DNA of 33,237 bases from a virus. Taxonomy: Duplodnaviria; Heunggongvirae; Uroviricota; Caudoviricetes. The notes under the pieces were generated by a model. That model did not search any database. It was not told where the DNA came from and saw nothing but the letters and a program-made list of their open reading frames with translations. Location: the IMG/VR virus record IMGVR_UViG_2609459797_000007; one strand, given 5' to 3'. The translations under genes were made by a program, and so were the position numbers. This document shows, piece by piece, positions 1 through 33,237 of the stretch (positions are counted from its first letter, which is position 1; each line of letters opens with the position of its first letter).

Positions 1-981
1 TTAAAGCGATACGCCACCGGCAAGCGGATTTAGTGAGACAGCATTTTGCAGATAGTCTGGCGAAAGATGCGCGTAAACCATCGTTTGCTGAATGCTGGCA
101 TGCCCTAAAATCTGCTGTAACGCGATGATGTTTCCTCCGTTCATCATGAAATGACTTGCGAAGGTATGACGCAGAATATGAGTTGCCTGGTTCGGTGGTA
201 TGTCTGCTTTTACCGCCTTCAGAGTCAGACAAAATTTTTCATAGTCCACTTTAAACAGTTTCGCGCTTGCCTCCTTTTTGATGAGCTTTTCCAGTTCGGC
301 AGAAATTGGAACAGTACGCTTTTTCCCGTTTTTGGTCTTCAGGAACGTCACACGGCAATTGACGATCTGCGAGGGCTTTAATGTTGCCAGTTCAGACCAT
401 CGCGCGCCGGTGCTGACTCCCAGAAGGGCAATCAATCTTGCATCGCCGGTTAATGCATTTAGCAAACTGCTGATTTCTTCCTTTTCCAGAAATGTCATTT
501 CTGGGTTTTCTTCAGTCAGTGGTGGCAATCCATGCACTGGATGGGTGCCGAAAAACTCTTCCAACTGAATCAACTTGGTGAACATGCCTGAAAAACGGTA
601 CATATCACGGTTAATTGTTGATGCCTTGATACCGTCACGAAGTCGCATAGAACGGTAGTCCATCAGAAGCCGTTTGCTCACGCGGCTAACGGGTATGTCA
701 CCGATGCCGCCGATCGTCTTCGTGAGGTGGTTAAATTCCTTCTCACCGTGTTCATGGTTTTGACCGTGATACTTCCACCAGGCATCCAGTAATTCAGATA
801 GAGATCTGCGATCTGTTCTCTGGCCCGCCCATTCTTTCTGATTAGCGTTCGCTAATGTGTAGCGCTCAAAGGCAACTGCTTCAGCTTTTCTTTCAAATTT
901 CCGGCGGATGCGACGTCCTTCACGCCCGCGGGGTCTGATATCCACTTCATAACGCCCATCATCGAGTCTTTTGATAGTCAT
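1..981 (-). CDS. int: Phage integrase, tyrosine recombinase (P2 Int-like)
   Basis: 326-aa ORF with the tyrosine-recombinase pattern: ARWSEL (Arg), HILRHTFAS (H-x-x-R) and VYAHL (catalytic Tyr) in the C-terminal third. Leftmost prophage gene; its stop codon is at the window edge. Confidence 0.9.
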   Translation of the reverse strand: MTIKRLDDGRYEVDIRPRGREGRRIRRKFERKAEAVAFERYTLANANQKEWAGQRTDRRSLSELLDAWWKYHGQNHEHGEKEFNHLTKTIGGIGDIPVSRVSKRLLMDYRSMRLRDGIKASTINRDMYRFSGMFTKLIQLEEFFGTHPVHGLPPLTEENPEMTFLEKEEISSLLNALTGDARLIALLGVSTGARWSELATLKPSQIVNCRVTFLKTKNGKKRTVPISAELEKLIKKEASAKLFKVDYEKFCLTLKAVKADIPPNQATHILRHTFASHFMMNGGNIIALQQILGHASIQQTMVYAHLSPDYLQNAVSLNPLAGGVSL

Positions 982-1123
982 AAGACCCTCCGAATAGAGC
1001 TTTCAAACTTGCCCGGATTAGTAGTTACTGTCCGAGGTTTCTTACTAACTTCGTTGTAACGCCTGAAATTATATTTCCTTACAAGTAAACAACTTATGTA
1101 ATAAATATAGGCCCGGTTAATCG

Positions 1124-1417
1124 TCAGCCAGTTTTGCGGCCTGAGGGTGACGAGGTTGTTTCGTCTTGCCCAGAGTGTGCGACGACCGGGGATATTTGCC
1201 CGGCTTCTGGTGCTGTGTCGTCAGTCATAATCCAAAGTGTGTACTTCTTGAATTGTGGGGCGTTAACGATCTGCTTCACAATCTGAAGGCCTGGTTCTTT
1301 ATGTCCTCCTTCGTAGTTCTTGAGCGAACTTAGTGCCACTCCACTGATTTCACAGAATTTTGCCTGTGTTAGCCCTTCTGCCTTCCGTATTGCCCGGAGC
1401 TTTTCCGATGTTTTCAT
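1124..1417 (-). CDS. C: Immunity repressor C (P2 C-type, short HTH repressor)
   Basis: 97-aa ORF with an N-terminal HTH (LTQAKFCEISGVALSSLKNYE) and a C-terminal QFKKYTLWIMTDD...SGQDETTSSPSGRKTG tail as I recall for P2 C. Position directly upstream of int on the same strand matches P2. Confidence 0.8.
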   Translation of the reverse strand: MKTSEKLRAIRKAEGLTQAKFCEISGVALSSLKNYEGGHKEPGLQIVKQIVNAPQFKKYTLWIMTDDTAPEAGQISPVVAHSGQDETTSSPSGRKTG

Positions 1418-1448
1418 TTGACAAGGTTTCCCCTTGGAGACTATATTT
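1418..1448 (+). promoter_or_regulatory. Candidate sigma70 promoter abutting the C start codon: TTGACA (1418-1423), 17-nt spacer, CTATAT/TATATT
   Basis: Read directly: ttgaca-aggtttccccttggaga-ctatat. Rightward orientation fits an early lytic (Pe-like) promoter facing away from C, or a promoter for a non-coding transcript. Not experimentally defined. Confidence 0.4.
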
Positions 1449-1477
1449 GCCCCAAAAGGTACTCGAAAGGAAACCTT
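1423..1477. promoter_or_regulatory. Perfect 9-bp inverted repeat AAGGTTTCC (1423-1431) / GGAAACCTT (1469-1477) flanking the -10 region; candidate operator
   Basis: Read directly from the sequence. Position immediately upstream of the repressor gene and over a promoter-like element suggests a repressor or Cox binding site. Confidence 0.35.
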
Positions 1478-1713
1478 TTAGGGCGAGAGTCCAGCAGGTC
1501 AGGAACCCTCCTGAGCCGTTTTAAAGCCGCTGGATCTTACAAGGTTAGCATGTAACCAAGTGAGGATGAATGATGCAGGGATATGTTGTTTATGTTGATT
1601 CTGGGGTGGTAGGCGGGGCATTACGCAAGGTCTATTCAGAATGCGGGGTGTTCGTGGGGGTTGTGCGGTATGAGTGAGCCGGTGCAAAACCGGCTCATAT
1701 AGCAGTGGACGAT

Positions 1714-2193
1714 TTAGCGTGGAATACCGACCGTTAACAAAGCAATTAACTTTTCAGGAAAATTAAGATGCTCCCGACTTTCAATTCCCATAGAAATACA
1801 TGCCTTGTTTCGAGCGGGGTTATCCATGCACTCCATTACAATGCTATCGAATTCCTCAATCATAGAGAGACGTGCGGCAATCTCATCCGTACTCAGTTTG
1901 TTAATATCATCAATAAGAGCGGAGTAGCGTTTAGTCTGTTGTTTTGCTGCTTCCGCCCTTTCTCCGAAATGCCAGGCAATGCGGCACCCGCTAAGAATGG
2001 CGATGACTCCACCGAACAACCAACTGAAAGAGCTATTAGCAAACACGGATGCGCCAAGTATCAGCACAAGGGCGTTGAGTACGGTATCAATACGGCGGTT
2101 GAATATTTCGCCTATACGCTCAAGCCAATAGCTATTCCATATCCGAAAAATCAAAGCGGATCGCTTCTGATACTCAGTTGGTTGGGTGTTCAT
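1714..2193 (-). CDS. Hypothetical membrane protein with two predicted TM helices and a ~85-aa soluble C-terminal domain; accessory cargo in the immunity region
   Basis: 159-aa ORF. Two hydrophobic stretches (IDTVLNALVLILGASVFA and FSWLFGGVIAILSGCRIAW) followed by a charged, helical C-terminus. GAGGA Shine-Dalgarno 10 nt upstream of ATG. Sits between C and cox where P2 has no gene. Confidence 0.6.
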   Translation of the reverse strand: MNTQPTEYQKRSALIFRIWNSYWLERIGEIFNRRIDTVLNALVLILGASVFANSSFSWLFGGVIAILSGCRIAWHFGERAEAAKQQTKRYSALIDDINKLSTDEIAARLSMIEEFDSIVMECMDNPARNKACISMGIESREHLNFPEKLIALLTVGIPR

Positions 2194-2199
2194 ATTTAT

Positions 2200-2285
2200 T
2201 TAATCCTCATCATCTTCGCCGCCTTTGCTTTTTTCTGGAGAGGGGGCGGGTTTTCTAGGTACGTGAAATTTATCCGTATCGGACA
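2200..2285 (-). CDS. Hypothetical small acidic peptide (28 aa, MSDTDKFHVPRKPAPSPEKSKGGEDDED), immediately upstream of the 2-TM gene
   Basis: ATG at 2285 preceded by GGAG (GGAGtaaattcATG on the minus strand). Stop lies 6 nt before the 2-TM gene start. The 63-aa version in the ORF track needs a TTG start without a good RBS. Confidence 0.35.
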
Positions 2286-2406
2286 TGAATTTACTCCTTG
2301 TGGTGGTGATGGTTACGCCCGTTCCGGCAAGAACTGAGGGCGTAAAAAATATACCACAAAACCCTGAGCCGGGCAGGGCTTTACCCGGCAACTAACTGGA
2401 GGTTTT

Positions 2407-2679
2407 ATGGAAGCAAATGACTATGTAATTCAGTACCCGCTAGACGCGGTTCATCCTGATAAGTTCGCGGAATTGCTGGGTAAACCACGCACAGCCGTAC
2501 AAACCATGATTGAAAAAAATAAGCTGCCGGTTATTGAGTTTCGTGATCCGTCGAAGCCAAAAGCGCGCGCGGGTGAAAAGCTGGTTTTTGTTCCTGAGTT
2601 CAATCGAGGCGTACGTGAGGCGTTTTATAACCGCCCTGTAGAACAGCGCGATGCCTGGTTGCTCTGGATGGGCCTCTGA
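2407..2679 (+). CDS. cox: Cox-like excisionase and early-switch regulator (P2 Cox family)
   Basis: 90-aa ORF; the motifs KLPVIEF..DPSKPKARAGEKLVFVPEFN...RDAWLLWMGL agree with my memory of P2 Cox (KLPVID...RAGEYWVY...DGWLMWLGL). GGAGG RBS. First rightward early gene, as in P2. Confidence 0.8.
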   Translation: MEANDYVIQYPLDAVHPDKFAELLGKPRTAVQTMIEKNKLPVIEFRDPSKPKARAGEKLVFVPEFNRGVREAFYNRPVEQRDAWLLWMGL

Positions 2680-2699
2680 TAGCTCAAGCGAAGGGATTG

Positions 2700-2885
2700 A
2701 TGATGCTTATCCAAATCAACAGCAAGACAGCAATCTATCGCGGCTTCACCATCGTGAAGCTGCCACGCAAAAAACCATACTCGCGCCAGCGCTACCAAAT
2801 CACTAAAGGCGGGAATTATCTGGGGCTGGACTTCGGTTTGTCTCAGGCCCGCCAGACGATTGATCAGCTTCATCGGGGGAAATAA
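2700..2885 (+). CDS. Hypothetical early protein (61 aa, basic)
   Basis: ORF directly after cox with an AAGGGA RBS. Position corresponds to small early ORFs of P2-like phages. No recognisable motif. Confidence 0.45.
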   Translation: MMLIQINSKTAIYRGFTIVKLPRKKPYSRQRYQITKGGNYLGLDFGLSQARQTIDQLHRGK

Positions 2886-3166
2886 TGACTACTTCAACCG
2901 CAGCAATTCTGAATGCCCGCCAAAGCGTCAACGCTTCCCGGCAGGACGGAACCCGCACACCGTCCCGCAGTGGTTATAGCCCCAGTCATCAGCACAGCAA
3001 GTCGCGTAATGTTGTTCAGGGAATGGCACTGTCTGATATTGCGAGAAATGGTTTTGAGGTGCGATGTAAAGAGACGGGCATTCAATTTTCTATTCTTCCG
3101 GGCGGCTCTATTTGTGACGCCTTCAGTGTTGAATTAGAAAAATACTGGAATAGCGGTGCTCGCTAA
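2885..3166 (+). CDS. Hypothetical early protein (93 aa)
   Basis: ORF whose start overlaps the preceding stop (translational coupling) in the early operon. No recognisable motif. Confidence 0.45.
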   Translation: MTTSTAAILNARQSVNASRQDGTRTPSRSGYSPSHQHSKSRNVVQGMALSDIARNGFEVRCKETGIQFSILPGGSICDAFSVELEKYWNSGAR

Positions 3167-3246
3167 TTAAATAACTGCAATCTGAATCTGTTTATTTACG
3201 GCATTTCTGCCGGGGCTTCGCTTTATCTTTTTTCAGGAGGTTGATT

Positions 3247-3414
3247 ATGACAATTCAAACAAATGAACGCGCGCACCTGCTTGGGTTGTTACGTATCAAA
3301 TTGACCTTACTGAAAAAAGAAAAGCTGTCCACCAATGAAATTTATCGCAGCCTGGAAGACTGGATCTACAACAGAGAAAAGGCCGCAGAAATCAAGGAGC
3401 AAAAAAATGGTTAA
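3247..3414 (+). CDS. Hypothetical small protein (55 aa, MTIQTNERAHLLGLLRIKLTLLKKEKLSTNEIYRSLEDWIYNREKAAEIKEQKNG)
   Basis: Not in the supplied ORF track (below size cutoff). ATG at 3247 with an AGGAGG RBS 7 nt upstream. Its 3' end overlaps the methyltransferase start. Confidence 0.4.
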   Translation: MTIQTNERAHLLGLLRIKLTLLKKEKLSTNEIYRSLEDWIYNREKAAEIKEQKNG

Positions 3415-4390
3415 TTCCCCTCTGATCTGGGCGGGCGGCAAGTCTCGCGCGATGCCTCATGTACTGGAGGCTTTGCCAAAGGGTGAATGTCTCGTTGAGC
3501 CTTTTGTAGGTAGTGGTAGTGTCTTTCTGAACACTGACTATAAAACCTATATTCTGTGTGATAGCAACGCAGCGCTTATGAACTTCTATTCAATATTGAA
3601 GAGCAATACTAAATCGTTGCTAGATGTCGCTGCTACTCTATTTGATGGCGGTAATAATGAAGATGCATATTATAAACGCCGCAATGAATTTAATGATTTT
3701 AATCGTGGTTTTCCCCAGCATAATAAAAAAACTTCTGATGGAAAGGTTTATTATCAGAGTGAACTTGTAAAGTTTGCAGCATTATTCCTTTATCTAAACC
3801 GTCATTGCTATAACGGTTTATACCGAGTGAATGGGAAGAATGAATTTAACGTTCCATTTGGTCGTCGCCGCAAGCCAATTTTCCCTGTTGCAGAGATCCA
3901 GCACTTTGCAAAACGAGCATATGAGAAAGGTGCTCAGTTTCTTTGCGCTGATTTCCGTTACACCATCCCTGTTGCTAGTCGCATATTTGAGCGCACAGTA
4001 ATTTACTGTGATCCGCCTTACCTGCCAGCGAGTAAAACGGCTGATTTTACCGCGTACGGCAAACCCTTCACTGTCGATGATCACCGTGACCTGGTTGAGT
4101 CATTGATTACCGCTCATAACAACGAAGGATGCCTGTCTGTTTTTTCCGGTAGCGATACCCCGGAAACCCGCAAAATTTACTACCCGTTCACCCTTAATTC
4201 ATTCGAAATCCGCCGATCTGTAGGGGCCAAATCTCGCAACTTGGCTGGCGAGGTGATCGGCTCTCTACGCGTTTGTGGTTGTTGTGGGCGTACTGGCGGC
4301 GGTTGTCCTGATTGCGGTGCTGTGATGGGTGATGCGACCTATTCAGAAATGGTTGCCTCTGGTGCTTTTGATGATCAGGAGGTGTTCTGA
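3407..4390 (+). CDS. dam: DNA N6-adenine methyltransferase (Dam-like, alpha-class order FxGxG then DPPY) with a Cys-rich C-terminal tail
   Basis: Motif I (VEPFVGSGSVF) and motif IV (VIYCDPPYLPASK) in Dam order. Start taken at ATG 3407 (AAGGAG RBS); the track's upstream start at 3335 lacks an RBS. C-terminal CGCCGRTGGGCPDCG looks like a zinc ribbon. Confidence 0.8.
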   Translation: MVNSPLIWAGGKSRAMPHVLEALPKGECLVEPFVGSGSVFLNTDYKTYILCDSNAALMNFYSILKSNTKSLLDVAATLFDGGNNEDAYYKRRNEFNDFNRGFPQHNKKTSDGKVYYQSELVKFAALFLYLNRHCYNGLYRVNGKNEFNVPFGRRRKPIFPVAEIQHFAKRAYEKGAQFLCADFRYTIPVASRIFERTVIYCDPPYLPASKTADFTAYGKPFTVDDHRDLVESLITAHNNEGCLSVFSGSDTPETRKIYYPFTLNSFEIRRSVGAKSRNLAGEVIGSLRVCGCCGRTGGGCPDCGAVMGDATYSEMVASGAFDDQEVF

Positions 4391-4563
4391 TGAATCCCGT
4401 TGAGGTCGTTGTGACAAAGGTGCTGGATGTGCTCCCGCGCCGTAATTACTGGATAACTCGTGTTGAGGTTCTGGGCGAGGGGGGTTACAGCAATACAGAT
4501 CTGATCACCTATTCAGAACGTGACGCCAGAGCAATACAGCCAGGCGACACGGTTTCCATCTAA
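4390..4563 (+). CDS. Hypothetical small protein (57 aa), translationally coupled to the methyltransferase (TGATG overlap)
   Basis: Not in the ORF track. ATG overlaps the Dam stop codon. Lies between dam and the replication gene. Confidence 0.35.
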   Translation: MNPVEVVVTKVLDVLPRRNYWITRVEVLGEGGYSNTDLITYSERDARAIQPGDTVSI

Positions 4564-4572
4564 GGCGGATTG

Positions 4573-7011
4573 ATGACTTCAGTTCGCCGCGCCCATAGCA
4601 TGACCTCCATGCCGGGAGGCTCGGTTGAGCCAGCCCGGTATGCTTACGCCTGGAATGAGCCTAAACAGGCCATTTCCGTCGATAAGACTCCCGCTGTTGA
4701 CCTATATGAATTGGGTCAAGAGCAGGAGTTTTTCGCATGGGTAGAAGATACCCTCAAGCCGTTACCTTCTTTCATTCGCCGCCGCATTGCTTTTTACATA
4801 AATACCGTTCACGAAGATAAAGGGCGTCATATCGCAAAACTGAAGCTGCGCGATATCGTTAAGCGCGAGCTTCCACACGTCCGTAACGTCACGAATCAAT
4901 ACGCAGTACCAGAAGACAATGATTGGATTATTTTCTCTGAACTAAACCCACTATTTCACACGTTTGAAAATCTGCGTGAGCTAGCGCACCGCTTTAATAA
5001 TCTGGCTGATAGTACCGATGAAGATATTGATTTGTTGGCACAGGACATTGCTATTTATGCCAATGCCGTTTTGGCTGAAGTGAGTGAAGGCGCGAGCGTG
5101 TTTAGTGATGCTGAGTACGGCAAACGCATGGTGCGTGAAGGCTCTAGACTAATTGCGTATTTCAGGTTGGTGGCACCTTGGGCTAAGAAGCGCCGGATGG
5201 CGCCTGATGAAGCGGCGGCGGCAATACAAAAAACCATGCACGATCGCTTTTGGTCACGCCTTCTGCGCAAGTACGCCCGCCGCTGGCGTGAGCATTTGCA
5301 CATTGCTTATGGTGATGTGCGCCGCGATGTTTCACCGTATTGCAGTAAACACCACGTTACACAGTGGGATTCCCGCCGTAAGCGTAGTCGCGAAATTATG
5401 AGCCGTCTTGAACTTGAAGATCAGGTAACTGGCGAGCGCATTTCGCTGATAGAGCAGATTGATAAAAGTATTTCTAACCCTGAAAAGCGCCGCGTTGAGT
5501 TGATGACGCGCATTGGTGGCTTTGAGAAAGTGGCAACAGAAAGCGGTTTTGCCGGTAGTTTCTTCACGTTGACCGCACCGTCTAAATATCATGCTTTTAC
5601 AGCATTCGGGCATCGTAACCATAAATGGAACGGAGCAAGCCCACGCAAAACACAGAACTACCTTAATCACGTCTGGCAACTGATCCGCGCGGAGCTTGCG
5701 CGCCGTGAGATTCCTGTTTTTGGCCTTCGCGTTGCTGAATCTCACCATGATGCTACTCCGCATTGGCATGGCCTTCTGTTCACTGCCCCAGAACATACCG
5801 GCGAGTTGTTGGAAGTGATGGAAGACTACGCCACACGTGAGGATGCAGACGAGCTAACCGGCAAGACTGGCAAGCAACCGCGCTTTGAGCTTAAGCCAAT
5901 AGATCCGGCTTTGGGGAGTGCTACTGGCTATGTTGTTAAGTACATATCTAAAAATATTGATGGCTACGCGCTGGATGGTGAAAGCGACGACGAAAGCGGA
6001 CGTCCACTGAAGGAAACAGCAAAACACGCTACCGCCTGGGCTTCATGCTGGGGCATTCGTCAGTTTCAGTTTTTGGGTGGTGCGCCGGTGTCTGTCTGGC
6101 GCGAGTTGCGCCGCCTGAAGAATCAGGAAATGGCAGATCGTATCAGTCCGGTTTTCGGTGAGTTACATCGCGCCGCACATGCGGGGAACTGGCAGGACTA
6201 CATTACCTTGCAGGGTGGCCCGTTCGTGGCACGGAATAGGCTTGTGTTGCGCGCATGGTATCAGTACCGGGATGAGCCGAGCAGTTACGGCGAGTTTCAG
6301 AGAGTCATTAAAGGCGTAGTCATGCCAGCATCGACTATTCCTCCGGTTGAAACCCGTCTCCATTCTTATCGTATTGTCAAAATGAAGCCAAAAGCAGACG
6401 ACGACGCTGGTCGAGGTTTTGACCTTAAGGGCGCGCCCGCGCCCTCTTGGACTCGTGTCAATAACTGTACCGAGTACAAAAAACAAACAGATTCACCGCC
6501 TGTTTATCCGACAGATCTGACTGTGCCAGATACTGATGCACTCCCTGAACAATTTGAAATTGGTCAATTGAGCCGAGATCAGAGAAAACAAATTGCGGTG
6601 GACCTCAGAAATCACAAACCAAATCAGCGTGTTTCACCTGCTGATCAGTTTGAGGCGCTCGCTTTCAGCATCACTACCGGTGACTGTACCGACTATGACC
6701 GGGTTAGGGCAGAAAGTTATCTGAAAGCAGCACATGCAATCCGGCAGGAAGAAAGCACGGTGAGCGAGAATGTTGCTGCACTTGCTGAAAAGATAATGAG
6801 TTGGGCAAGGTTAAGAAAAATTAAGATTAACCCTGTGCAGGCGCTGAAACTAGCAAGGGGTGAGGAGGTTACAGCGCTCGATACGATTTACCGAGCCAAC
6901 CTAATCACTGGGGAACTTATTGTGACTGGCGTGGACATGCATTGGCGTAAAACTCTTGCAAGACATCAGACAGAGGATCTAACCCTCCGTTGGAGGAAAG
7001 CAATAGGTTAA
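4573..7011 (+). CDS. A: Replication initiation protein A (rolling-circle HUH endonuclease, P2 gpA family)
   Basis: About 812-aa ORF. HUH motif ATPHWHGLLFTAP and paired tyrosines in GYVVKYISKN (Y-x-x-x-Y). Size and position match P2 gene A. The ATG at 4573 is preferred over the TTG at 4570. Confidence 0.85.
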   Translation: MTSVRRAHSMTSMPGGSVEPARYAYAWNEPKQAISVDKTPAVDLYELGQEQEFFAWVEDTLKPLPSFIRRRIAFYINTVHEDKGRHIAKLKLRDIVKRELPHVRNVTNQYAVPEDNDWIIFSELNPLFHTFENLRELAHRFNNLADSTDEDIDLLAQDIAIYANAVLAEVSEGASVFSDAEYGKRMVREGSRLIAYFRLVAPWAKKRRMAPDEAAAAIQKTMHDRFWSRLLRKYARRWREHLHIAYGDVRRDVSPYCSKHHVTQWDSRRKRSREIMSRLELEDQVTGERISLIEQIDKSISNPEKRRVELMTRIGGFEKVATESGFAGSFFTLTAPSKYHAFTAFGHRNHKWNGASPRKTQNYLNHVWQLIRAELARREIPVFGLRVAESHHDATPHWHGLLFTAPEHTGELLEVMEDYATREDADELTGKTGKQPRFELKPIDPALGSATGYVVKYISKNIDGYALDGESDDESGRPLKETAKHATAWASCWGIRQFQFLGGAPVSVWRELRRLKNQEMADRISPVFGELHRAAHAGNWQDYITLQGGPFVARNRLVLRAWYQYRDEPSSYGEFQRVIKGVVMPASTIPPVETRLHSYRIVKMKPKADDDAGRGFDLKGAPAPSWTRVNNCTEYKKQTDSPPVYPTDLTVPDTDALPEQFEIGQLSRDQRKQIAVDLRNHKPNQRVSPADQFEALAFSITTGDCTDYDRVRAESYLKAAHAIRQEESTVSENVAALAEKIMSWARLRKIKINPVQALKLARGEEVTALDTIYRANLITGELIVTGVDMHWRKTLARHQTEDLTLRWRKAIG

Positions 7012-7300
7012 ACGTCAAATATCATTTTCGTCGTCTATGTTGCTATCATCACAAGCTAGATTGAGGTGAAATGATGGTAATTGAAGGCCAGCTTTATGGG
7101 GGTAGTCCAAGCCCAAGCAAAGGGGCATTTAGAAAGAAATGCTTATATTCTGTCAATTATTGTTTTTGATCTTGGAATATTAGTGGGCTTAATTTACAGT
7201 GGGAAAAATATCACTTAACCTTGAAGCAAATATTTTACAGGTTTGGGTTTTAAAAATTTTTCTTTCAAAATAGTTGAAAAATTGGACAGCAATGAAACAT

Positions 7301-7332
7301 GTTGGTAGAAATAAGCCGTTGATTTTACGGCT
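7301..7332. terminator. Hairpin AAATAAGCCGT-tgatttt-ACGGCTTATTT with flanking T/A runs; candidate bidirectional terminator between gene A and the accessory island
   Basis: Perfect 11-bp stem read directly, followed by TTTTG on the + strand. About 40 nt downstream of the island's last gene on the - strand. Confidence 0.45.
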
Positions 7333-7372
7333 TATTTTTGAACACAATCACTATAGAGAACTTATGTCAGAA

Positions 7373-8170
7373 TTAGTCATCTAATGCTCCATCAAAATAG
7401 ATCTTTAATGCATTAAATAATTCTTGATAATGATTGCTATTGAAATCACCAGCTTCCCAAAGTTTGTACTTATCCTTAATGGTGTTTTTTGCAAATCCCT
7501 CTTTAAGGGTTTTGTTTACCACGCCACTTTTATCAAGAGGCTTATGATAAACGTCAACATAGAAGCATCTTACATCAAAATTCGCCCCTGTTGGCTTTAT
7601 TACATTAATATCAGAATAGTAGCAATTGTCTTTAACATGTTGATACGATGAAATATTTAAATGACCTAAAAGAGGTAAGACATCTTTAATATTTCCTTGG
7701 GTCGTGCAATATGCTGTCCACTCTTGTTTATACAAATATTTCAGCCAGTTATTGAAAAGTGTATTAGATTTATCTTTTTGGTAATATATGATCAGGCCGC
7801 CACTATTATCTCTTTTTATATATCGTGTTAATAGTTGTAATAAACCTTCAAAAATTTTCTGGTATCCATAACCAATTTTAGCTTCTGCAATCCAAACAAA
7901 TTCACCACCATTAGTTTTAGTGGTGACAGTTATATCAACACTGCCATTCTTTTTTGTTTGTTCGGTAGCCCGATAACCAAAATGTCCCAGTGATGTTACT
8001 ATTGTATGGCTGAGTTTATCCTCATCATCACAATAGTATTTATCACTTGATGACTCCATGGTTTTTATTATTTCTTCGATATCTTTGAAAAGTTGATTAT
8101 GAAAATCACTTTCAGTTATAAAGTAATCACGACGAACGAGATTAGTAGCAAGTGAATTAGTGTTCATCAT
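7373..8170 (-). CDS. Hypothetical protein (265 aa) with a PD-(D/E)xK-like motif; third gene of the accessory island
   Basis: AT-rich ORF. GSVDITV followed 16 residues later by EFVWIAEAKIG (hydrophobic strand then E-x-K), the classic restriction-endonuclease-fold signature. Start overlaps the upstream gene's stop. Confidence 0.6.
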   Translation of the reverse strand: MMNTNSLATNLVRRDYFITESDFHNQLFKDIEEIIKTMESSSDKYYCDDEDKLSHTIVTSLGHFGYRATEQTKKNGSVDITVTTKTNGGEFVWIAEAKIGYGYQKIFEGLLQLLTRYIKRDNSGGLIIYYQKDKSNTLFNNWLKYLYKQEWTAYCTTQGNIKDVLPLLGHLNISSYQHVKDNCYYSDINVIKPTGANFDVRCFYVDVYHKPLDKSGVVNKTLKEGFAKNTIKDKYKLWEAGDFNSNHYQELFNALKIYFDGALDD

Positions 8171-8597
8171 AATTCACCAGGCAATAAAAACTGAGATATT
8201 TTGGGTCGAAATCTTCAATTTCAACACCATTGTCATTCACCGGAACTTCATTATTAGTCATGAAGTTATTGTACTCGTCCTGATGAATGTCAATTCGTTC
8301 ATTATCAACCATCTCATAACAATATTTGATCTCAAATAAATTAGAATTGCCACCACTAAAAAAGCGGACAATTTCCAATAAGTCGGATGTTTTTTTTGCT
8401 TGAGTAGCAATTTGTAAAGTATGAATAGTATAAATATCAAGCTCAATATTATCAGCAATATAATTTAGTAGGTTGTGATAGTTCTGCAATTTACTCGGTT
8501 TAAAAAAAACCGAGTTTTTGCATAGTTCATCAACCAACTCATGTTGCTTTAAAATAATGGGCAACATTTTTTTATACCGTTCTGCTAAGGATGTCAT
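8157..8597 (-). CDS. Hypothetical protein (146 aa, acidic); second gene of the accessory island
   Basis: ORF overlapping both neighbours (26 nt upstream, 14 nt downstream), consistent with a translationally coupled operon. GGGGTGA RBS 5 nt before the ATG. No recognisable motif. Confidence 0.55.
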   Translation of the reverse strand: MTSLAERYKKMLPIILKQHELVDELCKNSVFFKPSKLQNYHNLLNYIADNIELDIYTIHTLQIATQAKKTSDLLEIVRFFSGGNSNLFEIKYCYEMVDNERIDIHQDEYNNFMTNNEVPVNDNGVEIEDFDPKYLSFYCLVNYDEH

Positions 8598-9651
8598 TTA
8601 TCACCCCATAGTGTGAAACAGTGTCGGCCATTTTATTAAAATAAAAAGCACCACAGAATTGATTGTTTGCCCAGTCATTTTTATTAGGTTCAAATCCTAT
8701 TTCATTCGATAACGATTCTGAACCAATTTTATAATCAAAACGAGCAGAAACACCACATACCTTCAAATTGGATATAGTTGAAGTTGAAGTATTGCCTTTA
8801 TTCGTCTCAACCACTTTTCTGTTTCTGGCGTCATAACTAGGTTTCGTTCTACATTTAAGGCTAGCATCCTCATCACCAACAGGATCGACGAAATCTACCT
8901 GCACTAATCGGCCAAAGGAAGCATCGTTGTATATATTATTAATTGCTTTATAAAAATTGACAGTTTCTAAATTTAAAGAAACATTGTTTTCAGACAAAAA
9001 CTCTAAAAACTTAATTCTTAAATCAGTAATTGCTCGTTCGAAAACGCGACGACCAAGTTTACGATCAACCCTATATTCAACACGACTTAAGTCATTAGGA
9101 ATGAAAACTGTATTGAAAAATTGAACAGGGTATTGGTTTGAGCGTAATTTACTTCTCCCACTGATTTTCTTAATTAACACATAAGAAAAGATAATTGCTA
9201 CACCATCTCCCATGTTTTCGACAGAAGTAATGAAATGCCCTGGTGAAGCAGGTAGTCCACTATCTTCATCAAGCTTCATAGGGAATGCATCACGAAAACA
9301 TTTTTCATAATTAGAATAATTAGCAAACTGAGAAATAGCTTTAAGGTTTCCACCTCGAATAAAATCAATAGCATAGTAATGATTTACAGAGGTTATTATT
9401 TTTAGCAATAATAATTTGAGAGACGCCTCAGTTGCAAGCTTATGAGCCATTCCAGGATTAGAAAGCGTTCGTATGATACTGTCTTTAGTTCCTGCCCATC
9501 GGGTTCCGATCTGGAATCCATAAGGTGTTCCTACGCGACGAAAAAATCCTAATTCTTCAGTTTGCTCAAGAGAAGTAAGAATCTTTTCAACTTCTTTTTG
9601 GTTAAATGTAGGCGCAGATTGGGTGGCTCCAAGCGCAGTTTGAGTAGTCAT
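8572..9651 (-). CDS. Hypothetical protein (359 aa); first gene of the accessory island
   Basis: Long AT-rich ORF with no P-loop, no HUH and no TIR-like pattern that I can see. Sits between A and cos, where P2 carries tin/old. Confidence 0.6.
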   Translation of the reverse strand: MTTQTALGATQSAPTFNQKEVEKILTSLEQTEELGFFRRVGTPYGFQIGTRWAGTKDSIIRTLSNPGMAHKLATEASLKLLLLKIITSVNHYYAIDFIRGGNLKAISQFANYSNYEKCFRDAFPMKLDEDSGLPASPGHFITSVENMGDGVAIIFSYVLIKKISGRSKLRSNQYPVQFFNTVFIPNDLSRVEYRVDRKLGRRVFERAITDLRIKFLEFLSENNVSLNLETVNFYKAINNIYNDASFGRLVQVDFVDPVGDEDASLKCRTKPSYDARNRKVVETNKGNTSTSTISNLKVCGVSARFDYKIGSESLSNEIGFEPNKNDWANNQFCGAFYFNKMADTVSHYGVINDILSRTV

Positions 9652-9905
9652 TTATTCTTCATTCCATTGCTGAGGCAAGTTAAGTCTGTTTAGTTTACCC
9701 AAGCGTTGATTTTATACAACAAAACATGCAGCGTTTAAGCAAGAGATATTAGTGTTTTTTGACATTTTCTACATATTTTCAACTGCACAAGCGTGCACAA
9801 AAACGCACAATAAACAGGGTTTTATTTTTGATGGATCTCCGCAGGATCTGCGCTGGTTAGCAGCGGATCTGCAAGTGCACAAAAACAGGCGTGTTTGTTG
9901 CGCGC

Positions 9906-9924
9906 AGGTGACGGGGGGAAAGCC
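9906..9924. other. cos site, candidate cohesive-end sequence GGTGACGGGGGGAAAGCCC (P2/186 cos-like)
   Basis: G-rich 19-mer resembling the P2 cohesive end as I recall it (GGCGAGGCGGGGAAAGCAC). Lies immediately upstream of the Q-P packaging genes as in P2. Flanked by repeated GTGCACAAAAAC motifs near 9790 and 9872. Confidence 0.5.
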
Positions 9925-10110
9925 CGCGCGGCGGGGGGGGAAGGGGTATACCTCAAATATAGGGAAATTGGCGCAATTCTGGCGCGCTGCTGCGTTCTGT
10001 GTGTTGTGTGCGGGTAATGGCGTGTTTAGATTATGGGGCGCTTAGAATGGCGCTGGCGTGCCGTGTATTGATGTGATGCGGAGAGCGCCGCCGGGATGGC
10101 GGCGGGTTGG

Positions 10111-11172
10111 TTATTTCATGGTTTCCAGCAGGGCGTAAGGTTTAAAGCGGATCACTTCTTCCCCCAGCCAGTCGTTGACGTGCTTCAGCGCTTCCATTGC
10201 TGGCATTAGTTCGTTGATGGCAAACACGCGCGCGGCCTTCTCCACATCACCGAATGAGCCGTTGCCGTCCGGCATGGCCCCCATCAGTTGCGGTGGTACG
10301 CGGTGAGCCGCCAGAATGTCATCGCGTGTCGCTGATTTAATATTTAAAAACTCATCCTTTGCTGATATCTGGCTGAAGGGCATCAGTTGTACCCCGTCTT
10401 TACCGCCGCCTGGCGCGTGGATCACTACGTTCTTAAATGCCCCTTTGTTTCTGGCTCCCGCCAGTGTTTGCTGTATGACTTTTACGCCAGCGTCGTCCAC
10501 CTGTGATGTGCCGATATACAGAATGCATCCGGCATGAGATCCGTTTTCGTAATACATCTTGCGGAACATGTCCGCCGAGTGTGACAGGCTGGCTGACAAT
10601 AGCGCGCCCATGTACTCCGGCATCCCGTAGATCTCCTGATGAATGTCAGGGTTCAACACATGGCAGACAGAGCCGGTTTTAAAAGCTGATTCGTCTTTCC
10701 ACTGCCTGATAAACCAGTATGTATCCAGGTCAATGCCACGCCGGGTGTATTTCGCCGGGGAATGGCGGAGCGGTAGCAGCCCGCCTAGTCGGTTATTTCG
10801 TTCTTCCAGGTAGAAGTTGCCAAACACAAACCAGTCAAGCGCCAGGGCGGAGAACGTCTGGCGAGACAGTAGCGGGTGTGGGATGAAGAAACCCGCCAGC
10901 GCGTTGCGCTTGAAGTACAGCGCTGACTGGTGCCAGGACGCCTTGCCGAATGAGCGCGCAAGCCCGTACCAGTCCACCGGTGTTTCGTAATATCTGCCGT
11001 TATCGGCGCAATACATATTGTCGAGCAGGTCGTAAGCGTCAGCGACCTGGTATGGCCCATCAAAGGTGAAAGCGCTAAGGGCTGGATCGCGCTTCAGTGC
11101 TTCACCAATATCATGTTGCTGTGTACCGTCAGTAAGCATAGTCAGGCCGCTTTCGTGTGTTGTTGTGTTCAT
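10111..11172 (-). CDS. Q: Portal (capsid vertex) protein, P2 gpQ family
   Basis: About 353-aa ORF next to cos and downstream of the terminase ATPase; its ATG overlaps the P stop (TAATG). Size and synteny match P2 Q. The track's longer start at 11253 overlaps P and is unlikely. Confidence 0.8.
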   Translation of the reverse strand: MNTTTHESGLTMLTDGTQQHDIGEALKRDPALSAFTFDGPYQVADAYDLLDNMYCADNGRYYETPVDWYGLARSFGKASWHQSALYFKRNALAGFFIPHPLLSRQTFSALALDWFVFGNFYLEERNNRLGGLLPLRHSPAKYTRRGIDLDTYWFIRQWKDESAFKTGSVCHVLNPDIHQEIYGMPEYMGALLSASLSHSADMFRKMYYENGSHAGCILYIGTSQVDDAGVKVIQQTLAGARNKGAFKNVVIHAPGGGKDGVQLMPFSQISAKDEFLNIKSATRDDILAAHRVPPQLMGAMPDGNGSFGDVEKAARVFAINELMPAMEALKHVNDWLGEEVIRFKPYALLETMK

Positions 11173-12896
11173 TAAAACTCTCTTACGGAACCGCCGCCGC
11201 TGCCGTTCTCGCGTCCAAGTGGCTCGTTGATGATTGCCAGCATATTTGCCCAAGCTAAGTCGCCATGACTGACGCCGCGCGCGCGATCGGTGTCATAGGT
11301 AATTTGTCCACCGGCGGTGGTGATTTTCCTGACGGCGTTGAATGCTGACACTAACGCCTGTTCACTACGGTCATACTCCCAGCGGCCCGCGCGGATCACC
11401 TGCTGCATTTTGAGTACCAGAGTGCGCTTTGATGACAGCGACATGATGAAACAGACCGCCGCCGGGAAGAATTTCTTGACCAGTTGCCAGACCGCTTCAC
11501 CAATGCCGGTACCGTCAATTGCGATGTGCCGGACGTTGTATTTAATGGTCAGGTCTTCGATCACTTTGGCCTGTTCTTCAAACTCCATCCCGCGTAGCTG
11601 GCGCGTCTCTATCGTGCGGAACTTGCCGCCACTGACCAGGGGAGGGGTAACCACGGAAACAGCGCCGCTGTCACCGTTGCCACTGCCGCCGTTGGCGTCG
11701 TAGCCTATCCAGACTTCACGATCGCCAAGCGGGCGGGGGGCGTAGGGTTTCCAGTCCTGCCAGTCGTCGTAGCCGTCCGCGCCGCACGTCAGTAGCTGAT
11801 TAAGTGAGAAAACGGATTCGCCTTCTTTGACGAACTCACACATGTACAGGTTGGTGTATTCATCCGGGGTATTTTCGTCCTGAATTTCTTCCAGATCGGT
11901 GAACTCCCAGCCGTGGTCGATCACGTCCTTCAGGGTGACAATCTGCCGCCAGGTTTTGTCCGGGCACAACAGGCCGCTGTTGAGTGTCTTCCAGCTTGTG
12001 TCGAAGTCTACCCGGCTGGATTTGGCCCGCTTCTCATTCCAGCGCTTGCCCGTCCAGAACGGGTAGGCTTCATGGTTTTCGCTCGATGGCGTTGAAAAGT
12101 AAGTGCGCGTAAGCCCTTTCAGGGTTGCCATAGCTCCAGCTACTTTGCGAAGGTTTGCAAAGTTACCTACCCAGAAAAACTCATCAAAAAACAGGTTGCC
12201 GGTGTAGCTCTGCGCGGTAGCGGCAGACGTGCCGAGAAAATGCAATTCAGCGCCGTTCGACAATAGAATTTTGTCACCGCCTTTTAGTTCTACGTCTACC
12301 TCTTCGGCAATCTTCTGGATGAAGCCACGGAACTGGTGCGCCTGGCGACGCGACGCTGATAGAAAAATCTGGTTGCGCTGATATCCGTGCTTAATGTCAT
12401 CTCGCAGCGCCTGTAATAGTGCCTCGCGGGCAAAGTACCAGGTTGCGCCAATCTGGCGGCTTTTCAGGATCATGCGGTTTCGTTGCTGGCGCTGTTCAAA
12501 CCATCCCTGCTGATGCCAGGCCAGAGAGTCCTGAATCTTTTCCCGTAGCGCGGCGATCTGCGCTTCGGTGAAGTGGTTTTTCTTCTTGCTCGCGCGCGCC
12601 TTCTTGAAGGGTTGCGCCGGTTGCCCTTCTGCCAGTTTCTTCACCTGGCGCGTGAGCGCGTCGATTTCTTTCAGATCGCTGCCGGTCTTCGTTGGTTTCA
12701 TCGCGATTTGGCATAACCGGGCATCAATAGATTGCGTGACGCGCTGAATTGCGGGCGTTTCGTCCCATTCGTCGCGTTTCTTCCACGAATAAACCGTGTT
12801 TGAACTGATACCCATCAGGCGTGAAATCTCTGCTGGCGGGTAGCCCTGCCAGTAAAGCTGCTTTGCTCTCTGTCTTACAAATGCGTCCTGGATCAT
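11172..12896 (-). CDS. P: Terminase large (ATPase) subunit, P2 gpP family
   Basis: Roughly 575-600-aa ORF divergent from O. Start taken at the internal Met (12896) because the track's start at 12980 would run through the late-promoter dyad. Synteny with P2 P. Confidence 0.8.
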   Translation of the reverse strand: MIQDAFVRQRAKQLYWQGYPPAEISRLMGISSNTVYSWKKRDEWDETPAIQRVTQSIDARLCQIAMKPTKTGSDLKEIDALTRQVKKLAEGQPAQPFKKARASKKKNHFTEAQIAALREKIQDSLAWHQQGWFEQRQQRNRMILKSRQIGATWYFAREALLQALRDDIKHGYQRNQIFLSASRRQAHQFRGFIQKIAEEVDVELKGGDKILLSNGAELHFLGTSAATAQSYTGNLFFDEFFWVGNFANLRKVAGAMATLKGLTRTYFSTPSSENHEAYPFWTGKRWNEKRAKSSRVDFDTSWKTLNSGLLCPDKTWRQIVTLKDVIDHGWEFTDLEEIQDENTPDEYTNLYMCEFVKEGESVFSLNQLLTCGADGYDDWQDWKPYAPRPLGDREVWIGYDANGGSGNGDSGAVSVVTPPLVSGGKFRTIETRQLRGMEFEEQAKVIEDLTIKYNVRHIAIDGTGIGEAVWQLVKKFFPAAVCFIMSLSSKRTLVLKMQQVIRAGRWEYDRSEQALVSAFNAVRKITTAGGQITYDTDRARGVSHGDLAWANMLAIINEPLGRENGSGGGSVREF

Positions 12897-12961
12897 GCGG
12901 TGTCCTCTCGTTTCGATGGAGAGATTAACCCGCGCGCGTGGGCCGTTCCCGCTGTTTGGGT

Positions 12962-12988
12962 TGTGGGCTTTCTCTGACAACTAAAACG
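12962..12988. promoter_or_regulatory. Late promoter element: TGT-N12-ACA dyad (12962-12979) within the conserved 18-mer TCTCTGACAACTAAAACG (12971-12988), in the divergent P/O region
   Basis: TGT-N12-ACA is the established binding element for the Ogr family at P2 late promoters. The same 18-mer recurs at 30614-30631. Confidence 0.6.
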
Positions 12989-13052
12989 CGTTGAGACAAT
13001 GACTTACCAACTGACATCATGGAAAAACAGAAACCAACCGGCAGGAAAGAAC

Positions 13053-13892
13053 ATGAGTGAAACCAGCAAACCTACCCGGAAGAAATTCCGCGTTGCCGTC
13101 TCCGGTGCCACCGTTGACGGGCGCGAAATTCGACCAGATCACCTCCGTGATGCTGCCGCGAGCTATAGCCAGGACGTTTACGGCGCTCGCGTGAATGTTG
13201 AGCATTATCTCTCGCCTTATCCAGGCAGTGATTTTGGCGCGATGGGGGATGTTACGGCGCTTAGCGCTGAGGACATTACCGAAGGCCCGCTAGCGGGGCG
13301 CACTGCGTTATATGCGGAAATTGAACCTTCAGCGCAAATGAAGGCGCTGACAGATGCCGGTAAGAAAGTCTATTCCAGTATCGAATTGCACCCGCAATTT
13401 GCACTAAACGGTAAGGCCTACATTGTCGGCTTGGCGATGACTGATACCCCGGCAAGCTTGGGCACTGAGCGTCTGAAGTTTGCGGCCCAGCAGCGTCAGC
13501 AGGTACAGGCGTTCAATCAGCAGCAGGGCGAAAGCGCGATGTTCTCTGATGCCATTGAAGCTGAAACGATCGAACTGGCAGGGCAGCGAAGCGATGAAGG
13601 TAGCAAGTGGTTTAGCCGCATGAAGGAACTTCTGACCAAAAACCATAAAACAGATGGCGAGCAATTCAGCCAGGTGCGCGAAGTGGTTGAAGGTGTTGCC
13701 ACGTCTCAGGCGGGCCTTATCGATCAAGTTGCGGAACTGACAAGCCAGCGCGCTGACGACGCTAAGGAAATCCAGAAGCTGACCAGTGAGCTGACCGACC
13801 TGAAAACCACGCTGGCAAAGCAGGACGCCAACACCTTCAGCCGCCAGCCCGCACAGGGCGGTAACACCGGCGTCGAACAGGCCGATTACTAA
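13053..13892 (+). CDS. O: Capsid scaffolding protein, P2 gpO family
   Basis: About 279-aa ORF; N-terminus KKFRVAVSGATVDGREI agrees with my memory of P2 gpO (FRIGVEGDTCDGRVI). ATG 13053 with RBS chosen so the start lies downstream of the late promoter. Confidence 0.8.
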   Translation: MSETSKPTRKKFRVAVSGATVDGREIRPDHLRDAAASYSQDVYGARVNVEHYLSPYPGSDFGAMGDVTALSAEDITEGPLAGRTALYAEIEPSAQMKALTDAGKKVYSSIELHPQFALNGKAYIVGLAMTDTPASLGTERLKFAAQQRQQVQAFNQQQGESAMFSDAIEAETIELAGQRSDEGSKWFSRMKELLTKNHKTDGEQFSQVREVVEGVATSQAGLIDQVAELTSQRADDAKEIQKLTSELTDLKTTLAKQDANTFSRQPAQGGNTGVEQADY

Positions 13893-13915
13893 CCACGCAA
13901 GCGAGAACAAAACAC

Positions 13916-15001
13916 ATGGAAAACAGTACCCGCGTACTTTTTAACGGCTATATCGATCGCCAGGCCAATTTAAGTGGCGTTCGTTCAGATGATGTCGCCA
14001 AGTCCTTCAGCGTTGAGCCGTCTGTGCAACAGCGCATGGAAAAGGCATCAATGGAAAGTGATGATTTTCTGAAGAAAATTAACGTCTTTCCGGTAAAAGC
14101 CCAGGAAGGTCAGAAAATCCAGATCGGTAGCAAAGGCCCGATTGCGAGCACCAGTAACAGCAGCGACGGCAACTCCCGCCGCAATCCGGTAGACAATCAC
14201 TCTAAAGAGCCGAGCACCTACCGCTGCCGTAAGACCAACTACGACTCAGCCGTAAGCTATTCGCAGTTAGACGCCTGGTCTATGCAGCCTAATTTTCAGT
14301 CACTGATCAGCGAGGCAAACGCCCGACAGGTTGCGCTCGACCGTATCATGATCGGTTTCAACGGTACGTCATACGCTGAAAAATCTGATCGTGCCGCCAA
14401 CCCGATGTTACAGGATTGTGGCGTTGGCTGGCTTCAGAAAATCCGCAACGATGCCCCGCACCGCATTATCAGTAAGGTCACTCTGACTGCGCGTGATGAA
14501 GATAACAAAATTGTCGCCAAAGGCACCTATGGCAACCTCGACGCGGCTGTGTTCGACGCCAAAAACACGTTGATGGATAAATGGCAACGTAAAGCGCCGG
14601 ATCTGGTCGTGATTCTGTCGGCTGACCTGCTTACCAGTAGCTATTTCCCGAAACTGAACGCGCTGAGCCAGACCAATCCGAACAGCGAACTGATCGCGGC
14701 ACAGTTGATTGTGTCCAGTGAAAAAGTTGGCGGTCTGCCGGTGGTCTTCGCGCCGTATATGCCTGATGACTGCGTGCTGATCACGTCACTGAAAAACCTG
14801 TCTGTGTATTACCAGTTGGGTGCGCTTCGCCGAACCATCAAAGAAGAACCGGAATATGACCGCGTGGCTAACTACCAGTCCTCAAACGATGACTTCGTTG
14901 TAGAAGACTACGGCAAATGCGCATTCATTGACGGGATCACCTTCGCGGAGGCCGCCCCGGAAACGCAGTCCGCAGAACCTGAAGAGAACGCGGGCGCGTA
15001 A
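13916..15001 (+). CDS. N: Major capsid protein, P2 gpN family
   Basis: 361-aa ORF in the O-N-M-L block; size matches P2 N (357 aa). Confidence 0.85.
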   Translation: MENSTRVLFNGYIDRQANLSGVRSDDVAKSFSVEPSVQQRMEKASMESDDFLKKINVFPVKAQEGQKIQIGSKGPIASTSNSSDGNSRRNPVDNHSKEPSTYRCRKTNYDSAVSYSQLDAWSMQPNFQSLISEANARQVALDRIMIGFNGTSYAEKSDRAANPMLQDCGVGWLQKIRNDAPHRIISKVTLTARDEDNKIVAKGTYGNLDAAVFDAKNTLMDKWQRKAPDLVVILSADLLTSSYFPKLNALSQTNPNSELIAAQLIVSSEKVGGLPVVFAPYMPDDCVLITSLKNLSVYYQLGALRRTIKEEPEYDRVANYQSSNDDFVVEDYGKCAFIDGITFAEAAPETQSAEPEENAGA

Positions 15002-15044
15002 CTGAAATTGCGGGCGTATATGCGCCCGCCACCAGGAGACTCAA

Positions 15045-15866
15045 ATGTTAACCCCAGCGCAAAAACACTTTCAGAAAGTGATGGCTGATCGACGCGGAGA
15101 CAGCGCCGCACAGCATGGCGTTGTTCGCACCGCGCATGAGCAAATTTTGCATCGTCTACGCCTCGATCAGGCATCTCTTAAGGCGGTGCAATCTACTGAA
15201 ACAAAAGCTGTGATGAAGCGTGACATGTTGCCGAATTACCAGGGCTGGATTGATGGAACTCTGGAGGGCGACAGCGGGCGGCAGGACGAAGTGATTACCA
15301 CGATGATGCTGTGGGCGATCGACTGCCAGGACTACCCGCAAGCGCTGAAGATTGGGCGCTATGTGGTGAAGCATGACCTGTCTATGCGTGACGATTTCAA
15401 GCGTACCGCGCCGGTGATGCTGGCTGAAGAAATCAGCAACCAGGCGCTGAACGTCGCGACGACTGACGCTGAGGCGGATATGTCGGCTTATGTCACCGTG
15501 CTCGATGACCTGGCGGAGATTGTCGCCGGGGCTGATATGCCGGACGAAGTGCAATCCAAGCTTTGCAAGGCCCGCGCTTTCTCACGCCGTGGAACGGCTG
15601 ACAATGAGACAAAAGGCGAAGCGCTAAAACTGTTTCGACGTGCGACGGAACTGAACCCCGCAGCGGGTGTGAAACGTGAAATGCAGTCTATTTCACGCGA
15701 ACTGAAGAAGCTGGCGGCGCAACCGGAAGCGACAGCACAACCGGAGCCTGTGCCGGTTGTCGTAGAGAAGAAAACCGTACGTAAGTCGCGCGAGGCTAAA
15801 GCTGCGAAACCGGCAGCAAAAGCCCGCGCACCACGTAAAACGGCGAAAGTTAAAAAAGAATCTTAA
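15045..15866 (+). CDS. M: Terminase small (endonuclease) subunit, P2 gpM family
   Basis: 273-aa ORF after N with an AGGAG RBS. Basic Lys/Ala-rich C-terminal tail. Synteny. Confidence 0.8.
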   Translation: MLTPAQKHFQKVMADRRGDSAAQHGVVRTAHEQILHRLRLDQASLKAVQSTETKAVMKRDMLPNYQGWIDGTLEGDSGRQDEVITTMMLWAIDCQDYPQALKIGRYVVKHDLSMRDDFKRTAPVMLAEEISNQALNVATTDAEADMSAYVTVLDDLAEIVAGADMPDEVQSKLCKARAFSRRGTADNETKGEALKLFRRATELNPAAGVKREMQSISRELKKLAAQPEATAQPEPVPVVVEKKTVRKSREAKAAKPAAKARAPRKTAKVKKES

Positions 15867-15963
15867 CGACTTCGGCCCCGACCGACAGGAGGCACGCGCG
15901 GAGATCTGCCCGTAACTGGTCTTTTCACCGCGTGTCCACCTCCTGACTTTTTAAGGAGCGCTC

Positions 15964-16461
15964 ATGAGTAGCCTGATAGCGACAAAAACGCCGTTTCCGG
16001 CTGGCAGTGACGTAACTGATGTTGATGACGGAGATTCCACGGTAACGGCGGGAAGTTTCTGGCCTGTCATTAACCTGAAGGATTTACGCCTTGCCGCGCG
16101 TATTACCGGCGGCGTCACTACTTCGCGACTGATGCACGTCACTACCGAGGCTGTGGGACACGTCATCGAACAGCTTGAAGAGTGGCAGATCAATCAGCAG
16201 GGGCTGGGCTATGAGGCGCTGAAGAACGTGCCCGCCGTGGAGATAAACGGCGAGAGCGTGAAGGTGTATCGCTACCGTCGTGCGGTTTATTCCATTGCCC
16301 GCGCCCTGGTGATTGAAGGTTACCGGGACGTTGATACCACGCCAAAAGGCGACAAAGACGCCGCCGCGCTGGATTTGCAGCGTGAAGATCTCTGGCGTGA
16401 TGCTCGCTGGGGTATTGCAGACATCCAGCGCAAGCCGCGCGTTTATGCGGAGTTGTGCTGA
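15964..16461 (+). CDS. L: Head completion/stabilisation protein, P2 gpL family
   Basis: 165-aa ORF with an AAGGAG RBS. Size and position match P2 L (169 aa). Confidence 0.8.
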   Translation: MSSLIATKTPFPAGSDVTDVDDGDSTVTAGSFWPVINLKDLRLAARITGGVTTSRLMHVTTEAVGHVIEQLEEWQINQQGLGYEALKNVPAVEINGESVKVYRYRRAVYSIARALVIEGYRDVDTTPKGDKDAAALDLQREDLWRDARWGIADIQRKPRVYAELC

Positions 16462-16661
16462 TGAAGGTCACGGCGTTACAGGGCGATACGCTGGATCAGC
16501 TATGCCACCGGTACTACGGAAAAACCAAAGGCGTTACTGAAGAAGTGTTGACCGCCAATCCGGGGCTGAGTGGGCAAGTTTTTTTAAACGCAGGGCAGAT
16601 GGTTGAAATGCCGGACATTGATACCCAGCCCGCACAGGAAATGGTGCAGTTATGGAGTTGA
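16461..16661 (+). CDS. X: Tail protein X, P2 gpX family
   Basis: About 66-aa ORF; its ATG overlaps the L stop (TGATG). Size and position match P2 X (67 aa). Confidence 0.75.
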   Translation: MKVTALQGDTLDQLCHRYYGKTKGVTEEVLTANPGLSGQVFLNAGQMVEMPDIDTQPAQEMVQLWS

Positions 16662-16948
16662 ATTCGTTTCACCGGCTATGGGACTGGGTTACCTGGGTTT
16701 CTTCATCCATCAGCGTTGGTGTTGGTGTGATGACGTGGAATGAAAAGCTGGGGGTTGCCGGTCTGGTTTTGGGTGTCCTGTCTGGCTGGCGCGCCTGGGT
16801 GCATCGTGCGCGGGTGGAGAAGGCACAGGCCCGCCGAAACTCACTGATTGAGCAAATTCTTGATCAGGCCGAGCGCCGGGGGCTTACCGATTTTGAGCGG
16901 GTGAAGCTGGCGCAATTCCAGGCGGGTGACGATGAAGACGGTTATTAA
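16652..16948 (+). CDS. Y: Holin, P2 gpY family
   Basis: 98-aa ORF with hydrophobic segments (WVTWVSSSISVGVGVMTW, LGVAGLVLGVLSGW) and a charged C-terminus, directly upstream of the endolysin. Confidence 0.7.
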   Translation: MELNSFHRLWDWVTWVSSSISVGVGVMTWNEKLGVAGLVLGVLSGWRAWVHRARVEKAQARRNSLIEQILDQAERRGLTDFERVKLAQFQAGDDEDGY

Positions 16949-17474
16949 GCGTTGCTCTATCGCCGTGATTGTTGCCCTGGGCTTATCAATGTCGCCCGAT
17001 GCGCTGAGAACGTCGCCGGAAGCACAGCAAAAAATAGCCTCCTGGGAAGACTGCCGTAACACGCCTTATTACTGCACCGCCGGAGTGTTGACCGTGGGGA
17101 TCGGTTCCACCGGCAATGTGGAAAAACGCGAGTACAGCAACGCTGAAGTAGCGCGCCGGTGGGTTAGTGATATGCAGCATGCTGAACGCTGCGTAAATCA
17201 GAACTTCAACGGCGAAGCGATGCCGCAAAAGGTATTCGAAAGCATGGTTGATGGTGGGCTGAATGTGGGTTGTACGGGCCTGATGTGGTTTACCGATAAG
17301 CGGGGCCACAAACAGCGAACAACCATCTGGAAAAACGCCCAGGCGCATGACTGGCACGGCGTCTGTGATCGCTTAACTGACTTTGTGAACAGTGCCGGTA
17401 AACGCTCACAAGGGCTGGTCAATCGGCGCACTGACTTTCAGGCATGGTGCAGGATGGATGCGGGGGCGCAATGA
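16932..17474 (+). CDS. K: Endolysin, lysozyme-like muramidase (P2 gpK / lambda R family) with an N-terminal hydrophobic signal-anchor-like segment
   Basis: ASWEDCRNTPYYCTAGVLTVGIGSTG resembles the catalytic region of phage lysozymes. N-terminal KRCSIAVIVALGLSMSP is hydrophobic. ATG 16932 is preferred over the GTG at 16926. Confidence 0.8.
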   Translation: MKTVIKRCSIAVIVALGLSMSPDALRTSPEAQQKIASWEDCRNTPYYCTAGVLTVGIGSTGNVEKREYSNAEVARRWVSDMQHAERCVNQNFNGEAMPQKVFESMVDGGLNVGCTGLMWFTDKRGHKQRTTIWKNAQAHDWHGVCDRLTDFVNSAGKRSQGLVNRRTDFQAWCRMDAGAQ

Positions 17475-17845
17475 AATCAATTTTATGGGGCTTGGTGCTG
17501 GCTGTAGTGGCTCACGTATCAGGGTATTACCAGGGATATAAGAGCGGTGTAGCGGATGACAACGAACAAAAGTTACAGCGCATGTTTGATGAAAGCGAAG
17601 CCGTGATAGGTGAAATGCGCGATCTGTCTGCTGACGCGCGCGCGGTGCTGGCTGAGGCCAGGAAGACCGAACAGGCCCGCAATACTGAAGGCGAACAACG
17701 CCGCGAAAAGATAACAGAGGGGATGCGTGATGATTCGTGTGCCGGTGCTCTTGCTCCTGCTGCTGTCACTGATGGGCTGCTCCGAAAAAGTCAGAGTGCA
17801 AACGCGGCTGATTCACGAGCCGATACCGGAAAGCCTCACAAATGA
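17471..17845 (+). CDS. lysB: Rz-like inner-membrane spanin (LysB)
   Basis: N-terminal TM (ILWGLVLAVVAHV) followed by a charged coiled-coil region. Start overlaps the K stop. Position matches P2 lysB. Confidence 0.7.
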   Translation: MKSILWGLVLAVVAHVSGYYQGYKSGVADDNEQKLQRMFDESEAVIGEMRDLSADARAVLAEARKTEQARNTEGEQRREKITEGMRDDSCAGALAPAAVTDGLLRKSQSANAADSRADTGKPHK

Positions 17846-18017
17846 AACGCCCACGCCAGCACTGAAAACGCCGGTGACGTGGGGGGGTATTGCAATTTGG
17901 GCCGATCAGTTACATGACGCCCTTGATACCTGCAATGCGGATAAAAGTGATATCCGGGCGTTAAATCTTTTGCGCCTGGCGCGCCAGAAAGGAGTGAAAC
18001 CACATGCTGAAAATTAA
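17727..18017 (+). CDS. lysC: Rz1-like outer-membrane lipoprotein spanin (LysC), partly embedded in lysB in another frame
   Basis: Signal peptide with lipobox (LLLLLLSLMGC), Pro-rich mature region, overlaps the 3' part of lysB. Confidence 0.7.
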   Translation: MMIRVPVLLLLLLSLMGCSEKVRVQTRLIHEPIPESLTNETPTPALKTPVTWGGIAIWADQLHDALDTCNADKSDIRALNLLRLARQKGVKPHAEN

Positions 18018-18459
18018 CTCGTTACGTAAAGCGCTCACTGACTCTAATCAGTGGTGTCGTGCAAACCCTGAAGCCTTCAGCGTTTTTATTGAATCAGGGC
18101 ATGTTGAGACGACCGGCGAAACGGCTGATTTTGTTTACGCCTATACGCTGTGTCTCTTTGTGATGAATTTTGCCGGTGATCTGGATGATTTCACGTTACC
18201 GCTGATGGCCTGGTTGTGGCAGGAACAGCCACAACTGTTATTTAACCCGGATAAGAACAAAGAAATTAAGTTTACAACCGCAATCAATAACGACGACACC
18301 GCCGATTTGTTTTTTGAACTGCCCATCAGCGAGCGTGTGATCGTAATGCGCAATGACGATGGCACGTTAAAGGCAAATCACAAGCCAGAGCCTCGCCCAC
18401 GTATACCGCCGGAATGGAGTGGAATTATTGAGGACGTTACCTGGAGTGCGTCCCTATGA
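18004..18459 (+). CDS. R: Tail completion protein R
   Basis: 151-aa ORF; size and synteny match P2 R. Confidence 0.75.
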   Translation: MLKINSLRKALTDSNQWCRANPEAFSVFIESGHVETTGETADFVYAYTLCLFVMNFAGDLDDFTLPLMAWLWQEQPQLLFNPDKNKEIKFTTAINNDDTADLFFELPISERVIVMRNDDGTLKANHKPEPRPRIPPEWSGIIEDVTWSASL

Positions 18460-19094
18460 GTACCGAAGATATTCACGTACTGGATCAGTATTTCTCTGAC
18501 ATCCTGACGGGGGTATCACCTGCCGGGCGAGCCAGGACGGCGCGCGAAGTTGGGAAGATGCTGCGTATCAGCCAACAGCAGCGTATACGCGCACAGCGCA
18601 ATCCGGATGGAAGCCAGTACCCGTCGCGTCGCCGTAAAACGCTGCGTACCCAGCAAGGGATCGCTTTTATCTGGGAAGGGCAGTTAAGGCGGCTGAAGAA
18701 CTGGCACAGCGGGCGCGGCAAATACGGGCGAACCATTACCGGATTTGATGAAGACCGAAACGAGATCCGCACGTTCTACCGCGCCGATATTGAGCGTTAT
18801 ACGGAAATCAATACCCGCGCGGGCCAGCGTTCAAAAATGGTCAAGGCTCCGATGTTCGTGAAGCTGAGAACCGCCCGATTTATGAAAGTTAAGGCATCCA
18901 GTGAGGGGGCCGAGGTGGGTTACAGCGGCATGGCAGCCCGTATTGCGCGCATTCATCAGTACGGGTTGCGTGAACAGGTCGGGCCGGGGGCGTTTGCGAA
19001 GTATGCGCCGCGTGTCCTGCTGGGTATTTCTAAGGCCGATGAAGCGCTGATCCGTAGTGCGGTGATTAACAGCTTGGGGAGTGCTGGGGCATGA
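18456..19094 (+). CDS. S: Tail completion protein S
   Basis: 212-aa ORF overlapping the R stop; synteny with P2 S. Confidence 0.75.
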   Translation: MSTEDIHVLDQYFSDILTGVSPAGRARTAREVGKMLRISQQQRIRAQRNPDGSQYPSRRRKTLRTQQGIAFIWEGQLRRLKNWHSGRGKYGRTITGFDEDRNEIRTFYRADIERYTEINTRAGQRSKMVKAPMFVKLRTARFMKVKASSEGAEVGYSGMAARIARIHQYGLREQVGPGAFAKYAPRVLLGISKADEALIRSAVINSLGSAGA

Positions 19095-19672
19095 GTGCCG
19101 AATTGTTGCGCCTCCTGTCTAACATGCTCCGTGTGGGCGTGGTTTTTGCCATATCGGAAGACGGTAAGAGTGTACGGGTGCAGAGCGATGATTTGCAGAC
19201 AACCTGGCTTCGCTGGACGACGACGCGCGCCGGTGCTTTTAAATTCTGGTGCCCGCCATCGCTGGGCGAACAAGTTTTGTTGGGATGTATCGGCGGCAAT
19301 CCTGAAACAGCCGTTTTGCTGGGCAGCCTCTACAGCAGCGAAAACGACGCCCCCGCCAGTAGTCTGATGCAGATGATGATCACCGCACCTGATGGGGCTG
19401 AATTTAGCTATGACGCAAAGGCGGGCGCGCTGAGTGCTGGCGGCATGAAAACAGCCACTATTCAGGCAAAGACAAAAATCACACTGGATACGCCAGAGGT
19501 GGAATGCACCAACCATCTGAAGGCGAAAACCTTTGATTTCTCTGAGGGCGGCGCGCTGACCGGCAATGTAACTCACAGCGGCGGTGCACTTACGTCAAAC
19601 GGCGTCCAGGCTGACGACCATGATCATGGTGGTGTTCAGAGTGGTAATAGCAGGACTAAGGGGACGGCATGA
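19091..19672 (+). CDS. V: Baseplate spike/assembly protein V
   Basis: 193-aa ORF; synteny V-W-J-I and size match P2 gpV. Confidence 0.8.
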   Translation: MSAELLRLLSNMLRVGVVFAISEDGKSVRVQSDDLQTTWLRWTTTRAGAFKFWCPPSLGEQVLLGCIGGNPETAVLLGSLYSSENDAPASSLMQMMITAPDGAEFSYDAKAGALSAGGMKTATIQAKTKITLDTPEVECTNHLKAKTFDFSEGGALTGNVTHSGGALTSNGVQADDHDHGGVQSGNSRTKGTA

Positions 19673-20037
19673 CGGCGAAATATACGGGAATGAACCAGGG
19701 CGGTACAGGGACGGTTTCGGATAGCGATCACCTGTGGCAATCCATGAAAGATATCTTACTGACGCCGCTGGGGTCGCGCGTGATGCGCCGTACGTATGGC
19801 AGCCTGTTACCTGACTTGCTGGACGCCCCGAAAAACGAAACAACGCGCCTTCAGCTAATGAGCGCCACGGTGATTGCGCTGACGCAATGGGAACCACGGA
19901 TAGCACTTAACCAGGTCGATATTACGTATTCAGACGCCGGGGCCGTGACGGTTGAGTTAAGTGGATTGGTTACTTCAACGATGCAGCCGGTAAGAGGCGC
20001 GGTAAAAGTGAAGGAGTCAGGCAATGGCGACCGTTGA
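19669..20037 (+). CDS. W: Baseplate wedge protein W (gp25-like)
   Basis: 122-aa ORF; size and synteny match P2 W. Confidence 0.8.
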   Translation: MTAKYTGMNQGGTGTVSDSDHLWQSMKDILLTPLGSRVMRRTYGSLLPDLLDAPKNETTRLQLMSATVIALTQWEPRIALNQVDITYSDAGAVTVELSGLVTSTMQPVRGAVKVKESGNGDR

Positions 20038-20917
20038 TTTATCAGAACTCCCACCACCGGAGATTATCGCGACGCTGGATTATGAAACCATTCTGAGTGA
20101 AGTGAAAGTGGTGATCATTGCTGCGTACCCGGAAGACATGCAACCGGCAATAGCAGCGGCAATGGCGCTGGAGTCAGAGCCCCTGAATGTGATCGCTCAG
20201 GTGATTGCGTATCGTGAATTGATGTTGCGACAGGTCATTAATGATGGCGCTGCGGCTTGCATGTTAAGCCATGCCACAGGCAACGATCTGGATAACCTGG
20301 CGGCAAATAACGACACAGAGCGCCTGACCGTTATTGAAGAAACAGATACAACGGATGCGGTAATGGAAAGTGATGCCGCGCTACGTATGCGTGCGCAATC
20401 CGCATTTGAAGGGTTAAGCGTTGCCGGGCCAACCGGTGCTTACGAGTACTTCGCAAAAAGCGCGTCGGGAAAGGTTGCTGATGTTAAGGCATCAAGTCCG
20501 GCACCGGCTGAAGTTGTCGTTTCGGTGCTCTCTGCTGAGGGTGACGGAACGGCTTCAGACGAGCTGATCGCAACGGTCAACGCAAAGCTATCAGACGAGA
20601 GTGTCCGCCCCGTTGGTGACCGGCTGACAGTCCAGAGCGCTGAGATTATCAGTTATGACATCAATGTAACGCTGTATCTCTACCCAGGCCCAGAGTCAGA
20701 ACCCATTGTGAACGCTGCTGAGGCGTCATTGCAGAAGTGGCTCAAAAGCCAGTGGCGAATCGGGCTTGATGTTGCCAGGTCTGCAATTATGGCGGCGTTA
20801 CACGTGCAGGGTGTGCAGCGAGTGGAACTGGATCTACCTGAACGGCTGATTATCAGCGATACACAGGCGGCGCGGTGTGCTTCGGTCACCATCACGAGAG
20901 GTGGAACCGATGAATAA
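20024..20917 (+). CDS. J: Baseplate protein J
   Basis: 297-aa ORF; size matches P2 J (about 300 aa); synteny. Confidence 0.85.
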   Translation: MATVDLSELPPPEIIATLDYETILSEVKVVIIAAYPEDMQPAIAAAMALESEPLNVIAQVIAYRELMLRQVINDGAAACMLSHATGNDLDNLAANNDTERLTVIEETDTTDAVMESDAALRMRAQSAFEGLSVAGPTGAYEYFAKSASGKVADVKASSPAPAEVVVSVLSAEGDGTASDELIATVNAKLSDESVRPVGDRLTVQSAEIISYDINVTLYLYPGPESEPIVNAAEASLQKWLKSQWRIGLDVARSAIMAALHVQGVQRVELDLPERLIISDTQAARCASVTITRGGTDE

Positions 20918-21524
20918 CAGTCTGTTGCCACCTTCAGCCAGTGATTTTATGCGCGGTGCAGAGGCCGCAACATGGCGCGTGAGTGGTTTACCCGTAGGCC
21001 TGAAAACGTTGTGGAACCCTGATGAATGCCCGGTTGCTTTACTGCCTTATCTGGCTTGGGCGTTATCGGTTGATCGCTGGGATAAAGGCTGGTCAGAACA
21101 GACAAAGCGACAGGTGATTAAATCCGCCTGGCTGGTACACAGGCAAAAGGGAACTATCGCGGCGCTGCGCCGTGTCGTTGAGCCGTTCGGCTTCCTGATA
21201 AAGGTCGTTGAATGGTGGCAGAACGGAGGCGAGCGGGGAACATTTCAACTTGAAATTGGTGTTTCTGATTCAGGGATTACAGAAGAAACCTATCTCGAGC
21301 TTGAGCGTCTGATCGCTGATGCAAAACCATGCTCACGGCACCTGACCGGCCTTGCTATCAGTCTGCAGACTAAGGGGGCAGCATATGCGCATGCCGGATG
21401 TTATAGCGGCGACGTGATGACAATTTTTCCCTATATGCCTGAAGCCGTAGAAGTCAGTGGCGGGGATTTTTCAGGTGGCGCAATTCACATTATTGATACG
21501 TTAGAGGTAACAAATGGCGGCTAA
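20910..21524 (+). CDS. I: Baseplate/tail protein I
   Basis: About 204-aa ORF; its ATG at 20910 overlaps the J stop; synteny. Confidence 0.8.
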   Translation: MNNSLLPPSASDFMRGAEAATWRVSGLPVGLKTLWNPDECPVALLPYLAWALSVDRWDKGWSEQTKRQVIKSAWLVHRQKGTIAALRRVVEPFGFLIKVVEWWQNGGERGTFQLEIGVSDSGITEETYLELERLIADAKPCSRHLTGLAISLQTKGAAYAHAGCYSGDVMTIFPYMPEAVEVSGGDFSGGAIHIIDTLEVTNGG

Positions 21525-22824
21525 ATTCTTTGCCCTGCTGACTAATCAGGGGGCGGCAAAATTATCAAATATGGCTGCATTGGGTGAGAAGTTAGAAATC
21601 ACCTCGCTCGCAGTTGGTGATGGCGGCGGTACATCACCAACACCAAATCAGGCACAGACAAGGCTGGTTAATGAGGTACGCCGTGCCCAGATTAACTCAC
21701 TGTCAGTGGACGAAAAAAACGATAGTCAGATTATTGCTGAACAGATTATTCCTGAATCCGTTGGCGGGTGGTGGATTCGGGAGATCGGACTCTTTGACGC
21801 TGATGGCATCTTGATTGCTGTAGCCAACTGCCCGGAAACCTATAAAGCGACAACAGAGGAAGGGTCGGGGCGTACACAGGTTATCAGAATGATGCTGACG
21901 GTATCGAGTACAGACGCCGTTACCCTTAAAGTTGATCCTTCAATTGTGCTGGCAACCCGCCAGTATGTTGATAACGCTGTCATTGAAGTGAAGAACTACG
22001 CTGATGGACTCATGCGCAGCCACGAACAGTCGCGCAACCATCCTGATGCAACCACTACGGCTAAAGGTTTTACGCAGCTTAACAGCAGTGTGACGGATGA
22101 CCGCGATACACAATCGGCAACCCCGAAAGCCGTAAAAATTGCGATGGATAACGCGAATGCGCGGTTGGCTAAAGATCGCAATCTCGCCGATTTACCTAAC
22201 CCGGCACTGGCGCGCCAGAATATGCAATTAGGTGATAGCTCGACGAAAAACACCGGTACAACTGCCAATACTGTTGCAGCGGGTGATGATGCACGTATCA
22301 CCGGATCGATGCAGAAAAGCCAAAACGGTGCGGATATTCCAGACGTGGCGAAGTTTCTCCAAAACCTTCGTTTAGGAGCGGGCGCTCCGCCGATAGGAAT
22401 TCCGTTCTTCTGGCCGTCGACTGCAATGCCTAATACGGTTATGGATGAGTGGTCGGATATGGTCTTTTTGAAATGGAATGGCGCAACCTTCTCAGCGACT
22501 GAATACCCTAAACTGGCAAGGATTATTCCAGGACTGAAATTAAATGATGTGCGAGGCGAGTTCCTGCGTATTTGGGATGATGGAAGGGGCGTAGATAACG
22601 GAAGGGGGTTACTCAGCTTTCAGGCAGCAACATCTTTCACACAGTATGCTGGTAACTATGACGTAGGCTCCGGTCATGCAATAGGTAATCATGATGGTGT
22701 AGTCGATTACAGTCCTGGATTTTCCAGATTTCCTTATCCCGGCCCAGCTATTGGTGATGGTGTTAACCATGTAACCGTAAGACCACGTAACATCGCATTT
22801 AACTTTTTAGTAAGGGCTAAATAA
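21514..22824 (+). CDS. H: Tail fibre protein H: constant N-terminal part fused to the currently expressed variable C-terminus
   Basis: 436-aa ORF following I. A recombination site lies inside it (22348-22371), so the C-terminal ~150 aa are part of an invertible segment. Confidence 0.85.
   Translation: MAAKFFALLTNQGAAKLSNMAALGEKLEITSLAVGDGGGTSPTPNQAQTRLVNEVRRAQINSLSVDEKNDSQIIAEQIIPESVGGWWIREIGLFDADGILIAVANCPETYKATTEEGSGRTQVIRMMLTVSSTDAVTLKVDPSIVLATRQYVDNAVIEVKNYADGLMRSHEQSRNHPDATTTAKGFTQLNSSVTDDRDTQSATPKAVKIAMDNANARLAKDRNLADLPNPALARQNMQLGDSSTKNTGTTANTVAAGDDARITGSMQKSQNGADIPDVAKFLQNLRLGAGAPPIGIPFFWPSTAMPNTVMDEWSDMVFLKWNGATFSATEYPKLARIIPGLKLNDVRGEFLRIWDDGRGVDNGRGLLSFQAATSFTQYAGNYDVGSGHAIGNHDGVVDYSPGFSRFPYPGPAIGDGVNHVTVRPRNIAFNFLVRAK
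22348..22371. repeat. Left inversion crossover site (hix/gix-like): TTCTCCAAAACC-TT-CGTTTAGGAG
   Basis: Quasi-palindromic 24-26 bp site inside H; matches the right site at 24161-24185 with a complementary central dinucleotide. Confidence 0.65.
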
Positions 22825-23417
22825 TGACAGTCATTTTCGATAAAGACGGGCTGGCTGTTGAAGCCGGAAGTATTCGTGTTTATTACTTTCATCCTGTGAC
22901 AAAGGAATATGTAGGATGGTCTGACGAATTCATTAATATCGGAGTGAGTATGCCAGGTAACTCTACTAATATTGCTCCGGGGAATGAAGTGGCAGGAGAG
23001 GTTATGGTATTTACAGGAAAAGACTGGAAGCGACAAAAAGACCACCGGGGGGAGACTGTCTGGTCTACTGATGACGGTAGCGCCATCACCGTGAACTACA
23101 TTGGCTCTGTTCATGATGGATACACTAATATTGCGCCATCCACCCCCTACGATAAGTGGGACGGGGAAAAGTGGGTAACGGATACCAAAGCCCAGCACGC
23201 GGCAGATAAAGAAGTAGCAAAACAACAACAGCAATCTCTGATAGATTCAGCAATGGCATCAATCGGCATGATACAGCTTAAATTACAGGCAGGGCGTAAA
23301 TTAACCACTGCTGAAACTACGAGGCTAAATTCTGTTCTGGACTACATTGACGCGGTGGAGGCAACTGATACCAGCACCGCGCCAGATATTAAGTGGCCTC
23401 TTCCCCCGGAGTGGTAG
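22824..23417 (+). CDS. G: Tail fibre assembly (chaperone) protein G, active orientation
   Basis: 197-aa ORF immediately after H; its 3' end converges and overlaps with the alternative chaperone gene on the other strand, as in Mu-type G segments. Confidence 0.8.
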   Translation: MTVIFDKDGLAVEAGSIRVYYFHPVTKEYVGWSDEFINIGVSMPGNSTNIAPGNEVAGEVMVFTGKDWKRQKDHRGETVWSTDDGSAITVNYIGSVHDGYTNIAPSTPYDKWDGEKWVTDTKAQHAADKEVAKQQQQSLIDSAMASIGMIQLKLQAGRKLTTAETTRLNSVLDYIDAVEATDTSTAPDIKWPLPPEW

Positions 23418-23814
23418 GCCAAACGGGTTTTTCGGTATCGACTCGCATCAGTAATACCCTGTATTTTTTCCATTCTGACAAAGCGGCGGTTTCTTCTTCC
23501 GTCGCTACTCCTGCATCAACAGCATCCTGACGCCAGTTAATCTCTGAGTCAGCCCGCATACGTAAGTTGGCCTTTCTTAATTCAGCGACAGCGCTAAGTT
23601 CTTCCTGAGTTGGTGGTGGAATATCTACCCATGCTGGCATTCCTGCTATTACATTTCTGTATTTACCTTCGGGTGGCTCCTGCATGAATTCAGTTGCAAC
23701 AGAGTCTTCTATTTCTATTCCATCGTTTGGCCACTCTCCTGCCTTTTGATAGGACGACTTCAGCTCTACAGGAAAGAAAGCATTTTTCTTGGCACTGAAT
23801 ACATATTTTTGCAT
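23389..23814 (-). CDS. Alternative tail fibre assembly protein (G'), silent orientation within the invertible segment
   Basis: 141-aa ORF on the opposite strand; its start follows the stop of the alternative fibre C-terminus (23816). Confidence 0.7.
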   Translation of the reverse strand: MQKYVFSAKKNAFFPVELKSSYQKAGEWPNDGIEIEDSVATEFMQEPPEGKYRNVIAGMPAWVDIPPPTQEELSAVAELRKANLRMRADSEINWRQDAVDAGVATEEETAALSEWKKYRVLLMRVDTEKPVWPTTPGEEAT

Positions 23815-23815
23815 G

Positions 23816-24172
23816 TTAACGTCCTATAGAAATATAACTAAATCGGTATTGCTGAGAATTGTCACTCGTTGATACACGCCATGACGAATTGCTGATATGT
23901 TCAAAATTTACAGAAAGTACAGGCGTAATCGGTCCAGAAGGATTTGACTGGACGGCATCAGACATGACGCTGATAGAAATCAAGGGTTGAGTCGGAAACG
24001 GTATAGGGAAGTTACCGCTGATAAAACGAGTCGTGTTTCCTGAATATGTACCAAACTGCACAATGTGCCCGCTTGGTAATTTGAACCACCCTGTGCCAGA
24101 TGCAAAAGCGCCCATATCCGGTATCTGATTTGCACCTGTCCCCACCTCTCTTTTTGCTGCTTCTTTCAAACC
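23816..24172 (-). CDS. Alternative tail fibre C-terminal cassette (H'), promoterless and start-less, expressed only after inversion
   Basis: Open frame from the right recombination site down to a stop at 23816, encoding ...GANQIPDMGAFASGTGWFKLPSGHIVQFGTYSGNTTRF.... The junction sequence parallels the H junction (FLQN versus FLNV). Confidence 0.65.
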   Translation of the reverse strand, partial: GLKEAAKREVGTGANQIPDMGAFASGTGWFKLPSGHIVQFGTYSGNTTRFISGNFPIPFPTQPLISISVMSDAVQSNPSGPITPVLSVNFEHISNSSWRVSTSDNSQQYRFSYISIGR

Positions 24173-24185
24173 AACGTTTAAGAAA
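24161..24185. repeat. Right inversion crossover site (hix/gix-like): TTCTTTCAAACC-AA-CGTTTAAGAAA
   Basis: Resembles hixL (TTCTTGAAAACCAAGGTTTTTGATAA) as I recall it. Located about 55 bp upstream of the invertase start codon. Confidence 0.65.
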
Positions 24186-24240
24186 ATGCAGATTTGCACC
24201 CTGGCTGGCATCATTCCGGCTTTTGCATGAGGGAAAGCAA

Positions 24241-24810
24241 ATGCAGGTTGGCTATGTACGCGTATCAACAAATGACCAAAACACTGCATTACAGCGTGAC
24301 GCGCTGGAGCGCTCAGGATGTAAGCTGATATTTGAAGATAAAATAAGCGGCAAAACGTCAGATAGACCGGGGCTGAAGAAATTATTAAAAAGCCTGTCTC
24401 CAGGGGACACGCTTGTTGTTTGGAAGCTGGATCGGCTTGGACGAAGTATGCGGCACCTGGTTGTACTTGTGGAGGAGTTGCGCCAGCGATCGGTAAATTT
24501 CCAAAGCCTGACGGATAGTATTGATACATCAACTCCTATGGGGCGCTTTTTCTTTCATGTTATGGGGGCGCTAGCTGAAATGGAGCGTGAATTGATTGTT
24601 GAGAGGACGCGAGCGGGCCTGAAGACTGCCAGAGAGCAGGGGAGGATTGGCGGGCGTCGCCCAAAGCTATCTGATGATCAGTGGGCGCAAGCGGGGCGGT
24701 TGATTGCTGCCGGTGAGACTCGCCAGCGGGTTGCCTTGCTTTTTGATGTCGGGATATCGACGTTATACAAAAAATTCCCCGCCACGGTGAGGGTTGAGGC
24801 GGGGAAATGA
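24241..24810 (+). CDS. Serine DNA invertase (Hin/Gin/Cin/Pin family)
   Basis: N-terminal MQVGYVRVSTNDQN (catalytic Ser), GDTLVVWKLDRLGRS and a C-terminal HTH. Start taken at the internal ATG 24241; the track's 24100 start would run through the crossover site. Confidence 0.9.
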   Translation: MQVGYVRVSTNDQNTALQRDALERSGCKLIFEDKISGKTSDRPGLKKLLKSLSPGDTLVVWKLDRLGRSMRHLVVLVEELRQRSVNFQSLTDSIDTSTPMGRFFFHVMGALAEMERELIVERTRAGLKTAREQGRIGGRRPKLSDDQWAQAGRLIAAGETRQRVALLFDVGISTLYKKFPATVRVEAGK

Positions 24811-24829
24811 AAGCCAGTAATGCAGTTGT

Positions 24830-25318
24830 TTAGAACAGGCTTGATGCGGCAGCGCTGATATTATTCAGCGCTGAGTTGGCTGTGTTTTGTAGGTTGCCGA
24901 GTAGGTCACTCACTGATGAAGACTGGAGGCTTTCGCGCAGGTCTTCATCTTGCCTTTGAAACGTGATCGTAAACTCTATTTTCTTCGGCTCCCCATACTG
25001 GTCAAATTCAGTATCGGTGGTCTGAAGCTGTGTTATCGAATACATGCCATATATCCGCCCGGTGCCGCTGATAAGAGGCCAGGGGCGTCCGGTGTATGCC
25101 TGTGTATCGAGCACAGTTAGACTCACCTTACCGCCGGTCACTGATGGGTACAAAACGCCGGATAGTGTGATTTGATCGTCACCCGCGCCAATGTATTGCC
25201 ACTTTGCCGATCGGTTTATGCGTTCGTTCTTCACATGCCGCCAGGTCTTTGACTGCTGCAACTGTTGGTGGGGAACGGTTTTTAACTCAAAGACGAACAT
25301 TCCGTAAACCATCATCAT
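24830..25318 (-). CDS. U: Tail protein U
   Basis: 162-aa ORF; MMMVYGMFVFELKTVPHQ...GVLYPSVTGGK...WPLISGTGRIYGMY agrees closely with my memory of P2 gpU (MMLALGMFVF...GVLYPELTGGK...WPLLDGTGMIYGMY). Confidence 0.85.
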   Translation of the reverse strand: MMMVYGMFVFELKTVPHQQLQQSKTWRHVKNERINRSAKWQYIGAGDDQITLSGVLYPSVTGGKVSLTVLDTQAYTGRPWPLISGTGRIYGMYSITQLQTTDTEFDQYGEPKKIEFTITFQRQDEDLRESLQSSSVSDLLGNLQNTANSALNNISAAASSLF

Positions 25319-25330
25319 TGTTTTGCTCTC

Positions 25331-28300
25331 CTAATCTTTGTCTCTGAAACTGCTACCAGAGCGGGAACGTTTGTTTAGTTCCGCCCCAACTGCATCAGCC
25401 ACCATCCGTGCAATGTCGCGGGCGTCGTTGCTGAGATTGCCGTGCATATGAATGTGAATATGCATTTCATCAGGCGCGGTGTTTTGCGCCGGTTTGCTGG
25501 CTTGTTTACTGGATTGCCCGCCAATAGCCTGTACTTCAGCCGCCGGTTTAATCGGTGCTGATGCCGCTGCGATAACCGGGCGCGCGCTAAGTTGGGCCAG
25601 GTTAGCGCCTGGGGCGGATTGCGCTTCCTGCCATGCGCCGTGGACGGCTAATGCGCGGGGCAGATTTTTAAACACAATATCGCCGGGGCCGATCCGCTTT
25701 TTGGTTTCATCCAGCATCCCGCCGGTGTTGTCGGCAATTTTCTGTAACCGCCGTTGCGTTCCTGTATCAGCGGCAATTACTGGTGATGGTGGGGTGGAGG
25801 CGGCTGGTTTATCGTCACTTTTTGGTGACCAGTTCCATTCCTTTTTCACCATCTTTTTCTGTTTGTCGTCCCATTCCCACGCTACCGGCTCTTTTGTCAG
25901 TGCCTGAGCTTTTGCGTGTGCCGCGTCGATGCCGTCAGGGATGATGTCCAGCTTTTTCAGTATCCAGATGATCATGTTAGCCAGCCCGGTCAGAGGCAGC
26001 ATTAGTCCCTGAATTGCCAGGCCAAGCACTTTGCCGAACGTCTCCCCAGCGCTTGCGCATTTATCAAGCGTCTCTTTGCTGGTTGTCATTGGTGAAAGCA
26101 GGTTGCTGAACCACTGCCACAACTGAGAAACGGCATTTGAGATCACATCAAAGACGGGGGCCAGTCCGGCGAAGGCATCACGGAACGGCGTAAGCGCCTG
26201 CATTACACCGGCAAAGAAGCCCGCAAAGAAGGCTTTGATCGGCTCCCAGAATCGCCAGATAAGCAACCCTGTGGCAATGAAGGCCGCGCCAATCAGCCCG
26301 ATCGGGCTTAACAGCAATGACAGTGCACCGCCGAGCACTGAGAGGGCCGAGCTAGCGATCCCCATGATTGCAGGTATACCGGTCAGGCGGAGCAGGAGAC
26401 TAGAAAGCCCTTTTACAATTCCTCCCAAGGCGGCACCTGGCGAGATAAACGCGGCGGCAAGCAGCCCGCGCAATGGGGCAAGCGCGCCAGCCAGTTTTCC
26501 GGCGTTGCCGGTCATGCTACTGAAGACAATGCCCCAGCCACGGACGCCGCCAAGCGGCCCGGATATAACGCCAGACAGGCGGCTGAAAAGTGTCACCGCG
26601 CCACCCAGCCCGCTCCCGCTGGTTAGCAGGGCAAAGCCGAGTTGAAGTTTTGCCAGTGGCCCCAGAAGTAAGCCAATAGCCAGGGATGTTGCGCCAATCC
26701 CGGCGGTAAGGGCCAGCGCACTCCCGCCAACAGCCAGAAGGGTTTTTGATAGCTGCGGATTCTTATTTGCCCATTCAGTCATCACGCCGATCGTGCCGGT
26801 CAGTGCCTGGGTGAGTTTCCGAAGTGCGCCGTCCGCCAGTTCTTCAATCTGGATACGGAATGCTTCCCAGGCGCTATCGAGTTCTTTTAGATCTCCGCCC
26901 AGGTTGTCCGCCATTTTTTTTGCGACGGTAGCGGATTCACCGGCAGCGCCCTGAAGTTCTTTTGTGAGCTTTTGTAGCTCTCCCGAACCTGCCGCCTGTA
27001 CCAGTGTCTGAAGGCCCACAAAGGCCTCTTCACCGGCGATGTTTTTGAAGAAAGATACCTGATCAACCTGCCCGTATTTCTTCGTGGCTTTGAAAAGGTC
27101 TAACAGTACCGTTTCCATCGGGCGCATTTTCCCGTTGGCGTCGGCAACCGACACGCCTAGCTCTTTCAGAGCATCAGCTGCGGCTTTTGGTGGTGAAGCA
27201 AGGCGGGATAGGCTGGAACGTAATGCTGTACCCGCGTCACTGCCGCGCAGACCGTTATTGGCAAGCATACCCGCCATCGCTGAGGCCTGTTCAAGGCTAA
27301 TCCCCAGATTAGCCGCCACTGGCCCCGCGTATTTCATTGTGTCGCCCAGGGCGCGCAGGTCGGTATTGGTACGGGTAAAAGCGGCGGTTAACGTATCGCC
27401 AACCCTGTCCATCTGATCTGATGACAGCTTGAATTGGGTCAGGATGTTTGAACCGATATCAGCGGATTCACCCAGATCCATGCCACCGGCTAGCGCCATA
27501 TTCAGAACGCCAGGCAACGCGGCCTGAATTGACTGTGGTGTAAAGCCAGCCATTGCTAAGAAGGCTTGCCCGCTGGCGGCGTCTCGCGTGGTAAATGCGG
27601 TTTCAGCGCCAAGTTTTTTGGCCTGGGCGCGGAGGGCGGCAAATTGTTCATCGCCTTTGTCCAGGCGAGTCAGTGCGCCTACGCGCGACATTTCCTCATC
27701 AAAACCAACAGCAGGGGCCAGGAAGCGCCCGGCGGCGTAACCCGCCCCCGCGCTTGCGCCAACTGCCATTGCGCCGCCGGTGCGTAATTTGCCCGCTGTG
27801 GTGCTCAGTCGGTCGTAACGGGCGCGCGCATTGGTCACGGCGGCAAGTTGTCGCCGTTCTCTCTCAAGCGCCTGGTTGTATTGCTCAGTGCGTCTGATGG
27901 CGCTTTGAATTGTGCGATCACCGCCAGCCAGCGAGACGCCGTGCGCGCGCAGTGCCTGGGACGCTTGCTGGAGTTTTGCGGTTTCCTGTGACCGGCTGGC
28001 ATTCAGGCGATCAAGTTTTGCCGCCAGCGCTGTCATGCGCTCGCGCTGCGCGTCGGTCAGAACGGTGCCGGTCTTCTGGGCTTTATTCAGGCCATCAAAA
28101 GCGCGCTGTGTTGTGGTGAGTTGCTGGGCTGTCTTTTTAACGCGCTCATTCAGGCGGTTGAATGCCTGGGATTGCGTTTCCAGATCCTTGATAGAGGACT
28201 GTGTCTTTTTGAGGGATTCTGATAAGCCGCCCACTGAGTTACGAGCGGCATTTACCGGGCGGGTTAACTTATCAATCGCACTGAAGGCGACACGGATATT

Positions 28301-28348
28301 AAGGTCTTTCATCTTCACTGTTTCCGCTTCGGATAGCCGCCCGTTCAC
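25331..28348 (-). CDS. T: Tail tape measure protein T
   Basis: 1005-aa ORF, Ala/Gly-rich with coiled-coil N-terminus and hydrophobic glycine-rich central segments, located between E/E' and U. Longer than P2 T as I recall it (about 815 aa). Confidence 0.85.
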   Translation of the reverse strand: MNGRLSEAETVKMKDLNIRVAFSAIDKLTRPVNAARNSVGGLSESLKKTQSSIKDLETQSQAFNRLNERVKKTAQQLTTTQRAFDGLNKAQKTGTVLTDAQRERMTALAAKLDRLNASRSQETAKLQQASQALRAHGVSLAGGDRTIQSAIRRTEQYNQALERERRQLAAVTNARARYDRLSTTAGKLRTGGAMAVGASAGAGYAAGRFLAPAVGFDEEMSRVGALTRLDKGDEQFAALRAQAKKLGAETAFTTRDAASGQAFLAMAGFTPQSIQAALPGVLNMALAGGMDLGESADIGSNILTQFKLSSDQMDRVGDTLTAAFTRTNTDLRALGDTMKYAGPVAANLGISLEQASAMAGMLANNGLRGSDAGTALRSSLSRLASPPKAAADALKELGVSVADANGKMRPMETVLLDLFKATKKYGQVDQVSFFKNIAGEEAFVGLQTLVQAAGSGELQKLTKELQGAAGESATVAKKMADNLGGDLKELDSAWEAFRIQIEELADGALRKLTQALTGTIGVMTEWANKNPQLSKTLLAVGGSALALTAGIGATSLAIGLLLGPLAKLQLGFALLTSGSGLGGAVTLFSRLSGVISGPLGGVRGWGIVFSSMTGNAGKLAGALAPLRGLLAAAFISPGAALGGIVKGLSSLLLRLTGIPAIMGIASSALSVLGGALSLLLSPIGLIGAAFIATGLLIWRFWEPIKAFFAGFFAGVMQALTPFRDAFAGLAPVFDVISNAVSQLWQWFSNLLSPMTTSKETLDKCASAGETFGKVLGLAIQGLMLPLTGLANMIIWILKKLDIIPDGIDAAHAKAQALTKEPVAWEWDDKQKKMVKKEWNWSPKSDDKPAASTPPSPVIAADTGTQRRLQKIADNTGGMLDETKKRIGPGDIVFKNLPRALAVHGAWQEAQSAPGANLAQLSARPVIAAASAPIKPAAEVQAIGGQSSKQASKPAQNTAPDEMHIHIHMHGNLSNDARDIARMVADAVGAELNKRSRSGSSFRDKD

Positions 28349-28771
28349 GCCAGGCTATCACCTCACTCAGGGACATAGTGAAAACCTCTGAGGGCGGCCA
28401 GTTGAAAATAACTGCAATGTCAGCAACCAGATCATCGATCAGGTCAAAGTGGGGTGCGATTACTCGCTCTCCGTCTCCGTCTCGCTCTTCGTGCCAGGCT
28501 CCTTCGGTGCCAAAAAAGGCGTTAGCACCTCACAAAGTTCAACAAAGTCAGATGTTTCCATTTCGCTGATTTCTTTGAGCTTCAGGCGTGGGGAGGTGCA
28601 GCGGGTTAACAGGGTGCTGATGCTGTCCACGTCCATATTCATGACGTTCACCAGGCGAAGGCCGCGCAGGGTGCCAGCCTGTTTTACTTCGTCAGTAATC
28701 GTGACGGTTTTGATATCTTCGTCGCCACGGGAAATCCAGCGGGTCAGTGTTACGGTGTTTTCTTTGGTCAT
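28299..28771 (-). CDS. Tail assembly chaperone E+E' (programmed -1 frameshift product)
   Basis: E frame 28771..28460; slippery heptamer T TTT TTG on the minus strand at + coordinates 28517..28511, encoding Phe-Leu. The -1 frame stays open from there to a TAA at 28301..28299, overlapping the T start. Confidence 0.6.
28460..28771 (-). CDS. E: Tail assembly chaperone E
   Basis: 103-aa ORF between FII and T; acidic C-terminus; size and position match P2 gpE. Confidence 0.8.
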   Translation of the reverse strand: MTKENTVTLTRWISRGDEDIKTVTITDEVKQAGTLRGLRLVNVMNMDVDSISTLLTRCTSPRLKLKEISEMETSDFVELCEVLTPFLAPKEPGTKSETETESE

Positions 28772-28825
28772 TGTTTTAATCTCCGAGCGGCATCATCACG
28801 ACGCCGCACCTGTAGTGGTTGTTTG

Positions 28826-29338
28826 TTACCCCATGCCCAGCGCAGACATCACGCGGGAAGGGTAAATATTTTCGCCGTTGCGTTTGTAGACGAAGTTAAG
28901 CAAGTCGATTTCCCATAGGGGTTTATCGTCAATTGACAGCTTGTAGTACGTGTTTTTAATGGCGTAGGTCACGGATGTGTCTTCACCCTGTTTGCTTTCG
29001 CCGCCGTCGATTTCAGTGAACTTGCCGCGCATTTCCACATCAACGATCTGGCTCTCGCCAGACGTGTAATACTCCCCGGTAAAGCGGATTAGCGTACCGT
29101 CCAGATCGCCGCCGTACTCCAGAAGTAGAGCCTGAACCAGACCGCCAACAACCATCGTTGCATCAAGTGCGCCGCTATCCAGTCCGAGATCGACGGCAAC
29201 GGAACCAATCATGCCGCCGCCCTGGTAGTCTTCCGTTTTCCGGGTCAGTTTTGGCAGCGTCACAGATGTCACTTTGCCGATATTGTTTACGCTGTTCACG
29301 AAGCAGGTGAACAGCCGCAATTTTGCTGGAATCGCCAT
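28826..29338 (-). CDS. FII: Tail tube protein FII
   Basis: 170-aa ORF directly downstream of the sheath gene; size and synteny match P2 FII. Confidence 0.85.
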   Translation of the reverse strand: MAIPAKLRLFTCFVNSVNNIGKVTSVTLPKLTRKTEDYQGGGMIGSVAVDLGLDSGALDATMVVGGLVQALLLEYGGDLDGTLIRFTGEYYTSGESQIVDVEMRGKFTEIDGGESKQGEDTSVTYAIKNTYYKLSIDDKPLWEIDLLNFVYKRNGENIYPSRVMSALGMG

Positions 29339-30529
29339 TTAGTTACTCCCCAGAGACGAAAACGCGCCTTCAAAATATTCATCGGTGAACGTCTGGATCA
29401 GCGTTAAATCTTCCATCGGCGGTACTGGCGTATACTTGTAACGGATCGCCACTTTTCCCTGAATCAGGTTTGCGGTCGGGTTGTCCACAATGTCAAACCA
29501 CGCCTCCGCGCCAAGCAGCTTGCCAGCGGTCACAAGTGCGCTGAGTTTCTTGTTAATTGCACTCACCACGTCTTTCACGTTGGTTGGGGTAAGTGGCCCG
29601 TCAACGGTTTCAAACTGTGCCTCTGCGATGGTGTCCGCCAGGATTTGCGCCGTACGGGTGTACACCTCAAAAGTAAATTCATTGGTGTCAGTGGTGCGGT
29701 TGCCCCAGAAGCGGAAGCCGTTACGCTTGATGATGGTGGTGATTTCATCGTTGTTCAGCGTCTGGGCGTCGCTGTCTTCAGCCTGGAGCGCCCAGAAAAC
29801 GTCCTTCGACATGCCAAGCACGTTACTGACGGCGATGTTAGACAGAGAACGATGCCAGCCGTATTGGTTGTCAATAAACGCGCGCAGCCCTACCGCATAG
29901 GCTGGGGCGGGAAACTCTTCATTTGCCCCGGACACCTGGTTATAGGCAATGTAGTTAGGCCAGATCAGCATGAGTTCACGTGATGCGAAGGTTTCACGAT
30001 ATTGCCGGGCCTCTGCCAGTGTGTTGCAGCCGTTACAGCCAGCATAAACAAAGGCGCGAAGCTGTTTGGCGATCACGCAAAGCTGTGATGTTACTTCTTC
30101 GGTATCGTATTCCGGCACCGCCAGGACGCGCGGGCGATATCCCGTTTTTTGTTCGGCGGTCAGTAGCGCATACATGCCGGTGTAGTTACCGTCAGCATCA
30201 GAGCCACCAATAATCAACTGCGACTGTGTTTCCGCCGTTTTCCCTTCCTCCGGCGGTTTAGCCGTGGCAACACGAACAACAATGATTTTCGCGCTTGCCT
30301 GGTCTGAAATAGCTTTCAGTGTTTTGTACAACGTCCCTGTTTTCCCTGCCTTGCCGAGCATCGACTGAGGCCGCGTGATAAGCGTTGGGATGTTAAGTGG
30401 GAAAGCGTCTTCGTCTGCGTCATCAGCGACGACAATCACGCCAATGACGCTGGAGTCAATGTCGTTAATTACCCTCGTGATGTCGGTTTCTTCTTTGGTG
30501 CGAGCACCGTGAAAACGTGTCTCAGACAT
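29339..30529 (-). CDS. FI: Contractile tail sheath protein FI
   Basis: About 396-aa ORF; matches my memory of P2 FI along its length (FPLN.P.LIT, GTLY/GTLA, KLRAF, RELM.IWP, GWH.TLSN, GFRFWGNRT, NYTRTAQ..ADT.AEA, KY.YTPVPP.E.LTL). ATG 30529 preferred over 30541. Confidence 0.9.
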   Translation of the reverse strand: MSETRFHGARTKEETDITRVINDIDSSVIGVIVVADDADEDAFPLNIPTLITRPQSMLGKAGKTGTLYKTLKAISDQASAKIIVVRVATAKPPEEGKTAETQSQLIIGGSDADGNYTGMYALLTAEQKTGYRPRVLAVPEYDTEEVTSQLCVIAKQLRAFVYAGCNGCNTLAEARQYRETFASRELMLIWPNYIAYNQVSGANEEFPAPAYAVGLRAFIDNQYGWHRSLSNIAVSNVLGMSKDVFWALQAEDSDAQTLNNDEITTIIKRNGFRFWGNRTTDTNEFTFEVYTRTAQILADTIAEAQFETVDGPLTPTNVKDVVSAINKKLSALVTAGKLLGAEAWFDIVDNPTANLIQGKVAIRYKYTPVPPMEDLTLIQTFTDEYFEGAFSSLGSN

Positions 30530-30604
30530 GTTTGTCACCATTACGTTTTGTTGAGTTCGCCACCATGATTGCTGATTGATGTAACGGCTTCACGCCTTTC
30601 TGGT

Positions 30605-30631
30605 TGTGCTATCTCTCTGACAACTAAAACG
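30605..30631. promoter_or_regulatory. Late promoter element: TGT-N12-ACA dyad (30605-30622) with the same 18-mer TCTCTGACAACTAAAACG (30614-30631), in the divergent FI/D region
   Basis: Exact 18-bp identity with the P/O promoter element at 12971-12988, including the Ogr-type dyad. Confidence 0.6.
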
Positions 30632-30682
30632 AATTCTCCCACGCGCGCCCGCGTGGAATTATTCAGCAAAACGGGAGGGTAT

Positions 30683-31816
30683 ATGAGTGTTTCAGTGATC
30701 AGCAGTATGATTTCGGGCGCGGCTGGCGGTGTCGATGACATCCTGACGGAGGCGTTAAAAATACCAGCATTCAGCGTCCGGCAAGGCGGGAAGGTGTTAA
30801 CAGAATTATCAGATCGCGTGATATCCATCAGCCTGACGGACAACCGGGGTTTTGACGCCGATCAGCTGACATTAGAGCTGGATGACACTGATGGAAGCGT
30901 TGCTCTTCCGCCGCGTGGCGCTGAGTTGTCTTTCTGGCTGGGGTGGATGGGTGAAGCGCTGGTTTATAAGGGCATCTACACGGTTGATGAAGTGGCGCAC
31001 GACGGGCCGCCCGACCGTATCACCGTGACCGCCAGAAGTGCAGATTTCAGAGAGGAGTTTAACGTAAAGCGTGAAGTCTCCTGGCATGATGTGACTGTGG
31101 AGCGGGTTGTGTCTGCTATCGCAAAACGGTATGACCTGACGCCGCAAATCAGCGATCTGTTGATGGATGTGGAAATTGACCATGCCGATCAGACTCAGGA
31201 AAGCGATATGTCATTTCTGACCAGAATGGCGGAAATGTTAGGGGCCATCGCCACGGTAAAAAATGGAAGTCTGCTGTTTATCGTGCCGGGTGGTGGTTTC
31301 ACTGCATCAGGGAAGGCTATTCCGTCGATTGCCATCACGCGCAGCAGTGGAGACCGGCACCGCTTCCGGGTTGCTGATCGTGACGCTTATACCGGCGTCC
31401 GCGCGTACTGGCTTGATCTGAACTACGGGAAAAAGAAAAAGGTTAGCGTTCATCGCCGTGCCACAACGAAAAAAAAGGATAAGAGCAGCAGCAGGGAAGG
31501 TGACTACATTGAAGGCGCTGAAGGTAACGTTTTTATTATGCGTAAAACCTTCCAGAACGAAGAAGCCGCCAGGCGCGCAGCGGCGGCAAAGTGGCAGCAG
31601 TTACAGCGCGGCGCGGCGGAGTTTTCGATCACCCTGGCGCGCGGGCGTGCGGAGTTGTACCCGGAAATGCATTCGACGGTGACCGGTTTTAAGGCAGATA
31701 TTGACGCCCAGGACTGGATAATCAGCAAGGTACAGCATGACGTTGATAGCAACGGATTTACTACACAGCTTAACTTTGAAGCAAAAATATCTGACTGGAT
31801 CGCAGAAACTGAATAG
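30683..31816 (+). CDS. D: Tail protein D (late gene D)
   Basis: About 377-aa ORF preceding ogr. ATG 30683 with a GGGAGGG RBS. Size and position match P2 D. Confidence 0.8.
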   Translation: MSVSVISSMISGAAGGVDDILTEALKIPAFSVRQGGKVLTELSDRVISISLTDNRGFDADQLTLELDDTDGSVALPPRGAELSFWLGWMGEALVYKGIYTVDEVAHDGPPDRITVTARSADFREEFNVKREVSWHDVTVERVVSAIAKRYDLTPQISDLLMDVEIDHADQTQESDMSFLTRMAEMLGAIATVKNGSLLFIVPGGGFTASGKAIPSIAITRSSGDRHRFRVADRDAYTGVRAYWLDLNYGKKKKVSVHRRATTKKKDKSSSREGDYIEGAEGNVFIMRKTFQNEEAARRAAAAKWQQLQRGAAEFSITLARGRAELYPEMHSTVTGFKADIDAQDWIISKVQHDVDSNGFTTQLNFEAKISDWIAETE

Positions 31817-31854
31817 AATGGCGATGAGTTCAACTCCCCAGGGGAGTCACCATT

Positions 31855-32109
31855 ATGTTCAGATGCCCACATTGCGGCGCTACGGCCCGCACACGTACCA
31901 GTAAGCCACTAAACGAAGAGCAAACCATATACAGGCAGTATCACCAGTGCCAGAACATGGAATGCGGATTGTCATTCACCACGCTTAACAGCGTTGAAAA
32001 GATAGTCACTAAACGTGAGCGCCGCGAAGAGTTATCCCCTGATTTTATCCCTGCCGGTGTTTTTCCTGCCTCGCATTACGGACGCGATCAGCTAAATTTA
32101 GCGATATAA
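31855..32109 (+). CDS. ogr: Late transcription activator Ogr (zinc-finger)
   Basis: 84-aa ORF with CPHCG...CQNMECG (C-x2-C...C-x4-C); MFRCPHCGATARTRTSK is the typical Ogr/delta N-terminus. Last prophage gene before the host junction. Confidence 0.9.
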   Translation: MFRCPHCGATARTRTSKPLNEEQTIYRQYHQCQNMECGLSFTTLNSVEKIVTKRERREELSPDFIPAGVFPASHYGRDQLNLAI

Positions 32110-32113
32110 TGAA

Positions 32114-32139
32114 GGCCCCGCAGACGCGGGGCTTTTTTT
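32114..32139 (+). terminator. Rho-independent terminator after ogr (GCCCCGC-agac-GCGGGGC followed by T7)
   Basis: GC stem and 7-T run read directly, 5 nt after the ogr stop. Confidence 0.8.
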
Positions 32140-32225
32140 CGATGTGGACGATGTGTGGACATCATATGAAATAAATCCTTTTGTTTCATGAAGTTATGGC
32201 GATAAATAAATCACCATCCCTGTCT

Positions 32226-32254
32226 TCCCCCACATGATGTGGGGGGTTTTTTTA
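32226..32254 (+). terminator. Second hairpin plus T-run (CCCCCACAT-g-ATGTGGGGG followed by T7), probably host-side and upstream of the fieF promoter
   Basis: Palindrome and T-run read directly. Lies in the prophage/host junction interval. Confidence 0.55.
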
Positions 32255-32334
32255 TCCTCAATTTGCCTGCTGCTTAATGCATTGCAGATGATTTGCTTCC
32301 ATTATACTAGCGTCAGTTGATAGCGGGAGTATTT

Positions 32335-33237
32335 ATGAATCAATCTTATGGACGGCTGGTCAGTCGGGCGGCGATTGCTGCGACGGCGATGGCTTCGCTG
32401 CTATTGCTGATTAAAATTTTTGCATGGTGGTATACCGGGTCGGTGAGTATTCTCGCCGCGCTGGTGGATTCGCTGGTGGATATCGGCGCGTCGTTGACGA
32501 ATTTATTGGTGGTGCGATATTCCCTGCAACCTGCCGACGATAATCACTCGTTTGGTCACGGTAAAGCTGAGTCCCTCGCGGCGCTGGCGCAAAGTATGTT
32601 TATCTCCGGTTCGGCACTATTCCTGTTTTTGACGGGTATTCAACATCTGATATCTCCAACACCGATGACAGATCCAGGCGTCGGGGTTATCGTGACAATT
32701 GTGGCGCTAATTTGTACGATTATCCTTGTCTCGTTTCAGCGTTGGGTGGTGCGGCGGACGCAAAGCCAGGCGGTGCGGGCTGATATGCTACATTACCAGT
32801 CTGATGTTATGATGAACGGCGCAATTCTGCTGGCGCTGGGGTTGTCCTGGTACGGCTGGCATCGCGCCGATGCTCTGTTTGCATTGGGAATCGGCATCTA
32901 TATTTTATATAGCGCGTTACGCATGGGATATGAGGCGGTACAGTCATTACTGGATCGCGCATTGCCTGATGAGGAACGGCAAGAAATTATTGATATCGTG
33001 ACTTCCTGGCCGGGTGTTAGCGGCGCTCACGATCTTCGCACGCGGCAGTCAGGGCCGACCCGCTTTATTCAGATTCATTTGGAAATGGAAGACTCTCTGC
33101 CTTTGGTTCAGGCACATATGGTGGCGGATCAGGTAGAGCAGGCTATTTTACGGCGTTTTCCGGGATCGGATGTAATTATCCATCAGGACCCCTGTTCCGT
33201 CGTACCCAGGGAGGGTAAACGGTCTATGCTTTCATAA
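32335..33237 (+). CDS. fieF: Cation-efflux pump FieF/YiiP (cation diffusion facilitator family); host chromosomal gene
   Basis: About 300-aa ORF; the translation ([58 protein letters not shown]...) matches enterobacterial FieF as I recall it. Multiple TM helices and a C-terminal cytoplasmic domain. Start taken at ATG 32335. Confidence 0.9.

What the first reader, a model, noticed from the sequence alone, without database searches (positions are those of the whole stretch)
15010..15029. GC hairpin between capsid gene N and terminase small subunit gene M
GCGGGCG-tatatg-CGCCCGC lies 9 nt after the N stop and directly before the M Shine-Dalgarno, with no U-tract. It could be a partial terminator or RNA stability element that raises the capsid transcript level relative to downstream genes.
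Basis: seen in the sequence. Interest (0 to 1): 0.2.

Follow-up and report, generated by a model that had tools for sequence, protein, structure and literature searches.

The report
Conserved hairpin after phage capsid gene
A short GC-rich RNA hairpin sits between the capsid gene and the small terminase gene of this P2-like prophage; it is real and conserved in many relatives, and most likely helps keep capsid message more abundant than downstream message, which is an ordinary kind of element.

Summary
GCGGGCG(U)-AUAU-(G)CGCCCGC lies at 15010-15029. It starts 8 nt after the stop codon of the P2-family capsid gene N and ends 4 nt before the Shine-Dalgarno AGGAG of the small terminase gene M. 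No U-tract follows it.

It is not chance. Among 12 close relatives, only 1 of 16 stem positions varies, and that change keeps a G·U pair. All 4 loop positions vary, as do 50-76% of third-codon positions.

Of 102 P2-family loci, 68 have a 42-66 nt N-M spacer, and every one holds a GC hairpin. The other 34, including P2 and 186, have spacers of 31 nt or less and no hairpin. At least one lineage lost the hairpin by a 21-nt deletion, so it is dispensable.

An analogous U-less hairpin follows the tail-tube gene in all 80 loci surveyed.

Best reading: an mRNA stem-loop that blocks 3'-exonucleases at the decay boundary (malEFG-type), possibly also a weak attenuator, raising O-N message over M. A canonical intrinsic terminator is not supported. 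Covariation is weak, and there are no transcript data.

This is a new member of a known kind, of low interest. Separately, the M-L spacer (15867-15963) holds a strongly covarying structure that is absent from Rfam and deserves its own follow-up.

The parts
13916..15001 (+). Major capsid gene N (P2 family). Its stop TAA is at 14999-15001.
   Evidence: Pfam PF05125, E 3.4e-125; ORF list.
15010..15017 (+). 5' arm of the hairpin, GCGGGCGU.
   Evidence: Invariant in 12 close relatives except C to U at 15017 in the window itself.
15018..15021 (+). Loop AUAU.
   Evidence: All 4 columns vary among close relatives: ATAT, TTTT, TTAG, TTGA, TTTA, ATT, ACT.
15022..15029 (+). 3' arm of the hairpin, GCGCCCGC.
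   Evidence: Invariant in the clade.
15034..15038 (+). Shine-Dalgarno AGGAG of gene M. It lies 4 nt after the hairpin and 6 nt before the ATG.
   Evidence: Sequence. Predicted to be neither consistently paired nor consistently open across lineages.
15045..15866 (+). Terminase small subunit gene M.
   Evidence: Pfam PF05944, E 6.3e-41.
28787..28807 (-). Analogous element: the hairpin GCGGCGUCG-uga-UGAUGCCGC between the tail-tube gene (FII-like, 28826-29338) and the E-like gene (start 28771). The Shine-Dalgarno GGAG follows 2 nt later, and there is no U-tract.
   Evidence: A hairpin occupies this junction in all 80 surveyed loci (59 unique junctions) and separately in P2 itself.

Best explanation
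The hairpin most likely acts in the late O-N-M-L... polycistronic mRNA, on the + strand. It is a short, very stable stem-loop placed directly 3' of the capsid gene.

Proposed mechanism: after endonucleolytic cleavage somewhere downstream, 3'-to-5' exonucleases (PNPase, RNase II) degrade the M-distal RNA and stall at the stem. The O-N segment therefore outlives the M-L... segment. Capsid protein is needed in hundreds of copies per virion, and terminase only catalytically, so capsid is made from more message. A minor contribution from RNA polymerase pausing or weak attenuation at the hairpin is possible. The element tunes expression rather than being essential.

Shown here: the structure, its selective conservation, its recurrent position, and its dispensability.

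Inferred only: RNA-level action, the exonuclease barrier, and the effect on the N:M ratio.
For: 1. A stable local fold, beyond chance.

2. Purifying selection on both arms. Only 1 of 16 stem columns varies among 12 relatives, and that change gives U·G. By comparison, 4 of 4 loop columns, 50-60% of flank columns and 50-76% of third-codon columns vary.

3. The spacer lengths are bimodal. 68 of 102 P2-family loci have a 42-66 nt N-M spacer, and each contains a hairpin of -12 to -22 kcal/mol. The other 34 have spacers of 31 nt or less and none. 16 of 19 representative spacers fold better than 95% of shuffles.

4. Some lineages carry stems of different sequence at the same place: L019 CAGCUGCGCGC, L063 GCAGGCCAGC, L082/L084 GCAGGCCG, L085 GCCGGGGGA, L050 GGUGGGGG.

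5. Internal G·U pairs in L031 and L082 hold only on the + strand.

6. The same design follows the other very abundant virion protein, the tail tube, in all 80 surveyed loci and separately in P2. It occurs in this window at 28787-28807.

7. Canonical U-tract terminators do exist at operon ends in this window, so this U-less hairpin is a different device.

8. The mechanism is established for E. coli operons. A protective 3' structure stabilises malE, and such conserved structures mark decay boundaries in at least 12% of operons (Dar & Sorek 2018, PMC5927463).
Against: - No transcript data of any kind are available.
- Formal covariation is weak. The homologous family (34 distinct sequences) has a nearly invariant GCGGGC/GCCCGC core with a single compensatory change. 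RNA structure therefore cannot be separated from sequence-specific conservation.
- The strand asymmetry in folding energy is not significant (p = 0.25).
- M has a strong Shine-Dalgarno and an ATG in all lineages, with or without the hairpin, so there is no sign that M needs to be kept low.
- P2 and 186 manage with a 3-4 nt junction.
- Natural deletions of the hairpin exist, so any effect is modest.
Confidence: 0.45

Rival explanations
1. A leaky transcriptional attenuator or pause site. The hairpin makes a fraction of RNA polymerases stop or pause after N, so fewer transcripts reach M. This would resemble the inefficient terminators between structural genes of phiX174 or T7.
For: - The hairpin strength and GC content are typical of terminators.
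- Some other lineages have partial T-runs after the stem, such as GUUAUUCGG, CCUUUCGG and CUUUGGGG (3-4 T in 8).
- The P2 record itself labels a U-less hairpin in the same operon a 'putative transcription attenuator'.
- Weak terminators blocking 20-40% of transcription sit between the phiX174 structural genes (bioRxiv 10.1101/2020.03.05.979765).
- Leaky terminators are common in phages (PMC9163698).
Against: - The window and its clade have 0-2 T in the 8 nt after the stem, and the scan does not call the site on the + strand.
- From established knowledge of enterobacterial intrinsic termination, a U-tract is needed for transcript release.
- The hairpin begins 8 nt after the stop codon, so a ribosome coupled to RNA polymerase would hinder co-transcriptional folding (inference).
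- True terminators in this window carry T7 runs.
Confidence: 0.2
2. An element serving gene M rather than gene N. One version is a 5' stem-loop that protects the M-L... RNA after RNase E cleavage just upstream (papBA-type). Another is a structural insulator that keeps the M ribosome-binding site free of long-range pairing with the G/C-rich end of N.
For: - The distance from the hairpin to the M ATG is tightly constrained at 11-20 nt, mostly 15-19.
- The window has AA|AUU, a match to the RNase E motif RN|WUU, immediately 5' of the stem (sequence; motif from PMC5927463).
- Every hairpin-bearing spacer carries a strong Shine-Dalgarno.
Against: - The AAAUU match is not conserved: L011-L014 have CAGC or UAGC, and the L036 group has GCAC(U).
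- Predicted Shine-Dalgarno accessibility is variable and not systematically high.
- Stabilising the low-copy terminase message rather than the capsid message has no obvious benefit.
- Junctions without a hairpin also have strong Shine-Dalgarno sequences.
Confidence: 0.15
3. No current function. The hairpin would be a decaying relic, such as a former terminator or a small palindromic insertion, that is merely tolerated between two genes.
For: - It is absent from P2 and 186.
- It has been lost by a clean 21-nt deletion between CGGGG repeats (L001/L017 compared with L051).
- It is missing in L087 although N is 98% identical to hairpin-bearing L090.
Against: - A neutral relic would not keep 15 of 16 stem positions fixed while loop, flanks and synonymous sites vary.
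- It would not keep a GCGGGC/GCCCGC core across lineages whose N proteins are only about 50% identical.
- There is one copy in the window, so it is not a dispersed repeat.
Confidence: 0.1
4. A DNA-level site: a palindromic binding site for a phage or host protein, or a recombination hotspot at a module boundary.
For: - The near-invariance of the GCGGGC...GCCCGC core over deep divergence looks more like sequence recognition than pure structure.
- Folding energy is similar on both strands.
Against: - Other lineages have unrelated stem sequences at the same place.
- Internal G·U pairs in L031 and L082 break the DNA dyad but keep RNA pairing on the + strand.
- Loop length and sequence vary freely.
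- No mosaic breakpoint is evident at the junction in the pairs examined, since both flanks stay similar.
Confidence: 0.05

Closest known systems
Protective 3' stem-loops at decay boundaries inside operons (malE-malF intergenic structure; 'differential operon decay', Dar & Sorek 2018, PMC5927463; selective RNA processing and stabilisation, PMC4423207)
   Same: A stable stem-loop lies directly 3' of the gene whose product is needed in excess. It sits inside a polycistronic unit, has no requirement for a U-tract, and is conserved among relatives.
   Different: Decay rates and 3' ends have not been measured here. The malE element is a REP repeat present in many copies, whereas this hairpin is single-copy. 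Many E. coli examples lie inside the downstream coding region, whereas this one is in a 43-nt spacer.
Leaky terminators between structural genes of small phages (phiX174 TJ, TF, TG; T7 and LUZ100 terminators after the major capsid gene)
   Same: The hairpin follows the major capsid gene and allows read-through into downstream genes. The presumed purpose is to set stoichiometry.
   Different: Those elements are described as Rho-independent terminators with measured read-through. Here there is no U-tract and no measurement.
P2 'putative transcription attenuator; O operon' (NC_001895 8399-8417, GCUGGCAC-gcu-GUGCCAGC)
   Same: The same operon in the type phage holds a GC hairpin without a U-tract between late genes, annotated by the record's authors.
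   Different: It is at a different position (before R, within lysC) and has an unrelated sequence. P2 has no hairpin at its N-M junction (3 nt gap).
Rfam RF03012 Mu-gpT-DE (element downstream of the Mu-type major head gene; function unknown)
   Same: This is the only Rfam model with any score here. From the family name and my memory of its description, it is likewise a structure placed after a phage major head gene and ending at the ribosome-binding site and AUG of the next gene. The cmscan consensus ends in CAGGAGAU..ACAUG.
   Different: It scores 14.3 bits against a gathering score of 49. The match rests on a 4-bp outer helix plus the Shine-Dalgarno and AUG. The outer helix CCUG/CAGG is not maintained in relatives (CUGG in L002, CCGG in L011). 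The capsid family is also different.

Membership tests
Canonical intrinsic (Rho-independent) terminator | GC-rich stem-loop | tested here: met
   8 bp (7 G-C plus 1 U·G), 4-nt loop, -15.4 kcal/mol.
Canonical intrinsic (Rho-independent) terminator | U-tract immediately 3' of the stem | tested here: not met
   The tail CACCAGGA has 0 T in 8, and the clade has 0-2. The site is not listed on the + strand by the scan. Operon-end terminators in the window have T7 runs.
Canonical intrinsic (Rho-independent) terminator | RNA 3' ends and a drop in read-through at the site | not testable with these tools
   Needs Term-seq or in vitro transcription.
Protective 3' stem-loop / differential operon decay (malEFG type) | Stable structure directly 3' of the more highly required gene, inside a polycistron | tested here: met
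   The hairpin starts 8 nt after the N stop. N and M are co-directional with no promoter-like site between them. By homology with P2, O, N, M and L form one operon (P2 record).
Protective 3' stem-loop / differential operon decay (malEFG type) | Structure conserved among relatives beyond the neutral expectation | tested here: met
   1 of 16 stem columns varies, against 50-76% at third-codon positions. A hairpin is present in 68 of 102 loci.
Protective 3' stem-loop / differential operon decay (malEFG type) | Longer half-life of the upstream segment and exonuclease-trimmed 3' ends at the stem | not testable with these tools
   Needs a rifampicin chase and 3'-end mapping.
Rfam RF03012 Mu-gpT-DE | Covariance-model score at or above the gathering threshold (49 bits) | tested here: not met
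   14.3 bits, E 0.48-3.7. There is no match at gathering thresholds anywhere in the window.
REP/BIME-type dispersed extragenic palindromes | Many copies of the same palindrome in the replicon | tested here: not met
   The 3' arm CGCCCGC pairs with a nearby 5' arm only at this site. Model R1 finds one significant hit in the window (50.6 bits); the next best has E 0.77. The host chromosome was not available to search.
papBA-type 5' protective stem-loop | RNase E cleavage site just 5' of the hairpin, conserved | tested here: inconclusive
   AA|AUU is present in the window at 15005-15009 but absent in L011-L014 and the L036 group. Cleavage itself is not testable here.

The most novel reading that the evidence does not exclude
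The N-M hairpin may not be just a generic stability stem. It could be one of a set of sequence-specific GGCGG/CCGCC-type RNA sites, together with the tube-E hairpin and the strongly covarying M-L element with its invariant CCACCGCC bulge motif. A phage or host factor would read these sites to set late-gene stoichiometry or the timing of the downstream lysis genes. The near-invariance of the GCGGGC/GCCCGC core across lineages whose capsid proteins are only about 50% identical is compatible with this reading.
Probability: 0.07. Interest if true: 0.6.

Novelty: new member of a known kind. Interest (0 to 1): 0.25.

Why it matters
If the reading is right, a large branch of the P2 family adjusts the capsid-to-terminase message ratio with an optional intercistronic hairpin. 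This branch includes Novemvirus, Reginaelenavirus, Gemsvirus, Xuanwuvirus, Serratia KSP20 and this prophage. The type phages P2 and 186 instead use a 3-4 nt coupled junction.

That offers a natural gain-and-loss series for testing how much such hairpins contribute to virion stoichiometry. It also flags features that genome annotations of these phages currently omit. It does not change any general concept.

Tried and rejected
- **Rfam.** At gathering thresholds there is nothing in the window. At E up to 10, only the sub-threshold Mu-gpT-DE match and two miRNA chance hits appear.
- **Megablast against phages.** No match, so close annotated relatives are lacking. Distant blastn gave 66-69% relatives whose records do not annotate the hairpin.
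- **RNAalifold on a MAFFT alignment of 46 spacers.** No consensus structure, because the stems are in different registers.
- **Covariation on sequence-based and model-based alignments.** Only 1 compensatory pair, so covariation cannot carry the case.
- **Strand test by folding-energy asymmetry.** Not significant.
- **Minus-strand terminator (tail AAUUUCAGUU).** Rejected. The tail is not conserved beyond the nearest relatives, it partly reflects the complement of the stop-codon context, and no minus-strand gene ends there.
- **Shine-Dalgarno masking or translational coupling by long-range pairing.** No consistent pairing of the Shine-Dalgarno across 25 lineages. The CCUG/CAGG helix suggested by the Mu-gpT-DE alignment is broken in relatives.
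- **Alternative pairing with the upstream direct copy GCGGGCGC at 14990-14997.** The copy is degenerate in L011-L014 and L009, so the pairing is not conserved.
- **Literature searches.** No description of a P2-family N-M or FII-E stem-loop was found. The supplement describing Mu-gpT-DE is not held.

Full report
**What is there.**

The window is IMG/VR contig UViG_2609460356_000007 (L008, 100% match). It is a P2-family prophage with these late genes (Pfam; ORFs):

| Gene | Coordinates | Strand |
|---|---|---|
| portal Q | 10111-11253 | - |
| large terminase P | 11172-12980 | - |
| scaffold O | 12999-13892 | + |
| capsid N | 13916-15001 | + |
| small terminase M | 15045-15866 | + |
| head completion L | 15964-16461 | + |

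The 43-nt N-M spacer reads UAA-CUGAAAUU-GCGGGCGU-AUAU-GCGCCCGC-CACC-AGGAG-ACUCAA-AUG. RNAfold adds a closing U·G pair, giving 8 bp with a 4-nt loop. The hairpin alone is -15.4 kcal/mol and the spacer -17.4 kcal/mol. There is no T in the 8 nt after the stem.

**Is it more than chance?**

The spacer folds 2.9 standard deviations better than dinucleotide shuffles (1 of 200 as good). The whole 33-kb window has three perfect 7-bp all-G/C stems, against 0.23 expected. The other two lie just past the end of Q and in the canonical terminator at 32111-32136. A covariance model of the junction finds this single copy in the window, so the hairpin is not a dispersed repeat.

**Conservation in close relatives.**

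Twelve contigs have N proteins 86-96% identical to the window's. Their spacers keep both arms, while the loop changes (ATAT, TTTT, TTAG, TTGA, TTTA, ATT, ACT).

| Region | Columns that vary |
|---|---|
| stem | 1 of 16 |
| loop | 4 of 4 |
| 5' flank | 4 of 8 |
| 3' flank | 9 of 15 |
| N third-codon positions | 76% |
| M third-codon positions | 50% |

The single stem change is C to U at 15017 in the window itself. It keeps a wobble pair and makes this the weakest copy in its clade (-15.4 against -16.2 to -18.1).

**Wider survey.**

I surveyed 102 P2-family loci with usable junctions, from IMG/VR, GTDB genomes and GenBank phages. The N-M junction is bimodal.

- 34 loci have a spacer of 2-31 nt and no hairpin. 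These include P2 (TAACCGATG), 186 and the Halopseudomonas prophages.
- 68 loci have a spacer of 42-66 nt, and every one contains a GC hairpin of 6-11 bp (-12 to -22 kcal/mol). It starts 6-29 nt after the stop and ends 11-20 nt before the ATG, just ahead of a strong Shine-Dalgarno.

Named phages with the hairpin include phiT5282H (Novemvirus), 3LV2017 (Reginaelenavirus), KSP20, 500465-2 (Gemsvirus) and P88 (Xuanwuvirus). None of their records annotates it.

Most copies share a GCGGGC/GCCCGC core and are recognisably homologous: 38 hits to model R1, all at this junction. Several lineages carry quite different stems at the same place: L019, L061/L063, L082/L084, L085, L090 and L050.

**Limits of the structural evidence.**

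Because the core hardly varies, formal covariation is weak. There is one compensatory pair (A-U in L058) on both the MAFFT-based and the model-based alignments, and the covariation score is barely above the controls. Folding energy does not differ significantly between strands.

The only strand-specific hints come from G·U pairs that exist only on the + strand. Two of these are internal, in L031 and L082. In total there are about 6 on the + strand against 2 terminal ones on the - strand. The case for selection therefore rests on arm-versus-loop conservation and positional recurrence, not on covariation.

For contrast, the M-L spacer in the same operon shows textbook covariation (see below).

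**Dispensability.**

L001 and L017 (an Erwinia psidii prophage) differ from the phiT5282H-type junction by a clean 21-nt deletion between CGGGG repeats. The deletion removes the 3' arm and keeps the Shine-Dalgarno, and the flanks are 93-97% identical. L087 lacks the hairpin although its N is 98% identical to that of hairpin-bearing L090. The element is optional.

**A parallel elsewhere in the genome.**

On the minus strand, the 54-nt gap between the tail-tube gene and the E-like gene holds GCGGCGUCG-uga-UGAUGCCGC (28787-28807). GGAG follows 2 nt later, again with no U-tract. A hairpin occupies this junction in all 80 loci surveyed (59 distinct junctions), with many different stems. P2 itself, checked separately, also has one.

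So U-less GC hairpins follow the genes for the two most abundant kinds of virion subunit. From established knowledge of P2 virions, capsid and tail tube/sheath are made in hundreds of copies, whereas terminase and tail chaperones are needed in small amounts.

**Mechanism.**

The anatomy matches protective 3' structures at decay boundaries within operons. This mechanism was shown experimentally for malEFG and found to be widespread and conserved in E. coli (PMC5927463).

It does not match a canonical intrinsic terminator. There is no U-tract, whereas the operon-end terminators in this same window have T7 runs. A ribosome stopping 8 nt upstream would also overlap the 5' arm (inference).

A weak attenuator or pause remains possible. 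The P2 record labels another U-less hairpin in the O operon a 'putative transcription attenuator'. Leaky terminators after capsid genes are known in phiX174, T7 and LUZ100.

Models in which the hairpin serves M find little support. These are a papA-like 5' protective stem, Shine-Dalgarno insulation, and Shine-Dalgarno masking for coupling. The RNase E-like AA|AUU is not conserved, and predicted Shine-Dalgarno accessibility is inconsistent.

**Comparison with known families.**

Rfam has no family for the hairpin. The only faint match is Mu-gpT-DE (14.3 bits against 49). That match comes from a 4-bp outer helix plus the Shine-Dalgarno and AUG, and the helix is not maintained in relatives. The hairpin is best filed as a new, unannotated member of the known kind 'intercistronic stabiliser/attenuator hairpin'.

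**Verdict.**

Novelty is low, and I score interest at 0.25.

The most noteworthy by-product is the M-L intergenic structure (15867-15963). It has two helices, 15 of 18 pairs with compensatory changes, and a covariation score of 0.548 against 0.145 in shuffles (0 of 500 reach it). The motifs GGCGG and CCACCGCC are essentially invariant in the 28 aligned junctions apart from rare compensated changes; the window itself reads GGAGG and CCACCUCC. It is present from P2 and 186 to Halopseudomonas prophages and is absent from Rfam and from the P2 and 186 annotations.

Noticed in passing
window 15867-15963 (+), the M-L intergenic spacer; homologous spacers in L001-L109, P2 (L028 5901-5999) and 186 (L029 6648-6739): A conserved two-helix RNA structure. 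It has a small hairpin with a C-rich loop, then a long helix. The long helix has a near-invariant outer stem (N)GGCGG/CCGCC(N), an unpaired C on the 5' side, an invariant CCA bulge on the 3' side, a strongly covarying inner stem and a variable tip. A U-rich tail and the Shine-Dalgarno of L often follow. In 28 diverse junctions, 15 of 18 pairs have compensatory changes, and the covariation score is 0.548 against 0.145 in shuffles (0 of 500 reach it). Six G·U pairs at one position point to the + strand. There is no Rfam hit even at E up to 10, and the structure is not annotated in the P2 or 186 records. It could be a leaky terminator or attenuator before L, X and the lysis genes, or a protein-binding regulatory RNA. 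It looks like an undescribed structured RNA motif.
   Followed up: partly
window 28787-28807 (-); L117-L196; P2 L116 11375-11430: A GC hairpin lies between the tail-tube gene (FII) and gene E in every P2-family locus surveyed (80 loci, 59 distinct junctions). The stems are very diverse and usually have no U-tract. In the window's clade the hairpin abuts the Shine-Dalgarno CGGAG. A few lineages (L172, L181) have a long U-rich tail and look like true terminators.
   Followed up: partly
window 14990-14997 compared with 15010-15017: The last codons of N (GCG GGC GCG, Ala-Gly-Ala) repeat the 5' arm of the hairpin (GCGGGCGC) 20 nt upstream, so an alternative pairing with the 3' arm is possible on paper. 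The upstream copy is degenerate in L011-L014 (GCAGGCGC) and in L009/L018, so this is probably coincidence or a local duplication.
   Followed up: partly
L009, L010, L018 (IMG/VR contigs); junction about 14 nt upstream of the ancestral stop: In these relatives N ends at an earlier TAG, after a 21-nt insertion near the C-terminus. The old TAA stop is left in the spacer, which is lengthened to 57 nt. The hairpin is unchanged.
   Followed up: no
window 10086-10104, just past the stop of Q (10111, - strand): The hairpin CGCCGCC-aucc(c)-GGCGGCG at the end of the P-Q operon has no U-tract on the Q strand (tail CUCUCCGCAU). It has a T-rich tail on the + strand (GGTTGGTTAT), where a 97-aa ORF (9752-10045) converges. 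P2's tQ at the equivalent place has a normal U6 tract.
   Followed up: no
L112 (Klebsiella phage ST16-OXA48phi5.4, NC_049450) 1245-1279: The annotated M start is only 13 nt after the N stop, yet model R1 gives a weak minus-strand hit at 1259-1279, just inside the annotated start. The start codon of M may be mis-annotated, with a hairpin hidden in the annotated 5' end.
   Followed up: no

What the first reader, a model, noticed from the sequence alone, without database searches (positions are those of the whole stretch)
22348..24810. Hin/Gin-type invertible tail-fibre switch in a P2-like prophage
Two quasi-palindromic 24-25 bp sites with complementary central dinucleotides (TT at 22360-22361, AA at 24173-24174) bracket about 1.8 kb containing the H C-terminus and G on one strand and an alternative G' and H' C-terminus on the other. 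A serine invertase gene starts about 55 bp past the right site. P2 itself has a fixed tail fibre as far as I recall, so this phage would alternate host range by inversion as Mu and P1 do.
Basis: partly seen in the sequence, partly recalled or inferred. Interest (0 to 1): 0.55.

Follow-up and report, generated by a model that had tools for sequence, protein, structure and literature searches.

The report
Invertible tail-fibre switch, P2-like prophage
This is a working copy of a classic, well-described phage device: a Gin/Cin/Pin-family DNA invertase that flips a 1.8-kb segment so the prophage makes one of two alternative tail-fibre tips, and it is ordinary rather than new.

Summary
Two 26-bp hix/gix-like crossover sites (22355-22380, central TT at 22367-68; 24161-24186, central AA at 24173-74) are the only such sites in the window. 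They bracket 1.8 kb holding Hv+G on one strand and G'+H'v on the other. A 189-aa serine invertase (24241-24810, about 76% identical to Mu Gin, catalytic Ser9 intact) starts 54 nt past the right site.

A public E. coli contig (L007) equals the window with exactly this segment flipped: 2 mismatches in 12,594 bp, and the exchange maps to the central dinucleotide. The predicted 403-aa H' fusion exists as WP_097471511.1.

Across 82 distinct invertase genes, synonymous sites are frozen in two 12-nt patches 48 nt apart (24265-76, 24313-24). This is the expected Fis enhancer signature.

The element is a full P2-like prophage next to fieF. The same layout is known in Fels-2 (Fin), in EPEC and EC958 prophages, and in about 50 IMG/VR P2-like loci.

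Side findings: the cassette is 99.9% identical in unrelated phage backbones, with homology ending at the crossover sites, and the FI-U tail block is reversed relative to P2.

Verdict: interpretation supported, novelty low.

The parts
21514..22366 (+). Constant part of tail-fibre gene H (codons 1-284 and the first base of codon 285). It is fused to either variable end.
   Evidence: Pfam Phage_tail_fib (residues 1-150) and Phage_fiber_2. The 285-aa prefix is shared by H and the in-silico H'. Proteins from Salmonella and Citrobacter are 96-99% identical over the constant part but have different C-termini starting right after FLQNL.
22355..22380 (.). Left 26-bp crossover site, TTCTCCAAAACC TT CGTTTAGGAGCG, with central TT at 22367-22368. 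It lies inside H codons 281-289.
   Evidence: The junction in the naturally flipped copy L007 places the exchange within the TT.
22369..22824 (+). Hv: the variable C-terminal 151 residues of H, expressed in the orientation present in the window (full H is 436 aa).
   Evidence: ORF 21514-22824. The exact 436-aa protein is seen on 8 public contigs.
22824..23417 (+). G: tail-fibre assembly chaperone cognate to Hv (197 aa).
   Evidence: Pfam Caudo_TAP, E = 7e-25. Its ATG overlaps the H stop codon.
23389..23814 (-). G': the alternative tail-fibre assembly chaperone (141 aa). It is silent in the window's orientation.
   Evidence: Pfam Caudo_TAP, E = 4.5e-31. It starts 1 nt after the H'v stop codon.
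23816..24172 (-). H'v: the alternative variable C-terminus (118 aa, plus the stop codon at 23816-23818). After inversion it is fused in frame to the H constant part, giving a 403-aa H'.
   Evidence: Pfam Gp53-like_C. In-silico inversion. The exact 403-aa protein is in public E. coli genomes as WP_097471511.1, on 3 contigs. It is also encoded in L007.
24161..24186 (.). Right 26-bp crossover site, TTCTTTCAAACC AA CGTTTAAGAAAA, with central AA at 24173-24174. Its centre is 67 nt upstream of the invertase ATG, the same distance as Mu gixR from gin.
24241..24810 (+). Serine DNA invertase of the Gin/Cin/Pin/Fin family, 189 aa. It lies outside the invertible segment.
   Evidence: Pfam Resolvase + HTH_7. 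E = 1e-83 to Mu Gin structures 3UJ3/4M6F over residues 1-182, with Ser9 aligned to the Gin catalytic Ser. It is 81% identical to the Fels-2 invertase and 76% to P1/P7 Cin. The Fis-contact residues Q150, R153, L154 and the basic residues K46, K47, K50 are present, read from the sequence against PMC3798978.
24259..24326 (.). Inferred recombinational (Fis) enhancer inside the 5' end of the invertase gene. It contains two constrained 12-nt patches, 24265-24276 and 24313-24324, set 48 nt apart. The proximal patch is about 97 bp from the right crossover point.
   Evidence: The extent corresponds to nt 19-86 of P7 cin, annotated there as 'enhancer' (alignment). Synonymous-codon identity across 82 distinct invertase genes is 0.95-1.00 at codons 9-12 and 0.81-0.96 at codons 25-28, against a gene-wide mean of 0.44. 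Fis binding itself was not tested.

Best explanation
This is a Gin/Cin/Pin/Fin-type site-specific inversion switch that alternates the receptor-binding end of the tail fibre of an apparently complete P2-like prophage of E. coli, integrated beside fieF.

How it works: the late operon V-W-J-I-H-G reads into the segment. In the window's orientation it makes H (285 constant + 151 variable residues) and chaperone G. The invertase binds as dimers to the two 26-bp sites. It is activated by Fis bound to the enhancer inside its own 5' coding region. It cuts both sites with a 2-bp stagger at the central TT/AA, rotates, and religates. This inverts 1,808 bp (22367-24174). The operon then makes H' (the same 285 residues plus a 118-residue gp53-like tip) and chaperone G'. 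A lysogen population therefore releases two virion types with different adsorption specificity.

Shown here: the sites, the reading frames, the intact invertase, the existence of both orientations with junctions at the central dinucleotide, and DNA-level constraint at two patches 48 nt apart.

Inferred from the family: Fis dependence, the rotation mechanism, and that the two tips recognise different receptors or hosts.
For: - Only two hix-type sites occur in the window, against 0 expected by chance. They have the same geometry as Mu gixL/gixR and about 60 related loci: a proximal site at -67 with central AA or GA, and a distal site 1.4-3.1 kb upstream with central TT or TC.
- In-silico inversion of 22367-24174 gives an in-frame 403-aa H'.
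- Contig L007 (Logan SRR5330880) is colinear with the in-silico flipped window over 12,594 bp with 2 mismatches, both outside the segment. Both junction sequences are exact. The bases flanking the TT differ between the two parental sites, so the exchange maps to the dinucleotide.
- Exact H is on 8 public contigs and exact H' on 3.
- The invertase matches Gin at E = 1e-83 with Ser9 present and has Resolvase + HTH_7 domains. The Fis-contact and basic helix-B residues named in PMC3798978 are present.
- Enhancer: synonymous identity is 0.81-1.0 in two 4-codon patches 48 nt apart, against 0.44 gene-wide. These are the only such patches in the gene. They lie within the stretch homologous to the annotated P7 cin enhancer.
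- The same layout occurs in Fels-2. Experimental switching in E. coli prophages is reported in PMC4272514 and PMC4134206.
Against: - No sigma-70 consensus promoter was found upstream of the invertase, so its expression is assumed.
- The distal constrained patch in the window differs from the family consensus at 2 of 12 positions (TCAGGATGTAAG versus GCAGGATGTGAG).
- Both patches lie in a conserved part of the protein. One covers the catalytic Ser codon.
- The flipped copy comes from a different sample, so switching within one culture is not shown.
- Invertases of this family act in trans (PMC12529663, PMC4134206), so the observed flip could have been made by another resident invertase.
- No receptor or host-range data exist for either tip.
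Confidence: 0.9

Rival explanations
1. The sites are functional, but the cis-encoded invertase is silent or weak. Inversion in this prophage would then be driven mainly in trans by other resident Din-family invertases such as PinE, PinQ, PinR, or those of other prophages.
For: No promoter consensus lies upstream of the gene. Trans action between prophages is documented: PinQ inverts the e14 P segment and Fin of Fels-2 inverts the H segment (PMC12529663). In EC958, the Phi4 segment flips despite a truncated invertase (PMC4134206). Related invertases are very common, with 593 confirmed relatives in IMG/VR alone.
Against: The gene is full length with all catalytic and Fis-contact residues. It is 100% conserved in all copies of this prophage that were fetched. 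The region between the right site and the ATG is conserved with relatives. The geometry of the site at -67 matches that of Mu gin.
Confidence: 0.07
2. The switch serves the host rather than the phage. One orientation would produce a tail-fibre protein that masks a surface receptor and blocks superinfecting phages, as reported for the e14 StfE2 chimera.
For: PMC12529663 shows such a role for the related 1.8-kb e14 P segment. The G'/H'v half of the cassette is about 75-77% identical at the DNA level to e14 pinE-region genes in many E. coli genomes.
Against: Here the switch sits in an apparently complete P2-like prophage, inside the late V-W-J-I-H-G operon, with both chaperones intact. In a lysogen these late genes are expected to be silent, which follows from established P2 biology. 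The classical host-range role explains everything seen.
Confidence: 0.03
3. The opposite orientation in L007 is an assembly artefact or the product of homologous recombination, not of site-specific inversion.
For: L007 is a short-read assembly from an unrelated sample.
Against: The two sites share only 16 of 26 positions in inverted orientation. That is too little for an assembler or RecA to exchange. The contig reads through both junctions. The exchange maps to the 2-bp centre. The exact H' protein is also present in independent NCBI E. coli genomes.
Confidence: 0.01

Closest known systems
Fels-2 prophage (Felsduovirus) Fin invertase and its tail-fibre segment, Salmonella LT2
   Same: It is a P2-like phage with the identical order I, H, G, G'(-), H'(-), invertase(+). 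Its invertase is 81% identical to the window's. It has a proximal site at -67 and a distal site upstream. Fin is reported to be active on the Salmonella H segment (PMC12529663, citing Kutsukake 2006).
   Different: The Fels-2 segment is about 2.7 kb with a GA/TC core, against 1.8 kb with AA/TT here. The cassette sequences show no detectable nucleotide similarity. In Fels-2 the invertase is followed by FI on the same strand. Here it is followed by a reversed U-T-E-FII-FI block.
Phage Mu Gin / G segment (S-U / U'-S')
   Same: The invertase is about 76% identical, lies outside the segment and has the same Ser9. The right site sits at the same -67 position and aligns with gixR. A constant N-terminus is fused to alternative C-termini plus cognate chaperones. 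The enhancer lies within the 5' end of the gene (Kahmann 1985, cited in PMC3798978).
   Different: Mu is a transposable phage with a different tail-fibre constant part. Its G segment is about 3 kb with a GA/TC core.
P1/P7 Cin / C segment
   Same: The invertase is 76% identical. The annotated cin enhancer (nt 19-86 of cin) is homologous to 24259-24326. It has 26-bp cix sites with a 2-bp crossover.
   Different: The C segment is 4.2 kb. cin lies on the other side, with cixL overlapping the 3' end of cin.
e14 Pin / P segment of E. coli K-12, and prophage switches of E. coli EC958 and EPEC E2348/69
   Same: The segment is about 1.8 kb (1,797 bp in e14) with stf/tfa pairs in mirror image and a gp53-like tip (PMC12529663). 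Both orientations coexist in cultures, and the sites are 26-bp crossover sites (PMC4134206, PMC4272514). Two of the three EPEC loci are in P2-like prophages (PMC4272514).
   Different: e14 is a defective lambdoid remnant. The window's element is a complete P2-like prophage.
Salmonella Hin / H segment
   Same: It belongs to the same Fis/enhancer-dependent invertase subclass. It has 26-bp sites with an AA/TT core, and its enhancer is about 100 bp from the nearest site (PMC3798978). Here that distance is about 97 bp.
   Different: hin lies inside the segment and the flip moves a promoter for flagellin genes. Here the invertase is outside the segment and coding C-termini are exchanged.

Membership tests
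Fis/enhancer-dependent DNA invertase systems (Gin, Cin, Pin, Hin, Fin; 'Din' family) | A small serine recombinase with an N-terminal resolvase catalytic domain and a C-terminal HTH domain | tested here: met
   Pfam Resolvase (E = 2e-50) and HTH_7 (E = 2e-12), 189 aa.
Fis/enhancer-dependent DNA invertase systems (Gin, Cin, Pin, Hin, Fin; 'Din' family) | The catalytic serine and close sequence similarity to characterised invertases | tested here: met
   Ser9 aligns with the Gin catalytic Ser (4M6F has S; 3UJ3 is the S9A crystal form). E = 1e-83 over residues 1-182. Identity is 76% to Cin and 81% to Fels-2 Fin.
Fis/enhancer-dependent DNA invertase systems (Gin, Cin, Pin, Hin, Fin; 'Din' family) | Two 26-bp imperfectly palindromic crossover sites in inverted orientation, defined by complementary central dinucleotides | tested here: met
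   Sites at 22355-22380 (TT) and 24161-24186 (AA). They are the only matches in the window, against 0 in shuffles. They fit the Sandmeier consensus quoted in PMC4134206.
Fis/enhancer-dependent DNA invertase systems (Gin, Cin, Pin, Hin, Fin; 'Din' family) | Strand exchange at the central 2 bp, producing both orientations | tested here: met
   L007 equals the window with 22367-24174 flipped, with 2 mismatches in 12,594 bp and recombinant half-sites on either side of the TT and AA. Exact H and exact H' proteins are both public.
Fis/enhancer-dependent DNA invertase systems (Gin, Cin, Pin, Hin, Fin; 'Din' family) | A recombinational enhancer with two Fis sites about 48 bp apart, inside the 5' part of the invertase gene. 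The 48-bp spacing is from established knowledge (Johnson, Glasgow and Simon 1987). | tested here: met
   There are two patches of near-absolute synonymous conservation, at codons 9-12 and 25-28, whose starts are 48 nt apart. They are the only such patches among 82 distinct genes. They lie within the stretch homologous to the annotated P7 cin enhancer. This is comparative evidence only. The window's distal patch has 2 deviations from the consensus.
Fis/enhancer-dependent DNA invertase systems (Gin, Cin, Pin, Hin, Fin; 'Din' family) | Invertase residues that contact Fis and the enhancer (Hin Q151, R154, L155; basic residues 47, 48, 51) | tested here: met
   The window protein has Q150, R153, L154 and K46, K47, K50, with numbering one less than Hin. 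This was read from the translation against PMC3798978.
Fis/enhancer-dependent DNA invertase systems (Gin, Cin, Pin, Hin, Fin; 'Din' family) | Dependence on Fis, on negative supercoiling and on cis configuration; switching within a clonal culture | not testable with these tools
   There are hints only. One draft E. coli contig ends 2 nt before the central TT. Several deposited 'partial' H proteins stop at residues 279-285. Both would be expected if the sequenced cultures contained mixed orientations.
Hin-type promoter-flip switch | The invertase gene lies inside the invertible segment, and the inversion moves a promoter | tested here: not met
   The invertase at 24241-24810 lies outside the segment 22367-24174. 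The inversion exchanges coding C-termini and chaperones.
Multiple-inversion systems (p15B Min, shufflon-like) | More than two crossover sites giving more than two variants | tested here: not met
   Only two sites occur in the window. Some related loci (L017, L065, L066, L068) do have three.
P2-like phages (Peduoviridae) | The P2 gene set: int, C, cox, A; Q, P, O, N, M, L; lysis genes; R, S, V, W, J, I, H, G; FI, FII, E, T, U, D; ogr | tested here: met
   Pfam hits to P2-specific families include Phage_GPA, Phage_Cox, Phage_GPO, Phage_cap_P2, Phage_GPL, Phage_tail_S, Tail_P2_I, Phage_P2_GpU, Phage_GPD and Ogr_Delta. P2_Phage_GpR, LysC and tail X were identified in identical loci.
P2-like phages (Peduoviridae) | The canonical F operon order FI-FII-E-E'-T-U-D on one strand, downstream of H-G | tested here: not met
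   FI through U (24830-30541) is on the minus strand, while D and ogr are on the plus strand. P2 and Fels-2 are colinear. This concerns the backbone, not the switch.

The most novel reading that the evidence does not exclude
The 1.8-kb invertible segment behaves as a portable receptor-binding cassette that is swapped whole between unrelated phage backbones at the crossover sites themselves.

The 1,804 bp between the two central dinucleotides is 99.9% identical in two other P2-like prophages (L008, L009) and in a Mu-like prophage (L010). In all three, the adjacent 400 bp of the tail-fibre constant part has no detectable nucleotide similarity. On the invertase side, identity is 74-75% in L008 and L009 and there is no match in L010.

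If the exchanges are catalysed by the invertases acting between sites of co-resident prophages, rather than by homologous recombination in the short conserved site region, then Din sites are docking points for horizontal transfer of host-range modules and not only flip points.

A weaker companion idea is that the reversed FI-U tail block next to the invertase (24830-30541) records an old invertase-mediated macro-inversion. No sites remain at its borders to support this.
Probability: 0.3. Interest if true: 0.4.

Novelty: new member of a known kind. Interest (0 to 1): 0.13.

Why it matters
For annotation, it matters that 23816-24172 is not a pseudogene or a 'hypothetical protein' but the silent alternative end of H. 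It also matters that this prophage has two tail-fibre phenotypes. This affects host-range prediction, phage typing, and assembly of the region, where contigs break at the sites.

For biology it adds nothing new to a mechanism understood since Mu, P1 and Hin. It does provide three things. First, a clean natural pair of both orientations, with the exchange mapped to the central dinucleotide. Second, a simple comparative read-out of the Fis enhancer, as two frozen synonymous patches 48 nt apart. Third, a sharp example of an entire invertible cassette shared at 99.9% identity between unrelated phage backbones.

Tried and rejected
- The generic inverted-repeat search did not report the two sites as a pair. 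They are too dissimilar to each other (16/26), so a consensus pattern had to be used instead.
- Megablast of the H-invertase region against phage records found only one trivial 43-nt match. Against complete E. coli genomes, no record covered 80% or more of the region. This exact prophage is therefore absent from both collections, and relatives had to be found through proteins.
- The predicted H' was not listed at 100% by the homology search because the database is clustered. An exact look-up found it.
- The promoter scan around the invertase found nothing.
- I considered whether the reversed FI-U block (24830-30541) is a second invertase-mediated inversion:
  - There is no hix-like site at either border.
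  - The 25 longest inverted repeats listed for 24700-30800 include none that flanks the block.
  - All canonical-orientation relatives have an FI protein only about 47% identical, so breakpoints cannot be mapped.
  - The reversed layout recurs with a U protein only 51% identical (L025, L037) and in a Klebsiella record.
  - I conclude it is an established backbone variant and leave it as a side note.
- A third core-like match at 75-86 (AAACCATCGTTT, central AT, 13/20 over 26 bp) lies inside the integrase gene. I regard it as chance.
- The paper on Fels-2 Fin (PMC1347348) is not held. It is cited only through PMC12529663 and PMC4272514.
- A multiple-inversion (Min-like) system was rejected because only two sites are present.


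Full report
**1. What is in the sequence**

The window is IMG/VR contig IMGVR_UViG_2609460356_000007. It is an apparently complete P2-like prophage.

- Early and replication genes: integrase, HTH repressor, Cox, Dam methylase, gpA.
- Head genes: portal Q, terminase P, scaffold O, capsid N, small terminase M, head completion L.
- Lysis genes, R, S, V, W, J, I, H, G.
- Tail genes: sheath FI, tube FII, E, tape measure T, U, D and Ogr.
- The host gene fieF follows at 32335-33237.

Tail-fibre gene H runs 21514-22824 (436 aa; Phage_tail_fib + Phage_fiber_2). G (22824-23417) is a Caudo_TAP chaperone. On the opposite strand lie a second Caudo_TAP chaperone, G' (23389-23814), and an open frame whose last 118 codons (23816-24172) carry a Gp53-like_C domain. 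A 189-aa Resolvase + HTH_7 protein is encoded at 24241-24810.

**2. The sites**

A 26-bp hix-type palindromic pattern matches only at two places:

- 22355-22380, TTCTCCAAAACC TT CGTTTAGGAGCG
- 24161-24186, TTCTTTCAAACC AA CGTTTAAGAAAA

None of 100 shuffles gave a match. Both sites score 17/20 against the consensus, and the next best position in 33 kb scores 14/20.

The left central TT is at 22367-68, not 22360-61.

The right site aligns base for base with Mu gixR. Its centre lies 67 nt before the invertase ATG, exactly as in Mu, Fels-2 and most of about 80 related loci. In those loci the distal site lies 1.4-3.1 kb upstream and carries the complementary core.

**3. Does the flip make sense, and does it happen?**

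Inverting 22367-24174 in silico keeps H in frame. The same 285 N-terminal residues are now followed by GLKEAAKREVGTG... and end in the gp53-like domain (403 aa). G' follows 1 nt after the stop codon.

An exact look-up of protein G returned the same prophage from several assemblies. One of them, L007, has G in the opposite orientation relative to I, J and the invertase, and has a called 403-aa H'.

L007 is colinear with the in-silico flipped window over 12,594 bp, with 2 mismatches, both outside the segment. Both recombinant junctions are exact. The bases immediately flanking the central dinucleotide differ between the two parental sites, so the exchange maps to the 2-bp centre. That is the signature of serine-invertase cleavage.

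The sites share too little sequence (16/26) for assembler confusion or RecA-driven exchange.

The exact H protein is on 8 public contigs. The exact H' is on 3 and is in RefSeq as WP_097471511.1.

There are also hints of mixed orientations within sequenced cultures. A draft E. coli contig stops 2 nt before the central TT. Several deposited 'partial' H proteins end at residues 279-285.

**4. The invertase and its enhancer**

The protein matches Mu Gin structures at E = 1e-83 over residues 1-182, with Ser9 in place. It is 81% identical to the Fels-2 invertase and 76% to P1/P7 Cin. It has the residues that PMC3798978 identifies as specific to Fis/enhancer-dependent invertases: Q150, R153, L154, and basic residues at 46, 47 and 50.

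To test for the enhancer independently of protein conservation, I aligned 82 distinct invertase genes (window, IMG/VR, phage and E. coli loci) by codon. I then measured how often identical amino acids use identical codons.

- The gene-wide mean is 0.44 (sd 0.19).
- Codons 9-12 (TCA ACA AAT GAC; 24265-24276) score 0.95-1.00.
- Codons 25-28 (consensus GCA GGA TGT GAG; 24313-24324) score 0.81-0.96.
- These are the only such runs in the gene, and their starts are 48 nt apart.

This spacing matches that of the two Fis sites of the Hin/Gin/Cin enhancers (established knowledge). Both patches lie within the stretch homologous to the annotated P7 cin enhancer.

The proximal patch is about 97 bp from the right crossover point. 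In Hin the corresponding distance is about 100 bp (PMC3798978). The window has the consensus at the proximal patch and two deviations at the distal one.

**5. Mechanism**

The system is a Gin/Cin/Pin/Fin-type C-terminus exchange switch.

- Shown here: the parts, the reading frames, both orientations, the crossover position, and DNA-level constraint at the enhancer.
- Inferred from the family: Fis and supercoiling dependence, subunit rotation, and different receptor specificity of the two tips.

The constant/variable boundary coincides with the left site. Proteins from Salmonella and Citrobacter are 96-99% identical over the constant part and carry unrelated C-termini starting right after FLQNL.

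**6. Comparison with what is known**

- P2 itself has fun(Z), not an invertase, between G and FI.
- The P2-like phage Fels-2 has the same H-G-G'-H'-invertase layout.
- About 50 of the related IMG/VR loci have an invertase followed directly by FI.
- Inversion in P2-like prophages of EPEC was shown by sequencing and PCR (PMC4272514).
- Three prophage switches with 26-bp crossover sites were seen flipping in E. coli EC958 (PMC4134206).
- Invertases are noted as frequent in this P2 hotspot (bioRxiv 10.1101/2024.10.15.618418).
- Trans action and a possible defence role of such segments are described in PMC12529663.

The finding is therefore a new member of a well-known kind.

**7. Side results**

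(a) The 1,804 bp between the central dinucleotides is 99.9% identical in two other P2-like backbones (L008, L009) and a Mu-like one (L010). It is 97% identical in E. coli EcPF16 (L001). In L008, L009 and L010 the neighbouring 400 bp of the H constant part shows no nucleotide match. On the invertase side, identity is 74-75% in L008 and L009, with no match in L010. The cassette is exchanged as a unit, with end points at the sites.

(b) The FI-FII-E-T-U block (24830-30541) is reversed relative to P2 and Fels-2, with D and ogr left on the plus strand. A TGT-N12-ACA dyad at 30605-30622, between FI and D, closely resembles the one in the P/O divergent region at 12962-12979. The layout recurs in diverged relatives. 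No crossover-like sites flank the block.

**8. Verdict**

Novelty and interest are low.

Noticed in passing
window 24830-30541 (minus strand), 30685-31816 and 31855-32109 (plus strand): The tail genes FI, FII, E, E', T and U form a block on the minus strand, convergent with the invertase. D and ogr stay on the plus strand. In P2 and Fels-2, FI through D form one colinear operon. The reversed layout is identical in all copies of this prophage. It recurs with a U protein only 51% identical (L025, L037) and in a Klebsiella record (L096). The FI protein here is only about 47% identical to canonical FI. No hix-like sites flank the block.
   Followed up: partly
window 30605-30622 and 12962-12979: There are two very similar TGT-N12-ACA dyads, TGTGCTATCTCTCTGACA and TGTGGGCTTTCTCTGACA. 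Each lies in a divergent intergenic region, FI/D and P/O respectively. They look like Ogr-type late-promoter activator sites. The first could serve FI leftwards and D rightwards. The bare pattern itself is not enriched in the window (5 found, 7.5 expected).
   Followed up: partly
window 22369-24172; L008, L009, L010 5546-7349; L001 6055-7858: The invertible cassette is 99.9% identical in two other P2-like backbones and a Mu-like prophage, and 97% identical in E. coli EcPF16. Homology ends within a few nucleotides of the central dinucleotides. The flanking tail-fibre constant part has no nucleotide match.
   Followed up: yes
L097 3840-3852 (GCA_049928715.2); proteins P0030, P0122, P0124, P0125, P0127, P0128: A draft-genome contig ends 2 nt before the central TT of the left site. 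Several deposited 'partial' H proteins stop at residues 279-285. This is what an assembler does when both orientations are present in the reads.
   Followed up: partly
L011 (Logan ERR14980459), equivalent to window 21131-22577: One contig of the same prophage lacks 1,447 bp spanning the end of gene I, the H constant part, the left crossover site and the start of Hv. It may be a real deletion that locks the switch, or a misassembly.
   Followed up: no
window 7373-9651 (minus strand): Three ORFs (265, 146 and 359 aa) between replication gene A and the portal gene lie at the P2 accessory/defence hotspot. They have no Pfam or NCBIfam match. The first has a weak hit to the PADLOC candidate PDC-S54 (E = 1e-7).
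   Followed up: partly
window 23389-23417: The convergent chaperone genes G and G' overlap by 29 bp at their 3' ends. The same overlap occurs in L001 and L002. In Mu and Fels-2 the two genes do not overlap.
   Followed up: no
window 24180-24197 and 24235-24252: The sequence just after the right crossover site (AAGAAAATGCAGATTTGC) resembles the invertase start region (AAGCAAATGCAGGTTGGC). The motif GAAAATGCAG after the site is shared with Fels-2 and E. coli QEC11-421. It may be a promoter or operator element, or a relic duplication.
   Followed up: no
L017, L065, L066, L068 (IMG/VR loci): Some related prophages carry three crossover-type sites upstream of the invertase. These are candidate multiple-inversion (Min-like) systems offering three alternative tail-fibre ends.
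   Followed up: no
window 68-93: A weak third core match, AAACCATCGTTT with central AT, lies inside the integrase gene. It scores 13/20 over 26 bp and is probably chance.
   Followed up: partly

What the first reader, a model, noticed from the sequence alone, without database searches (positions are those of the whole stretch)
24830..30683. Tail sheath-to-U block (FI-FII-E/E'-T-U) is on the opposite strand relative to H/G and D/ogr
In P2 as I recall it, FI, FII, E, T, U and D form one rightward operon after the tail-fibre genes. Here FI to U is encoded leftward, while D and ogr remain rightward, so D is separated from its usual operon and has its own divergent late promoter element. This implies an ancestral inversion of about 5.7 kb with breakpoints near the invertase 3' end (about 24811-24829) and in the FI/D intergenic region (30530-30682).
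Basis: partly seen in the sequence, partly recalled or inferred. Interest (0 to 1): 0.5.

Follow-up and report, generated by a model that had tools for sequence, protein, structure and literature searches.

The report
Lineage-typical inverted tail-gene block in P2-like prophage
The tail sheath-to-U gene block of this P2-like prophage really does point the opposite way from phage P2, but this old, fixed inversion is the normal gene order of a large group of related phages (including published phages P88 and phiT5282H), so it is ordinary.

Summary
U, T, E/E', FII and FI (24830-30541) lie on the minus strand. H/G/invertase on the left and D/ogr on the right lie on the plus strand.

It is not an assembly artefact. 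An independent Kluyvera genome contig and several metagenome contigs align across both junctions.

It is not unusual either. Of 124 related loci surveyed, 74 have the same arrangement, including phages P88, phiT5282H, KSP20, 3LV2017, ST16-OXA48phi5.4 and SEN4/5. The other 50 (P2, 186, Fels-2, Pantoea, Erwinia and Paraburkholderia prophages) are collinear. Neighbour-joining trees of FI, FII, U and D each separate the two arrangements with a single split. That fits one ancient inversion inherited by an Enterobacterales sub-lineage of Peduoviridae.

The neighbouring invertase is incidental. Many relatives with the inverted block lack it. Its crossover sites flank only the tail-fibre segment (22355-24186), and the block never varies in orientation among close relatives.

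The inversion carried the FI late promoter next to D. One TGT-N12-ACA dyad (30605-30622) sits midway between FI and D, with -10-like hexamers at mirror positions on either side. This geometry is conserved across the clade and resembles the shared-site divergent P/O late promoters of P2. I infer, without experimental test, a bidirectional Ogr-dependent promoter. Interest is low.

The parts
22355..22380 (.). Left crossover site of the invertible tail-fibre segment, inside H. Context only; not a boundary of the FI-U block.
   Evidence: Core AAACCTTCGTTT at 22362-22373. In relative L008 the homology flips orientation from 22354 onward.
24161..24186 (.). Right crossover site of the invertible tail-fibre segment, upstream of the invertase gene.
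   Evidence: TTCTTTCAAACCAACGTTTAAGAAAA read, with core at 24168-24179. Collinear homology with relatives resumes at 24160-24167.
24241..24810 (+). Serine DNA invertase (Gin/Hin/Cin type), an accessory gene lying next to the left end of the block.
   Evidence: Pfam Resolvase 4.2e-50 plus HTH_7 3.2e-12. Start codon read. No tblastn match to the invertase in many inverted-arrangement relatives.
24830..25318 (-). Gene U (tail protein). Its stop codon marks the left end of the inverted block.
   Evidence: Pfam Phage_P2_GpU 1.8e-39. In invertase-less relatives L007, L010, L013 and L014, homology to the window begins at 24826-24830.
25331..28312 (-). Gene T (tape measure). The ORF is open up to 28348, but the likely start is the ATG at 28312 (MKDLNIRV...).
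   Evidence: Pfam PhageMin_Tail 1.3e-56. ORF and sequence.
28299..28771 (-). Gene E (28460-28771) plus the E' extension in the -1 frame, which runs to 28299 and overlaps the T start as in P2.
   Evidence: Pfam Phage_TAC_7 9e-6. Downstream frame read. The frameshift itself is inferred from the P2 annotation.
28826..29338 (-). Gene FII (tail tube).
   Evidence: Pfam Phage_tube 6.5e-45.
29339..30529 (-). Gene FI (tail sheath). The ORF is open to 30541, but the likely start is the ATG at 30529 (MSETRFHG), which has a Shine-Dalgarno-like sequence.
   Evidence: Pfam sheath domains. The alignment consensus starts MSETRFHG. The SD-preceded ATG lies 80.5-88.5 nt from the dyad centre across the clade.
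30565..30570 (-). -10-like hexamer AATCAT of the inferred FI late promoter. It lies at positions 44-49 from the dyad centre. Predicted transcription start is near 30558.
   Evidence: Sequence. The clade consensus gATTAT/AATCAT sits at the same position, followed by a conserved CGAACTCAA.
30605..30622 (.). TGT-N12-ACA dyad (TGTGCTATCTCTCTGACA), the inferred Ogr binding site shared by divergent FI and D promoters. Its centre is at 30613.5.
   Evidence: Present at a constant position in 65 of 66 distinct intergenic sequences with the inverted arrangement, allowing TCT for TGT. The flanking 17-mer CTCTGACAACTAAAACG occurs only here and at the P/O dyad.
30637..30662 (+). GC-rich palindrome/(CG)n tract (30637-30658) followed by an extended -10-like TGgAATTAT (30654-30662) of the inferred D promoter. 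The hexamer lies at positions 44-49 from the dyad centre. Predicted start is near 30669.
   Evidence: Sequence. Consensus CGCGCGCGCg TGgAAtCAT across 40 distinct sequences. A similar CCCACGCGCGC lies on the P side of the P/O region.
30683..31816 (+). Gene D (baseplate hub/tail protein), separated from the FI-U operon.
   Evidence: Pfam Phage_GPD 4.2e-18. The ATG has GGGAGGG upstream.
31855..32109 (+). ogr (late-gene activator, zinc finger).
   Evidence: Pfam Ogr_Delta 5.4e-16.
32115..32139 (+). Hairpin GCCCCGCAGACGCGGGGC followed by TTTTTTT. Probable terminator of the D-ogr unit.
   Evidence: P2 annotates a terminator at the same position for ogr and the F operon.
12962..12979 (.). Internal comparison: the dyad of the divergent P/O late promoters (TGTGGGCTTTCTCTGACA). 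Its centre is 73.5 nt from the P ATG and 83.5 nt from the O ATG.

Best explanation
The window is a P2-like (Peduoviridae) prophage, probably of Kluyvera, integrated next to a fieF-like gene.

**Origin of the arrangement.** Its FI-FII-E/E'-T-U block, together with the FI late promoter, was inverted once in an ancestor of a large Enterobacterales sub-lineage, and the inversion has been inherited since. It is a fixed gene order, not a switch and not an artefact. The invertase next to it belongs to the separate tail-fibre switching cassette (22355-24186), which happens to sit in the variable region at the left end of the block.

**Consequence for expression (inferred).** The inversion placed the FI promoter region back to back with D, which in P2 is the last gene of the F operon. 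D is now expressed from a promoter on the other side of the same Ogr-binding dyad. FI-U leftward and D(-ogr) rightward would therefore be driven by one bidirectional, Ogr-dependent late promoter region, built like the shared-site P/O promoters of P2 and 186.

**Shown:** gene identities and orientations; reproducibility across independent assemblies; distribution across relatives; co-segregation with the FI, FII, U and D trees; conserved position of the dyad and hexamers.

**Inferred:** a single in-situ inversion; that the P2 order is the ancestral one; promoter function and Ogr dependence.
For: **Identities and strands:**

**Same order in annotated phages:** P88 and phiT5282H.

**Opposite, adjacent FI and D in other phage records:** KSP20, P884B11, Chuche, PhiR44_2, 3LV2017, ST16-OXA48phi5.4, the Kp48xx series, 500465-2, Shae_phiSM and SEN4/5.

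**Survey:**
- 74 loci inverted and 50 collinear.
- Every locus with FI at least 52% identical to the window is inverted, and every one at 51% or less is collinear.
- Neighbour-joining trees of FI, FII, U and D each have one split that separates the two classes. J and W trees do not.
- Collinear loci are far more diverse (FI down to 32% identity among themselves) than the between-class distance (median 50%). The inverted class therefore nests inside collinear diversity.

**Independent assemblies span both junctions:**

**The block is not an invertase substrate:**
- No long inverted repeats at its ends.
- No crossover-site cores at its ends.
- Many inverted-arrangement loci have no invertase.

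**Promoter model:**
- There is a single perfect TGT-N12-ACA in the FI/D gap.
- A dyad is found at the same place in 65 of 66 distinct clade sequences.
- The dyad centre lies 80.5-88.5 nt from the FI ATG, against 82.5 in P2 pF, 81.5 in 186 pJ and 81.5 in Fels-2. It lies mostly 67.5-80.5 nt from the D ATG.
- -10-like hexamers sit at positions 44-49 on both sides of the centre, with TGn on the D side. This is conserved although the surrounding sequence has diverged.
- The P2 record annotates one activator site for both pO and pP, with starts 55-56 nt either side. The 186 record annotates one B site for p12 and pV.
- Smp131 is described with one 18-nt site for its PP' and PO' promoters, and the TGT-N12-ACA consensus is stated there (PMC3931495).
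- The 17-mer CTCTGACAACTAAAACG is shared only by the P/O and FI/D dyads.
Against: - No transcription data exist for this phage or any inverted-arrangement relative that I could find. The start sites, Ogr dependence and shared use of the dyad are all inferred.
- On the D side the predicted 5' leader is short (about 12-14 nt).
- A GC-rich palindrome occupies the -30 to -14 region of the inferred D promoter, which could instead be a regulatory or attenuating element.
- The trees are unrooted neighbour-joining trees built from translated HSPs, so 'single event' and 'P2 order is ancestral' rest on parsimony and diversity arguments.
- The survey is biased toward relatives of the window (the best 80 genome loci out of at least 591 confirmed).
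- The ancient breakpoints cannot be located to the nucleotide.
Confidence: 0.85

Rival explanations
1. Assembly artefact: the 5.7-kb block was misoriented during assembly of this viral contig.
For: The block is flanked on the left by a recombination-prone invertible region.
Against: A 150-kb Kluyvera contig aligns as one HSP across 24160-32150. L006, L008, L011 and L035 also span both junctions at 77-89% identity. Complete phage genomes P88 and phiT5282H, and complete chromosomes (L054, L056, L070, L085, among others), have the same order.
Confidence: 0.01
2. The block is an actively invertible segment, flipped by the adjacent serine invertase acting on secondary sites. Its orientation would then be a phase-variable state.
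For: The invertase gene ends 19 nt from the U stop. The invertase appears active on the tail-fibre segment, because L008 carries that segment flipped.
Against: There are no crossover-like cores at 24811-24829 or 30542-30682. The nearest core, with one mismatch, is inside D. No inverted repeats bound the block. All 74 inverted-arrangement loci have the same orientation, and many of them lack an invertase. The opposite orientation would leave D without a promoter-proximal arrangement in this lineage.
Confidence: 0.02
3. Not an in-situ inversion. An ancestor replaced its FI-U module with a horizontally acquired P2-type tail module that happened to insert in the opposite orientation.
For: P2-like genomes are mosaic. 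The J and W trees do not follow the inverted/collinear split, whereas FI, FII and U do.
Against: D lies outside the block but shows the same clean split as FI, FII and U, so the whole FI-to-D region shares one history. The FI promoter geometry (dyad to ATG 84.5 nt, against 81.5-82.5 in P2, 186 and Fels-2) is retained. No foreign junction remnants were seen. A simple inversion needs one event.
Confidence: 0.08
4. The polarity is reversed: the divergent FI/D order is ancestral and the P2-type collinear operon is derived.
For: The trees are unrooted.
Against: Collinear order is found in Paraburkholderia, Stutzerimonas and Celerinatantimonas prophages and in distant IMG/VR contigs. Between-class FI identity (median 50%) is higher than the lowest identity within the collinear class (32%). 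Inverted-arrangement loci form one clade and all named hosts are Enterobacterales. Phage-collection hits to phiCTX, Ralstonia, Burkholderia and Mannheimia phages fall in the FI identity range (51% or less) where every classified locus was collinear, but I did not check their FI/D orientation directly.
Confidence: 0.04

Closest known systems
Escherichia phage P88 (Xuanwuvirus, NC_026014) and Enterobacter phage phiT5282H (Novemvirus, NC_049429)
   Same: Same order and strands: V-W-J-I-H-G rightward, U-T-E-FII-FI leftward, D and ogr rightward, with an invertase between G' and U in P88. FI is 69-74% and D 74-77% identical to the window's. Both have a T(G/C)T-N12-ACA dyad at the same place between FI and D.
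   Different: Nucleotide similarity is too low for megablast. phiT5282H has no tblastn match to the invertase. The early regions and cargo genes differ. The window's dyad is a perfect TGT-N12-ACA, while theirs begin with TCT.
Bacteriophage P2 and phage 186 F/J operon (FI-FII-E-T-U-D)
   Same: Same seven tail genes plus ogr/B. Same distance from the late-promoter dyad to the FI start (81.5-82.5 nt, against 84.5 here).
   Different: In P2 and 186 all the genes, including D, form one rightward operon from pF/pJ, and the U stop overlaps the D start. Here FI-U is inverted and D is a separate unit. FI is only 45-48% identical.
Fels-2 (Felsduovirus, NC_010463)
   Same: It carries an invertible tail-fibre cassette and a Gin/Cin-like invertase between the tail-fibre genes and the tail-sheath block.
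   Different: Fels-2 is collinear: invertase, FI, FII, E, T, U, D and ogr all run in one direction. This shows that having the invertase at this position does not imply the inversion.
Divergent pP/pO late promoters of P2 (p12/pV of 186; PP'/PO' of Smp131) with one shared activator site
   Same: One dyad lies between two divergent late genes, roughly 70-95 nt from each start codon. The P2 record places the two transcription starts 55-56 nt either side of the site centre. In the window the P/O and FI/D dyads share a 17-mer.
   Different: For FI/D in this lineage the bidirectional use is only inferred. P2 itself has no promoter in front of D.

Membership tests
P2-like (Peduoviridae) contractile-tail module | Homologues of FI (sheath), FII (tube), E/E' chaperone, T (tape measure), U, D and the Ogr/Delta activator. 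| tested here: met
   All seven match their Pfam families above the gathering score. The E' frame is read.
P2-like (Peduoviridae) contractile-tail module | Canonical P2 operon order: FI-FII-E-T-U-D co-directional and downstream of H-G. | tested here: not met
   FI-U is on the minus strand, with D/ogr and V-G on the plus strand. P2, 186 and Fels-2 are collinear.
P88/phiT5282H-type sub-lineage (inverted FI-U arrangement) | FI-U block opposite to both V-G and D-ogr. | tested here: met
P88/phiT5282H-type sub-lineage (inverted FI-U arrangement) | FI, FII, U and D proteins fall on the inverted-arrangement side of the single tree split. | tested here: met
   The window (identical to L004) is in the inverted class. 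FI is at least 52% identical to all inverted-class loci.
P88/phiT5282H-type sub-lineage (inverted FI-U arrangement) | A single late-promoter dyad in the FI/D gap at a conserved distance from both start codons. | tested here: met
Ogr/B/Delta-dependent P2-type late promoter | TGT-N12-ACA element of dyad symmetry upstream of a late gene. | tested here: met
   30605-30622. The consensus is as stated in PMC3931495.
Ogr/B/Delta-dependent P2-type late promoter | Dyad centred about 55 nt upstream of the transcription start. | not testable with these tools
   No transcript data. The geometry is compatible: -10-like hexamers at positions 44-49 from the centre on both sides, and the dyad-to-FI-ATG distance equals that of P2 pF.
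Ogr/B/Delta-dependent P2-type late promoter | Transcription depends on the zinc-finger activator. | not testable with these tools
   An ogr gene is present at 31855-32109. Dependence would need reporter or knockout experiments.
Gin/Hin/Cin/Pin invertible DNA segment (considered for the FI-U block) | Inverted crossover sites at both ends of the segment. | tested here: not met
   Crossover cores occur only at 22362-22373 and 24168-24179, which bound the tail-fibre segment. No inverted repeats bound 24830-30541.
Gin/Hin/Cin/Pin invertible DNA segment (considered for the FI-U block) | Both orientations are found among closely related genomes. | tested here: not met
   All 74 inverted-arrangement loci share one orientation. 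By contrast, the tail-fibre segment is flipped in L008.

The most novel reading that the evidence does not exclude
The inversion turned a unidirectional Ogr-dependent promoter (pF) into a compact bidirectional one. A single symmetric activator site at 30605-30622 would drive FI-U leftward and D-ogr rightward from mirror-positioned -10 elements. The D-side core, a (CG)n tract plus TGnAATCAT, resembles the phage's own pP core. This would be a natural example of promoter capture by a palindromic activator site after a rearrangement. As far as I could find in the searchable literature, it has not been described for this sub-lineage.
Probability: 0.55. Interest if true: 0.3.

Novelty: new member of a known kind. 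Interest (0 to 1): 0.15.

Why it matters
Mainly as a caution. P2 and 186 are not the template for gene order across the whole family. Among the relatives surveyed here (a sample biased toward the window), 74 of 124 loci carry the sheath-to-U block inverted, so annotation or quality-control pipelines should not flag this as a misassembly.

Two smaller points:
- The arrangement is a clean synapomorphy that could help delimit genera such as Xuanwuvirus and Novemvirus from the collinear genera of P2, 186 and Fels-2.
- The conserved single dyad between FI and D is a testable case of one activator site serving two late promoters.

None of this changes how P2-like tails are thought to be built.

Tried and rejected
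- **Megablast of 21000-33237 against the phage collection.** It returned only short matches (KSP20, a Klebsiella record, and the host fieF flank). The phage is too diverged at the DNA level, so I switched to protein-level searches.
- **The Klebsiella record CP052639.** It looked at first like a third arrangement. It contains several partial genes and seems scrambled, so I did not use it as a reference.
- **Search for inverted repeats and invertase crossover cores at the block ends.** Nothing was found, so invertase-mediated or repeat-mediated recent inversion is rejected.
- **Literature searches.** The P88 paper (PMC5285337) and the 2026 P2-like virus diversity paper (PMC13100340) do not mention inversion, orientation or synteny of this block. 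The Xenorhabdus tailocin paper discusses only tail-fibre inversions. I found no paper describing the FI-U inversion; the library lacks most subscription journals.
- **First tree script with Biopython distances.** It timed out, so I reran it with my own neighbour-joining code.
- **TGT-N12-ACA count in the whole window.** It is not above chance (5 found, 7.5 expected). The motif count alone is not evidence; the argument rests on position, clade conservation and the shared 17-mer.
- **CACGCGCGC enrichment.** Only weakly significant: 3 found, and 6 of 100 shuffles reach 3.

Full report
**What is in the window.** The window is IMG/VR contig IMGVR_UViG_2609460356_000007. It is a complete P2-like prophage with the following layout:
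- integrase, 1-981 (-)
- early genes and A, 4570-7011 (+)
- an AT-rich three-gene cargo, 7373-9651 (-)
- Q and P (-)
- O through G, 12999-23417 (+)
- an alternative tail-fibre cassette on the minus strand
- a serine invertase, 24241-24810 (+)
- U, T, E/E', FII and FI, 24830-30541 (-)
- D, 30683-31816 (+)
- ogr, 31855-32109 (+)
- a terminator, then a host fieF-like gene

A Kluyvera genome carries a sheath protein identical to the window's FI and DNA that is 95.9% identical over window 24160-32150, so the host is probably Kluyvera.

**Checking the observation.** The block is 5712 bp. The invertase stop and the U stop are 19 nt apart. FI and D are divergent, separated by 141-153 nt depending on which FI start codon is used. 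The more likely FI start is the Shine-Dalgarno-preceded ATG at 30529, because relatives begin with MSETRFHG.

**It is not an artefact.** The Kluyvera contig L050 (150 kb) aligns in a single piece over 24160-32150 at 95.9% identity, crossing both junctions. Metagenome contigs L006, L008, L011 and L035 do the same at 77-89%.

**It is not unusual.**
- Annotated reference phages P88 (Xuanwuvirus) and phiT5282H (Novemvirus) have the same order and strands.
- Comparing tblastn strands and coordinates for FI and D shows divergent, adjacent FI and D in KSP20, P884B11, Chuche, PhiR44_2, 3LV2017, ST16-OXA48phi5.4, the Kp48xx series, 500465-2, Shae_phiSM and SEN4/SEN5. That covers every listed record in the 60-80% identity band.
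- RE2010 and Fels-2 are collinear.
- I then fetched 43 IMG/VR loci and 80 loci from species-representative genomes, and classified them together with the reference phage records already fetched (the Klebsiella record CP052639, phiT5282H, P88, P2, 186 and Fels-2) by tblastn with the window's proteins.
- Of 124 loci that hold both FI and D, 74 have the window's arrangement and 50 the P2 arrangement.
- The partition is sharp. Every locus whose FI is at least 52% identical to the window's is inverted, and every one at 51% or below is collinear.
- Named hosts of the inverted class are Kluyvera, Enterobacter, Kosakonia, Klebsiella, Raoultella, Citrobacter, Salmonella, Trabulsiella, Yokenella, Serratia, Chania, Erwinia, Pantoea, Mixta, Brenneria, Pectobacterium, Symbiopectobacterium, Photorhabdus, Xenorhabdus, Morganella and Yersinia.
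- The survey is biased toward relatives of the window, so 74/124 is not a family-wide frequency. In the phage collection, about 45 of about 540 records with a P2-type sheath fall in the inverted band.

**One event or many?**
- Neighbour-joining trees of FI, FII, U and D each contain a single split that separates all inverted from all collinear loci. D lies outside the inverted block, so the whole FI-to-D tail module shares one history.
- The J and W trees do not follow the split, which fits the known mosaicism of the baseplate and tail-fibre region.
- Collinear loci are much more diverse among themselves (FI down to 32% identity, from Paraburkholderia, Stutzerimonas and Celerinatantimonas prophages and distant IMG/VR contigs) than the typical between-class identity (median 50%).
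- The inverted class therefore nests inside collinear diversity.
- The most economical reading is one inversion in an ancestor of an Enterobacterales sub-lineage. This is inference, because the trees are unrooted and built from translated HSPs.

**Role of the invertase.** The invertase belongs to a classical tail-fibre switching cassette.
- The crossover cores are AAACCTTCGTTT (22362-22373, inside H) and AAACCAACGTTT (24168-24179, just upstream of the invertase gene).
- In relative L008 exactly this segment is in the opposite orientation while the flanks are collinear.
- Neither end of the FI-U block has a crossover-like core or an inverted repeat.
- Many inverted-arrangement loci have no invertase at all. 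In those, homology to the window starts at 24826-24830, the U stop codon.
- Fels-2 has an invertase at the same relative position but is collinear.
- The adjacency of the invertase and the breakpoint is therefore positional coincidence in a variable region. In P2 the same gap holds fun(Z).

**How the rearranged genes are probably expressed.**
- In P2, D is the last gene of the F operon and its start overlaps the U stop. After the inversion, D has no co-directional upstream gene and must be transcribed from the FI/D gap.
- That gap holds one perfect TGT-N12-ACA (30605-30622). This is the consensus of Ogr-dependent late promoters as stated in PMC3931495.
- The motif count over the whole window is not above chance. 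The argument rests on context instead:
  1. The 17-mer CTCTGACAACTAAAACG, which covers the right half of the dyad, occurs exactly twice in the window, here and at the P/O dyad. None of 100 shuffles reaches two occurrences.
  2. A T(G/C)T-N12-ACA is present at the same place in 65 of 66 distinct FI/D gaps of the clade, although its internal bases have completely diverged.
  3. The dyad centre lies 80.5-88.5 nt from the FI ATG throughout the clade. The same measure is 82.5 nt for P2 pF, 81.5 for 186 pJ and 81.5 for Fels-2. The FI promoter therefore travelled with the block.
  4. The centre lies mostly 67.5-80.5 nt from the D ATG.
  5. Anchoring 40-42 distinct sequences on the dyad centre shows -10-like hexamers at positions 44-49 on both sides. 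On the FI side this is gATTAT/AATCAT followed by a conserved CGAACTCAA. On the D side it is TGnAAtCAT preceded by a conserved (CG)n tract.
- In the window these hexamers are AATCAT (30570-30565, minus strand) and TGgAATTAT (30654-30662, plus strand), exactly mirror-symmetric about 30613.5.
- The P2 record annotates a single activator site for the divergent pO and pP, with starts 55-56 nt either side. The 186 record annotates a single B site for p12 and pV.
- I therefore propose that FI/D is a second bidirectional late promoter of this type, with predicted starts near 30558 and 30669. This step is inferred, since no transcript data were available.
- A hairpin plus T-run after ogr (32115-32139) would end the D-ogr unit, as in P2.

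**Breakpoints.** The left breakpoint is at the U stop (24826-24830). The right one lies between the dyad and the D start (about 30623-30682), because the FI-side geometry is ancestral and the D-side sequence has no counterpart in collinear phages, where U and D overlap. Greater precision is not possible for an event this old.

**Comparison with what is known, and novelty.** The phage is a new member (FI 74% and D 76.5% identical to the nearest named phage) of a known kind. The arrangement is visible in several RefSeq phage genomes. I found no paper that comments on it, and the searchable library is incomplete. The inferred bidirectional FI/D promoter is a modest, testable extension of the P/O precedent. 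A specialist would not be surprised, so interest is low.

Noticed in passing
window 7373-9651 (minus strand): AT-rich (GC about 32%, against about 53% elsewhere) three-gene cassette between replication gene A and portal gene Q. This is the position where P2 carries old/tin. None of the three proteins (265, 146 and 359 aa) has a Pfam match. Only the first has a weak PADLOC hit to candidate system PDC-S54 (E 1.4e-7). Possibly an uncharacterised defence or cargo module.
   Followed up: partly
window 22355-24186; locus L008 7918-9169: The tail-fibre invertible segment is bounded by crossover cores at 22362-22373 and 24168-24179. A relative whose flanks are about 89% identical carries it in the opposite orientation, so the invertase switch appears active in this lineage.
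   Followed up: partly
window 30637-30662 and 12932-12942: A conserved (CG)n tract or GC palindrome lies immediately upstream of the -10-like element on the D side of the FI/D gap (consensus CGCGCGCGCg TGgAAtCAT in 40 distinct sequences). A very similar CCCACGCGCGC lies on the P side of the P/O gap in the window, phiT5282H and P88. The D-side core promoter looks like the P-side core. Function unknown.
   Followed up: partly
window 24849-24872: A perfect 9-bp hairpin, CAGCGCTGA-TATTAT-TCAGCGCTG, lies inside the last codons of U, where the rightward H-G-invertase transcripts and the leftward FI-U transcripts converge with only 19 nt between stop codons. Possibly a terminator embedded in coding sequence.
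   Followed up: no
L065 (Trabulsiella odontotermitis) and L001 (CP052639, Klebsiella pneumoniae): Two inverted-arrangement relatives show further rearrangements. In L065, I-H-G are flipped relative to the other loci, next to an invertase. L001 has D/ogr relocated beside truncated tail genes.
   Followed up: no
window 18000-18460 (upstream of V): No perfect TGT-N12-ACA, and no copy of the shared 17-mer (up to 3 mismatches), was found upstream of V, although P2 has a late promoter there. The V-G operon promoter of this phage was not identified.
   Followed up: no
window 3335-4390 (+) and 32317-33237 (+): A Dam-type N6-adenine methyltransferase sits among the early genes. The right flank is a host fieF-like cation-efflux gene about 83% identical to those of E. 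coli and Salmonella, which marks the integration site.
   Followed up: no
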